Source: Chthoniobacteraceae bacterium
GTDB taxonomy: Bacteria > Verrucomicrobiota > Verrucomicrobiia > Chthoniobacterales > Chthoniobacteraceae
Assembly: GCA_031409335.1 (NCBI GenBank)
Contig: JANNWY010000037.1
Span: forward strand, 1-59,637
Direction: 5' to 3'
Length of the DNA: 59,637 nt
Part shown: in pieces, positions 1-59,637 of the stretch
How the letters are laid out: the number at the start of each line of letters is the position of its first letter
Position numbering within the stretch: position 1 is the first letter of the stretch
Program-made: the position numbers and the translations under genes
The notes under the pieces: model-generated
What the model saw: only the letters and a program-made list of their open reading frames with translations
Database searches by the model: none
What the model was told of the DNA's origin: nothing

Positions 1-994
1 CCATTTCGTCCTCGGAAAGTTGATCGAGCGCGGCGACGACCGGGAGACGACCGACAAATTCCGGGATCATTCCGAAGCCCAGCAAATCTTCCGGTTCCGT
101 ATAGCGCAGGATTTCGCTGTTCGGGACTTCCGCCTCCGCGACTTCCGCGCCGCCATGAGAGCCTCCGAAACCGAGCACCTTTTTCCCGCGCCGCCGTTCG
201 ATCAGTTTGTTCAAACCGACGAATGCGCCGCCGCACACGAAGAGGATTTTTTCCGTGCTGACTTGGATGTATTCCTGATGCGGATGCTTCCGGCCACCTT
301 GCGGCGGGACGTTGCAGGTCGTGCCTTCGAGGATTTTCAGGAGCGCTTGCTGCACACCTTCACCGCTGACATCGCGAGTGATGGAGACGTTGTCGGTCTT
401 GCGCCCGATCTTGTCGATTTCGTCGATGTAAACGATGCCGATCTCGGCCCGCTTCACGTCGTAATCAGCATTCTGAAGAAGGCGCAGGATGATGTTTTCC
501 ACATCCTCGCCGACGTAGCCCGCCTCGGTGAGCGTAGTGGCATCCGCGATGCAAAATGGTACGTCGAGGACGCGGGCGAGCGTGCGGGCGAGCAGGGTCT
601 TGCCGCTGCCGGTTGGACCGATCAGCAAAATGTTGCTCTTCTCGATTTCCACGTCCGCCAGCGGATCGAGCTGGACCGACGTGGTCGGGCTGACCGAGCT
701 GTTGTGCAGGATGCGCTTGTAGTGATTGTGAACGGCGACGCTCAGGACTTTTTTCGCGCGGTCCTGACCAATGACAAACTGGTCGAGTTGCCGCCGGATC
801 TCGATCGGCTTTGGCACGCGCAGCGTGGTGCTCTGGCGGCGGGTATCTTCGTTGAGTTCCTTGTCGAGGATGCCTTTGCAGACATTGATGCACGAGTCGC
901 AAATGTAAACGCCAGGGCCGGCGATGAGTTTACGCACTTCCGCGTGGCTCTTCCCGCAGAAGCTGCACATCGTTAAATTACTCGCTCTGGCCAT
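1..994 (-). CDS. clpX: ATP-dependent Clp protease ATP-binding subunit ClpX (runs off the window edge)
   Basis: Read manually on the minus strand from ATG at 994: [35 protein letters not shown] (C4 zinc finger), later [13 protein letters not shown] (Walker A) and [10 protein letters not shown]. Follows clpP. Absent from the ORF track because it has no stop in the window. Confidence 0.97.
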
Positions 995-1000
995 ATTCGG

Positions 1001-1681
1001 TCAGGAGTCAGCTTTTTCCGCGCCACCCTCCGTTGGAGTCTCAACTTTGAGGTCTTTGCGGGAGCTGACGACGGTGTCCACCAAGCCGTAGTCCTTCGCC
1101 TCGGGGGCGCTCATGTAGTAGTCGCGATCCGAGTCATTCTTTACTTGCTCCTCAGTTTTGCCGGTGCTGTCGGCGAGGATTCGGATCAAGCGCTTTTTCA
1201 GTTTGTACATGTATTCCACCGTCCGCTCGACGTCGCTCGCAGTTCCCTGCGCGCCGCCGCTCACCTGATGGATCATGATGTCCGAATTCGGCAGCGCGTA
1301 TCGCTTGCCCTTCGTCCCTGCAGCCAGCAGCACCGCGCCCATCGAGGCTGCCATGCCGATGCAGTACGTATTCACGTCGCAGGTCAGGAATTGCATCGTA
1401 TCGAAAATCGCGAGCCCTGAACTCACCGACCCGCCGGGACTGTTGATGTAAATGCTGATGTCCTTTTTCCCGTCCTCCATCTGGAGGAAAAGGAGTTGCG
1501 CGATGATCGAGTTCGCCACCCCGTCATCGATCGCCGTGCCGAGGAAGATGATGCGATCCTTCAGCAGCCGCGAATAGATGTCGTAGCTCCGCTCGCCGCG
1601 CCCGGTCTGCTCGACCACATAGGGAATGAAATAGTTGTTTTGCGGTGGCGTGACGATGCTGCGATTGGGTTGAAGAATCAT
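1001..1681 (-). CDS. clpP: ATP-dependent Clp protease proteolytic subunit
   Basis: [32 protein letters not shown] (catalytic Ser), MIHQ (His), DRDYYMSA. Lies in tig-clpP-clpX order. Confidence 0.97.
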
Positions 1682-1698
1682 GTGTGGAAAGGTGGGCC

Positions 1699-3006
1699 TC
1701 AGGCGGCGGTGACGCTAGCGTTCGTCATCAGGAAATCAAGCACCTTGCCTGTGATGATCTCCTCATTGATCTGATCCAGTCCGCCGCGTTTCTCCAACTC
1801 CTTCGACATTTTCTCAAAGGTCATCTCATACTTCTGCGCGAGCGCCGCGACCCGTCCGAGCAGTTCCTCGCGCGTTGCCTTGATGTTTTCCTTCTCGGCA
1901 ATTCGCAGCAGCACGAACGTGCCCTTCAGCCGCTCCCGCGCGCTCTGCGACGCCGCGCCGACGATTTGCTGCTGGTTTTCCTTCAGCACCTCGTCCGCCA
2001 CGCCGCGCGCCTGATTCTCCTTCACGATGTCCTGGAGAATCCGCTGCGTTTCATTCCGCACCAAATTCTGCGGCAGCTCGCACTCCACGCCGCTCAGCAA
2101 GTGCTTCATGACCTGCGCGCGCTTGTCGGCCTCGACGCCCGCCGCTTTCTGCGTCGAAAGCTCGTCCTTCGCGGTCGCGCGGAGATCCGCGAGCGTTTTG
2201 CCCTTGATCACCGTATCCGCAAATGCGTCGTCCAGCGCCGGCAGCACGCGCTCCTTGATGCCCTTCAGCGTCACCGCGTAGTGAATCGTCGTCCCCGGCA
2301 TCCCCTCGACCGGGAAATCCTGCGGCACCACGATGTCGAATTCCCTTATGTCATTCACCTTTGCGCCCACGAGGTGCGCGCAGTAGCCGGGGAAGAACGC
2401 CTCGTCCGTCATCCGAATCCAAAAATCCTCGTTCGCCGTCAGTGGTTTGCCTGCTTTTGGAAAAACCTCATGCACGGGCTTGCCATCGATCGTCCCCGAG
2501 TAGTCCACGACGATGTAGTCATCCATCACCGCGCTGCGCTCCGCCACGTCGATAAAGTCCGCCGCCTGCTCGCGCAAATTTTCTATCGCTTCGTCGATCT
2601 CCGCTTCGGTCACCTCCGACGACTTCGCCGCCACGGCCAGCCCCTTGTAATTCGGCAACTCGAACTGCGGCTGCGTCACCACCGTCGCCGTGAACGACAT
2701 TGTCCGGTCATCGCCGATCACGATGTCTTCGACGTTCTGCACGCCGAGCACGCGCAGTTGGTGCTGCTTGATGGCCTCGCGCGTCGAATCGTTCAGCAGC
2801 TTTTTCTCCACTTCCTCGCGGATCTCCTTCTTGAACTTTTTCTCAATGATCCCCCGCGGCACTTTGCCCGCGCGATAGCCGGGAATCTTCGCGAACTTCC
2901 CAAAATCATTCGCGACGGCGTCCCACGCTTCGGTCACGATTTTGGGTTCGACTTCGACTTTGAGGGTGGCGAGGCAGTGGGGCAGATTTTCGACGACGAC
3001 GTTCAT
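1699..3006 (-). CDS. tig: Trigger factor
   Basis: From ATG 3006 (MNVVVENL). [10 protein letters not shown] ribosome-binding signature and FKBP-like middle ([10 protein letters not shown]). The longer ORF-track start overlaps the divergent gene and is rejected. Confidence 0.95.
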
Positions 3007-3167
3007 AAGGGTTGAGAAAAGGGCGGTGAAGATAACCGGCGACCGCTGCTTGCAAAGGGCGAATTTGGCCGCGCCGAAAATATCGCGCCACGCGCTCTGC
3101 ACAGCCCGCGACTTCCAGCTTTTCACTTGGCAATGCAACGCGCCGCCGCGTAGCGTCACCGACTTTG

Positions 3168-5411
3168 ATGAAGCCCTGGCAGATTCTCTTCGCGCTCGTT
3201 TTCGCATGCTTCACCGGCGCGCGGGCGCAGCTCCCCAGCTTTGGCGACGTGCCGGTCGAGATCAACGCGGAGAGCACCCGGTATGATCCTGAAACGGGGA
3301 TCGCGTACGCCGACGACAACGTGATTCTCGGTTACGGTGACGTCCGCATCTACTGCGACCACGCGCAGTACGACAATGGCACGCGCGATGTGCTCGTCGA
3401 GGGAAACGTCCGCATTTTCCGCGGCGGCCGGCTCTTTGTCGGTGAAAGCGCGATCTACAATCTGGAAAGCAAGGTGCTCAATGCTTCGACGATCCGTGGC
3501 GACTTTTCCCCGTTCGCATTTCAGGGCCAGAGCCTCGGCACGCTCGGGCCGAAGGCGTATTTCGTGAAGAACGGCATCTTCACCACGAGCGACAACTCGA
3601 AGCCCGACTACACGATCCGCGCGCGCGGCATTCGCATTTACACAAATGACCGCATCGTTTTCACGAATGTGCGGCTGTTCGTCGGGCAGACGCCGATCCT
3701 CTGGTTCCCGTATCTCTCCCACTCGCTCGAAAAGGAGCAGGCGTTCACGATCACGCCCGGCTACAATTCCGTTTGGGGCGCATACCTCCTCGGGACTTAC
3801 AATTTTCCGCTCGGGGAAAACTGGGAGGGCAAAGTGCGGCTCGATCTTCTGACGGATCGCGGCGTGGGATTCGGCTTCGAGTCGAATTGGTCCGGCGGGG
3901 CGGAAAGCAAGAGCTGGGGCCGCTTCCGCGCCTATGGCATCAATGACGGCCAGCCCGGCACCAACAAAACTGGCCTCGATCGCGAGCAGATTGACCCATT
4001 GCGCTACCGCGTTTCTTTTCAAGACCGCACCTATCTCACCGAGGATATCTACGTCACCGCCGACATTAACCGGCTCAGCGATGCGCGCTTCCTTCAGGAT
4101 TTCGACGGCGGTGAATTTCGCCGCAATCCGAACCCCGACAATGTCGTCGCGCTCACAAAATGGAACGAGAACTACGTCGCGAATCTAGTCGCGCGCGAAA
4201 ATCTGAACGAGGAAAACTTCGATGGCACCGAGCGGCTTCCCGAGATTTCCATCGAAGGCAAACGGGCGCCGATTTTCGGCGGCCCGCTCTTTTGGGATAA
4301 CGTCACGTCCGCCGGTTTCCTGAAGCGCAACTTTGCCGATGATTCGACCCTCGCCGACTACGACACCTTCCGCGCGGACGTATTTCATCAGCTCACCCTT
4401 CCGCACACCTTCGGCGGCTGGCTTTCGTTCGTCCCGCGGGTCGGCGCCCGCGTCACTTATTACGGCGACACCGGCCTGAATGAAACCCTCTCCGCTGCCA
4501 ACGGGAGTCAGAGCATCTTGCGCACGAAAGGCGCGTTGGTGCGGCCTGCGTTCAATGCCGGGTTTGAGTCGTCGTTCAAATTCTCGCGCGAGTTCGAGAC
4601 CGTGCAGTCGCGCGCGCTCGGCCTCGATGGCTTGCGACATGTCGTCCAGCCGTACCTCAATTTTTCCTACAACTACTCCGGTGAAGACCCCGCGGGCATC
4701 CTCCAATTCGACCGGCTGAATCCATCGACCGAACTGCCGCCGATCGACTTCCCGCAATTCAACAGCGTGGACTCCATCGACACGTGGACGATCCTCCGCC
4801 TCGGCATGCGCAATCGTCTCCAAACGCGCCGAAACGGTAACACGCTGAACTGGCTGGAACTCGACACGTTCTTCGACGTGAACCTCGATCGCCCGGACTT
4901 TGGCGGCTCCTTCACGAGCGATGAGGGAAATTTTTCAAACGTCATCAATCGCCTCCGCTGGGTGCCGCTCCCGTGGATGTATATGACGCTCGACGCGCAG
5001 CTTCCCATCTTCGACCGCGGATTCACGCAGGTGAATACCAGCCTCGGCCTGATGGTGAACTCGAGCATCCAAGTCAACATCGGCCACCGCTACATCTCCG
5101 ACAGCGCCTCCTTCACGGATTCCAGCCTGCTCAATCTTGGCGGCTACGTGCGCATCAACGATCACTGGGGCGTCAGCATCCGCGAACTCTTCGAATTGCA
5201 GGATAACATCCTCGAAACCCAGCGCTACGAACTGCATCGCGACCTCTCCAGTTGGATCGCTTCGCTCGGTTTCGTCGTGCGCGACAATCGCGGCGTGAAC
5301 GACTACGGCCTCGTCCTCACCTTCACCCTGAAAGACATCCCCGGAGTCCGCCTCCCGGTCTCGCTCGACCCCGACGACCTCACCGGCGGAGGCACGGGGA
5401 AAAACCGATAG
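3168..5411 (+). CDS. lptD: LPS-assembly protein LptD-like outer-membrane beta-barrel
   Basis: Signal peptide, OstA-like N-terminus (VEINAE...IYCDHAQYD...VEGNVRI), FTTSD..PDY and PILWFPY motifs, ERLPE, RHVVQPYLNFSY, amphipathic beta-strand C-terminus. Confidence 0.8.
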   Translation: MKPWQILFALVFACFTGARAQLPSFGDVPVEINAESTRYDPETGIAYADDNVILGYGDVRIYCDHAQYDNGTRDVLVEGNVRIFRGGRLFVGESAIYNLESKVLNASTIRGDFSPFAFQGQSLGTLGPKAYFVKNGIFTTSDNSKPDYTIRARGIRIYTNDRIVFTNVRLFVGQTPILWFPYLSHSLEKEQAFTITPGYNSVWGAYLLGTYNFPLGENWEGKVRLDLLTDRGVGFGFESNWSGGAESKSWGRFRAYGINDGQPGTNKTGLDREQIDPLRYRVSFQDRTYLTEDIYVTADINRLSDARFLQDFDGGEFRRNPNPDNVVALTKWNENYVANLVARENLNEENFDGTERLPEISIEGKRAPIFGGPLFWDNVTSAGFLKRNFADDSTLADYDTFRADVFHQLTLPHTFGGWLSFVPRVGARVTYYGDTGLNETLSAANGSQSILRTKGALVRPAFNAGFESSFKFSREFETVQSRALGLDGLRHVVQPYLNFSYNYSGEDPAGILQFDRLNPSTELPPIDFPQFNSVDSIDTWTILRLGMRNRLQTRRNGNTLNWLELDTFFDVNLDRPDFGGSFTSDEGNFSNVINRLRWVPLPWMYMTLDAQLPIFDRGFTQVNTSLGLMVNSSIQVNIGHRYISDSASFTDSSLLNLGGYVRINDHWGVSIRELFELQDNILETQRYELHRDLSSWIASLGFVVRDNRGVNDYGLVLTFTLKDIPGVRLPVSLDPDDLTGGGTGKNR

Positions 5412-5486
5412 GGGGGGCGCGGAAGGCCAATCGAACGGCTGTCCGGTGACTTCCCGCACCCGCTTTCAAATTTCCCGCATTTTTCG

Positions 5487-5512
5487 TTGACCACTGGAAT
5501 TGGAGTTATTAT
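5487..5512 (+). promoter_or_regulatory. Candidate promoter (TTGACC ... TATTAT) for giant gene 1
   Basis: TTGAC lies 176 nt before ATG 5663, mirroring TTGAC 179 nt before ATG 14675. Spacing to TATTAT is only 14 nt, so non-canonical. Confidence 0.35.
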
Positions 5513-5662
5513 CGAACTCGGGAAAGTGGTTTGGGATTTTTTCCTCTTCGCCTCCAAGAATCCCACCGACTCTCCCTGAAACCCCGCAGCGAGGCGCGTC
5601 ACCAGCCACACGTGCAGTTGCTTTTTTCCACGATCTTTCAAACCGCTACACCAATAAATCCC

Positions 5663-8600
5663 ATGCGCCCACAATCCCACCTCCGCTCGTCCAAACCCCG
5701 TCCGCTCAGCTTCTCGCTGTCACGCCTTTCCTCCGCGGCTGCAGTCGCTGCCGCGCTGCTCGCAGGCATCGGTGGCAGTGCGCAAGCGGCGAACTTGTAT
5801 TGGGATCCGCTCGGCGATGGGAATGGCGCGATTGGCGGCTCGGGAACTTGGGATTTGCTGGGCACATTTTGGGATGCAAATCCGGCGGACCCGCTCGGCA
5901 GCGTGGTGTGGCCGAATCTTGCGGCGGACACGGCGGTTTTCGGCAACACGATCGGGACGGCACCGTTCAACGTCACGGTCGGGACGATCACGGCAGGCGG
6001 GGTGCAATTTGATGCGGCGGGGTATCGCCTCGCGGGCGGCACGCTCACGATGGGCGGCGGCACGGTGACGACCAATGCGAGCGGGCGGATTGATTCGGTC
6101 ATCACCGGCGCGGGTGGACTGATCGCGAATGGCGCGGCCGGGACGACGCTGGTGCTCGGCGGTGCGAATACTTTCACGGGGCAATTGCTCGTGAACTCGG
6201 GCACGGTGGCGCTGGCGGGATTGGGTGCCGGACTGGCCACGGGTGGGGTGGGCAATGAGACTGTGGTGGCCAGCGGAGCCACGCTGAATCTGGGCGGACA
6301 GTCTTACGGAAACCTCGCGGTCGCGGGTCCGTTCGAGGTTTTCCGCATCGCGGGCACGGGTGTTGGCGGCGTGGGCGCGCTGATCAATCAAGGCTTCGGC
6401 CAGAACAATGCGACGTCCAAAGTGGTGCTAACGGCGGACGCGACCGTCAGTGCAGGGGGGATATTTCGGCGTCGTACAATGCAGGCGGCCAGATCATCAC
6501 GTCGGCGGGCGGACGCTTCGACGTGCGCCTCACGGGCACTGCGGTGGCCGGACAAAATCATCTCGATCTTGCTGGCTTTACGCTGACCAAGATCGGCCAG
6601 CAACGACTCGCGCTGGTGAACGCTTCCGTATCCGCCGGAAATATCATCGTCAACGAGGGGCAGCTTTTCCTGGAAGCCACCACGCTCTTGCAAGGTACCG
6701 GGACTGTGACGGTCAATGCCAATGGACACATGGGATTCTTTTCGATCTCGAACGGGGCAAATGTGACGCGTCAGATCGTCATCAATGGCGGCAGCATTGG
6801 CGATCAGAACGGGACCGCTGCGGCGCAAACGATCAACGCACCCATCCAAATCACCGGGGCACTGAACCCGAACTTCACGTCGGTCTCGACTACCCAGCGC
6901 ACAACACTGGCAGGACAGATCACAGAGAGCGGCTTCACCGGGACCGGGATCGCCAAGCGCGGTGCCGGAGTGCTCGCCTTTAGCAATACCGCGAACACCT
7001 TCAGCGCACCGGTCACGATCTATGCCGGCACGCTCGGCGCGGATTTTACCACGACTCTCAGCGGCCTCGGACCCGTGACCAGCACGGACACCCCACTCGG
7101 CACGAATGCGGCCATCACGCTCGCGGGCGGCACGCTGAATATCCGGGCGAACATGGATAACACCACTTCGCAGCAGTATTTCGACTTGCAGCGCAGCATC
7201 GTGGTGGATCGCGCGCCAGGCGGCATGTCGTTCGACCGCATTGCGAATGGGACGCAGGCTGACAAACATATCCGCATCAACTCGCTGACGATGCAGCCTG
7301 CCTCGGGGGCGAACGGCTGGTCGATCGGCCAGAACCAGTTCACCTTCACGCAGGGCAATACGCACCGCCTCGACATCCCGCTGATGACGATGAACAGCGA
7401 CAGCGTGGTGACGACCGGCGACCACACTTTCTCGGGAAACATCCTCTCCGCGAATCGCAACTCGCTGGTGCGCACGGGCAACAACACGACGCAATTCGTC
7501 ACGCCCGGCACGCAGGAATTTAACGCGTATTTCAACACCAGTGGCAATTTGCGCGTGGGCAGCGGCTTCGGCACGCCGACGACCAGCAATACTGTGACGG
7601 TTGGCACCGGCACGATCTACATCGCGCCGGGCTCGCTGGCGACGTGGCGCGCGGCGACCAATCTTGCCCCAGGGCAGGTGATCGATGCGACCGCCAGCCA
7701 GGGAGGGAATGTTCCGGTGGTGAACTTCGAGCAGTTCAGCGCGATCCCGGCTAATTTGCGCGCGATCGGCAGCGGGGTCTATGGCATCGGCGGCGCGACC
7801 TACGGGAATGTCGATCTGACGACGATCGGCGATGGCACCTGGCGCGTCGGCTCAAATATCACGGGCGCAGGCAATGGCATCATCAACGGCACCATCGCGC
7901 CCGGACCCGGGAATCTTTTCCGCGTCGGCGGCGGTGGCACGGCGACGGCGACGGCGGTCAACGCTTTGACGGGCCCGGCGGGCTTGGAAGTCGGCTCGCG
8001 GCTGATCAACGGCGCTGTCACCACCAGCGGCGCGGGCACCTTTGTGCTGAATCAGCCAAACGACTACGCTGGCGGGACGACGGTGAATCGCGGAAGCACC
8101 GTCGCGTTCCAAGATATTGCGTCGTTCGGCCCGGGCGCAGTGATTGCGTTTGGCGGCGTCACCGCGCAGGGCGCGGGCGGCACGTTCACGGTCGATGGGT
8201 TAAACAACGTCTTCACCCCGACCCGGTACGGTGGCTCGACGCTCACTTTCCAAAATGCGGCGCTGACCGGAACGACTGATTTTAACCGCTGGGGCGACAA
8301 TGTGGGAATCGCGCTGACCGCCTCGACGCTGACCCTGAACAGCCGCAACAACAACGCCTCGACCACGCTGGAAAAAGTCGGTGCCGTTACTTTTGCGGGC
8401 GGGAGCGTGCTCAATATCAACCGTCAAAACGCCGTTGCGGGCAATGTGGTGGAATTGGATGTGGATTCCCTCACCCGCGTCGGCGCGGGCACGCTGGAAA
8501 TCGTGCGCTCGACCGGGACGGGCGCGGCATTTGGCACGGCGAACATCGTCAAGGCGGTCGGCACCGCGCCGGCCACGATCGCGCTCAGTGCTGGCACGAT

Positions 8601-11600
8601 GCTCGCGCCGAGCATCACCGTGGTGGACGGCACGCGGCTGGTGAACTTTGCCACTTACAACGGCGCCCAGGGCATTGTGAACGCGGTCCCTACAAATACC
8701 GTCAATACCGCCGCATTCACGACGGCGCTGACGGGCGGCAATCAATATGTCTATGTCGATTTTGCGGCGGCGGCGCTGACATCGACGCTAGGCGACAACC
8801 CGGATGTGGCCGCGCTGAAAGTCGGGGCGGGCATCTTGAATTCGCCCACCATCATCGCCAACGGCGCGGGCACTTCCATCCGCATTCGGACGGGCGGACT
8901 GATCGTGTCTGGTGACACCACTGCGGGATTTTTCAGCACCGCCGCTGGCACGCAGACGACGATCAATCCAGCGATCAATTTTAACGATGGCACGACCAAC
9001 ATCGAAGGGCTGATCAACGTCCGCGGAGCCACGACGGCGATTTTGAACGGGCTTGTCACGGGAGCTGGGCTGACGAAATTTGGCGGCGGCACGCTAAACC
9101 TGACGGCGAACAACACGGCCACGCTCTCGGGCACGGTCTCTCTCAACGGCGGAACGACGCAGCTTTTTGGGCCAACAGCCACGGGTGCCTACGCCCCTGC
9201 CGGCACGGGCGTCATCCAGTTCAACGGCGGTCAACTTAACCTGCGCAGCAACAACACCGCCGTCACTGGCACGATCAATCCGACGCTGCCAAACGGCCTT
9301 TCTGTCGTGGCGAACCTCCCGCTTGCCGTCGTCGATTTGAATCGCTCCGGCGCGGATACCGCGAGCGCTGGGACGTTCATCTTCAATCCCGCCACAGCCG
9401 GCTCGACCGGGCTGCAATTGCTCGGCTCACCAGGCGTGCAGGGGCAGACGCTCACAGTCAGCGGTGCGAACTATGCGTTGCAGTTCGGCACCAACGCCGT
9501 GAACACATTCGAGGGCAACGTCACCATCAACAACGCTGTGAACGTGACGCTCGACAACGCGCCGAACATCACCGGGACGAATCCGGTGATCACAAAATCC
9601 GGCGCGGGCACCTTGATCGTGGCGCGGGTGAACGGCGGTCCGAGTGTCGTCTCGGGGACGACTGCGGTGGTCAATGCGGGCATCCTGGAATTGCGCAGTC
9701 TGACCAGTCTTGGGACGGGCCTCCAGACCGCGATCGTGCTGAATGGCGGGACGCTGAATATGCGCCGCGACACCACGGGCGGCACGTACGGTGGCACCGG
9801 CACCGGCTATCCGGTGACCGTGAATGGCACCGCGACGATCTCGGCGGATCGCTTCAGCGCGGGTGCCGATCAGAACCTCGGTCTCGGCAAATTGGTCACG
9901 AATACCAACGGCACGCTGACGATCAATGGCGGCAACGGCTTTTATCCATCGTTCCCCGGAGCCACGCTCAATGGCACCGCCTTCATCGCCGCGAATGTCG
10001 TGGCGCAGGGCAGCCAGGAAAGCTCGGCGCGCTTCACCAGCGGCTCGGATGTCTCTGGCGGCGCGCTCGTGAAATCGGGCAGCGGCCATCTTCACCTCAA
10101 CAATGCGAACAACACCTACGACGGCGGCACCTACGTGCAGGGTGGCACCCTGCGGCTGCGCGCGACCAATGCAGCCGGCACGGGCAACGTGTGGGTGAAC
10201 CCCGGCGGGACCATCGACTTCAACAGCGATACCAACCTCAGCCCCACGCAGATGGTCTTCGTCCGCAGCAACGGTGCGCATCTGCCGATGATCAGCGTGA
10301 ATGTGGACGGCGTCGCGCATCCGACCGCGCTCGTCGATACCACGGCGGCCCCGATCGGCATCGTCGGCCTGAGCAATGGCACCGCTGGCAGCTACAACAC
10401 CTCGATCGACCTGAGTGCGCTGTATGGTGGGGGCTGGTCGCTCGGCGGCGTCGGCGCTTTCGCTTACGATCCGGTTTACACGAGCAACACCCTCACCGTC
10501 GGCAACAACAGCCTGTATCGGCTCGGCGGCGGCGGCACTTCGTTTGCGATGGGGATTGATTCCGCGCGTGTCGCGCTGACCAACGTGCTGACGGGCACGA
10601 ACGATGTGCGGCTCGGCTTTGACTCGGCGAACATCCTGCCGGTCAACATGACGAACTTCCAATACTCCATCGCCGGCACGAACGACTACAGCGGCGGTGA
10701 AACGACGATCCATCGCGGCATGGTGGCGCGCCTGTTCTCGAACAACAACGGCACCCATTCCGGCTTCTCGAACTCTGCGGTCGATGTCTTCGGCGTCCTG
10801 AGCCTTTCCGGGCAGGCGAGCCTCGACAACGGTGCCGGTGGCCAGACCAACGCGGTCACTCTCCATCCCGGCTCGGCGCTCTTTTTTGACAATCAAAACG
10901 GCGCGGCCAATGGTGCGGTCGATCTGGCGGGAGCCAATGTGCTAAACCGCTGGCACGACACCACGCCGATCGCGCTCAATGGCGCGATGATCAACCTGAT
11001 CGGGGCAGACCTCGCGGTGAGTTCCGAGACGGTCGGCGATGTGACCTACAGCCGCGGCGCGCGCCTGCGGGCGCAGCTCACCCAGCTCACCGTCGCGGGC
11101 GGCACGGCGACGCTGACTTTGAACAACCTCTTCGGAGCCGGGCCGGGGAATACCATCATGCTGGCGACTTCGGGCGCGGGGACGCTCGCTGCGGCGGACA
11201 AAATCATCGTTCTGAACTCTGCGCCGGCCAGCACGAATGGGATGGTCACGCCTTCGATCGTCAACCAGAGCGACAACTCGTTTGTGACCCATGGCGTGAA
11301 CGGATTCCAAAACGTCGCCTACGACAAAACGCTCAACGCCACCTTCGTCCCGGGCACGCTGCTGACGACGGATAAAGTCGATGTCATCACCGCCGCGCTA
11401 ACCTTGTCGGAGAATCCCGTCGTTTACGCCCTGCGCACCAGCCAGACGATCAATGTCGGCGGGCCGTTTAACTCCATCACTCTGCGCAGTGGCGGCTTGA
11501 TCGGCACGGGCGGCACGATCAATCCGAACTTGGTTTTCAATGACGGAACATCGAACATTGAGGCTCGTATCTTCACGACGAACACGCTGACCCTGGCAGG

Positions 11601-14169
11601 CACGATCGCGGCCAACGGTGTGACGAAGTTTGGCAGTGGCACTCTGGCCATCAACGTCCCTCAGCCAAACTACGCCTCGGGCTGGACGGTGAACAGCGGT
11701 GCGTTGCAAATCAACGATCTCGGTGGGCTCGGACAATCGGTGCCCGGCAATGGCGTGACCCTCAACGGCGCGCTCTCGACCGGCGGGCAGGCCAGCCAGG
11801 CATTTGTCCAGACGACGCTGAATTTCAGCCGCGACAACGGTTCGCCGGAGACGATGGTTTTCACCGGTGGCCCGATCACGGTCGTCAATGAAGCGACCAT
11901 CCGCATGGGCAGCGTGAGCAATGATCGCAACATCCAGATTCCCGCGATCACCCTCAACAGCACGGACGCCGACAGCCGTGTGTCATTGACGCTGGATGTG
12001 CCGTTCAGCCGAGTGCGCCACGGCACCACGAATCTCACGCTGAACAGTGACGCGATCATCCGCGTGACCGATGCCGGCAGCACTGCGGACACCGGGCGCG
12101 TGGTGGCGGCGTACACAAACGCGCTGATCGGCGCGGGTAGAAACCTGACCAAGATTGGCAACCGCACGCTGGAACTTCCGAACGATAACTCGGCCACCTT
12201 TACCGGCGGCTCGATCACCGTCAGCCAGGGCACGCTCCGGGTGCGGAACAACGGCTCGCTGGGCGACGCGACTTCGACGACGACCATCGAACGCAACGCG
12301 ACGCTGGAACTCGACGCGCTGGCCTTCACGCCGATCGCCACGGTGACCCAGCTTGCCGGTTCCATCGAGCGGTGGAATCAAGACGGTGTCCGCGGGGCGG
12401 CCTACAATCTGCCGTCCGGCGTGAATCTCCAACTCAACACCAATCTGCTCGCCCCGCGCACGATCGGCCTCAATGGCGGCACCATCGAAGCATTCCTCTG
12501 GACCGACCATCCGGCCACCGGCGTCGAGCGGACCATCGGCTCCGCTGTAAGTGTGAACCTGTTGAGCAATTCCTCCGTCGGCCAAAACATCCTGCAAGGG
12601 CAGGGCTACGACGCGGGCCGTCTGCCGGCGATCGGCCAGCCGTTTGGAGACTCCGTCAACTCCGCCTACCTGCGCATCGACGGCCCGATCACCGGAGCCT
12701 TCGACCTGACCAAGACCGGCAACGACACGGTGACGCTCGCCAGCGCGGGCAACACCTACAACAACACCACCATCGAACTCGGTGTGCTGCGCATCGGCGC
12801 GACCAATGCCCTGCCAGTCGCCGGCGTGCTCATGACGCGGACCGGCGGCACCTTCGACCTCTATGGCTTCGACCAAAGCGTGCTCGGTCTCGGCACGCTG
12901 GACAGTGGCCCGAATCCGGGCGGTGTGGGCGTCGGCAGCGCCGGGCGTGTGATCAATTCCGGCGTGACAGATAACACGCTGACCGTCACCGGTGCGGCGA
13001 ACTACACCTACACCGGAAGCATCGGCCTCAATGCCGCTCTTACTAAAACAGGTGCAGGCACACTCACCCTCGCGGGAAACAACACCCATCGCGGATTGAC
13101 CACCGTGACTGCCGGCAAGCTCGTGCTGAACGCGACGGGATTCAATGCCCTCGAAGGCGATCAGGTGAAAGACAAAGTCGCCGACATTCTCGTCAACGGC
13201 GGCCTCCTGCGCTGGGATGGAAGCAATCAGATCGGCGACTCGGTGGCGATCAACGTCACTGCGGGCCATGCCTTCGTGAACAGCAACACCGAGACCTTCT
13301 ACGACCTCACCGTTTCCGGCACCGGAATGTTCACGACCGGCGTCGGCGGCATCACGACGATCCCCGACCCGACGCTCAGCGGCGGCACGACCACGTTGAA
13401 CGCAGACTCCGTGAACACCTGGGGCGTGCTGAATATCAGCGGCGGCGTCAACACCGTCCAGGGCCAGAATGGTCCCGCAGCGGGGACCGTGGCCGGTGCG
13501 ATCCTCAGAGTCGGCGCGATCGGCGGAACGAACTTCTCCGGCACCGCAAGTCCGAACCTCACGATCAACGCGGACGCGGCCAGCGGCGGCATGGTAGTCC
13601 TCGAAGGCAATGTCACCAGCACCGTCACCGCCGGGCAAGCGAGCATCACCTCTAGCGGAGTGGGAGCCGACAAGGGAACGCTCGACCTGAACGCCGCCAC
13701 CCGCACCGTTAGCGTCGCCGACGGTGCCGACACCGTGGACCTGCTCATCTCGGCGGACATCCTCGGCGGAGTCGGAGCCGCGCTCACCAAGACGGGTGCC
13801 GGAAGACTGGCCCTCGACGGTGCGCAAAACTACCTGCTGCTCACCACGAACGCCGGCAAAACCGACGTGAACGGTGCCTTCACCGGCGGCACCGCAACGG
13901 TCGATGCCAACGCCACGACCAACTTCACCGTGAGCCAGACACTCGCCGCGCTAAACATCGCGAATGGTGTCGTCGTCACGCTCGGCAATCCACCGCCTGC
14001 GGCTCCCGCCGGAGCATTTTTCGGTGGTGATGATGCGGGTGAACTCACGTTTGGCGGCGACCTCGGCGGCGGTGCGCCGATCCAAGGCGTGCCCGAGCCC
14101 GGCACCGCGATGCTGCTGCTCGGCGGCCTCGCCACGATGCTCGGTTTCAGCCGTCGCCGCCCGCAATAG
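5663..14169 (+). CDS. Giant autotransporter-associated beta-strand repeat protein with PEP-CTERM sorting signal (~2835 aa; frameshifted at G6 6455-6460)
   Basis: Signal peptide from ATG 5663, many LTKxGxGTLxLxxxNT repeats, C-terminal VPEPGTAMLLLGGLATMLGFSRRRPQ. ORFs 5531..6586 and 6523..14169 join cleanly if G6 is G7 (VSAGG-DISASYNAGGQIITSAGGRFDVRLTG). Confidence 0.88.
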
Positions 14170-14187
14170 CCCGCGCGCTGGATCACG

Positions 14188-14282
14188 CCGAAGGCTCTTG
14201 GACTGCTGTGATTCCTTCACAGCTCTCTGACTGTGGGCACGCGAAAGCTGCGGAGGGACCGCAGCAGTCCAAAAGCCTTCGG
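14188..14282. repeat. REPIN-like inverted pair of REP-like hairpins
   Basis: Arms 14188-14208 and 14262-14282 are reverse complements (20/21). Each half has its own hairpin (GCTGTGA-ttcct-TCACAGC; GCTGCGG-aggga-CCGCAGC). Confidence 0.8.
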
Positions 14283-14342
14283 GGCCGCCCGCTCCGCGGG
14301 GTGTGATTGTTTGCGGTGCAGGAACGACAGTTGAGGGCCGGT

Positions 14343-14420
14343 CTTTGGAAAGTTGGAAGTTGAACGTTGAACGCCGCAGGCACCAGCGCTGCGCGGGCCT
14401 CAACGTCCAACTTTCAAAGG
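14343..14420. repeat. Heptamer-based imperfect inverted repeat
   Basis: AAGTTGG-AAGTTGA-ACGTTGA-ACG followed by the inverted TCAACGTCCAACTTTCAAAGG. Confidence 0.65.
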
Positions 14421-14495
14421 CGACCGCCTCGCCAGCTTGCACCACTTTTCAGCACACCCCATTGTGCCCATTGTGCAGGTTCGCTAAGATAGGGA

Positions 14496-14524
14496 TTGAC
14501 GAACAAGAGCGGCTATTGTATGCC
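14496..14524 (+). promoter_or_regulatory. Candidate promoter (TTGACG) for giant gene 2
   Basis: TTGACG at 14496, positionally equivalent to the element upstream of gene 1. The -10 is ambiguous (TATTGT or TATGCC). Confidence 0.35.
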
Positions 14525-14541
14525 CCAATAGAGTTTTGCTT

Positions 14542-14553
14542 CCCCCCCCCCCC
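14542..14553 (+). repeat. C12 homopolymer in the leader of giant gene 2
   Basis: Twelve consecutive C between the candidate promoter and ATG 14675. Confidence 0.9.
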
Positions 14554-14674
14554 GTGATTCCTTCCAACTGCCGCCGCCACCCCTCGGTTACCCCTCGCGA
14601 GGCCACCTGTCCCTGCGGCAATCTCGATTTCCAGATCCCATCTGCCTCTTAAAACCTCCAAACCACCCAATTCT

Positions 14675-17600
14675 ATGCGCCCACCATCCCACCTCCGCTC
14701 CTCCAAACTCCGTCCGCTCAGCTTCTCGCTCGCCCGCCTTTCGAGCGCCGCCGCCGTCGCCGCCGCGCTCCTCGCCGCCGGCCAGTCGGCAAATGCTCAG
14801 ACGATTTGGTATGGTGCTGCGCCGGATGGCCTGGGCGGTGACTTGCCGGGTGACGGATTTCTGTGGACGAATCCCCTTAACTGGTTCGGCGACATCGTGC
14901 CGCCGCCCACTGACGCGCTGGTCTTCGCCGATCCAGCAGCGGCAGTCGGCACGATCCTGCTCTGTGGCAATCAGACCGCGGACTCGATCCGCTTCACGGT
15001 GAATGACACTCTCGGTGCCTACGGTGAACGCAATCTTCTGACGGTCACATCGGGAAATGTCGTCGTCGATCCGGGGGTCAGGGCGGTCATCAATGCGGAT
15101 TTCGCGGGCGTGAACGCGCTGAACCTTTCCGGCGGGGGCAGCCTGTTGCTGAATAACTTCGTCAATTCCTTCACCGGCCCGATCAATATCGACGGAGCGG
15201 GCACACGGCTGACCTTCCGCGGCCAGGGCGTGCTGCCTTACATCAACAACAATGGCCATGTGATCGCCGGGCGCTCGGATGCGTATTCGCTCGGCTTCAC
15301 GAATAAGGTCATCACCCTGAGCAATGGCGGCGAGTTGCGGCTCGTCGGCACGGGCTACAATCCCGACGGCGCCATCAAGAACATGGTGCTCGGCGGTGGT
15401 GACGGCGCGCTCAACGTCGCGGCGGGCTGGCAGCAGTTCATCATCGACGATGGCGCGCAGATCTCCGGCGCGGGTTCGCTAGTCAAAAATGGAAATGGGC
15501 GGCTTACCATCACCTCGCAAGACTACGCGCTGGCGGGCAACCTCGTCGTCAATAGCGGAGTGATGGAGTTTGCACGCCTGCTCGCGGCCGGTGCTGCGGG
15601 GACGCGCTTCTCGGCTTTCTCAACCGCAAGCACGATCACCGTGAATGGCGGATTTCTGATGCCGAACAATGGGACGGTCGGCGTCATCGACCAAAATCTC
15701 ACGCTGAACGCGGGCGCGATCACCGTGCAGGGTCAGGATCACGAATATGGTGTGCGCACCGGCACGGCGACGACGCTGGCGCTCAATGGTGGCTCGATCC
15801 TTTCGCGCGACGCCTACAACCCCTTGCAGCCTCGCAGCCCGCGCATCAACTCGGTCCTCTCCGGTCCCGCCACCAGCACGATCAATCTCTACGGTGCCAC
15901 GAACGCGGCGGGCATCGGCGGTCAGGGCCATGTGGTCTTTCAGCGCAGCGATGTGGACCAAACCCTCTTCACCGGCACCTTTGTCCTGCGCGATTACGCC
16001 ACGATCGAAAACCGTGCCAATCAGGGCGCGACGCTCAATGTCGGAAAAACGATCAGCAATGCGACGCTGGAGATGGCGGGCATCAATACGCTGCTCGACA
16101 TGCGGGATAACGGCACTGGCAATAACCTAACGTTGTCGCAGTACACGTCGAACAACATCAACGTCACCGGCACGCAGGCCGGTGCCCTTTACCGGATCGG
16201 CGTCATTCGCAGCACGGCGAACACAGGAAACACCTTCCACTTCGGCACGCTCGGCATCGGCGATCAGCGCCTTCAGGTGACCGGAGCCGACAGTTATGCC
16301 CTGCGGTTGAGCGGCCTCACCTTGACTGGCAGCCCGACCTTCGACCTGATCTCGGCAAACACGCAGATCGACGGGACGGTGAATGAAAGCGGCGCGGGCG
16401 GGCAGGCAATCACCAAGCACCTTGGCAATAGCGACCTGCGCTTCACCGGAGCGGTCAACGTTTCGAGTGTGGATGTCCGCCACGGGAATGTCATCCTGAG
16501 CGGGGCGGCGGGCGCGATCAATCCGGGAAGCATCAGCTTAATGGGCGCGATCACCGTCAATGGCACGGCCCTGGTATCGACCTTCCCGGGTGGTGCGGGC
16601 ACGGGACAGTTGAACGGTGGTGTGCTTATCCTCGACAACACGACCGCGACCAATGCGAACCGGCTCAGCGATGCGGTCCCGATCACGATGTTGGGAAGCT
16701 CAACATTGCGGCTGACTTCGCAGAGCGCCACGAACGTAAGCGAGCTCACGGGCGATGTGTCGGTGCCCTTCGGCAATCCGACTTTCGACGTGGTGCGAAC
16801 GGGTGCCGCGGAATTGCCGGTGCTCACGCTCGGCACCGCTGCGTTAGCGCGTGGCGCGAATACGGTCCTCAACTTTACCGGAACCAGTTTGGGCACCGGA
16901 GCGACGGCTTCGCAGATCATTTTGCCGGCACCGCTGAATGTGGTCACACCTTTCCTAGGTGGGTGGGCTACCTCCGGCAATGAATTTGCCAAATACGACG
17001 CCTTCGGGGTGACGCCTCTAGTTGCCGCTAATTACGCCCCGGTGGCCGTCGCGGGAGATCTCGTCTCCGGCGCCAATGGCAAGGTGACGACGGCACCGCT
17101 CGCCGTCGCTCCCATTACCCTGGGCGCAGATGCGGCGATCAACTCGCTCAACTTCCAAACCACCGTCGCGGCCTCGGCCACGCTCACCAACGTCGATACC
17201 GCCGGATTCACCCTCACCGTCGAGAGCGGCGGCATTTTGGGAAGCGGATCGAGCACGCTCATCACCGGCACCGCCGCGGGCGGACTCACCGCGGGCACCA
17301 CTGCCGCCCCGGCGCAATTGTTCGTCACGACGAATGGAACCACCTACAACATGTGGGTCAATTCGCAGATCACCGACAACCTGGCTGGCGGAGCGGTGAC
17401 GCTCGTCAAGAGCGGCACCGGCATCCTGAGCCTGCCCAATCGGGGCACGCCAGCTTCGGTCGGAGCGCCCGGATATACCAACACCTTCACTGGCGGTGTC
17501 GTCGTCAATAACGGCATCCTGACAACCACTCGCGGCACCTATCTCGGCGCATCGACAAACCCGATCACCCTCGCGGGCGGGCAACTCGAAGTGAACATGC

Positions 17601-20600
17601 CGAGCCTCACCGTCCATGGCGTCCTGCCGGGATTCGGTCACAACATCACAGTCACCGCCAACTCCTTCCTCGCAGCGGACGACAACGGCGTGAACGGTGC
17701 CGGTGGACAGGAAGCGACCGACGCCATCGCTGCGGACAACAACCTGATTCCGTGGGGCTCACTGACCATCAACGGTGGGCACACCCTCAGCATCACTGCC
17801 TTTGGGCAGTACGATCAGAGCTTCACCAGTTCAAGTTTTACGGGCGTTCCGACCATCAATACGGCGACCGGGCGCGACTCCTTGTCGCATGTCGTGATGG
17901 GCGGTGCGATGACCGGCTCGGGCTTCAATCTGATCGTCAGTGGCACCAATGCCGGCTCGCTGATCCTCGGTGCCGGTGCGGGTGACATCACCCCGAACCT
18001 CGGGCTTAGTTCGCCGATCACAGTCTTTGGCACCGCCCTGCGGCTGAACAAGGCCAATGGGAACAACGCCGTCGGCGACCTCGGCGCGGGAGAAGACATC
18101 ATCGTCAACGGCGGCACGCTCGCCTGGGGGCCTGGACACGTCGGCAATATCGGCGCCAACAACAGCAACCAGCAGGGCCTTGCGAATCTCAGTCCCGCCG
18201 CGGCCAGGATGGCCGGCCAGGATCAGATCGCCGACACGGCGACCATCACCCTGCTCAGCGGCACGATCGGCGAAACGGATCGTATCCAGAACGACGTGAT
18301 CGGCACGCTCAACATGCGCAGCGGCACGCTCAACAGCGGCAACTCCGGCGAGGGTAAGCTCGAATTCACCACCGGCAACATCTCGGGCGGAACCATCAAC
18401 TTCAACTTCGCCACCCATCTCAAATTCGGCACGTTGAACCTGCTCCCCGGCGCACCCGCACTCGGTGTCGCCAATGGCTTCATCGCTCGCAAGTCAACCC
18501 TCGAAATCGGTGCCGGCGGCCTCAATTTCAACGGCTCCCGCATCGAACTCCAGTCCGGCGGTCTCAGCAATTTCGCCGGCGGCGGCGCGGTCTTGCGCCT
18601 CGGCGGCAACGTCACCGCCAGCCCTGATCCGCTCAACGGCACCTCGCTCGCCGGACAGGGCATCTTCGCCACGGTCGCCGCGAACATGCGCGAGTTTAGC
18701 AACACCTACATCGACCTCGCGGGCGGCGTGCGCGATTTCAACATCGCCGATGGCATCGTCTTCGGCGTCAGTGCGCTGATGACCAACGGCGGCTTCAGCA
18801 AGAGCGGCACGGGCATCATGGACGTACAGCAATACGCGCCCAAAGTTTTCGACACTGGCTTGTTCGACGGCCCCGTTGCGGTCAATGGCGGCATCCTCAT
18901 CATCCGCAACAACCAATCGCTCGGCACCGCGCTGGGCGGCGTCGCGGTCAATGCGGGTGGTACGCTGAAGGTCGATGGTTCCATCGTTTCCGGCGACAAC
19001 TTCACCATCACGGGCGCGGGTGCCAATGTCACGGGCACTACGGACGTGCAGGAATTGGGCGCGCTGGTGGTCGATCAGGGGCAGTTGACGATCAACGGCA
19101 CGGTCGCCCTCGGCGGCAACGCCACCATCACCTCGAGCGTCGTCGCCACCACCGGTATCGCCGCGGCACCCATTGAGCGCGCGCTGCTCGTCCTCGCCAA
19201 TCCCGCTGGCATCTCCAGCACCGTCCCCGCCACGCTCACGCTCTCGGGGAATGGCGACGGCCTCATCGTCGGCGGCATCAACACGGTGGCGGGCGGCTTG
19301 AACAAGAGCGGCTCGGGCCGCTGGGAGATCGGCGGATTCGGCACCTACACCGGCCCCACGGTCGTCACGGTCGGCGCCCTGCGCATTGGCAACAGCACCG
19401 CGCTCGGCGCGACTGGCGTCGGCGCGGGCACGGAGGTTTACCACGGCGCTTCGCTGGAATTGATCGGTGGAATCTCAGTGGCCGAACCCCTGCTCATCGG
19501 CGGCGACGGCGCCGGCGGAGTGCAGAGCGGCGCGTTGGTAAACGTGGGCGGAAACAACACCTACAGCGGTCCGATCACCCTGCTCGGCACGACCATCCGA
19601 TCGAGTGCGGGGAACCTCAATATTACCGGGCCGATCACTGGCGGCGCGACTTCCATGACGCTCGATGGTCCGGGTAACGGATCGCTCGGCGGTATCGTCA
19701 CCATTGGCCCGGCACCCGCCGGGGATGTCCTGACCAAGAACGGAACCGGCACTTGGACGCTCTCCGCCAACAACGCGTTGAATGGAAGCACTGCTGTCAA
19801 TGGCGGCACCTTGGTCCTCGCCTCGCCAGGGAATGCTCTCAGCGCAGCGCATCCGCTCAACTTGGGCGGGGGAAGCGTCACTGTCAGCGGCGGTGTACAG
19901 GCAGTCGATGGCCTCAACCTTCTCGCGGGCGGCGGCACGGTGAATGGAGGCGTGAACCTTGCAGTTGGCGCGATTGTCCGGAGCGCCGGTGCGAGTGCCA
20001 ACTTCGCCGGAACTGTCACGACGAGCAACGTGAACACCAATGGCATCCTTGGTGGATATGCCACGTATGGCAGTGACTGGGCGAGCGTGACTGCCGGAAC
20101 GATCGGAGCATTGCCCGCCGCCAGCTATCTCGACATCGCGCTCGGGACACCCGTTGGCACGGCCACAGACAATGCCGCCACCGCGCTGATGCTTCCCTCG
20201 GGAATTCCCGGAGCCCCCGTGGCACTTAACTCCCTGAAGATCGGCGGCGGCAGCGGCGTGAACGTCGGTAGCGGCGCTCTTCCCCTGACCTCTGGCGGCA
20301 TCATCTATTCGAGCAATCTCAAGGGCGGCATCGCAGGAGCCGGCATCCTTTCCGGCGCGACCGGCGCGGACGATCTGATCGTTCACGTCACCGGCGCGGC
20401 GCTCGATATCACCTCCCCGATCATTGGCGGCCTTGGCGGGTTGGTGAAAGCCGGTCCCGGCAAGCTCACGCTCAGCGCCGACAACAACGCGGCAGGTTGG
20501 GGCGGCTCGATCGCCATCAACGGTGGAACGCTCTCGATCGTCGGTGCAGGCGGCTCTTCCTCGAACGCACTGGGAACCGGTGCCTTGCGCACGATGACGC

Positions 20601-23600
20601 TCAACGGCGGCACGCTGGAGGTGGTCGGCGGCGATTACGATCCAAGCCCCCTCGCTTCGATGCAATTCGCCATCGGCTCCGCGGGCGGCATTCTCCGATC
20701 CGCCTGCGGCGCGAATATCAGCGTGAACGACGGCCCCGGCCAGCTCACTGGCTCCGGCGACCTCACGCTCACGGGTGGCGGTCGTTTCATTTTTAGCGGC
20801 GGCACCCCGTCGTTCCCGAATTACACGGGTGCGGTGACGCTCGATCAGGGCGTCCTGACGGTTGCCAGTCTGACTTCGCTCGGTGGCCGCGCCAACCAGA
20901 CCCTGACGCTCGCTCCGGGCACCGCCTTCATCAATGCCGCTCCCGGTGTCGGCAACGCCCTCGGCCTTCCCAACAACATCGTCGCCAACAGCGCGAGCAT
21001 CTTTGCCCTGGGTGGAACTCGGACGTTCCTGGGCGATGTCCAATTCTCAGGAACCAACGTCATCGGGTTGAACGAACGCGATACCGTAAGTACGGCGCAA
21101 AGTATGGTTCTCAACGGTCGCGTCACCGGCAGCGGCACGATCAACGTCTTCGGCACCAATCAGGGCACGACGCTCGGTGCCCAGGCCAACGGCAGCTTTG
21201 TCTTCCTCGGCAATAGTTCGAACACCTTCACCGGCACCTACAACCTCAAGACCAACGCGGGGCTCGAGGCGCGTCAGCCGGGCAGCCTCGGTTCGGTGCC
21301 GGGCGGCGTGACGGTGACCATGGACACCAACTCCCGCCTCCTGCTCCGCGGCCCTGCCTCGGGCGATTTCGCGGCGGACGTCATCGTGAATGGCGACGCC
21401 ACCATCAACGCGGATCGCATGGCGGTTGGCGCGTCATTCGGTTCCGGCGACCGCACGCAGTTCGCGATCAACAACCTGACCGTCAACAACGGCAAATTCC
21501 TCGGCACGATCACCGGCGGCAACAATTACGCCATCCGCGTGAACGGCGCGGCGACCTTCACCGGCAACGCGAATCTCTTCACGGAGAGCAACAACCTCGC
21601 GCTAGTCAACGGAGCCAACTTTACCGGTGGCAGCCAGGCGCTGAACAAATACGGCAGCTTCGGCCTCTTCCTCTTCGACGCGAGCAACCACACCGGCACC
21701 ACCGTCATCAACAACGGCGCGATCTCTCTGCGCGGCACCGCGGGCGCGCTCTCCAGCACCGGGCGCATCGAGCTGCGCGGCCCGGGCGCGACGCTCTTCG
21801 TCGATAACGGCGATGGCTTGAACGCGAATCGCATCAACAACGCTGCGGACCTCGTGCTCGGCGGCGGCGCCTTGCGCGTGTATGGCATCGAAACCACCCT
21901 GGCCAACAACGTGACCGCGCCGGGTGGCCACACAACCGTATCTTACAACAACGCCTCGCTCACCGTGACGACCCCGCTCGCGCTCGGCACGAGCTTCGCG
22001 CGCAGCGTTGGCGCGACCCTCAACTTCACCTCCGACAACGGCACGCTCGGCCTCGCGAATGCGGCTCAGTTCCGCGCCCAGCCGGCTATCACCATCCCGG
22101 GCCAGGCCGATGTGCTCGCGGGCGACATCATCCCGTGGGCGGTGGGCACGAACAACGAATTCATCCGCTACGAGGCGGCATTGGGAGGCGTCGTGCAGAT
22201 CAACAACAACCAGTCCGGCAACAACACCGGATCGGCGACCTACATCAACGATCCGACGCCTGCGCAATTGCTCATTGGGAACATCATCCGCCCGACTGGA
22301 ACCAACGTGACCACCACCTTGGCTGCCAGCAGCACCGTCAAGGCGATCAAGATGGACGGTGGTGACCCCGCGCTCAACGCGACCTCCCGTCGAATCGATC
22401 TCGCCACGTTTACCCTCACCGTGGATAGAGGACTGGTTAATCAGATTGCCCAGACCCAAAACATCGGCAATACCAGTCTCGTTACGCCAGGCACACTCAC
22501 CACCGGCAATGCAACGGGAGAACTTTTCCTCCTCTCGCAAGGTGGCGCGCTCGAAATCGGACCCGGCTCCTACACTGCCGCCGACTCGACCACCACTAGC
22601 GGCACGGCCACGCCGCTCAACGGCTCTGTGGTCATCGCCAACAATGGCGTAACGCCGCTCAACCTGGTCAAATCCGGGGTCGGCTTGGTGGACCTGCGCA
22701 ACACAGCAAATGCCAACACCTTCACAGGTGGAGTTTATGTGAATCAGGGCGTCCTCCGAACACTCCGCGGAGCGAATCTTGGCCCGCTCCTGAATGGTGT
22801 GGGTGCTACTCGCACCATCACGCTGAATGGCGGCACGCTGGAGATCCACACCGACGAATCCGCCGCGACTGCGAACGACAATATTGCGGGCCTCGGCCAC
22901 AATGTGGTGTTCAATGGAAATGCTCTGCTCGGCGCGGACAATGGCTTGTCCAACGCCGCCGCCAATGTCGATGACAACCTCATCATGGGATCACTGACCA
23001 TCAACGGCCCATACGTCGCGCAGATCGGCGGCTTCGATGGCTTCGACTTCAGCTTCACCGATGCGGCCTTCACCGGCACTCCCATCATCGACATCGGCCT
23101 CGGGCGCGCCAGCGCGACCGCCGACCTCAGCACCACCACGATCGCTGGTGTCGTCTCGGGTTCCGGTTTCCGTGTCGTCGCAGGAAACATTGCCGCGAAC
23201 ACCATCGGCTCGCTAGAACTGGCGGGGGCCGCTGCCAACAGCTACAGCGGCGAAGTCACGGTCTATGACGGCACGGTGCGGCTCAACAAATCGGTCTTCG
23301 ACGGAGCGATCACGGGCGACCTCACCGTCAATGGCGGAACGGTGTTCTGGGTGGCCTCCGATCAGATGAACAACGCTGGAGACCTGACCCTCAATCGCGG
23401 CACGGTGAACCTCAACGGCAGGACGGAAACCATTGATAACCTGAACATGAATGGCGGCTTGGTGACCACCGGTGCCGGCAACCTGACCATCCTCGGCGAC
23501 GCGACCCTGCGCGGTGCCAGCAACGCCGACGGCCTGCAGATCAACTCCACGGCCACCGTGACGGTCGGCGGAATGCTCCGCATCCTCGACTTCGGCAAAG

Positions 23601-24706
23601 CCACCATCGGCGGCGCGGGTGCCACGATCAGCACCCTCTCCGTCGGAGGGCTGCAGATGGAAGGCAGTACCATTCGGATCAACGCCGACGCTTCGACCAA
23701 CGGCGGCCAATTGATCCTCCGCGGCAACGTGCAAACCCTCGCCAGCGCCGTCACCGCCGGCATCGGAAACGTGGACGGAGTGGCGGGCGACGATGCGGAA
23801 ACCTTCATCAACCTCAACAGCACCCTCATCTTCAACATCGCCGACGGCGGCGCCGGCAACGACCTCCTCATCCGCGGCGTCATCCGCGATAACGGCGCGA
23901 ACGTCGGCGGCCTGGTGAAGACCGGCGAAGGCGCGATCCTCCTGCAGGGTGGGGGAAATGCGAACACCTATTCCGGGCCGACTGCCGTCAACGACGGCGC
24001 GCTCGTCCTCCACAAGATCCCCGGCGTTGCCGCCCTCGGCAACGGTGCCGCCACCAACACGCTGACCATCGGCGACGGGGCTGGTACAGCCATGTCGGCG
24101 CCCGTAATCGTCCGCAACTCCGAGCAAATCGCCAACACGACCGACGTGACCATCAACAGCGACGGCCTCCTCGACCTCGGCAAGTTCAACACCAGCGAAA
24201 GCATCGGCAACCTCACCGGCACCATCGGCAGCGCCATCGACCTCGGCCCGACCAGCACACTCACGGTCAACTCGACCGTCAGCACGGACTACTCCGGCAG
24301 CATCGGCGGCGGCGGCACGCTCAGCAAGGAAGGCACCGGCTTGTTGTGGCTCCGGGGCGACAGCGAGTTGAACGTCTGGAGCATCCTCGTCAACGACGGC
24401 ACGCTCAATGTGGACTCCAACGTCAACAACGCATCCGTCGTCGTCAGCACGATCGCCAACTTCGGAGTGAGTCAGAGAATGACTGAATTGATCATTGCCG
24501 ACGGAGCCGTGGTGACCCTCGGGGATCTTCCCGGACCTCCTCCTGCGCCGTTTGCGGCCGGTGGATTGGCTGATGGAGATGGCTTGGCCGCTGGTAATGC
24601 GCTGGCGGATTCGGTCCCCGTGCAAGGAGTGCCAGAGCCCGGCACTGCTGCGTTGCTCCTCGGTGGAATGCTCACGATGCTCGGCATCCGCCGCCGCCGC
24701 GCCTAA
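14675..24706 (+). CDS. Giant autotransporter-associated beta-strand repeat protein with PEP-CTERM (3343 aa)
   Basis: Leader nearly identical to gene 1. Repeats such as LVKSGTGILSL, LNKSGSGRWEI, LTKNGTGTWTLSANN. C-terminal VPEPGTAALLLGGMLTMLGIRRRRA; no C-terminal beta-barrel. Confidence 0.92.
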   Translation: MRPPSHLRSSKLRPLSFSLARLSSAAAVAAALLAAGQSANAQTIWYGAAPDGLGGDLPGDGFLWTNPLNWFGDIVPPPTDALVFADPAAAVGTILLCGNQTADSIRFTVNDTLGAYGERNLLTVTSGNVVVDPGVRAVINADFAGVNALNLSGGGSLLLNNFVNSFTGPINIDGAGTRLTFRGQGVLPYINNNGHVIAGRSDAYSLGFTNKVITLSNGGELRLVGTGYNPDGAIKNMVLGGGDGALNVAAGWQQFIIDDGAQISGAGSLVKNGNGRLTITSQDYALAGNLVVNSGVMEFARLLAAGAAGTRFSAFSTASTITVNGGFLMPNNGTVGVIDQNLTLNAGAITVQGQDHEYGVRTGTATTLALNGGSILSRDAYNPLQPRSPRINSVLSGPATSTINLYGATNAAGIGGQGHVVFQRSDVDQTLFTGTFVLRDYATIENRANQGATLNVGKTISNATLEMAGINTLLDMRDNGTGNNLTLSQYTSNNINVTGTQAGALYRIGVIRSTANTGNTFHFGTLGIGDQRLQVTGADSYALRLSGLTLTGSPTFDLISANTQIDGTVNESGAGGQAITKHLGNSDLRFTGAVNVSSVDVRHGNVILSGAAGAINPGSISLMGAITVNGTALVSTFPGGAGTGQLNGGVLILDNTTATNANRLSDAVPITMLGSSTLRLTSQSATNVSELTGDVSVPFGNPTFDVVRTGAAELPVLTLGTAALARGANTVLNFTGTSLGTGATASQIILPAPLNVVTPFLGGWATSGNEFAKYDAFGVTPLVAANYAPVAVAGDLVSGANGKVTTAPLAVAPITLGADAAINSLNFQTTVAASATLTNVDTAGFTLTVESGGILGSGSSTLITGTAAGGLTAGTTAAPAQLFVTTNGTTYNMWVNSQITDNLAGGAVTLVKSGTGILSLPNRGTPASVGAPGYTNTFTGGVVVNNGILTTTRGTYLGASTNPITLAGGQLEVNMPSLTVHGVLPGFGHNITVTANSFLAADDNGVNGAGGQEATDAIAADNNLIPWGSLTINGGHTLSITAFGQYDQSFTSSSFTGVPTINTATGRDSLSHVVMGGAMTGSGFNLIVSGTNAGSLILGAGAGDITPNLGLSSPITVFGTALRLNKANGNNAVGDLGAGEDIIVNGGTLAWGPGHVGNIGANNSNQQGLANLSPAAARMAGQDQIADTATITLLSGTIGETDRIQNDVIGTLNMRSGTLNSGNSGEGKLEFTTGNISGGTINFNFATHLKFGTLNLLPGAPALGVANGFIARKSTLEIGAGGLNFNGSRIELQSGGLSNFAGGGAVLRLGGNVTASPDPLNGTSLAGQGIFATVAANMREFSNTYIDLAGGVRDFNIADGIVFGVSALMTNGGFSKSGTGIMDVQQYAPKVFDTGLFDGPVAVNGGILIIRNNQSLGTALGGVAVNAGGTLKVDGSIVSGDNFTITGAGANVTGTTDVQELGALVVDQGQLTINGTVALGGNATITSSVVATTGIAAAPIERALLVLANPAGISSTVPATLTLSGNGDGLIVGGINTVAGGLNKSGSGRWEIGGFGTYTGPTVVTVGALRIGNSTALGATGVGAGTEVYHGASLELIGGISVAEPLLIGGDGAGGVQSGALVNVGGNNTYSGPITLLGTTIRSSAGNLNITGPITGGATSMTLDGPGNGSLGGIVTIGPAPAGDVLTKNGTGTWTLSANNALNGSTAVNGGTLVLASPGNALSAAHPLNLGGGSVTVSGGVQAVDGLNLLAGGGTVNGGVNLAVGAIVRSAGASANFAGTVTTSNVNTNGILGGYATYGSDWASVTAGTIGALPAASYLDIALGTPVGTATDNAATALMLPSGIPGAPVALNSLKIGGGSGVNVGSGALPLTSGGIIYSSNLKGGIAGAGILSGATGADDLIVHVTGAALDITSPIIGGLGGLVKAGPGKLTLSADNNAAGWGGSIAINGGTLSIVGAGGSSSNALGTGALRTMTLNGGTLEVVGGDYDPSPLASMQFAIGSAGGILRSACGANISVNDGPGQLTGSGDLTLTGGGRFIFSGGTPSFPNYTGAVTLDQGVLTVASLTSLGGRANQTLTLAPGTAFINAAPGVGNALGLPNNIVANSASIFALGGTRTFLGDVQFSGTNVIGLNERDTVSTAQSMVLNGRVTGSGTINVFGTNQGTTLGAQANGSFVFLGNSSNTFTGTYNLKTNAGLEARQPGSLGSVPGGVTVTMDTNSRLLLRGPASGDFAADVIVNGDATINADRMAVGASFGSGDRTQFAINNLTVNNGKFLGTITGGNNYAIRVNGAATFTGNANLFTESNNLALVNGANFTGGSQALNKYGSFGLFLFDASNHTGTTVINNGAISLRGTAGALSSTGRIELRGPGATLFVDNGDGLNANRINNAADLVLGGGALRVYGIETTLANNVTAPGGHTTVSYNNASLTVTTPLALGTSFARSVGATLNFTSDNGTLGLANAAQFRAQPAITIPGQADVLAGDIIPWAVGTNNEFIRYEAALGGVVQINNNQSGNNTGSATYINDPTPAQLLIGNIIRPTGTNVTTTLAASSTVKAIKMDGGDPALNATSRRIDLATFTLTVDRGLVNQIAQTQNIGNTSLVTPGTLTTGNATGELFLLSQGGALEIGPGSYTAADSTTTSGTATPLNGSVVIANNGVTPLNLVKSGVGLVDLRNTANANTFTGGVYVNQGVLRTLRGANLGPLLNGVGATRTITLNGGTLEIHTDESAATANDNIAGLGHNVVFNGNALLGADNGLSNAAANVDDNLIMGSLTINGPYVAQIGGFDGFDFSFTDAAFTGTPIIDIGLGRASATADLSTTTIAGVVSGSGFRVVAGNIAANTIGSLELAGAAANSYSGEVTVYDGTVRLNKSVFDGAITGDLTVNGGTVFWVASDQMNNAGDLTLNRGTVNLNGRTETIDNLNMNGGLVTTGAGNLTILGDATLRGASNADGLQINSTATVTVGGMLRILDFGKATIGGAGATISTLSVGGLQMEGSTIRINADASTNGGQLILRGNVQTLASAVTAGIGNVDGVAGDDAETFINLNSTLIFNIADGGAGNDLLIRGVIRDNGANVGGLVKTGEGAILLQGGGNANTYSGPTAVNDGALVLHKIPGVAALGNGAATNTLTIGDGAGTAMSAPVIVRNSEQIANTTDVTINSDGLLDLGKFNTSESIGNLTGTIGSAIDLGPTSTLTVNSTVSTDYSGSIGGGGTLSKEGTGLLWLRGDSELNVWSILVNDGTLNVDSNVNNASVVVSTIANFGVSQRMTELIIADGAVVTLGDLPGPPPAPFAAGGLADGDGLAAGNALADSVPVQGVPEPGTAALLLGGMLTMLGIRRRRA

Positions 24707-24747
24707 GTGGCTTTCTGCTGCGGCGGCGCGTTCTGAAAAATTGGACG

Positions 24748-24769
24748 CGCGCCGCTGCGCAGCGGCGCG
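24748..24769. repeat. Perfect 22-bp palindrome between giant genes 2 and 3
   Basis: CGCGCCGCTGCGCAGCGGCGCG equals its own reverse complement. Confidence 0.7.
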
Positions 24770-24883
24770 GGCGTTCGACTGCGGCCCTACCTGCGATCCT
24801 AGCTGTGCTATGCGCGGCAGGGTAGAGGCCTTCTGTCGGTGTCGCGCGTCACTTTCAATCCAACCCAAGACCCCTAGAAGCCC

Positions 24884-27800
24884 ATGAACATGCTGCATCA
24901 AACCGGTTCCCGTCGGCGCCCCTTTCGGCGTCTGATTCTCTCCACCGCCATCCTCCCCGTCGCGCTGGCTGTGCAGGCGTTTGGCGTCGATTGGAGTGGC
25001 CCCGTCACGCTCACCATCAATCCCACGATCAGTGCCGGCTTGCAGGAGGGCCGGATTGATGGAAACCCATTCGACCTTTTTTCTCCGAATCCGTTGAACG
25101 GGCCGAATACCGGCCTGGGTGTGGGTGTCAGCCTTGGAATTCGGATGGGTCAGAGCACTTTGAATTTCGGCGATGGAAGCACCCTCGATCCTGACAATTT
25201 CTGGAGCGACAACCGGACTTGGATTTACACGGGTGAGATCAACTCTGGACCGACCGGACGCCTTTCGTTTGCGGAGAGCATCGACGACAGCACCCAGATC
25301 AAGATCGACGGCATCGTCGTCCTTCAGGATGGAACTTTGGACCCTTCGACGACTGGTGTCCTCAATTTCGCGCCCAACACGTTTCACGCGATCGAAGTGC
25401 GGTTGGGCAATGGCTTCAACAATGCCGGCCCGGTGACGATCAACAACTTCACGCCCACGTACGGATTTGGTTTCAGTCAGACGGGAGCGACCGGCACGGA
25501 CGGCGCAAACTACGTCGCACCGGTCGATCCCGGCACTGGTGCGCTTTTTCACTTCGTCACCGCCGAGGCCGCCGATGCGAATCAGGATATCAATGTTTTG
25601 GGTGCTACGAACGGCGGTGGTGGGACTGCCTACGGAACGACCGTGACTCTATCGAAAGTCACCAACGATCACCTGACCGAAAACAGCATCACGTTCGCGC
25701 CGACGACCGGCAACCTCATTACCCTGATGGTGAACGGAAGCACTCCCGGCGGAACGCTCCGTTCGCTCAATACAGTGCTCGCGGTGGCCAATACGAAAAC
25801 GGTGACCATCACTGGTAACGCGGATTTTGCGCCCGGGGCGCTCTCGACCGGACCCACGCCGGGGGCCGCGACGCTGACGGGCATCAATCTCGTCAAAACC
25901 GGAGTCGGCTCGCTGATTCTCGACAATCCGACAAACGCGCTTGCCGGAACGACGATCAGGGTGGCCGATGGTATGCTCTCGATCCTGGGCAGTGGCGGCA
26001 CGACCACTCCCGTTTCCACATTGATAACGGCGATCGAAATCGGCGGGGCCGGCGCAGTGGCCCCCGTGCTGCGCATTGGCAGCAGCGGTGCCACGGGGAC
26101 GACTTTCAACAACCTTTTCAAGACCACTCAAACCGCGACGCTGGAGCATCTGACCGGAACGACTGATACCATTTCGGGTGCCACCTTTTCTATTACGTCC
26201 GGAAAGACTTTGACCGTGAACGTAGCGGCGGGTGGCTTGGCGATCAATGGAGCCATTGCAGATCCATCCAGCCCGATATCCAACCCCACTTCGGTTCGTG
26301 GCGGGACGCTGAAAAAGATGGGGAACAACACCACGCTGAAACTCAGCGGCGCCATGAGAGTTGCGGGCCTCAATGCCGCCGAAGGCCGGCTTGAAGTTCT
26401 CGGGCAGTTAAACCTTAACAGCAATCCCATCATCGGAGCGAACGCGACTCTGTCGTTGCAGAACACGTCCCTAGTCACGCCAAACATTATTACGTTCAAT
26501 CCGGTGCCCACGACAATCAGCATTCCGACCGGAACGCTCGAAGGCCTTCCCGGTGCGTTCGGAGCAGCGACGAATGTCCTGAGCCTGACGGGCGGAACCC
26601 TCAACCTCGGTGTGGCGGGCCTGACCGCACATCTTTATGACACCGGAGCGGCTGCGGCACAAGCCGCGTTCGGCGGGCCGCTGAATCCCGCGAGAACCTT
26701 TACGGACTACCTCAACTACTTCGCGGGGCGTGGTGCCGGGACCGTGGCGTCCACTGGCGCTGGGGGTGTTGCTCAACTGAGTTTCGGTTCGGGTTTCGCA
26801 AATACGGCAATGTTTGCGGTCCTTGCGCCGAATTACACGAGGACCGACGACATCGTGTCACGGTTAAACGGCAAAATCATCATTACGACGCCTGGACTTT
26901 ATACCTTCGCCACGGATTCCGACGACGGGTCGATGTTATATATTGACGGTGCGACGGTGGTGTCGAATAACGCCTCCCAGGCCCATGTGCGGCGCACCGG
27001 CCAGGTTCAACTCTCCGCTGGATTGCATGACATCGACATTGGGTATTACGAAGGCACCGGTCTGAATGGTTTGATCGTGGATTACGCGGGGCCGGACACG
27101 GCCGATGCGCAAACGGTGATCCCAAACTCGGTGTTGCTGCCTTCGACGGACTTGCAGTGGACGTTCCAGAATCCGATCACCATTTCTCAGAACGCGGTCA
27201 TCAACGCGTTTGCGGTCAGTGTTCCGAGCGTCAAGTTGACCGTGGCTAATAGGACATTGACGGTCAATGGACCAAGGATGGACATTGGTGTGCTCGACCT
27301 CACCACGGGCGGGGCCGGTACCTATACGATCAACGCGACCACGCTGGGCGGCCAGGTCGATGCAAAATCCATCCTCGATGGTGGCAATGCTGTCACGCTG
27401 GTGAACCATGGGTTGGGTGCGCTGATTATCGAAAGTAGTGCGAGCCCACAGCTTCAAAATGCAGGCTCCTCGGTCACGGTGGACGTGGGACCGCTCGGGC
27501 TCGTCCGCGGAACCGGGGAAGGCAATCCAACCGGGAACGCGACCGTCACCGTCAGCAGTGGCAAGATGATTCTGTCGAGCAAGGGTGGCGACCAGACTTT
27601 TCCATTTCCAAATACCTTTGGCGGTGTTGATCGCTCCATTACCGCCACACAGCTCGGGTCGGGTGCCGCAGGGGCCGTCGGCGCTCCGATTCGCACCACC
27701 ATCAGTGGGAACATGACCCTCCCTGCGGGCACGACGCTAAGTCTTAGCTCTTCCAAAAACTACATTCTCGCGGTTGGTGGAGTGACCGGTGCCGGGAGCG

Positions 27801-29080
27801 TTAACGTGCAGGGTGGCGCGGTGGAATCCGCCGCCCCAATCAATTTGACCGGAACCGCCCAGATCACTGTCACAGGCACCAAGTTTACGACGCAGGGTCT
27901 CGCGGCGGGCGCGATCACCGTAACCGACTCGACCCTCACGAATACGGGCACCCTGTCGTCCGGGATAGCCGCCTTGTCTGTCACTCGCAGCACTGTGACC
28001 GCGAACGGTGGCACCTCGGCGGATAGCATCAGCATCGCCGATAGCTTCTACAGCAGCACTGGAGCCCTCGCGACGGGGGCGGGCGGCATCGTCCTTACCG
28101 GCGGCACGTTCAAGTCATCCACCCTTCAACTCCGCGGCGGCACGATTTCCGGCGGAGTGATTGCCGCCCAGAATGGGATCATCCATGTGGCTGAAGGGAC
28201 TACGGTAGCCGCCACGTCCGCGACCTTCACCGGCAACGTTAGCCCGACCGGCCTGCTGGCGCGCTTCATCAGCCGCGGCGGAACAGGGGCGCTTTATGCC
28301 GGGAATACACAAGCCGGGGTTTTGGCGATGCAGACACTTCCGGCTGCCGCACAGACATTTCTGACGAACGCGCTTTCGTTTGTCCCCAATGCGGATGCGA
28401 CGGTTTCAACGTTCTTCGGCGGCGGCGTGAACACCGCTACGTTTGCCATGGGTTTCTTTGGAAACTTCACCGCACCGACATCCGGCAGTTACCGATTCCA
28501 GATCGCGCAAGTGGATGACACTGCCGGCTTCTGGATCGATTTGGATGGTGATAACGTATTCGAAACGGCTGGGTCGAGTGGCAACGAATTGGCGTCGCAA
28601 ATTGGGGCCGTCGGCAATGGAGGCATCGGCACTGTGACCCTTGTCGGCGGGAGGAGCTACAACGTCGCGATGTCGTTGGAGGATACCGGGGGAGCATCGG
28701 GTGTCGAGGCGCGCTTCGCTCTTCCGGGCGAACCCAGCTTGTCCGTTGTGAACCCAAGCGATCCGGCGCAGGCAGGCTTGTGGACATACGCATTGCCGAA
28801 TCAGGTCAACGTGGACGCAGGCGCTGAACTCGACATTGAGGCGATCAATGGGAACGTGGATGTGCTGGTTAAGGGCCGCCTCGAATTCGACGGCGCGGGT
28901 TCAAGCACCATCAACTCGCTGACCATCGGTGCTGGAGGAGTCGTCGAGATCGGTGCTGGAGCGCCAGCACCCGCCGAGGGCTTCGCCGAATCCGCAGCGG
29001 TGCCAGAGCCCGGTGTCGCCAGCCTGATGCTCCTCGGAGCGCTCGGCGTGCTCGGTCGCCGTCGCGCCAATAGAGCGTAA
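24884..29080 (+). CDS. PEP-CTERM surface protein with three PA14-like domains and beta-strand repeats (1398 aa)
   Basis: Signal peptide; PA14-like segments SFAESIDDSTQIKIDG, YTFATDSDDGSMLYIDG...GLHDIDIGYYEGTG and YRFQIAQVDDTAGFWID; C-terminal VPEPGVASLMLLGALGVLGRRRANRA. Confidence 0.88.
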   Translation: MNMLHQTGSRRRPFRRLILSTAILPVALAVQAFGVDWSGPVTLTINPTISAGLQEGRIDGNPFDLFSPNPLNGPNTGLGVGVSLGIRMGQSTLNFGDGSTLDPDNFWSDNRTWIYTGEINSGPTGRLSFAESIDDSTQIKIDGIVVLQDGTLDPSTTGVLNFAPNTFHAIEVRLGNGFNNAGPVTINNFTPTYGFGFSQTGATGTDGANYVAPVDPGTGALFHFVTAEAADANQDINVLGATNGGGGTAYGTTVTLSKVTNDHLTENSITFAPTTGNLITLMVNGSTPGGTLRSLNTVLAVANTKTVTITGNADFAPGALSTGPTPGAATLTGINLVKTGVGSLILDNPTNALAGTTIRVADGMLSILGSGGTTTPVSTLITAIEIGGAGAVAPVLRIGSSGATGTTFNNLFKTTQTATLEHLTGTTDTISGATFSITSGKTLTVNVAAGGLAINGAIADPSSPISNPTSVRGGTLKKMGNNTTLKLSGAMRVAGLNAAEGRLEVLGQLNLNSNPIIGANATLSLQNTSLVTPNIITFNPVPTTISIPTGTLEGLPGAFGAATNVLSLTGGTLNLGVAGLTAHLYDTGAAAAQAAFGGPLNPARTFTDYLNYFAGRGAGTVASTGAGGVAQLSFGSGFANTAMFAVLAPNYTRTDDIVSRLNGKIIITTPGLYTFATDSDDGSMLYIDGATVVSNNASQAHVRRTGQVQLSAGLHDIDIGYYEGTGLNGLIVDYAGPDTADAQTVIPNSVLLPSTDLQWTFQNPITISQNAVINAFAVSVPSVKLTVANRTLTVNGPRMDIGVLDLTTGGAGTYTINATTLGGQVDAKSILDGGNAVTLVNHGLGALIIESSASPQLQNAGSSVTVDVGPLGLVRGTGEGNPTGNATVTVSSGKMILSSKGGDQTFPFPNTFGGVDRSITATQLGSGAAGAVGAPIRTTISGNMTLPAGTTLSLSSSKNYILAVGGVTGAGSVNVQGGAVESAAPINLTGTAQITVTGTKFTTQGLAAGAITVTDSTLTNTGTLSSGIAALSVTRSTVTANGGTSADSISIADSFYSSTGALATGAGGIVLTGGTFKSSTLQLRGGTISGGVIAAQNGIIHVAEGTTVAATSATFTGNVSPTGLLARFISRGGTGALYAGNTQAGVLAMQTLPAAAQTFLTNALSFVPNADATVSTFFGGGVNTATFAMGFFGNFTAPTSGSYRFQIAQVDDTAGFWIDLDGDNVFETAGSSGNELASQIGAVGNGGIGTVTLVGGRSYNVAMSLEDTGGASGVEARFALPGEPSLSVVNPSDPAQAGLWTYALPNQVNVDAGAELDIEAINGNVDVLVKGRLEFDGAGSSTINSLTIGAGGVVEIGAGAPAPAEGFAESAAVPEPGVASLMLLGALGVLGRRRANRA

Positions 29081-29093
29081 TCAACGTTCATAA

Positions 29094-30557
<1,464 letters not shown>

Positions 30558-30560
30558 AGA

Positions 30561-30596
30561 AATGACTAATGACGCGATGGCCAATGACCGATGGTC
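30561..30596 (+). repeat. Degenerate heptamer tandem repeat at the left edge of the defence cassette
   Basis: AATGACT AATGACG c GATGGCC AATGACC GATGGTC directly after the purA stop. Confidence 0.55.
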
Positions 30597-30633
30597 AGGC
30601 GCTGCGCGAAGAGTGTAGAAGTGTGGTTTCGCT

Positions 30634-32967
30634 ATGGCTCGGAGCTACTATCAACTTGCGATTCACCATCCCGGTCTGAACAAACACCGAGTGATTCGAG
30701 GCAATGACCGTTACCACGTCGAAGGTGCGGCGGCGGCGCAGCAGAGGGCTTGGGCGGAGCAGTATGCGCGGAAGATTGCGATGGATGAGCGAAGAAGGGA
30801 TCGCGATGGCAAGAGGCAGGAACTAGAGGACAATCAGGCCGAGGCAGAGGAGCGAACGGCGGAAGCGCAGGCGGCGTTAAATGAGTTGCGCGGAGTGCTC
30901 GCGGCGACATTGCGCGTGGATAATTGTGTGGATTGGGCTGCGATGATGCAGCCGCCATTTTCACAAACGAAGCCGAAGGAACGCCCGTATCTCCCGCTGC
31001 CGCCGGAGCCGGTTTTTGATCCAAATGGATGGCGGCAGCAAAAGGGCTTCGTTACGACATTGGTCCCATTTCTGGCAAACCGGGCGGAGACAGCCGCCCG
31101 CACCGAGTTCGGTTTAGCGCATTTGAAATGGCGCGAGCGCAGGGACGCCGCGCAAGCGACGAATGAAAAAATCTACGCGGAAAATCTGCGCGATTTCGAG
31201 GACTGGCAGCGGCGGGCCGTAGCTCACGAAAAAGCCCGAATCCGGCACAACGCATCCGTTGAGCAGTCGCGGGCAGCATATCAGGCGCTCGATGCCGATG
31301 CGATTCTCGACTACTGCGATTTGGTTCTCTCGGAGTCGCAATATCCAGACTGCTTTCCGAAGGAATTTGAGTTGGAATACAGGGTTGCGACAAGGACGCT
31401 GATCGTCGCATATCAGTTACCTGCGGCAGATAATTTGCCCCGCCTCGAAAGTGTAAAGTTCTCGCGCACGAAGGGCGACTTCATTGAAACCGAACTCACA
31501 AAACGTGAGTTTGAGCAGCTATACAGCGACGTGGTTTTCCAAATCGCCATTCGCACGGTGCATGAGCTTTTCGAAGCGGATGTAGTGCGAGCGCTCGATT
31601 CGGTGATTTTCAACGGTAACGTCCGCGCGTTGAACGCGGGCACAGGGCATAATGAAGATCGCTGCATCCTCTCCGTTCGTGCCGGGCGTGCGGTTTTTGA
31701 GGCGATCAATCTGCGGAACATCGAACCGCGTGCGTGCTTTGAATCCCTCGGTGGTGTCGCGGGCGCGAAAATACTCGATTGCCGCGCAGTGAAGCCCCTA
31801 GGTGAGATCGACAAGAGCGAAAAGCGATTTACGACAGCACAGGATGTCTCCGGCGAAAGCGGAACGGGCTTGGATGAGTGGCATGAATTGGTGAAGGCAA
31901 TTTCCGATCCGCAAGACATCCGTTTTCTTCCGGTCGGCACGGTCGCCGCATTGGTCGGCTTCCCCGCACAGGAAAAGTTTTCCATGGCGCTGAGCAAAGA
32001 GCTTGCGGATGCGGTCGCGGCGCGAGGCTATGCGATCGAACCGGATGTGCGCTACGGCGCGGCGACTTATCGCGCGGAGGATGAAATCGCGCTCTTTCGC
32101 CCGCTGGCAACGGCAGTCACCGCTGCGTATCCCGGTGCGGCTGCCCTGCTCCAATTGTGCGTGATGATTGCGGCGGCTGATGAGCACCCGACTGACAAAG
32201 AGTTGGAAGTTGTCCGTGAGTTCATCCGACAAAACGCGCAGCTCACATCGCAGGAGCAACAGCGGTTGCTTGCCTTGGAGCACTACCTTTGCCGCAATCC
32301 CGATACGGCGACGCGTTCGCTCGCGCGGCTGGCGAAACGTCTCCCGCCAGCGCAGCGGCAGCTTGTCGGGGAAGTGCTAGTCTGTGTCGCGGGGGCGGAT
32401 GGCGTTATCAGTTCCGTCGAATGGCGGGCTCTTGAGCGTGCTTGCAAGGTGCTCGAACTGCCGCCGGACGCGCTCGATGAAATCCTTCGAAAACTGGGTG
32501 CGAATTTTGACGAGGCGACCATGCAGGAAGCAGAGCCCGCCGCTCCCGGCGAACCGCTGCCCGTTATGCCGCCCGCGTCAACGGCTCCGTCTTTCACGCT
32601 CGATATGTCGCGTGTCGCGGCGATTTCGCACGAGACGGCGGAAGTTATTGGTCTGCTTTCAACGGTAATGAGCGAGGATGAAGCGAAGCCCGCACCCAAG
32701 CCGCAGACCGCGCCGACGATCGCACGGCAAACGCCCGCGTGGCTCGGCAACCTCGACATGAAATATCACGTTATCGCTGCGCGCATCGTCACCAAACCTG
32801 CATGGCCGCGTGCCGAGTTTCAGCAACTCGCTGCCGAGTTCAATTTGATGCCGCTCGGTGTTTTCGACGCGCTTAATGAATGGGCCGACGAACAACTCGG
32901 CGACTTTCTTCTCGACGGCGACAATCCCGTGACCGTGAACACTTCCATCCTCCCAAAACAACCATGA
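30634..32967 (+). CDS. TerB/TerB_C domain protein (Shango SngA-like) with atypical, Mrr-associated-like N-terminal half
   Basis: Two TerB-like units (MIAAADEHPTDKE; CVAGADGVISSVE) and a TerB_C-like end (WPRAEFQQLAAEFNLMPLGVFDALNEWA..LGDFLLDG). N-terminal ~400 aa: coiled coil then VLSESQYPDCFP, YSDVVFQIAIRTVHELFEAD, FNG, CILS, EPRACF. Confidence 0.8.
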   Translation: MARSYYQLAIHHPGLNKHRVIRGNDRYHVEGAAAAQQRAWAEQYARKIAMDERRRDRDGKRQELEDNQAEAEERTAEAQAALNELRGVLAATLRVDNCVDWAAMMQPPFSQTKPKERPYLPLPPEPVFDPNGWRQQKGFVTTLVPFLANRAETAARTEFGLAHLKWRERRDAAQATNEKIYAENLRDFEDWQRRAVAHEKARIRHNASVEQSRAAYQALDADAILDYCDLVLSESQYPDCFPKEFELEYRVATRTLIVAYQLPAADNLPRLESVKFSRTKGDFIETELTKREFEQLYSDVVFQIAIRTVHELFEADVVRALDSVIFNGNVRALNAGTGHNEDRCILSVRAGRAVFEAINLRNIEPRACFESLGGVAGAKILDCRAVKPLGEIDKSEKRFTTAQDVSGESGTGLDEWHELVKAISDPQDIRFLPVGTVAALVGFPAQEKFSMALSKELADAVAARGYAIEPDVRYGAATYRAEDEIALFRPLATAVTAAYPGAAALLQLCVMIAAADEHPTDKELEVVREFIRQNAQLTSQEQQRLLALEHYLCRNPDTATRSLARLAKRLPPAQRQLVGEVLVCVAGADGVISSVEWRALERACKVLELPPDALDEILRKLGANFDEATMQEAEPAAPGEPLPVMPPASTAPSFTLDMSRVAAISHETAEVIGLLSTVMSEDEAKPAPKPQTAPTIARQTPAWLGNLDMKYHVIAARIVTKPAWPRAEFQQLAAEFNLMPLGVFDALNEWADEQLGDFLLDGDNPVTVNTSILPKQP

Positions 32968-34298
32968 GCGAAATTAAGCGGCGTGAGCGCGACGCCATTC
33001 TCCAATCGTTGCAAGCGGGCCTCGTCCCTCGCCTCGGTCTGCATTTGCTCCAAGTCGGTCGCAAAGATGAAGTAGCGGCACTGCTCAAAGACCTTGAGCG
33101 GATCGAGCAGGGTGGGGCGGCCTTTCGCATCGTCGTTGGGCGATTCGGCAGCGGGAAAAGTTTCTTTCTAAACCTCATCCGCACGCTCGCGCTGCAAAAA
33201 CGGCTCGTCGTCGCGCAGGCGGATTTCACGATGGAGCGCCGCATTCGTTCAACGGGCGGTGAGGCTCGCGCGCTCTATTCGGAATTGATGCGAAACATCG
33301 CCACGAAGGCGAAGCCCGACGGCGGCGCGCTCCGCAATCTGTGTGAAGGCTGGATTTCCGACGTGCATCACGAAGTCACCAGCGGAGGCGGCAGCGAGGA
33401 GGACGTGAAGCGTCGCATCATCGAAGATTTGCGTGGGCTGCAAGAGCACGTCGGCGGCTTTGCGTTCGCGGAAGTGCTCGGCAAATACTACGAAGGCCAC
33501 GCGGGCGGGAATGAAACGATCCAAGGAAACGCCCTCCGCTGGCTGCGCGGCGAATATGCGACGAAGACGGAAGCGCGCCAAGACCTTGGAGTGCGCGACA
33601 TCATCGAGGACGAAAACTTTTACGACAGCCTCAAGCTCATGGGGGCGTTTTGCGCGAAGGCGGGGTTTGGCGGTCTCCTGATCGGCTTGGATGAATTGGT
33701 GGTGCTCTCTCATCGCCTGCCCAACACGCGCGTTCGGCAGGCGAACTACGAGGCGCTGCTCTCCATCATCAATGACTGCTACCAAGGAGGCGCGGCCAAC
33801 CTCGGCTTCGTGCTCGCGGGCACAAACGAATGTTTGGAGGATAAGCGTCGCGGACTTCACAGTTACGAAGCTCTGCGCTCGCGACTCGTGGAAAACGGCT
33901 TCGCGGGCGAGGACGTGCGTGATTTGTCCGGCCCCGTGGTGCGGCTACAGAATCTCACGCCGGAAGATTTGTTCGTTCTGCTCCGCAACATTCGCCACGT
34001 CCACGCGAGCGGCGATGCGGCGAAATATCTCGTTCCCGACGACGCGCTCGTATCCGTCTTGCAGCGAGCGAACGAAACGCTTGGCGCAGAGTATTTCAAA
34101 ACGCCGCGCGACGTGGTGCGCTCGTTTGTCGGTTTGCTGAATGTGTTGGAGCAACACCCCGGCAAAACGTGGCAGGAACTTGTTGGTGCGAATTTCATCA
34201 AAAAGGCGGACGCACCAGCATCGGTGGAGGAGGAAATCGCGCTCGGCGTCGCGACTCCCGTCGATGATGACGGCGACCTCAAGACCTTCAAACTCTGA
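32964..34298 (+). CDS. DUF2791/BrxD-like P-loop ATPase (Shango SngB-like)
   Basis: ATG 32964 overlaps the upstream TGA (ATGA). ILQSLQAGLVPRLGL..QVGR, Walker A GRFGSGKS, ALRWLRGEY, Walker B LLIGLDE, SYEALRSRL, TPRDVVR. Confidence 0.9.
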   Translation: MSEIKRRERDAILQSLQAGLVPRLGLHLLQVGRKDEVAALLKDLERIEQGGAAFRIVVGRFGSGKSFFLNLIRTLALQKRLVVAQADFTMERRIRSTGGEARALYSELMRNIATKAKPDGGALRNLCEGWISDVHHEVTSGGGSEEDVKRRIIEDLRGLQEHVGGFAFAEVLGKYYEGHAGGNETIQGNALRWLRGEYATKTEARQDLGVRDIIEDENFYDSLKLMGAFCAKAGFGGLLIGLDELVVLSHRLPNTRVRQANYEALLSIINDCYQGGAANLGFVLAGTNECLEDKRRGLHSYEALRSRLVENGFAGEDVRDLSGPVVRLQNLTPEDLFVLLRNIRHVHASGDAAKYLVPDDALVSVLQRANETLGAEYFKTPRDVVRSFVGLLNVLEQHPGKTWQELVGANFIKKADAPASVEEEIALGVATPVDDDGDLKTFKL

Positions 34299-36604
34299 TG
34301 AGCGCGGCAGCCTACTCGCTGCTGCATCCCGGTGTGCAGAAGGCAATTTTCCGGCGGGGCTGGAAGGAACTGCATCACATTCAAGTCGAGGCCATCAACG
34401 GGCTGCTCGGTGGCACGGGGCATCTGCTCATCTGCGCGCAGACGGCGGGCGGAAAAACGGAGGCCGCGTTTCTGCCCATCATTTCGCGGCTCGCCGAGAA
34501 TCCCCGCCCGTCCGTTCAGGCACTTTACGTTGGCCCGCTCGTCGCGCTCATAAATGACCAATTTTCGCGGCTGGAAACGCTCTGCGCGGACGTGGAAGTG
34601 CCTGTGCATCGCTGGCACGGTGCGGCGTCGACCACTGAAAAGCGGAAGCTGCGCGACTCGCCCGGCGGCATCCTGCTCATCACGCCGGAATCGCTGGAAT
34701 CCAACTTCATCAACTACGGCGTCCACCTGCGGCGCATCTACGCGGAACTGGATTTCATCGTCATCGACGAATTGCACTCGTTCCTTTCCAACGTGCGTGG
34801 CGTGCATCTTCGCAGCCTCCTCGCACGGCTCTCCGCCGCGACGGGCCGCAAGGCGCGCATCATCGGCCTTTCCGCGACACTCGGCGACCCGCAAGGCGCG
34901 CGCAGTTTCATCGCGCCCGATGCGCCAGAGACCGTGAGCATCATCCATGGCACGGGCGACCAAGCGGTGAAGTTTGGCATCAAGGCGTATCTCCGCCGGG
35001 AAGAAGTTGCAGGCGACAAGGTGCGACGCTGGCATCCGAGTGCGGCACTCGACGCGGCGGTTGCGCTGACACCAGAGCAGGCGCGCGATTCGCGTCCTTT
35101 TGGCAAGCTCCGTGAAACTGAGAATGAAATCTCCTCAGCGAAGGCAGACGAACTCGACGACATCGCTGCCGATGTCCTCCAAACCTGCGCGGACGGAACG
35201 AACCTCGTTTTCGGCAACGCGAAGCAGGGTTTGGAAATCCTCGCGGACAGGCTCCACGCGCGAGTGAAAGCGCTACGCCTGCCACGCGACCCTTTCCACA
35301 TTCACCACGGCTCGCTTTCCAAGGACGTGCGCGAGGAAACGGAGGCGATTTTGAAAAGCGGACAGCCCGCGACGGTGCTTTGCTCCAGCACCCTGGAAAT
35401 GGGAATAGACATCGGCTCCGTGCGGCGCGTGGCGCAGCTCGACCCGCCGTGGAGCGTGGCATCCATGCGGCAGCGGCTCGGGCGCTCTGGACGCCGCCCC
35501 GGTGATGTCGCTGTGATGCGGATTTACTCGCGAGACGAATCGCCGCACGCGGCAAGCACCATCACCGATTTGCTTTTTCCCAAGTTGCTCCGCGCCGTCG
35601 CGCTCTCGCGGCTGATGTTTGCGAAATGGCTGGAGCCCCACGACGCGGACCGGCTCGATCTCAGCACGCTCGTTCACCAAATCCTCAGTTGTCTCCGTGA
35701 GACGGGCGGGACGCCCACCGGGGCGCTGTTCGCGGTACTCGTGAAGGACGGCGCGTTTCGCAATGTGAGCGAGGCCATGTTCCGCAGCGTGCTTCGCTCG
35801 CTCGGCGGAAAACAACTCATCGAGCAAATGCCCACGGGCGAACTCATCCTCGCGCCCTGGGGCGAGCGCATCACTGCGGAGCGCGATTTCTACGCGGCGT
35901 TCGCATCCAGCGAGGAATTTTTCGTTCGGCACGATACTCACGAAATCGGGAAGCTGCAAAGCTCGCTCGTCCCACCAATCGGCGAAAATCTCATCCTCGC
36001 AGGACGGCGCTGGGTTGTGGTGCTGATTGATTCCATCGCCAAGACAGCCTGGGTGCAACCAACGAAGGGAGGCAAAGCGCCCGTCTTTCTCGGCACGGCT
36101 GGTGAGATTCATACGCGCATCGTCGAGGAAATGGCCGCCACGCTCGCCGATGTGGACGAACCGCCTTACCTCGACGGCGCAGCACAAACACTTCTCAAAG
36201 CCGCGCGTGAAACTGCGTTGCGCGCTGGCGTCCTCGCGCCCGGATACATCGTCCGGCCCGAGTCAGTGCAATGGTTCCCCTGGCTCGGCACGCGCGGTTT
36301 GCTCACATTGAAGCTTCACGCGAAATGCGACGGCCTCGCGGCGGAGTGCGACACGCTATCCATCACCTACAACAAAACCGACCCCGTTCGCTGGCGCGCG
36401 CATCTCGAATCCATCTCGCGCGGCGACCGCACCGCGCTCGAACTTGCGCAACACATGGACGTGAAAACCTTCGACAAGTTTGACGAAACGCTCGCGGAGG
36501 AATTGCTGGACGAGGCGAACGCCCGCGACAGGCTCGACCTGCCCGGCGCGAACCTGCGCGCGAGGCAAGCCATTCACGCCCTCGCCACCACCGCGAAGCC
36601 ATGA
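34298..36604 (+). CDS. Lhr-like DEAD/DEAH-box helicase (Shango SngC / BrxHI-like)
   Basis: TGATG overlap. AQTAGGKTEAA, ITPESLE, IDELH, GLSAT, HHGSL, STLEMGIDIG, QRLGRSGR. Confidence 0.92.
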   Translation: MSAAAYSLLHPGVQKAIFRRGWKELHHIQVEAINGLLGGTGHLLICAQTAGGKTEAAFLPIISRLAENPRPSVQALYVGPLVALINDQFSRLETLCADVEVPVHRWHGAASTTEKRKLRDSPGGILLITPESLESNFINYGVHLRRIYAELDFIVIDELHSFLSNVRGVHLRSLLARLSAATGRKARIIGLSATLGDPQGARSFIAPDAPETVSIIHGTGDQAVKFGIKAYLRREEVAGDKVRRWHPSAALDAAVALTPEQARDSRPFGKLRETENEISSAKADELDDIAADVLQTCADGTNLVFGNAKQGLEILADRLHARVKALRLPRDPFHIHHGSLSKDVREETEAILKSGQPATVLCSSTLEMGIDIGSVRRVAQLDPPWSVASMRQRLGRSGRRPGDVAVMRIYSRDESPHAASTITDLLFPKLLRAVALSRLMFAKWLEPHDADRLDLSTLVHQILSCLRETGGTPTGALFAVLVKDGAFRNVSEAMFRSVLRSLGGKQLIEQMPTGELILAPWGERITAERDFYAAFASSEEFFVRHDTHEIGKLQSSLVPPIGENLILAGRRWVVVLIDSIAKTAWVQPTKGGKAPVFLGTAGEIHTRIVEEMAATLADVDEPPYLDGAAQTLLKAARETALRAGVLAPGYIVRPESVQWFPWLGTRGLLTLKLHAKCDGLAAECDTLSITYNKTDPVRWRAHLESISRGDRTALELAQHMDVKTFDKFDETLAEELLDEANARDRLDLPGANLRARQAIHALATTAKP

Positions 36605-37383
36605 AGCCATCGTCCGAGAACGAAACGCCCGGCGACTTACCGCACGTTGGCCTTATGGAAATCGCCGTGCTCGTGCTCTCCGTGTATGTGCTCGGCGCGC
36701 TTCTCGCGCAGATCGTTTTTCACGTCCCGCCGGAAGTCAGCCTGCTTCTGGACCACATTGATGCCTTCGTGTGCGTCGTTTTTCTCGCCGACTTCGCGGT
36801 GCGCTTCCGGCGGGCACCGTCGAAGCTGGCTTTCATGAAGTGGGGCTGGATCGACCTCATTTCCAGCATCCCCGCTTACGACTTCCTCCGCTGGGGGCGC
36901 ATGGTGCGGATCATCCGCATAGTGCGCATTCTGCGGGCATTCGGTTCCACGCGGCGCCTCGTCGCCGCCCTTTACCGCAATCGCACCAGGAGCCTCGCGC
37001 TGACAACCTTGCTCACCGCGTCGGTGCTCGTCATTTTTTCGTCCATCGCCGTGCTCGCATTTGAGGACAAAAATGAATCGAGCATCCGCACACCCTTCGA
37101 CGCTCTGTGGTGGGCGGTTTCCACCATGACAACTGTCGGCTACGGCGACACGGTTCCGGTGACGGTCGAGGGGAAAATCGTCGCGATGATTCTCATGGTC
37201 ACGGGCGTTGGCCTTTTCGGCGTGCTCACCGGACTTTTCGCGCGGCTCTTCATGGAGCCGGATCTGAAAAAGGAGGACGCCGACATTTCAGCGCTCACCA
37301 CAGAAATTCGCGTTCTGCATGAGCGCATGGAGCGCATTGAGGGAAAACTAGATGAAGCATCGCGCAAAATCCTGGGTGGCTAA
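36601..37383 (+). CDS. 6TM voltage-gated potassium channel
   Basis: Selectivity filter WWAVSTMTTVGYGD, S4-like RWGRMVRIIRIVRILR, C-terminal coiled coil. ATGA overlap with the helicase stop. Confidence 0.93.
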   Translation: MKPSSENETPGDLPHVGLMEIAVLVLSVYVLGALLAQIVFHVPPEVSLLLDHIDAFVCVVFLADFAVRFRRAPSKLAFMKWGWIDLISSIPAYDFLRWGRMVRIIRIVRILRAFGSTRRLVAALYRNRTRSLALTTLLTASVLVIFSSIAVLAFEDKNESSIRTPFDALWWAVSTMTTVGYGDTVPVTVEGKIVAMILMVTGVGLFGVLTGLFARLFMEPDLKKEDADISALTTEIRVLHERMERIEGKLDEASRKILGG

Positions 37384-37409
37384 GTGACGCAATCGCGCAC
37401 CGTGCCGGC

Positions 37410-37631
37410 TCAGACCGCGAAGAGGTCCGCGACTTTCAGCGTGAGCGCCACGGAGCGCAGGGTGAATGGCGCTTCCATCCCGCGCACGATTTCGAGCGGC
37501 TCCCAGCCGTCGGCGCGGCGGGAGATTTGCACTTCGGGGGCCTCGGGATTCGGATCGATGGTCACGAATTGTTCGAGCGTTTCGATGCGCGGATAGGTCG
37601 CGCGGCTTTCCCCACAGGCAAAGGTCCGCCG
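37410..37631 (-). pseudogene. C-terminal remnant of a Uma2/DUF820-family endonuclease
   Basis: ...GESRATYPRIETLEQFVTIDP..PEVQISRRADGW..EIVRGMEAPFTLRSVALTLKVADLFAV* resembles Uma2 C-termini. The N-terminal PD..EVLS part is missing. Confidence 0.6.
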
Positions 37632-37699
37632 GTGCGGGCGCGGCTTGGGCGGGATTGACTGGTGGTTATTTCCGCGCGCCGATGTTAATGCAATCCGCA

Positions 37700-38398
37700 A
37701 TGACCCTGCCACGCCACATCGCCATCATCATGGATGGCAACGGTCGCTGGGCGAAAGAGCGCGGGCTGCCGCGGATCAAGGGGCACGAGCAGGGCTCGGA
37801 GTCGGTGCGCGCGGTGACGGAGGAATGCGTGGAGCTCGGCGTCGAGTTTCTCACCGTGTATGCGTTCTCCACGGAAAACTGGAAACGTCCACCCGAGGAA
37901 GTGCAGGCGCTCTGGCTGTTGCTCGAACATTTCATCGCGCAGGAAATCCCGACGCTGATGAAAAACAACGTCCGGCTGCGCACCATCGGGCGCATTCACG
38001 AACTGCCCGAAAGCTGCCAGCGCGCACTGTCCGACGCCATCGCGCAGACCGCTCAAAACACGGCGACCAAGCTCATCCTCGCGCTGAACTACAGCAGCCG
38101 CACCGAACTCGTCGATGCCACGCGCGCGCTTTGCGCGCAGGCCGCGGCGGGTGCGCTCGACCCCGCGCGCATCGACGCCGACACGATCAGCGCGCACCTT
38201 TACACCCACGACATTCCCGATCCCGACCTGCTCATCCGCACCTCCGGCGAGCTGCGCCTTTCCAACTTTCTGCTGTGGCAACTCAGCTACACCGAGATCG
38301 TCGTGACCCCGAAACTCTGGCCTGATTTTGGGAAACAGGAACTGCGTGATGCGATCGCAGAGTTCAAGAAACGGCAGCGTCGCTACGGCGGCGTGTGA
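37700..38398 (+). CDS. uppS: Undecaprenyl diphosphate synthase (isoprenyl transferase)
   Basis: PRHIAIIMDGNGRWA, YAFSTENWKRP, PDPDLLIRTSGELRLSNFLLWQ, RRYGG. Start could also be 37682 or 37688. Confidence 0.97.
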   Translation: MTLPRHIAIIMDGNGRWAKERGLPRIKGHEQGSESVRAVTEECVELGVEFLTVYAFSTENWKRPPEEVQALWLLLEHFIAQEIPTLMKNNVRLRTIGRIHELPESCQRALSDAIAQTAQNTATKLILALNYSSRTELVDATRALCAQAAAGALDPARIDADTISAHLYTHDIPDPDLLIRTSGELRLSNFLLWQLSYTEIVVTPKLWPDFGKQELRDAIAEFKKRQRRYGGV

Positions 38399-38414
38399 TC
38401 GGGAAACGCCACGC

Positions 38415-39458
38415 ATGGCTGCTCCGCCATTCGAAGTTTCCGCCTCGCGCCAATTCACCTCGTGGCTGCACGAGCAGCGCGTGTCGTTGGCGTTCACGAC
38501 TTATCAGAGCGGGAAACTTTTTCTGCTCGGGCTGAATGCCGACGCGCGGCTTTCCGTTTTCGAGCGCACCTTCGAGCGGTGCATGGGGCTGTGCGCGACG
38601 GCGGATGCGCGGACGCTTTGGCTGTCGAGTTTGTATCAGCTCTGGCGTTTTGAAAACGCGCTACCCGATGGCGCGACGACGCCGGATGGGTATGACCGGC
38701 TCTACGTCCCGCAATGCGCGTGGACCACGGGGGACGTGGATGCGCACGACATCGCGCTCGACTCCGCTGGACGCCCGGTTTTCGTGAACACACTTTTCTC
38801 CTGCGTCGCCGCGCCGAGCGAGACGCACAGTTTTCGCCTGGTGTGGCAGCCGCCGTTCATCTCGAAGCTCGCGGCGGAAGATCGCTGCCATCTGAACGGG
38901 CTCGCGATGGAAAACGGCGCGCCGCGTTTCGTGACGGCGGTGAGCGCGAGCGATCTGCATGAAGGCTGGCGCGAGCATCGGCGCGCAGGCGGGATCGTGG
39001 TGGATGTCGCGAGCGGGGAGATCGTGGCGCACGGGCTCTCGATGCCGCACTCGCCGCGCATCGTGGGCGGGCGGCTGTTTTTGCTGAACAGCGGGGCGGG
39101 AGAAATCGGTGTGGTCGATCTCGCGAATGGAAAATTCGAGCCGATTTGCTTTTGTCCCGGCTACGCGCGCGGGCTGGCGGTGCATGGAAATTTTGCCGTC
39201 GTCGGGCTTTCGACCTGTCGCGAAAATCGCACCTTCAGCGGACTGCCGCTCGACGATGCGCTCGCGCAAAAAAACGCGCAACCGCGCTGCGGACTGCTCG
39301 TCGTGGACCTGCGCACGGGAGATGTGGTGCATTCGCTCACGATCGAGGGCGTGGTGCGCGAACTCTACGACGTGGCCGTGCTCCCCGGCGTGCGGATGCC
39401 GAGCGCGCTGGGTTTTAAGAGCGAGGAAATCCGCCGCACGATCACGATCGCAGAGTGA
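38415..39458 (+). CDS. TIGR03032 (DUF4915) family protein
   Basis: SLAFTTYQSGKLF, TGDVDAHD, FVNTLFSC, WQPPFISKLAAEDRCHLNGLA, GLSMPHSPR, CPGYARGL, ELYDVAVLPG. Confidence 0.88.
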   Translation: MAAPPFEVSASRQFTSWLHEQRVSLAFTTYQSGKLFLLGLNADARLSVFERTFERCMGLCATADARTLWLSSLYQLWRFENALPDGATTPDGYDRLYVPQCAWTTGDVDAHDIALDSAGRPVFVNTLFSCVAAPSETHSFRLVWQPPFISKLAAEDRCHLNGLAMENGAPRFVTAVSASDLHEGWREHRRAGGIVVDVASGEIVAHGLSMPHSPRIVGGRLFLLNSGAGEIGVVDLANGKFEPICFCPGYARGLAVHGNFAVVGLSTCRENRTFSGLPLDDALAQKNAQPRCGLLVVDLRTGDVVHSLTIEGVVRELYDVAVLPGVRMPSALGFKSEEIRRTITIAE

Positions 39459-39465
39459 GGATTCA

Positions 39466-39604
39466 GGGTAGCACGCTCGTCCCGAGCGTTGGTTTCGGCG
39501 TCCCGCCGAAACGAACTTCCATGACGTGTCGCGGCTGATTTCGTGAACGAACTCCGGGGCAGCGCTTGAGGGAAGTTCGTCTCCGCGGGACGAGCGTGCT
39601 ACCC
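39466..39604. repeat. REP/MITE-like element with nested inverted repeats
   Basis: Perfect 19-bp terminal IR GGGTAGCACGCTCGTCCCG (39466-39484 / 39586-39604), inner 10-bp IR ACGAACTTCC (39511-39520 / 39571-39580), GTAG tetranucleotide next to a hairpin. Confidence 0.85.
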
Positions 39605-39687
39605 GGATTCTGACTACCCACTTTTCCTGAAATAGACGGTCGCGGTTGCTGAGTATGTCACTAGCCTGCGTGCGGGCTTACGAACTT

Positions 39688-42600
39688 ATGAATTCCTCCT
39701 CGTTCCGGCAGTTGCGGTGCAAACAGGCTTCCGCGCGTGGCAGGATCGAGCCGCTGGAAAGCCGCATCGCTCCGGCGCTCGCGAGTCCTTTTCCGCTCGG
39801 CGGCGTGGATGGTGCGAATGGGTTTCATCTTTCGGGGCTCGGCGCTTCGGGGTTTGCCGATCGACCGGCGGCGGGGGCGGGGGATGTGAATGGGGATGGT
39901 TTCGACGATGTGATTTTCGGCGCATCGGGGATCAATGCGGCGTTCGTCGTGTTTGGAAAGGCGGATGGTTTTCCCGCGGATCTGAATCTCACGACGCTCG
40001 ATGGCACGAACGGATTTCGCATCGATGGCACGGCGGCTTCGCGGTCGTTCGGGCAGGTCGTGAGCGCGGCGGGCGATCTGAATGGCGATGGGTTTGCGGA
40101 TGTCGTCGTCGGCGCGTTTAACGAAACCATCGGCGCGCGTTTTCAGGCCGGTGCGGCTTACGTCGTTTTTGGAAAGGCGACGTTCGCCGCGAATTTTTCG
40201 ATCGCGGCGCTCGATGGCCCGAATGGCTTCAAAGTCAGCGGCGTGTTGGCGAACGATCAGACGGGTTCGGAACTCGGCGCGGCGGGCGATCTCAATGGCG
40301 ACGGCTTCGACGATGTAGTCGTCGCTGCGCCGGGCGCGAATGTGCGCGGCTCCCCGGATGGCAGCGCGTTTGTCGTCTTCGGGCGGGCGGGCGGCTTCGC
40401 GGCTTCGCTCGCGCTCGGCGCGCTCACGGGCGCGAATGGTTTTCGAATCAACGGCGCGGCGGTGTCCGATTTTTTCGGCCAGCGGCCTTCCTCCGCGGGC
40501 GATGTGAATGGCGACGGGTTCGGCGATCTCATCGTCGGTGCGCCGGGCGCGGATGCGAACGGCGCGAATTCCGGCGCGGCCTACGTAATTTTTGGGCGGA
40601 CGAATTTCGCCGCGACCCTCGAAGTCTCCGCGCTCACTGGCGCGAATGGTTTTCGCCTGCGCGGTGCGGCGGCGGGCGACCGCGCGGGGTTTTCCGTGGC
40701 GGGCGGTGGCGATGTGAATGGCGACGGTTTCGCGGATGTGGTGGTTGGCGCGTTTTTGGCGAATGCGAATGGCGTCGGCAGCGGCGCGGCTTACGTGGTC
40801 TTTGGCAAGGCGAGGGGCTTTGCCGCGAGTGTCGCGCTCGCAACCCTCGATGGCACCAATGGCTTTCGCCTGTCCGGCGAGGAGGCGCAGGCGCGCACCG
40901 GCTACTCGGTGCATCTCGCGGACGATGTGAATGGCGACGGTTTCGACGACGTGATCGTGAGCGCGCTGGGCTTCTCCGGGCGCGCGAGCAACGCTACTTC
41001 CTACGTCGTCTATGGACAGCCGGGATTCTCCGCGAGCATCGCGCTCGCGGACGTCGGCGTGGACGAGGGCGTGGCTGGCGTGAAGCTCCTCCGCGCGCAG
41101 GCGAACGACAGCTCGGGCAGCAACATCGGGGGTGGCGACATCAATGGCAACGGTTTCGAGGACATCGTGAGCAGCGATCTTTTCGGCGGCGCGGTGGTCT
41201 TCGGCTCGGGCTCGCCCGTCGTCTCGCAGCTCGGCGACAAGACGGCGAACACACTCACCGGCAGTGCCTTCAAGGACATCCTCATCGGAGGCGCGGCGGG
41301 CGATTTGCTTTTGGGAAATGGCGGCGCGGATGTGCTGCGCGGCGGGCAGGGCGACGACGTGCTCGCGATCAGCGACCTGAGTTTTTTCAAAATCGCGGGC
41401 GGTCTCGGCACCGACACGCTGCGGCTCGATAGCGCGGGGCTTTCCCTTGATCTCACTATGATTCGGGACGCGAAAATCCAGGGCATCGAACGCATCGACC
41501 TCACCGGCTCGGGCGCGAACACGCTCACGCTCACCGCGCGCGAGGTGCTGAATCTTTCGCCCACCACGAACACGCTCACCGTCCTCGGCAACGCCGACGA
41601 CCGCGTGAACTTCGGCGCGGGCTGGATTCGCGAGGCGAACCAGACGGATGGGGCGACGACGCTGAAAGTTTTCACCAACGGCGCGGCCACACTGCGCATC
41701 GCCGATGCAGTCGGCTCGCCGCTGCCGAAGGGTTACGTGTTGTCGATCGCGGGCACCGCTCTGCCGGGCCTGACGTTAAATGGCGCTGCAAACGATGCGG
41801 CAGCCTTTGTCGGCTCCGCAGGGGATGTGAATGGCGACGGCTTTGATGATTTTCTCATCGGCGCGATCCGCGAGTCTGCCAACGGTGCCTATTCCGGCGC
41901 GGCTTACGTCGTCTTTGGCAAAGCGGGTGGCCTCACCTCGCCGCTCGAACTCGCCAGCCTCAACGGGACGAACGGCTTCGCCATCCGCGGCGCGGCGGCG
42001 GCGGAACTGCTCGGCGGCAGCGTGAGCGCGGCGGGCGATTTCAATGGCGACGGTTTCGGCGACATCATCGTCGGTGCGACTAATTCCTTCGTCGGCACCA
42101 GTACGGGCGCGGCTTATGTGATCTTCGGAAAAGCAGGCCCGTTCGCCCCGGTGCTCGAAGTCTCCGCGCTCAATGGCACGAATGGCTTCAAGTTGCGCGG
42201 CGCTTCCCCCGGCGACCAGGCTGGCCGCGCCGTGCATTCGGCGGGCGACGTGAATGGCGACGGCTTCGATGATGTGGTGATCGGCGCGACGGCCGTGAAG
42301 ACCGGCGCGGTGCTGTTCACGGGCCGCGCCTACGTCGTCTTCGGACGCGCGACGAGCCCCGGCGCGACGCTCGATCTCGCCTCGCTAAATGGCGCGAATG
42401 GTTTTGCCATCGCGGGCGTCACGTCCGTCGCGCAAGTCGGCGGAACGGTGGGCGGCGGCGATGTGAACGGCGACGGCTTTAGCGATGTGATCGTGGGCGC
42501 GATCGGCACGGGGAAAACCCACGTCGTTTTCGGCAAGGCCACGCCCTTCGCGCCGACGCTCGCCGTCACCGCGCTCAATGGCACAAACGGTTTCACGATC

Positions 42601-45600
42601 AATGGCGGTGCCCGGGATCCCGCGGCCAGCGTCAGCGCGGCGGGTGATGTGAATGGCGACGGCCTCGGCGATTTGCTCATCGCCTCGGCTTTCGTGGTCT
42701 TTGGCAAGGCCGGCAACACCTTTGGCGCGACCGTGAATCTGGCGGCGCTCACGGGCGCGAACGGCTTTCGCATCGACGTGAAGAACGTGGACGTCTCCCG
42801 CCAAAACTTGAGTGCCGCGGGCGACGTGAATGGCGACGGTTTCGACGATGTGCTCCTCGGCGCGCCCCGCACCGACTCGCGGGGCAGGGAAAGCGGCGAG
42901 GCTTACATCATCTACGGGGCTCCCGGGTTTGGTGCCGTGTTCAATCTCGCGGGGCTCGACGGAAAAAATGGCTTCGCGCTGCTCGGCGACCTTCCCTTCG
43001 CCCGCGCCGGAGCGACCGTGAGCAACGCGTGCGATGTGAATGGCGACGGCTTCGACGATGTGCTCGTCGGCAGCTACGGCCCGCTCTCCGGCGGAAATGC
43101 GTCGGGCCGCGACTATCTCATCTTCGGCTTCGACAGCGGCGCGGTGACGCAGCGCGGCGATGCGGGTGCGAACACACTGACTGCGACGGCGGGACGCGAT
43201 GTGATCGTGGCCGGGCAGGGCAATGACACGGTGCTCGACGCGGGCTTCGGCGATGTGCTGCGCGGCGGGCAGGGCGACGATAATTTCTCGCTCACGAGCG
43301 GCCCGTTGAAGCGCATCGTCGGCGGGCACGGCTTCGACACGCTCGCGCTCAATGGCGGGCTGCTGCTCGATCTCACCGCGCGCCCCGTCTATCGCATCAA
43401 CGGATTCGAGCAGATCGATCTGCGCGCCGGCGCGAACAGCCTCTCGCTCGACGCGCGGTCGCTGCTGAATTTTTCGCCCGACACGAACACCCTCATCGTC
43501 CGCGCCAATGCCGACGACATCGTGAACATCGGCAAGCCCTCCGACTGGACCGCGCTCGGCACCGAAGTCATCGACGGCGACACCTTCACCGTGCTCCAGC
43601 AAGGGCAGGCGATTTTGAAAGTGAGCAGCTTCATCGCGCCGGTCGTGACGCTCGTGAATCCGACCACCGCGACCTACACCGACGTGGACGGCGATCTCGT
43701 GACGATCAAGACCAGCAAAGGAACGCTGGGCCTCTCGGACTTTTTTCTTTTCAGCTCCGGCGCGGTCGGCGGCGCGCAACTCGCGGCGGTGAACTTCGAG
43801 GATGACGGCGCGGAATTTCGCAACGCGGACCTCACGATCACCGCCGCGCGCACGGCCATCGGCGGCGATGGGCGCGTGAATGTGGGGCGCATCGACGCGA
43901 CCGGCGTCGATCTCCGAAACGTGAGCGTCGAGGGCGATCTGCGCGCGATTTTTGCGGGCGATGCGAACCTCGTCACCACCGGACTCGCGGCGCTGACGAT
44001 CGGCTCGATGGGCCGCCTGGGCTTGTCCACGCAAGGCGGGAGCGGCTTTGGCTTCAGCACCGTGCAGGGTGAACTGGGCGCGCTGAATATCGGGAGCGAT
44101 CTCGTGAGTGCGCCGATCAATGTTTCGGTTGGCGCGGGGAAACTCGGGTTCGGCGCGGTGAACATCGGCGGTTCGATTCTCGGCGGTGTCGAAATTTTCA
44201 CCGGGCTGACCACCGACGGCGCGGCGGGGGCGATCGTGATCGGGCAGGACATTCGCGGCGGGACCGGAGAAAGCACGGGCCGGATTTTCGTCGGCGGAAA
44301 TATCGCGAGCCTCACCGTCGGCGGCTCGGTGGTCGGCGGCAGCGGCGCGTTCAGCGGCGCGGTTTTTTCACAAGGCACCATCGGCGCGGTGAAGATTGGT
44401 GGCGACCTGGATTCCAGCATCATCGCGGCGCGCAACGGCGTCGCGTCGGCCAGCATCGCGGGCAGCGTTTTGAATTCGCGCATCCTCGCCGGCTACGACT
44501 CGTCGATCGCGCCGGTGAATGCCGACGCCACCATCGGCGCGGTCGCGGTCGCGGGCGATTGGGTCGCGAGCAGCCTCGTGGCGGGCGCGATGTCCACCGA
44601 TGCGTTTTTTGGAAATGGCGGGGACGCGCTCATCGCGGGCGGCGATCCCGCGAAGGTCGCGACAATCGCGAGCATCGCCATCGCGGGGCAGGTGCTCGGC
44701 ACCGTCGGCGGCGCGGATTTTTACGGATTCGTCGCCGAGCGCATCGTCAGCTTCTCGGTCGGCGGCACCGCCTTCCCGCTGACCGCCGGACGCTCGAACG
44801 ACCTCGCGGGCCTCGATGTCGGCGCGACTTTCGATGTGAAAGTGCGCGAGGTGAACGGCACCGCGTCGCCCGCCGTGTCGAGCGATCCCGGCGCGTCCGG
44901 CTTCCCGCTCGGCTCGCTCGATGGCACGAACGGCTTCCGTTTCAACGGCACTCCCACCGACTTCGACTTGGGTCGCGGCGTCGCCGCCGCGGGCGATGTG
45001 AATGGCGATGGGTTCGGCGATTTCATCGTCGGCGCACCCGGCGGAAATACCGTCGCCGGGATCGCTTTCGGCGAAGCCTACGTCGTCTTCGGTCGCGCGG
45101 GCGGCGCGCCGCCGGTGCTCGCCACCACCGCGCTCGATGGCACGAACGGCTTCCGCATCAATGACAGCGTGCCGGACGGAACTGGCGGCCCGCAGCTCGG
45201 CCTCGCGGTCGGCGGCGCGGGCGATGTGAATGGCGACGGCTTTGACGATGTGATTGTCGGCGAGATCGCGAGCGGCGGTCTCTCCGGCACGCGCGAGGCG
45301 GCGTTCGTGATTTTTGGCAAAGCGTCCGCCTTCACCGCGACCGTGGATGTGAATGCGCTGAACGGCGCAAACGGTTTCACCCTCACGCGCCCGCTCGCCG
45401 TCGATCCGAGTTCCAGCACCTTCTTCCGCATGAGCACGAGCGGCGTCGGCGACTTGAACCAGGACGGCTTCGACGACATCGCGATCGGCGCGGTGAACGC
45501 GGATTTCACCGCGCAAAATGCGGGCGCGCTCTTCGTCTATTTTGGAAAGGCGATATCACCCGCGAACGTCGATCTCACCACGCTCAATGGCACGAACGGC

Positions 45601-47632
45601 TTCCGCTTCGATGGCGCGACGGCGTTCGCGAATCTCGGCTACTCGGTGAGCCCCGCGGGCGATGTGAATGGCGACGGTTTCGACGACCTCATCGCCGGCG
45701 CGAACCGCGCAAAAGTCGGCGCATCCTCGGACGGCGCGGCCTACGTCATCTTCGGAAAAAACACGGCCTTCCCCACGAGCTTCAACCCCGCGGCGCTCGA
45801 TGGCGCGAACGGTTTTCGGATCCCCGGAATCGCCGACCGCGCCGATACCGGCAACCTCGTGAGCGGTGGCGGCGATGTGAACGGCGACGGTTTTTCGGAC
45901 ATCGTGATCGGCGCGCCGCATGCCGGACCGGGCTCCAATTTCACGGCGAGAGCTACGTGGTCTTCGGCAAAAAACCAGCGTCAGCGGAAATTTCCCCGCC
46001 GACTTTTCGCTCGCATCGCTCAATGGCGCGAACGGTTTCAAGATCACCGGCGAGAGCGAATACGACTACGCCGGGCGCGGGGTCATCGCTGGCGATGTGA
46101 ATGGCGACGGCCTCGCGGACATCCTCATCGGCGCGCCGGGGCTCGATGGGAAAAACGAATTCAAGGGCGGCGGCTACGTCGTCTATGGCCGCGCGACGAT
46201 GCCCGCGAATGTCGCGCTCGCCACGCTCACCAGCGCGCAAGGCTTCAAGCTCCTTGGCCCGGAGTTGCTCGACCAGGTGGGCAAGTCCGTGAGCGGCGCG
46301 GGCGACTTCAACGGCGACGGACGCGCCGACCTACTCTTCGGCGCATCGTTCGCGACGCCGAACGCGACCGGCAGCGGCTCCGTCTTCCTCGTGCTCGACG
46401 CCGCGACCACCGGCCCGCAGGCAGCGCTTTCGCCCGACGGAAAAACCGCCGTCTTCACCGACGTGGACGGCGACCGCGTGAAAATCACGACGACACGCGG
46501 AGCGTTCGTGCAAAGCGATTTCACGCTCCTCCGCGCGGGAAAAGTGGGCGGCGCGCAACTGCAAACGCTCGACCTCACCGGCCTCGCACACGCTGCGTTC
46601 GCGGGCGCAAACATTTCCCTCACCGCCACGCGCAGCGCGGTCGGCGGCGATGGTTTTGTGAACCTCGGCCACCTCAATGCGACCGGCACCGATCTCGGCG
46701 CGGTGCGCATCGAAGGCGACCTCGGCCAGATCGACGCGGGCAATCCGCTGCTCGCCGCGCCGGCACTGGCGGGCCTCGCCGTGCAATCGCTCGGCCGCCT
46801 CGGCACGAGCACGCAGGCGGCGGGCGGTTCGCTGGAAAGCGACATCGCGGGGCAACTCGGCGGGCTGCTCGTGAAGTCGGATGTCGTCGGCGCGTTCGTC
46901 ACGACTACGGACCTCGGCGCGATCACCATCGGCGGCGCACTGCGCGGCGGCGCGGCGGCAAATAGCGGCTCGCTTTTCGCGGCGGGCGACATCGGCGTGG
47001 TGCGCATCGGGCAGGGCATCATCGGCGGTGGCGGCGCGCATTCCGGCAGCATCGAGGCCGGCGGCGCGATCGCGAAAATCACGCTCGGAAATTCCATCCG
47101 CAGCGGCAGCCTGCTCGCCGGGACAAAGATCGGCGCGATCGACATCGGCGGCGACGCGTTTGGCGCGCGCATTTTCGCAAAAGGCAACCTGCTCCCGGTG
47201 AACGATGCGCGAGCCGTGGCGATCGACAGCCTCGTGGTCCGCGGCTCCGTGCAGAGCAGCGTGATTTTCGCCGGCTACGATCGCGACGGCGCTGCCGCAA
47301 ATCCCGACGCGCAGATCGGTGGAGTCGTCGTGACGCAGGATTGGATCGCCAGCGATCTCGTCGCCGGCGCGATCGCGACCGATCCATTTTTCGGCAACGG
47401 CAACGACGTCTCAATCAGCGGTGGCAACGCCATCGTCTCGCGCATCGCCAGCATCCTCATCCGCGGCCAGGCGCTCGGCACAGTGCTCCCCGGCGAACAC
47501 TTTGGCTTCATCGCGCAGGCGATCGGCACCTTCACGATCGGCACCACCGCCTTTCCCCTCACGCCGGGTGCGGGAAATGATCCCGGCCTCGCCGTCGGTG
47601 CGATGGGAGATTTGCGGATCGGCGAAGTGTGA
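39688..47632 (+). CDS. Giant FG-GAP (integrin-alpha-like) / RTX-repeat extracellular protein with LEPR-XLL-like N-terminal motif (~2648 aa; two 1-nt lesions at ~45944 and 45969-45974)
   Basis: IEPLESRIAPA motif; 21 GDxNGDG-type repeats in three sets of seven; GGxGxD nonapeptides; duplicated ~400 aa TDVDGD domain. The third-frame peptide GESYVVFGK bridges ORFs 39646.. and 45920... Confidence 0.87.
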
Positions 47633-47633
47633 A

Positions 47634-48521
47634 TCAGCAGCTAGCGACCTGCCGCCGGAAATCGCTGGGCGACTGGCCGGCGATGCGGCGAAACATGCGG
47701 TTGAAATGCGTGAGCGATGCGAAGCCAGCCTCGTAGGCGATTTCCGTGATGCGCGCCTGCGGATTCGCCAGCAGCTTTTTCGCTTTCGCGATGCGGACCA
47801 TCGAGAGGTATTGGGTGAAAGTCATGCCGGTGGCGCGCTTGAAGGTCTTGCAAAAGTGGAAGGTGCTCGTGTGAACGCCGCGCGCGATTTCGGCGAGGGT
47901 GAGCGGGTCGCCGCTGCGCGCTTCGATGATTTGCCGGGCGCGCTCGACCATGGGCGGCTCGGCGTGGGCCTGCTGCGTGGCGATCTGCTCCGCGGCGATG
48001 GCGAGGTGCTGAGCAAAGACTTCGAGCAGGCGCAGGACGGCGTCATATTGTTTTCGCGCGATCACCCGCGTGCCGAAATACGCCGTTTCCAGCGTCCCCC
48101 AATCGACGTCGGCACCGCCCTTTTTCAAGAACGCGGTGACCCGGCGGAAGTCCGCGGGCGTGAGCTTTTTCAACGCCACCTGCCCGGTCTGGAGAAAGCC
48201 GAGCACTTGGTCTCCGACGCGCACCGGCACGGCGGAATCGGTGAGCCCGGCGATGCACGCGGCGGTTTGCGTTGCTCCGTCGATGCCGGTGGCGGCGAGC
48301 TTTTCCTGCATGTCCACGCACATGCGGCATCCTGGTTCGCTCTCGGCCATGTGGTTGCAAAACTCGTTGGTTGCCGCGCTGCCGCGCATTCCAGGGCGTT
48401 TCTTTCCGGCCGGCGCGAAAGTCAGCGGCAGACCCGTCGCCTCGGCAAACGCGCGCTCGTAGTCGCGCAGGATGTGCGACTGCGAGAGTTTTTCGGAGAT
48501 CGTGCCGGGCTGGGAATTCAT
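47634..48521 (-). CDS. AraC-family regulator with PocR-like sensor domain
   Basis: YERAFAEATGLPL, NEFC...GCRMC, CIAGLTDSAVPVRVG..VLGFLQTGQV. C-terminal HTH: HFCKTFKRATG, ITEIAYEAGFASLTHFNRMFRR. Divergent from the cco operon; start uncertain (48521 or 48536). Confidence 0.9.
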   Translation of the reverse strand: MNSQPGTISEKLSQSHILRDYERAFAEATGLPLTFAPAGKKRPGMRGSAATNEFCNHMAESEPGCRMCVDMQEKLAATGIDGATQTAACIAGLTDSAVPVRVGDQVLGFLQTGQVALKKLTPADFRRVTAFLKKGGADVDWGTLETAYFGTRVIARKQYDAVLRLLEVFAQHLAIAAEQIATQQAHAEPPMVERARQIIEARSGDPLTLAEIARGVHTSTFHFCKTFKRATGMTFTQYLSMVRIAKAKKLLANPQARITEIAYEAGFASLTHFNRMFRRIAGQSPSDFRRQVASC

Positions 48522-48632
48522 CACGAGGCAATGCATATCAGCACGCGCGAACCACAGCAACGCAACCGAGGGTGATTCTTGCCCAAGCGAGGGAGAGCGC
48601 GCGGCGCGGCGCGGCGGCAAGGTGCGCCCGTG

Positions 48633-48848
48633 ATGGAAACACATGCAGTCGAATCCGAGCGCGACACCGGCCCTTGTGGCCGGTGCGCACAATGCCGCTG
48701 TGGTGAAAAAAGCGCGGCTCCACCTGAGATCGAGGCGGCATTCCGTGCCGTTCACGCGACCGTGTCGCCTTCCGTTTCCATCACAGCGATGCCCGTTGTG
48801 AGCGGTGCGGAATCCCGTCTCTATCCGGTGGCCGGAGCAGACGCATGA
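48633..48848 (+). CDS. Possible small Cys-rich protein (71 aa, CGRCAQCRC)
   Basis: ATG 48633; its TGA overlaps the ccoS ATG (ATGA), like other junctions in the operon. Confidence 0.4.
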
Positions 48849-49006
48849 ATGTCATCGCACTGACCATATTCGTCGGCCTCATCCTCGTGGGTTTCTTCGT
48901 GATCCTGTGGATCGCCTCGGCGTGCGACCCGCGCAGCTTCAACGAACGCGACGCGCTGCTCCCCCTGGAACCCGACTCACCATCTTCCAGCAAGACCAAC
49001 CCATGA
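48845..49006 (+). CDS. ccoS: CcoS-like cbb3 oxidase maturation protein (53 aa)
   Basis: Read manually: [44 protein letters not shown]...; single TM helix, ATGA overlap with ccoN. Below the ORF-track cutoff. Confidence 0.7.
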
Positions 49007-51327
49007 GCACCCTGCCCGCAGCCACGAAAACTCGCATCGAATACGACGACACACCCGTCCGCCAGTTCATGGTGGCATCCATCTTCTGGGGGATTGTGGG
49101 AATGCTCGTCGGCGTCCTCATCGCCGTGCAACTCGGTGTCTGGCAGGCAAACTTTAACACGTCATGGCTGACCTTTGGCCGGCTCCGTCCCTTGCACACG
49201 AATGCAGTCATCTTCGCATTCGTGGGTAACATGATGTTCGCGGGCATCTATTACTCGACGCAGCGATTGGTGAAGGCGCGAACCGCTTCCGGTCTCCTAT
49301 CCGCGATCCACTTCTGGGGATGGCAGGCGATCATCGTTGCCGCAGCCATCACGCTCCCGCTTGGACTTACTCGCGGAAAGGAATACGCCGAGCTAATCTG
49401 GCCGATCAATATCGCGGTCGCGCTGATCTGGGTGGTCTTTGCGATCAACTTTTTCTGGACGATCGCGCGCCGGAACGAGCCCAGCCTTTACGTGGCCATC
49501 TGGTTCTATATCGCGACGATTATCACCGTGGCGATGCTCTACATCGTCAATCATCTGTCCATCCCGACTAGCTGGACACATAGCTATCCGATCTTCGGCG
49601 GCGTGCAGGATGCGCTGGTCCAGTGGTGGTATGGGCATAACGCCGTCGCCTTCTTCCTCACCACGCCGATCCTCGGCATCATGTATTACTGTCTGCCCAA
49701 GGCGGCGGAGCGGCCGGTGTATAGCTATCGGCTTTCGATCGTTCACTTCTGGTCGCTGGTCTTCATCTATATCTGGGCGGGGCCGCATCATTTGCTGAAT
49801 ACCTCGCTGCCCGTGTGGCTTCAGTCTCTGGGAATGATCTTCTCGCTCATGCTCTGGGCACCGAGCTGGGGCGGGATGCTGAATGGGCTGCTCACTCTGC
49901 GCGGTGCCTGGCACAAGTTGCGCACCGAGCCTGTGCTCAAGTTCTACGTGGCTGCCGTCACCTTCTATGGCATGGCGACCTTCGAGGGGCCGCTGCTCTC
50001 GATTCGCTCCGTGAATGCGCTCTCGCACTACACCGACTGAGGCATCGCCCACGTCCATGGCGGCGCGCTGGGATGGAATGGGTTCATGGCGGCGGGAATG
50101 TTCTACTGGCTGGCTCCGCGCTTGTGGAAACGTCCGCTGCATTCGCAAAGCGCGGCGAACATGCACTTCTGGCTAGGGACCGTCGGCATCCTGATCTACA
50201 TGGCTTCGATGTATGTCTCGGGCATCCTGCAAGGCTTGATGCTCAGCGCGACCAAGGACGCCGGCACGGTGCTGGCCTATCCAAACTTCATCGAAGCCGT
50301 GACCTCAACGAAAATGCTGATGCACGTCCGCGCGCTCGGCGGACTCATGTATCTCGTGGGCTTCTGCATCCTCGCGTGGAATATCTGGAAGACTGCCAAA
50401 GGCGCGGAAACGGTGAATGCCGGCGTGGAAGTCTATGTGCCGGAGAAGCCGGTCAACATGGGTCTGGTCGGTGGCTTCCTGAATGCGCCGGTTATCTATA
50501 CCGTGTTGCTGATGATCTTCATCTCAGGCTGGGCTGCTCTGCCGCGGCTGGGTAGCGCCTTCTGCATCATTGCCATCCTGGCGACTTGCATGGCGATGAG
50601 CATGAACATCGAGTTCTCCAAAAAAGGCTGGGGTGATTGGTATGAGCGGCTGCTGGCGAATGCCCTGCCTTTCACCGCGCTCACGGCGGCGGCGGCTTTC
50701 ATCGGCGGCCTCGTCCAGATCATCCCGACGGTGATGGTGAATACCGGCGCAAGCATCGAAGGGATCCGTCAGATTCCTTACACGCCGCTCGAGCTGGCAG
50801 GTCGCGACATCTATGTCCGCGAAGGCTGCTACAACTGTCACTCGCAGCAAATCCGCACCCTCGTCGGCGATGTGCTGCGCTACGGCGACTACTCCAAGAT
50901 CGGTGAAAGCATCTACGATCATCCCTACCAATGGGGCTCGAAGCGCACCGGCCCGGACCTCGCCCGGCAAGGCGGAAAGTATCCGAATTCCTGGCACTAC
51001 TTCCACATGCGCGACCCACGCCAGATCAGCCCCGGCTCGACCATGCCCGACTATCCGTGGCTTTTCACCGACAAGACCGACACCCTCGCCCTGCCAAACA
51101 AGCTCTCCGTCCAGCGCAAGATCGGCGTGCCTTTCCCACCCATGACCGAAGCCGAAATCCAGCAAGCCTGCGACACGCAGTCTGCCGCGATTTCCACCGA
51201 TCTGAAGACTGCCGGGGCCGAAGTCGCGCCGAATCGCGAGATCGTCGCGCTGATCGCCTATCTCCAAAAACTCGGCAAAGCCGAACAGGTCACACCCGCC
51301 GCAGCTCAGAAAACCGCCGCTAACTAA
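49003..51327 (+). CDS. ccoN: Fused cbb3-type cytochrome c oxidase subunits I/II (CcoNO); in-frame TGA at 50038-50040
   Basis: [45 protein letters not shown], then CcoO motifs [10 protein letters not shown] and [12 protein letters not shown] in the same frame. Confidence 0.93.
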
Positions 51328-51335
51328 TACCCATC

Positions 51336-51503
51336 ATGTTCCAGCGAATCGTCGTCGAAGAATGGCAGCGCGCCCTCAGCGTCATGAGCATCGTGCTCTT
51401 CTTCTCCGTCTTCATCATCCACACGATCCGGGTCCGCCGCATGTCGCGCGAGACCGTCGCGCACCTGGAAAATCTTCCACTCGAAAAGGACGACCATGCC
51501 TGA
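51336..51503 (+). CDS. ccoQ: CcoQ-like small subunit (55 aa)
   Basis: Read manually: MFQRIVVEEWQRALSVMSIVLFFSVFIIHTIRVRRMSRETVAHLENLPLEKDDHA; one TM helix plus LPLE tail, between ccoO and ccoP. Confidence 0.7.
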   Translation: MFQRIVVEEWQRALSVMSIVLFFSVFIIHTIRVRRMSRETVAHLENLPLEKDDHA

Positions 51504-52101
51504 CTCCACGCAACCATCCCACGACCCAGTCATCGACTGCGACCTGCGCGCGCATAGCTACGATGGCATCCAAGAATACGACAAACGCCTCCCGCGCTGG
51601 TGGCTGCTCACGCTCTACGGCGCGATGGTTTACGCCGTGCTTTACTGGTCCTACTACCATGCCTACAAGATCGGTGGGGAACCTGGACGCGCCCTTGAGT
51701 TGCAGATGGCGGAAAACGCCGAACGCGCACTCAAGAACTCCGGTGTCATCGACGACAGCGTCTTGTATCGGATGAGCCTCGATCCACAGGCACTCGCTGC
51801 CGGGAAAGTCACGTTTGATACTACGTGCGCCGCCTGCCACAAGCCGGACATGACGGGCCTGATCGGGCCGAACCTCGTGGACAACCAATGGATCCACGGC
51901 GGGAAACCGATGGATTCCGTCAAGGTCGTCGTGGAAGGCGTCCTCGCGAAAGGCATGCCCGCGTGGGGACCGGTGCTTGGGAAACAGAAGATCACGGAAG
52001 TCATTGCCTACATTTTCGCCAACCACAAACCGGGCGAGGAAGTCGTCGTCGTTCCCGGCTGGACGCCACCCGGCTTGCCGGCGCCCGCAGCTACGCCGTG
52101 A
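51496..52101 (+). CDS. ccoP: cbb3 oxidase subunit III (short mono-haem CcoP)
   Basis: HSYDGIQEYDKRLPRWW, single CAACH, GPNL.D..WIHGG, GMPAWG. Confidence 0.92.
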   Translation: MPDSTQPSHDPVIDCDLRAHSYDGIQEYDKRLPRWWLLTLYGAMVYAVLYWSYYHAYKIGGEPGRALELQMAENAERALKNSGVIDDSVLYRMSLDPQALAAGKVTFDTTCAACHKPDMTGLIGPNLVDNQWIHGGKPMDSVKVVVEGVLAKGMPAWGPVLGKQKITEVIAYIFANHKPGEEVVVVPGWTPPGLPAPAATP

Positions 52102-53480
52102 TCGAACCACCACCCCGCCCTTCGCTCGATTCCGTTGCGACGATCAACGACGACGGCTCGCGGCGGTTCATTCATCCGACGGAAATCACGGGCTTCTTCG
52201 CCCGCTGGCGCGCGCTCCTCGCCGTCGTGCTCACGGCGATTTACGTCGCGCTGCCGTGGATTCAGATCAATGGCAACCCGGCGCTTTTCCTCGATGTCGC
52301 GCACCGGCAATTCCACTACTTCGGCCTCACCTTTCTCGGGCAGGATGTGTGGATTGCATTCTTCGTGCTGACGGGCATCGGCTTCTGCCTGTTCTACGTC
52401 ACCGCGCTGCTCGGTCGCGTGTGGTGCGGCTGGGCCTGTCCGCAGACGGTCTTGCTCGACATCGCGCGCCGCATCGACCGCCTCTGCGAAGGCAACGCCG
52501 CGACCCGGCGCAATCTCCATCGCACGCCGTCCACGTTTGGGAAAAGCGTGCGCGTTTTCGCAAAGCACGCGCTCTACGCGCTTCTCGCGCTGCTCCTCGC
52601 GCACGTGCTGCTTTCCTACTTCGTCTCGCTGCCGCGGCTCTATGGAATGATGAGCCATTCGCCGGGAGAGAACTGGGGCTCGTTCGTCTTCGTCTTCGTC
52701 TTCGCCGCCGCGCTGTGGTTCGACCTCGCCTGGTTTCGCGAGCAATTTTGCATCGTGCTCTGTCCCTACGGACGCCTGCAATCGGCGCTCATCGACAGCG
52801 ATTCGCTGGTCGTCGGCTACGACACCAAACGCGGCGAGCCGCGCGGGAAAAAGGGCACGGAAGGAGCCGGCGATTGCGTGGATTGCCTGCGCTGCGTGCA
52901 AGTCTGCCCGACCGGCATCGACATCCGCCAGGGCCTGCAAATGGAGTGCATCGGCTGCACCGCATGCATCGACGCGTGCGACGATGTGATGACGAAAATC
53001 AAGCGCCCGCGCGGCCTTATCCGTTACGATTCGCGCCACGGATTTCAGGGAAAAGCCACCCGCTGGCTGCGTCCGCGCACCCTGCTCTACACTGCGCTCG
53101 CCCTGCTCGGCGCAGCCGCGCTCACCGCCGCGACCTCGACGCTAAAATCCGCCGCTGTCGGCCTCACCCGCGTCACCGGCATTCCCTACACGGTCGAAGG
53201 CGGCGTGGTGCGAAACCAGTTCCTCGTCCGTTTGCTGAACAAGCGAAACACCCCCGTCACCTTCCAAATCGAAATCGCGGGCGGCCCGCAAAGCCTGCAC
53301 TGGACAGGCGTGGAAGGCGGCGTCCCGGTCGCGGCTCTAGGCGAGGAAATGCGCACGCTCGTCCTCACGCTGCCGCGCGCGGATTTGAAAATGGAACTCC
53401 CGATCCGCTTCCGCATCACATCGGGCGACGGCACCGTCATCGAAAAACCGGCCACTTTCCTCGGCCCCGTGACCCAATGA
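52098..53480 (+). CDS. ccoG: Cytochrome c oxidase accessory protein CcoG
   Basis: GTG start overlapping the ccoP stop. GRVWCGWACPQT, REQFC..LCPYGRLQ, CVDCLRCVQVCPTGIDIR, CIGCTACIDAC. Confidence 0.95.
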   Translation: MIEPPPRPSLDSVATINDDGSRRFIHPTEITGFFARWRALLAVVLTAIYVALPWIQINGNPALFLDVAHRQFHYFGLTFLGQDVWIAFFVLTGIGFCLFYVTALLGRVWCGWACPQTVLLDIARRIDRLCEGNAATRRNLHRTPSTFGKSVRVFAKHALYALLALLLAHVLLSYFVSLPRLYGMMSHSPGENWGSFVFVFVFAAALWFDLAWFREQFCIVLCPYGRLQSALIDSDSLVVGYDTKRGEPRGKKGTEGAGDCVDCLRCVQVCPTGIDIRQGLQMECIGCTACIDACDDVMTKIKRPRGLIRYDSRHGFQGKATRWLRPRTLLYTALALLGAAALTAATSTLKSAAVGLTRVTGIPYTVEGGVVRNQFLVRLLNKRNTPVTFQIEIAGGPQSLHWTGVEGGVPVAALGEEMRTLVLTLPRADLKMELPIRFRITSGDGTVIEKPATFLGPVTQ

Positions 53481-53602
53481 AAAACCGTCCCTGGATCTGG
53501 ATCATCCTCGCGAACCTCGTCCTGATGGGCGGCATCGTGACGCTCGTTGTCATTGCCGTGAAACACCAGGAGCCATCCGTTCCCATCGAGCATGGACGCT
53601 AG
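53477..53602 (+). CDS. Small single-TM protein at the ccoH position (41 aa)
   Basis: MKNRPWIWIILANLVLMGGIVTLVVIAVKHQEPSVPIEHGR; ATGA overlap with ccoG; resembles a FixH/CcoH N-terminal anchor. Confidence 0.6.
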   Translation: MKNRPWIWIILANLVLMGGIVTLVVIAVKHQEPSVPIEHGR

Positions 53603-54200
53603 CCTCGCCACACCCATTGCCGCGCTCGTCGCGGGGCTCGCGACCAGCGTCCATTGCACGGCGATGTGCGGGCCGCTGGCTTGCGCGATGAAAGTGCGGC
53701 CGGTCGAATATCACGCGTCGCGTTTCATCTCATACTCGATCGCCGGAGCGCTCTGCGGCGCGGCGGGCCAGAGCGTCGCCGCGCTGCTCCAGGGCAGCAC
53801 CGCGCGCATCGTTCCGTGGGCGTTCGCCGTCGTGCTCATCGTGCTCGGTTTTGGGTTGGAGAAGAGAATCCCGCAGCCGCGGTTCATGGCCGCATTTCTT
53901 TTCCGCGTGCGGCTGAATCGCTCGCTCGGCTGGCTCACACCGTTGCTGCCGTGCGGCCCCCTCTGGCTCATGCTTGGCGCGGCGGCGATCACCGGCACGT
54001 GGATGAGCGGCGCGCTGCACATGGCCAGCTTCGCGCTTGGCACGATCCCACTTCCACTGCTCGCGCAGGCGCAGGCGGCGCGCGTGCAGGCGCGCTTTTC
54101 GCCGACGATGCTGCTGCGCTCGCAGCGGGCGTTAGCCTTCGCCTCCGCTGCGCTGCTCATCTGGCGCGCCGCACTCCCGCTCCATGCAAGCTGCCACTGA
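53592..54200 (+). CDS. DsbD_2 / TauE-SafE-like membrane protein of cco clusters
   Basis: SVHCTAMCGPL, YHASRFISY, LLPCGPL, MASFALGTIP. Confidence 0.85.
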   Translation: MDASLATPIAALVAGLATSVHCTAMCGPLACAMKVRPVEYHASRFISYSIAGALCGAAGQSVAALLQGSTARIVPWAFAVVLIVLGFGLEKRIPQPRFMAAFLFRVRLNRSLGWLTPLLPCGPLWLMLGAAAITGTWMSGALHMASFALGTIPLPLLAQAQAARVQARFSPTMLLRSQRALAFASAALLIWRAALPLHASCH

Positions 54201-56577
54201 GGATAACATCCGTCCCATCGGTCCCATGCGTCCCAAGCCTTATGGGACCGATGGGACGAATGGGACCAATGTCCGCTGCATCCACTGCGGCACGCCGTTT
54301 CGCCCGAGCGCGCACCGCCCGGATTTCTGCTGCGCGGGCTGCCAGTTCGTCCACGCGCTGATCGCGAAACACGGCCTCGGCCAGTTCTACGATTTGCAGG
54401 AAGGCGGCGTGCCGCCGGTGCCATCGCTCGTCTTCCAAAAGCGCGACTACGCATGGCTCGAAGATCTTGCGCGCGATTCCGCCGGGGCGCTCACGCTCGA
54501 CGTGCAGGGCCTCTCCTGCATCGGCTGCGCGTGGCTCATCGAGAAACTCTTCACGCGCCAGCCCGGCGCGCTCGCCATCCACGTCGATCCCACGCTCGGC
54601 CGGCTCGCGCTCCGCTGGCAGCCCGGCGTCTTCGATGTCGTCGCGTTAGCGCGCGAGCTGCAAACCTTTGGCTACCTCGTCGGCCCACCCGGCCAGACCT
54701 CCGCGCCGGCCAGCCGCGCGCTGAATCTCCGCCTCGGCCTCTGCGCCGCGCTCGCGATGAACACGATGCTCTTCACCCTGCCGCGCTATCTCGGCATGGC
54801 AGGCGACTTCCAGTTCGCGCCCCTTTTTCAAAGGCTCGCGCTCATCCTCGGCACGGCCAGTTTCCTCATCGGCGGCAGCTATTTCTTCGTCCGCTCGTGG
54901 CGCAGCCTGCACCAGCGCGTCCTGCACATCGACCTCCCGATCTCGCTTGGCCTCATCGCTGCATACACTGGCTCCGTCTTCGCATGGACGCGCGGCGCGG
55001 ATGGCTTCGTCTATTTCGATTTCGTCGCGACGTTCACCTTCCTCATGCTCGCCGGACGCTGGCTCCAGCAGAAGGTCGTCGAGCGCAACCGTCATCAACT
55101 TCTCTCCGCGCAAGCCGCGCCGCCGCCGGTGCGCGATGCCGCCTCCGGCGAAAGGCTCGATGTCACCGCGATCAGCACTGGCACAGCATTCAGAGTCGAT
55201 CCCGGCCAGACGGTGCCGGTCCTTTCACGGCTGAATTCCGCCGCCGCCACGCTCGGCCTCGAGTGGATCAGCGGTGAAAGCGAGACCGCCACCGCGCAGC
55301 GCGGACGCCTCGTGCAAGCTGGTGCCGTGAACTGCGGCCAGCACGCGATCGCGCTCGAAGCGCTCGAACCGTGGAGCGATTCGCTGCTCGCGAAACTCCT
55401 CCGCATCACGCCCGGTACCGCGCCGCGGAATCCCGCGCTCGAACGTTTCCTGCGCGGTTACATCTTCGTCGTGCTCGCGCTCGCGGCGCTCGGCTTTGCC
55501 GGGTGGTGGGCCGCGACGGGTGCGCTGCTCCCTTCCCTGCAAGTGCTCATCTCCGTCCTCGTCGTCTCGTGCCCGTGCGCGTCCGGCGTCGCGCTTCCGC
55601 TCGCCAGCGATCTCGCCGCATCACGGCTGCGCCGGCTCGGCGTCTTCATCCGCAACTCCGATCTCTGGGCAAAGCTCGACCGCGTCCGCAGCGTGATCTT
55701 CGACAAAACCGGCACGCTCACCCTCGAAACCATTTCGCTGAAAAATCCCGAGGCCGCGCGCAATCTCGCCGTCGAAGAACGCCGCGTCCTGCTCGCGCTG
55801 GTCCACGACAGCCTGCATCCCGTGAGCGGATGTCTGCGCGAACAATTGCTCGCCGATGGCGTCCAGCTCGCGACGACATCGCGCCCGCACGAAATCATCG
55901 GCTTTGGCCTGGAGCTGCACCATGCGGGTTCGGTCTGGCGGCTCGGTCGTCCCGAGTGGAGCGGCGCGGACCGCGCGGGCGAATGCGCCTTCACCCGCGA
56001 CGGCGAAACGCTCGCGAGCTTCCGCTTCGGCGAAGAGGCCCGCGCCGATGCCATCGAGGAAGTCCGCGCGCTCGAAGCTGGCGGCTGCCGCGTTTTCATC
56101 CTCAGCGGGGATCGCACCGCCAAAGTCGCGAACATGGCCGCGCATCTCAGCCTCCCGCCGGAACAATGCCGCGGCGAAATGTCGCCCGAGCAGAAAGCCG
56201 AATGGGTCGAGCGTTTCGACGCGCACGACACGCTCTACATCGGCGACGGCGCGAACGACTCGCTCGCCTTCGACGCCGCCTGGTGCAGCGGCACGCCCGC
56301 CATCGACCGCGGATTGCTGGAGCAAAAAGCCGACTTTTACTTCCTCGGCCGCGGCCTCGGCGGCGTCCGCGCCCTGCTGCAAACCGCCGCCGCGCGCCGT
56401 CGCATCTCGCGCGCCGTGGTCGCATTCGCGATCACCTACAACGCCGTCGCCATCGCCCTTTCCCTCGCGGGAAAAATGAACCCGCTCCTCGCCGCCGTGC
56501 TCATGCCCGCCAGCTCACTCGTCTCGCTGGCGATCGTAGTCATCGGGCTCCGCGCCACGGGGCGGCAGGCGGTGTAA
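54184..56577 (+). CDS. ccoI: CcoI/FixI heavy-metal P-type ATPase
   Basis: CIHCG..FCCAGC, HMA-like LSCIGCAWLIE, YFD, SGES, SCPCA, DKTGTLT, GDGAND, YN, LMPASSL. Confidence 0.9.
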   Translation: MQAATEDNIRPIGPMRPKPYGTDGTNGTNVRCIHCGTPFRPSAHRPDFCCAGCQFVHALIAKHGLGQFYDLQEGGVPPVPSLVFQKRDYAWLEDLARDSAGALTLDVQGLSCIGCAWLIEKLFTRQPGALAIHVDPTLGRLALRWQPGVFDVVALARELQTFGYLVGPPGQTSAPASRALNLRLGLCAALAMNTMLFTLPRYLGMAGDFQFAPLFQRLALILGTASFLIGGSYFFVRSWRSLHQRVLHIDLPISLGLIAAYTGSVFAWTRGADGFVYFDFVATFTFLMLAGRWLQQKVVERNRHQLLSAQAAPPPVRDAASGERLDVTAISTGTAFRVDPGQTVPVLSRLNSAAATLGLEWISGESETATAQRGRLVQAGAVNCGQHAIALEALEPWSDSLLAKLLRITPGTAPRNPALERFLRGYIFVVLALAALGFAGWWAATGALLPSLQVLISVLVVSCPCASGVALPLASDLAASRLRRLGVFIRNSDLWAKLDRVRSVIFDKTGTLTLETISLKNPEAARNLAVEERRVLLALVHDSLHPVSGCLREQLLADGVQLATTSRPHEIIGFGLELHHAGSVWRLGRPEWSGADRAGECAFTRDGETLASFRFGEEARADAIEEVRALEAGGCRVFILSGDRTAKVANMAAHLSLPPEQCRGEMSPEQKAEWVERFDAHDTLYIGDGANDSLAFDAAWCSGTPAIDRGLLEQKADFYFLGRGLGGVRALLQTAAARRRISRAVVAFAITYNAVAIALSLAGKMNPLLAAVLMPASSLVSLAIVVIGLRATGRQAV
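54212..54268. repeat. Nonamer-unit palindromic element inside the 5' end of ccoI
   Basis: GTCCCATCG GTCCCATGC GTCCCAAG cctt ATGGGACCG ATGGGACGA ATGGGACC. Confidence 0.8.
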
Positions 56578-56645
56578 ATACTGCGAGACCGACGGCACGG
56601 GCGGCCCTTGCCAACCCTGCGCACCACGTCTATGCAAGCGACCCG

Positions 56646-57785
56646 ATGTTTTTCCTCACGCCCCGTCACGTCAAATATGGCCGCGAATTTGCCAAGGACG
56701 CGCTCAAACTTCTCGCATAAAAACGCGACCGGCTTAGTGACGCGACCATCTCGGTTTTGGTGGGGTGAATTAAAAAACTTGCAACGGCGGTAGCCTCGCG
56801 CGAGGAACGCGCGATCGAGGAAGCCGCGGGCGCACTGGACAAACAGTGCTCCGGTTTCGTGAAGCCGCCCAAGGACGCGGGGCTGCGGGAAAACTGCGAA
56901 GTGTTCCTCGTGGCGATCGTCGTCGCGCTCGGCGTGCGCACGTATTTTTTGCAGCCGTTCACGATTCCCACCGGCTCGATGTTCCCGACGCTGAACGGCA
57001 TCATCGGCGTCAAGACCGACGAGCCGCCGCCGAACATCGTGACGCGGATCGCGCACTTCGCGTGGCACGGGCGGACGTATGTCAATGTGGTCGCGAAAAC
57101 GGACGACGTGATCACTGACATTCGCGAGGTGAAATCGCTGCCGTTTCTGAATACGAAATTCGGCTTCATGTCGCGCACCGAGATCGTCGGAAAGCGCAGC
57201 AGCTACGTGGTGGATTGTCCGCTCGACACGCTGATGCGCGATGTGATCCGGCCCGTGCGGGAGTTCAAAGCAGGGGATGTGATCGCGCGCGGATATTACA
57301 ACACGGGAGATCACGTCTTCGTGGACAAGATGAGCTATCACTTTCGCAAACCGAAAGGCGGCGAGGTGTTTGTTTTCAACACGCAGAAAATCCAGACCAA
57401 CGAAAACAAGGGGAAACCGGACAACTGGCCATCGCAGTTTTACATCAAGCGCCTCGTCGGCACGCCCGGCGACACGCTGCAAATCAAGCAGCCGGAATTG
57501 TTCGTGAACGGCAAACGCGCGGAAGGCCACGGCTTCGATCGCGTGATGTCGCTGAAGGACGGATACCGCGGCTATTGCAATGGGTTTCAGTTCGCGAGTT
57601 TCAAATATCTGCTGAAGCCGGAGGACACGCTGACGCTGGGAACGGCGGAGTATTTCGCGATGGGCGACAACAGCTATCACAGCTCGGACAGCCGCGATTG
57701 GGGGACGGTGCCGCAGCAAAATATCATGGGGCGCGGGGTGTTCGTTTACTGGCCATTTACTCCGCATTTCGGGCTGATCCGGTAG
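56646..57785 (+). CDS. lepB: Signal peptidase I; N-terminal extension interrupted by in-frame TAA (56718) and TGA (56766)
   Basis: FTIPTGSMFPTL (Ser), YIKRLVG (Lys), GDNSYHSSDSR.WG. ATG 56646 (MFFLTPRHVKYG) is in the same frame as the intact 56859..57785 core. Confidence 0.9.
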
Positions 57786-57791
57786 CGAAAA

Positions 57792-57857
57792 CGTAAGGCG
57801 GACACTCCTGTCCGCAGTGTTTCCGAAGAGACTGCGGACGGGAGTGTCCGCCTTACG
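57792..57857. repeat. REPIN-like inverted repeat
   Basis: 27-nt arms 57792-57818 / 57831-57857 (26/27); each arm is itself a hairpin GCGGAC-actcct-GTCCGC. Confidence 0.85.
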
Positions 57858-57931
57858 ACGGAAATACTCTTTGCCCCGCCATCACCGTTTCCCTACTCTT
57901 TTCGGCACTTCCAAAACGCGGACCTATTCCT

Positions 57932-58897
57932 ATGAGCACTCTCAGCCAACTCGACCAACTCAAGCAATTCACCAAAGTCGTCGCCGACACCGGCGATTTC
58001 GAGGCGATGAAGGAATTCAAGCCGCAGGATGCGACGACGAATCCATCGCTCATCCTCGCCGCGGCGACCAAGCCGCAGTACGAACACATCGTCAACGAAG
58101 TCGTCGCGAAGCGGAAAGGCAGCGGGCTCACCGGCGGCAAGCAGATCGAGGACATCATCGACCATGTGCTCGTCGCGTTTGGGTTGGAAATTCTCAGCAT
58201 CGTCCCCGGTCGCGTCTCCACCGAGACGGACGCGCGCCTTTCCTTCGACACCGCGGGCTCGATCGCAAAAGGCCGCCAGCTCATCGAGCTGTATAAAGCC
58301 GCCGGCATTCCTAAGGAGCGCATCCTGATCAAAATCGCATCCACGTGGGAAGGCATCCGCGCCGCGGAGGTGCTGGAAAAGGAAGGCATCCACTGCAATC
58401 TCACGCTGCTCTTTTCGTTGCCGCAGGCGATCGCTTGCGCCGAGGCGGGCGCGCAACTCATCTCGCCGTTCGTGGGCCGCATTTACGATTGGTATAAAGC
58501 GACGAACAAACGCGATTACACCGGTCCCGAAGACCCCGGCGTGCAATCCGTCGCGACCGTCTTCAACTACTACAAGAAGTTCGGCCACAAGACCGAGGTC
58601 ATGGGTGCGAGCTTTCGCAACGTCTCGCAAATCGTCGAACTCGCCGGCTGCGACCTGCTCACGATCAGCCCCGATCTGCTCGCAAAACTGGCGGCTTCCA
58701 CCGAGCCGGTCACGAAGAAGCTCGACGCCGACGCCGCGAAAAACTCGGACATTCAAAAAATCGCGATGGACGAAAAATCGTTCCGCTTCCTCGTCAACGA
58801 AGACGCGATGGCGACGGAGAAAACCGCGGAAGGCATCCGCAAATTCTCCGCGGACATCGTGAAGCTGGAGAAAGTCATCGCCGGGAAACTTGCCTAG
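57932..58897 (+). CDS. tal: Transaldolase
   Basis: [57 protein letters not shown]. Confidence 0.98.
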
Positions 58898-58903
58898 TTA
58901 TTT

Positions 58904-59491
58904 ATGATCGCCGCCGTCCTGCTCGTCACCATCGCCATCGTTTACCGCATCGTCATCGGCGTTGCCGGCATGAATCAAATGGAATGGCTGCACAACTTCT
59001 CGCCCATGGCAGCGATCGCGTTGTGCGGGGCCATCTACTTTCCGCGGAAGATCGCGATCCTCGCGCCGCTTGCCGCGTTCTTCGTGTCGGATCTCGTCCT
59101 GAACGCATACTACCTTTCAACGCCGCACGTTCAGTCGCTCGTCAGCGTGAGGATGATCCCCGAATACCTCGCGCTCGGCCTCGTCGCGGCGCTCGGTTGG
59201 AAGCTGCGAGCACGGCCAAAAGCGGCGCTGATCCTCGGCGCGAGCGTGCTGGGTTCGATCGCGTTTTACGTCATCACGAATACTGGCGACTGGCTCACCG
59301 AACCGCTCTACGCCAAGACCCTCGCTGGCTGGGCGCAGGCGCTCACGACCGGCCTGCCCGGCTATCCGCCGACCTTCACGTTCTTTCGCAACACCTTCGC
59401 CAGCGACATTCTTTTCACCTCGATCTTCGTCGCCTGCATGTCGTGGCAACGCGCCAGCGCGCCGGAACAAATCGCGGCAGCGGTGCGGTAA
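58904..59491 (+). CDS. DUF6580-like putative membrane transport protein
   Basis: Multi-TM 195 aa with NFSPMAAIALCGA, FVSD, FYVITN..W, GLP...FFRNT..SD motifs. Confidence 0.65.
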   Translation: MIAAVLLVTIAIVYRIVIGVAGMNQMEWLHNFSPMAAIALCGAIYFPRKIAILAPLAAFFVSDLVLNAYYLSTPHVQSLVSVRMIPEYLALGLVAALGWKLRARPKAALILGASVLGSIAFYVITNTGDWLTEPLYAKTLAGWAQALTTGLPGYPPTFTFFRNTFASDILFTSIFVACMSWQRASAPEQIAAAVR

Positions 59492-59637
59492 CGCGCCGTG
59501 GCTTGCCGCTCCAGCGGCGAGTGGGGCAGGCGGCGGGGCGGGTTCTCCTCCCGGCACCTTTCCCACACCCCCCGGGTGCGGCAAGCCACGGCGCGGTACC
59601 GCACCGCTGCCGCGATGTGTTCCGGCGCGCGGGCGCG
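59450..59637. repeat. Long inverted repeat (60-nt arms) overlapping the end of the last CDS
   Basis: 59450-59509 versus the reverse complement of 59578-59637 is 57/60 identical; may extend beyond the window. Confidence 0.88.

Follow-up and report, generated by a model that had tools for sequence, protein, structure and literature searches.

Why would a gene for a voltage-gated potassium channel overlap the last gene of an anti-phage defence cassette? The question is raised by a locus in a 59,637-nucleotide stretch of DNA from a Chthoniobacteraceae bacterium (GenBank assembly GCA_031409335.1, contig JANNWY010000037.1), referred to here as the window. A preliminary description of this locus proposed a Shango-like system of three genes, with the channel as a possible fourth component.

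A four-gene insertion between purA and uppS

The locus contains four intact open reading frames on the forward strand, at 30634-32967 (777 aa), 32964-34298 (444 aa), 34298-36604 (768 aa) and 36601-37383 (260 aa). Stop and start codons of successive genes overlap in the sequences ATGA (32964-32967), TGATG (34296-34300) and ATGA (36601-36604). In gene order, the Pfam domains are TerB and TerB_C, BrxC_BrxD (DUF2791), DEAD and Helicase_C, and Ion_trans. The core genes on either side, also on the forward strand, are purA on the left (29286..30557; start codon inferred) and uppS on the right (37700..38398; start codon inferred from relatives). The co-oriented, overlapping arrangement between these two genes was confirmed in all its coordinates, junctions and flanks.

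The purA-uppS interval (30558..37699, about 7.1 kb, no strand assigned) holds only the four cassette genes, channel included, without further intact cargo. All four genes arrived together as one horizontally inserted block. purA and uppS are contiguous in four relatives, G002, G003 (two contigs), G004 and G488, and metagenome contigs join position 30550, 30557 or 30567 directly to 37699-37712; these contigs without the insert represent relatives because they were compared at 85% likeness. The preliminary description would have given up its proposal if the channel sat beside purA or uppS in relatives without the trio; this reading of the channel as a resident neighbour fails because the core genes adjoin in the four relatives. 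GC3 is 0.63-0.75 in the insert genes, as compared with 0.80 in purA and uppS. Scanning of the insert ends gave no convincing direct or inverted repeats, no target-site duplication, integrase or transposase was seen, and a promoter and terminator scan of the locus stayed at chance level.

The Shango-type genes and the chimeric SngA

Shango has been defined by adjacent genes for a TerB-like protein, an ATPase and a helicase (PMC10250203). The first three genes of the insert are adjacent and co-oriented, the second and third find their best matches in SngB and SngC, and the first encodes TerB and TerB_C. SngB (32964..34298, forward strand) is a P-loop ATPase of the DUF2791/BrxD family with intact Walker A (GRFGSGKS) and Walker B (LLIGLDE) motifs, and SngC (34298..36604, forward strand) is an Lhr-like SF2 helicase in which motifs I, II (DELH), III and VI are intact. 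A parallel drawn earlier to BrxD and BrxHI of type 2 BREX, an ATPase and a helicase of the same families, stands for family membership and for nothing closer. PADLOC scores were 537 bits for SngB versus 142 bits for BrxD and 724 bits for SngC versus 382 bits for BrxHI, and the NCBIfam BrxD score of 141.7 bits lies below the cut-off of 350. These scores, together with the absence of any other BREX gene, core genes included, among the four intact genes of the insert, rule out a type 2 BREX system.

The proposed Shango composition thus holds for SngB, SngC and the TerB and TerB_C domains, but not for a canonical SngA. The 777-residue SngA (30634..32967, forward strand) resembles Shango from residue 455 onward only (PADLOC SngA, residues 455-774, E 1.7e-30), with Pfam TerB at 504-616 and TerB_C at 651-774. 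TerB_N, which is present in loci L008, L051, L052 and L054, was not matched by Pfam, and a hydropathy scan found no N-terminal membrane helix of the kind seen in a TerB_N-type SngA. Because SngA lacks both, the trio is, by domain content, a Shango variant rather than canonical Shango.

The front of SngA is formed by a segment that we call the X region (residues 1-407; 30634..31854, forward strand), modelled by AF2 as a beta hairpin, a long antiparallel coiled coil and an alpha/beta core (pLDDT 89.5). Residues 22-422 match the PADLOC mREase_IV profile of type IV restriction with the nuclease end missing (E 3e-31), and residues 6-407 are 41% identical over 407 aa to protein P0061, in an alignment that stops before the Mrr_cat domain of P0061 at 430. 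By these alignments, the X region shares its origin with the front portion of Mrr-type (Mrr_cat) nucleases, the part without catalytic function, and it is also distantly homologous to stand-alone and DUF4236-fused proteins. Mrr_cat (PF04471) was not matched by Pfam in the first gene, so by domain content this is not a type IV Mrr-like enzyme; TerB and TerB_C stand in place of the nuclease. Fold searches of the X region gave no Foldseek match at E 0.001 and a best Z of 6.9, a background value, from a model that at 430 residues exceeds the advised size. In the ESM Atlas the neighbouring clusters are unnamed, and a DUF4236 cluster at 0.86 offers no more than a lead. The chimeric make-up of SngA did not form part of the preliminary description.

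We predict that the X region works as an exchangeable targeting arm, since it stands in for TerB_N here, is joined to an Mrr nuclease elsewhere and occurs as a stand-alone copy before SNIPE-like genes. At least three interchangeable front ends of SngA (TerB_N, X1 and X2) provide a pointer to the seat of Shango specificity. Published Shango has the same gene trio and is tied to the membrane, with no channel mentioned in the available portions of the papers (PMC10250203; 10.1101/2022.05.11.491447). The cassette in the window differs by the Mrr-derived X region in place of TerB_N and by a K+ channel coupled to sngC.

The channel and its genomic neighbours

The last gene (36601..37383, forward strand) encodes a channel of the 6TM voltage-gated K+ type (Pfam Ion_trans, E 7.5e-24). 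Its S4 segment has an intact ladder with arginine at every third residue (R97/100/103/106/109/112; 36889..36936, forward strand), and the K+ selectivity filter TVGYG is intact at residues 178-182, within TMTTVGYGD (37132..37146, forward strand). Among 13 homologues R97, R100, R106, R109 and R112 are invariant and R103 nearly so. The AF2 model (pLDDT 84.4) ends in a single long helix, with RCK and cyclic-nucleotide domains absent, and its top Foldseek matches were Kv2.1, Kv1.2 and Shaker. Sequence, Pfam and modelling therefore bear out the intact channel described earlier; segments S1-S6, the arginine ladder and the filter define its type, and its current is a prediction from these features.

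By sequence, the closest solved structure is 6uwm (E 2.8e-20), which we take to be KvAP. With this prokaryotic 6TM Kv channel and the MVP-type family NF040645, the protein has in common the S1-S6 topology, the S4 ladder, TVGYG and the lack of a regulatory domain. It differs from them by distant scores (45.6 bits for NF040645, against a curated cut-off of 300), a patchy distribution (13 of 151 family genomes) and linkage to defence genes. It also gave a weak match to a hyperpolarisation-activated family. A median dN/dS of 0.14 over eight cassettes points to purifying selection. Searches with the channel gave no match on plasmids at E 1e-25, where 682 records carry an SngB-like gene, and none in GenBank phages at E 1e-8. 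To our knowledge, the cellular role of simple bacterial voltage-gated K+ channels is poorly known.

Co-occurrence of the channel with homologous trios, on which the earlier proposal had been made to depend, is observed. The channel is present at 11 of 20 loci selected by SngB. Within the family (151 genomes), 13 genomes have the channel, 12 have SngB and seven have both, where 1.0 would be expected; the channel is adjacent in all seven, corresponding to 7 of 12 SngB loci. A second order (281 genomes) has the channel in 25 genomes, SngB in 19 and both in 11, as compared with 1.7 expected, and here the channel is adjacent at 8 of 20 SngB loci. The ATGA overlap of helicase and channel genes recurs in six further loci among the 10 junctions listed. 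Because of this recurrence and the co-occurrence statistics the linkage exceeds chance, with p-values that overstate significance because relatives are not independent. Eight of the nine Shango cases in the family probably descend from one cassette.

The channel also adjoins other defence genes. Twelve of 14 family channel genes (151 genomes) are immediate neighbours of Shango, SNIPE-like, Lamassu or HsdR_N-like genes, all known or candidate defence genes, and one channel clade is common to Shango, SNIPE-like and Mrr loci. In L269 a close relative of the channel immediately follows a prophage CI repressor and precedes the integrase, and in L273 another is flanked by an HNH gene on one side and a DUF4236/X gene on the other. 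SNIPE, or PD-Lambda-1, is active at the inner membrane at the time of injection and is described as a single gene; the words 'potassium' and 'Mrr' are absent from the text searched (10.1101/2025.11.03.685801). SNIPE homologues lie outside the cassette in the window, and they adjoin this channel family and stand-alone X proteins, also in this genome (C324/C95). Only one of 11 SNIPE-like loci in the family has the channel.

These neighbours bear on the strongest alternative, that the channel is ordinary housekeeping cargo for K+ or membrane potential, hitch-hiking through insertion hot spots shared with defence genes. In an even sample of the phylum (400 genomes), the channel occurs in 26 and an SngB-like gene in 18, both together in one genome and there on different contigs; at this level the two show no link (p=0.71). 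The channel lies within about 7 kb at none of the six loci with SngA in this sample, and 3 of the 26 channels have a partner from the query set, most being found among housekeeping genes. The channels of G542 and G564 have no defence neighbour, and that of G501 is kept beside a mere SngC remnant. Of 80 metagenome channels, 57 have no partner from the query set, many contigs being short. Partner genes lie beside the other 23, but beside none of 21 other K+ channel-like loci, a comparison in which the query set was partly picked after loci had been inspected and the control flanks were shorter (1.5 kb). Against cargo also stand the position of the insert at a core junction with no other intact cargo, the terminal place of the channel at many insertion sites in two orders, and separate channel lineages that joined Shango in four arrangements. 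We consider this explanation possible but rather unlikely.

Role of the channel

A channel that is a true fourth subunit of a Shango subtype would be bound or gated by SngA, SngB and SngC, and would kill or arrest the infected cell as HalA does in Hailong. HalA is a K+ channel-like tetrameric pore in phage defence; HalB makes the oligo-dA that gates it, and the pore admits Na+ (PMC13434031, PMC13586616). The channel in the window differs from it by a voltage sensor and a K+ filter, and the insert contains no HalB-type nucleotidyltransferase gene. PADLOC returned no match for the channel, but PADLOC misses Hailong (PMC13586616).

The conserved ATGA coupling to sngC agrees with a subunit, as does a correlation of channel and helicase distances in the clade of the window (Mantel rho 0.64, p=0.007, 28 pairs). 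SngA in the window also lacks the membrane anchor found in a TerB_N-type SngA, but the channel accompanies 13 of 26 anchor-less and 2 of 9 TerB_N-type SngA genes, which is no significant difference (p=0.24), and substitution for a lost anchor is not supported. Close intact trios without a channel exist (L039, L040 and L044), and the SngB tree requires at least seven channel gains or losses. The channel is placed downstream, upstream co-oriented, upstream divergent or convergent relative to Shango. SngC frames are split in L035 and L037, the channel of L037 being without the filter tyrosine. The first channel tree was a quick tree; an AU test rejected a single clade for 22 Shango-adjacent channels (p=0.0015), which rules out one Shango-linked subfamily and answers the clade question of the preliminary description in the negative. 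A complex prediction with four copies of channel residues 122-255 and SngA residues 410-777 scored 0.00 in two runs, with controls not folded, and weighs on neither side. Three-gene Shango alone already protects cells (PMC10250203). With many intact trios lacking the channel, no cytoplasmic ligand domain, and the same channel clade at SNIPE-like and Mrr loci, the dedicated fourth component suggested earlier is unsupported, and we regard such a subunit as improbable.

Less probable still is that the channel blocks no phage and instead offsets a membrane or K+ cost of membrane-associated defence proteins, or aids recovery after a defeated injection: depolarisation-activated K+ channels repolarise the membrane by nature and the partners are varied, but 10 of the 11 family SNIPE-like loci and many Shango loci do without the channel, and its place in a prophage repressor operon seems better suited to exclusion functions. 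Survival of infected cells with SNIPE, reported in the available text (PMC13434031), is in line with recovery.

With moderate confidence, we favour a horizontally inserted Shango-variant cassette in which the channel probably serves as an optional anti-phage accessory, recruited by several defence systems, and not a fixed fourth subunit. An optional membrane module is likely because channels of the same family repeatedly adjoin Shango and other defence genes in Verrucomicrobia. The observations behind it are that the voltage sensor and the filter are intact, that a ligand-binding domain is missing, that the gene is under purifying selection, and that several separate channel lineages lie beside such genes. 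The channel would be closed at resting potential. Depolarisation and K+ efflux accompany injection, according to the accessible part of a recent report (10.64898/2026.01.24.701513), and a brief depolarisation as the phage injects its genome would shift S4 and thereby open the channel. Exit of K+ would first return the potential toward the K+ equilibrium; if the phage pore persists, K+ would be drained and the infected cell slowed. Either effect would buy time for SngA, SngB and SngC, which are predicted to serve as membrane-proximal sensor, ATPase loader and DNA helicase, to act against incoming DNA.

Our literature searches turned up no report of a Kv channel associated with Shango, although one could be listed in subscription journals or in the supplements of large studies that predict defence systems. 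The mechanism of Shango is unresolved in the print available to us, and the channel cassette bears on it. Since the channel is a single gene of 260 residues that occurs both together with the trio and apart from it among close relatives, both the Shango question and the role of the channel are directly testable. Channel effectors described in the available literature are gated by nucleic acid or nucleotide; voltage gating would be a different trigger. As a tentative generalisation, less likely than the accessory role itself, minimal voltage-gated K+ channels may be stand-alone sensors and effectors of phage entry that read the injection depolarisation without a second messenger, plugged in beside Shango, SNIPE-like, HsdR_N-like and Lamassu systems and also into prophage repressor operons, with the X arm shared among Shango, Mrr nucleases and SNIPE. 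If this is true, prokaryotic Kv channels would gain an immune role, and membrane voltage would be a signal of infection.

Composition of the cassette and its chimeric first gene

Re-reading of the window sequence confirmed the four forward-strand reading frames (sngA, 30634-32967; sngB, 32964-34298; sngC, 34298-36604; channel gene, 36601-37383), their overlaps and their motifs as given in the preliminary description. Its assignment of the trio to Shango is borne out by PADLOC, which gave SngB (537 bits versus 142 for BrxD) and SngC (724 bits versus 382 for BrxHI) as best matches for genes 2 and 3; with scores so much higher for SngB and SngC, the cassette is not BREX. Its composition agrees with the three-gene definition of Shango in the accessible part of the published account (PMC10250203). 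The claim of a TerB-domain protein stands for TerB and TerB_C, which are present in gene 1, but the match to SngA begins only at residue 455. Canonical SngA has TerB_N, whereas the SngA of the window lacks it. Because this feature is missing, the cassette, while predicted to work like Shango, is a variant and not the canonical form.

The first 407 residues of gene 1 (X) share 41% identity with the front part of Mrr_cat nucleases. The likeness ends just ahead of the nuclease domain, which gene 1 lacks, so that it is not an Mrr enzyme. Among the 120 matches listed for X, the 59 best are closely related to it (46-97% identity) and mostly carry TerB and TerB_C; the remainder are almost all Mrr_cat proteins (30-41%). 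In the AlphaFold model (pLDDT 89.5), an alpha/beta core is accompanied by long coiled coils and a beta hairpin. In many Shango loci of the Limisphaerales, TerB is fused to a second subfamily, X2 (E 1e-5 to 1e-9 against the X profile), and the window's subfamily, X1, is present in two separate SngB clades. Three or more front ends of SngA (TerB_N, X1 and X2) are therefore in use.

Stand-alone X2 lies directly 5' of SNIPE/PD-Lambda-1 homologues in 9 of the 11 loci retrieved from the Chthoniobacteraceae. These proteins of about 330-380 residues often overlap the SNIPE-like start (L214-L224, L102, L104, L199, L202) and gave no Pfam or PADLOC match; the pair may represent a form of SNIPE with two genes that has not yet been described. 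The source genome has two such pairs, one on contig C200 (L215) and one spanning the ends of contigs C324 (6011-8091 of L214) and C95 (L009:1-1746), which overlap by 47 identical residues. The latter is followed 3' by a second channel copy with 67% identity to that of the window. On plasmids, X2 is found 5' of a DUF4041 gene (Fibrella) and within or beside ter-type clusters: an X2-like DUF4236 or hypothetical protein is encoded inside the Klebsiella ter cluster (L266:8167-9390, NZ_MW598231.1) and, in Hymenobacter, next to a PP2C-kinase-DUF475 cluster (L203:4860-5855). These two neighbourhoods link X to Ter-type stress clusters.

Insertion between purA and uppS

The preliminary description had considered that the channel might be a resident neighbour of purA and uppS. 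It is not: purA directly adjoins uppS in G002, G003 (on two contigs), G004 and G488, and metagenome contigs join positions ~30550-30567 directly to 37699-37712. The entire block, including the channel, is thus an insert. Another genome, G001, matched neither purA nor uppS. GC3 is 0.63-0.75 in the block versus 0.80 in the flanks, and neither a mobility gene nor a terminal repeat was seen at the insert. Its left edge (30558-30600) reuses AAATGACT, the start of uppS in G003, followed by a short imperfect run of AATGAC-type repeats. Between the channel gene and uppS, inside the insert, a short minus-strand frame (37410-37712) is probably a remnant; we take it to resemble the C-terminus of a Uma2-family endonuclease, and it gave no Pfam match at E 0.01. 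The regions 14675-29080 and 39646-46965 encode very large proteins with repeats (3343 and 1398 residues), presumably secreted and with PEP-CTERM-like tails, and a 2439-residue frame, with an apparent frame change near its end, that we assume to be of secreted type with FG-GAP-like repeats.

Distribution of the channel among Shango and other defence loci

The channel is a six-transmembrane protein of 260 residues whose S4 segment carries six arginines; it has a TVGYG filter, ends in a long helix and contains no RCK or nucleotide-binding domain. Over eight cassettes, median dN/dS was 0.14 for the channel, 0.13 for SngC and 0.06 for SngB, and channel and SngC distances were correlated (Mantel rho 0.64, p=0.007). 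Since channel dS exceeds SngC dS in several pairs (1.20 vs 0.60 for the window and L035), the sequences suggest allele exchange of the channel in place. SngC is split at L035:7335-9641 and L037:7335-10413, the channel at L037 has no tyrosine in its filter, and all that G501 (L206:7202-7561) retains of sngC before an intact channel is the last 120 codons; the split or remnant SngC and the altered filter reflect decay or assembly errors.

Among 20 GTDB loci picked by SngB peptides, a channel lay within 6 kb in 11 and was absent in 7, and 2 were truncated. Named relatives put the source genome close to the Chthoniobacteraceae (Verrucomicrobiota). In the whole family (151 genomes, source genome included) the channel occurs in 13 genomes (14 genes) and SngB in 12, and two of the five channel-less SngB contigs stop inside SngC (G007, G554); in the Limisphaerales, the order of G567 (281 genomes), the counts are 25 and 19 (20 SngB loci). 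Both genes are present in 7 family genomes, adjacent in all seven (1.0 expected; nominal p 4e-6), and in 11 genomes of the order (1.7 expected; the two are neighbours at 8 loci and lie on separate contigs in three genomes), in sets that overlap the first and contain kin, so that the trials are not independent. An even phylum sample of 400 genomes had the channel in 26 and a SngB-like gene in 18, six of them with a SngA-like gene; both occurred in one genome, on different contigs (p=0.71), and no channel lay within ~7 kb at any of the 18 SngB-like loci. None of 682 plasmid records with a SngB-like gene had a channel match at E 1e-25. Two verrucomicrobial groups show a strong association, which the phylum sample and the plasmids do not; the refuting case named in the preliminary description, that the channel never co-occurs with homologous trios, does not apply. 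Twelve phylum-sample loci (L187-L198) carry SngB-like genes (40-46%), 11 with a SngC-like gene (~35%) and none with a detected SngA-like gene; they represent a different ATPase-helicase system. In a sister X1 cassette (L040:9622-11422), the channel's place is taken by two proteins, one of the PIN7 type and the other a patatin-like phospholipase that resembles a CBASS effector.

Eight of the 14 family channel genes adjoin Shango genes. Single copies lie 3' of the SngC C-terminal remnant (G501), 3' of X2 and SNIPE-like genes (source genome, C324/C95), between Lamassu LmuABC and an Hhe-like gene (G562), and 5' of a gene for an HsdR_N_2 protein (G498), which is only a defence candidate because it had no PADLOC match at E 1e-8; two have no defence neighbour. 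Partner genes accompany 23 of the 80 closest metagenome channels, several of the 23 being near-duplicates (Shango 4, X2/SNIPE-like 6, Mrr 2, HsdR_N-like 11). They also accompany 3 of 26 phylum-sample channels and none of 21 other K+ channel-like control loci, with control flanks of 1.5 kb and a partner query set picked partly after the loci were inspected. Channels paired with an HSDR_N_2 protein of about 280 residues were observed at L209, L078, L079, L114, L129, L135, L137, L178, L180, L244, L253, L275 and L299, and in G354 the channel is flanked by X2 and SNIPE on one side and an HSDR_N_2 gene on the other. Several channel clades show this pairing, as do viral contigs, and it is a candidate two-gene defence module. 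Recurrence beside many unrelated defence systems is described, in the accessible part of 10.1101/2022.05.11.491447, as typical of genes that themselves function in defence. Partner genes stood beside the channel in 4 of 80 viral contigs. At L269 and L271 a close relative of the channel immediately follows a CI repressor gene, and the one at L269 also precedes an integrase-like ORF. That the channel is housekeeping cargo hitch-hiking with defence genes seems rather unlikely.

Four placements of the channel relative to Shango were seen: downstream, convergent, and upstream in either co-oriented or divergent order. When mapped onto a 45-row SngB tree, the channel falls in four supported clades, and seven or more changes are forced. 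On a 72-row channel tree (all 22 long-enough Shango-adjacent, 22 other defence-adjacent and 28 chosen other channels) the Shango-adjacent channels are scattered. A single clade of them, raised as a possibility in the preliminary description, was rejected (AU p=0.0015) for a group set by neighbourhood, though after sight of an earlier channel tree. A dedicated Shango subunit is an improbable reading of the channel.

Proposed role of the channel

The nearest channel-based system, as far as the available parts of PMC13434031 and PMC13586616 describe it, is Hailong, and the cassette is not Hailong. The preliminary description knew of no Shango with a K+ channel; likewise, the literature accessible to us yielded no publication that connects a Kv channel to Shango. 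That the channel is a helper offsetting a cost has little probability.

Phage injection brings about transient depolarisation and K+ efflux, according to the accessible part of 10.64898/2026.01.24.701513. In the portions of the literature available, a role in membrane surveillance is suspected for TerB systems, and the inner membrane is given as the site of SNIPE action (10.1101/2025.11.03.685801). A direct response to the voltage change on injection fits the channel because S4 is its only evident sensor. Our favoured reading, at about even odds, is that the channel is an accessory of adjacent DNA-acting systems. It is predicted to open upon phage injection; opening would cause K+ efflux, and the efflux would lead to repolarisation or K+ drain, either of which may favour the neighbouring DNA-acting system.
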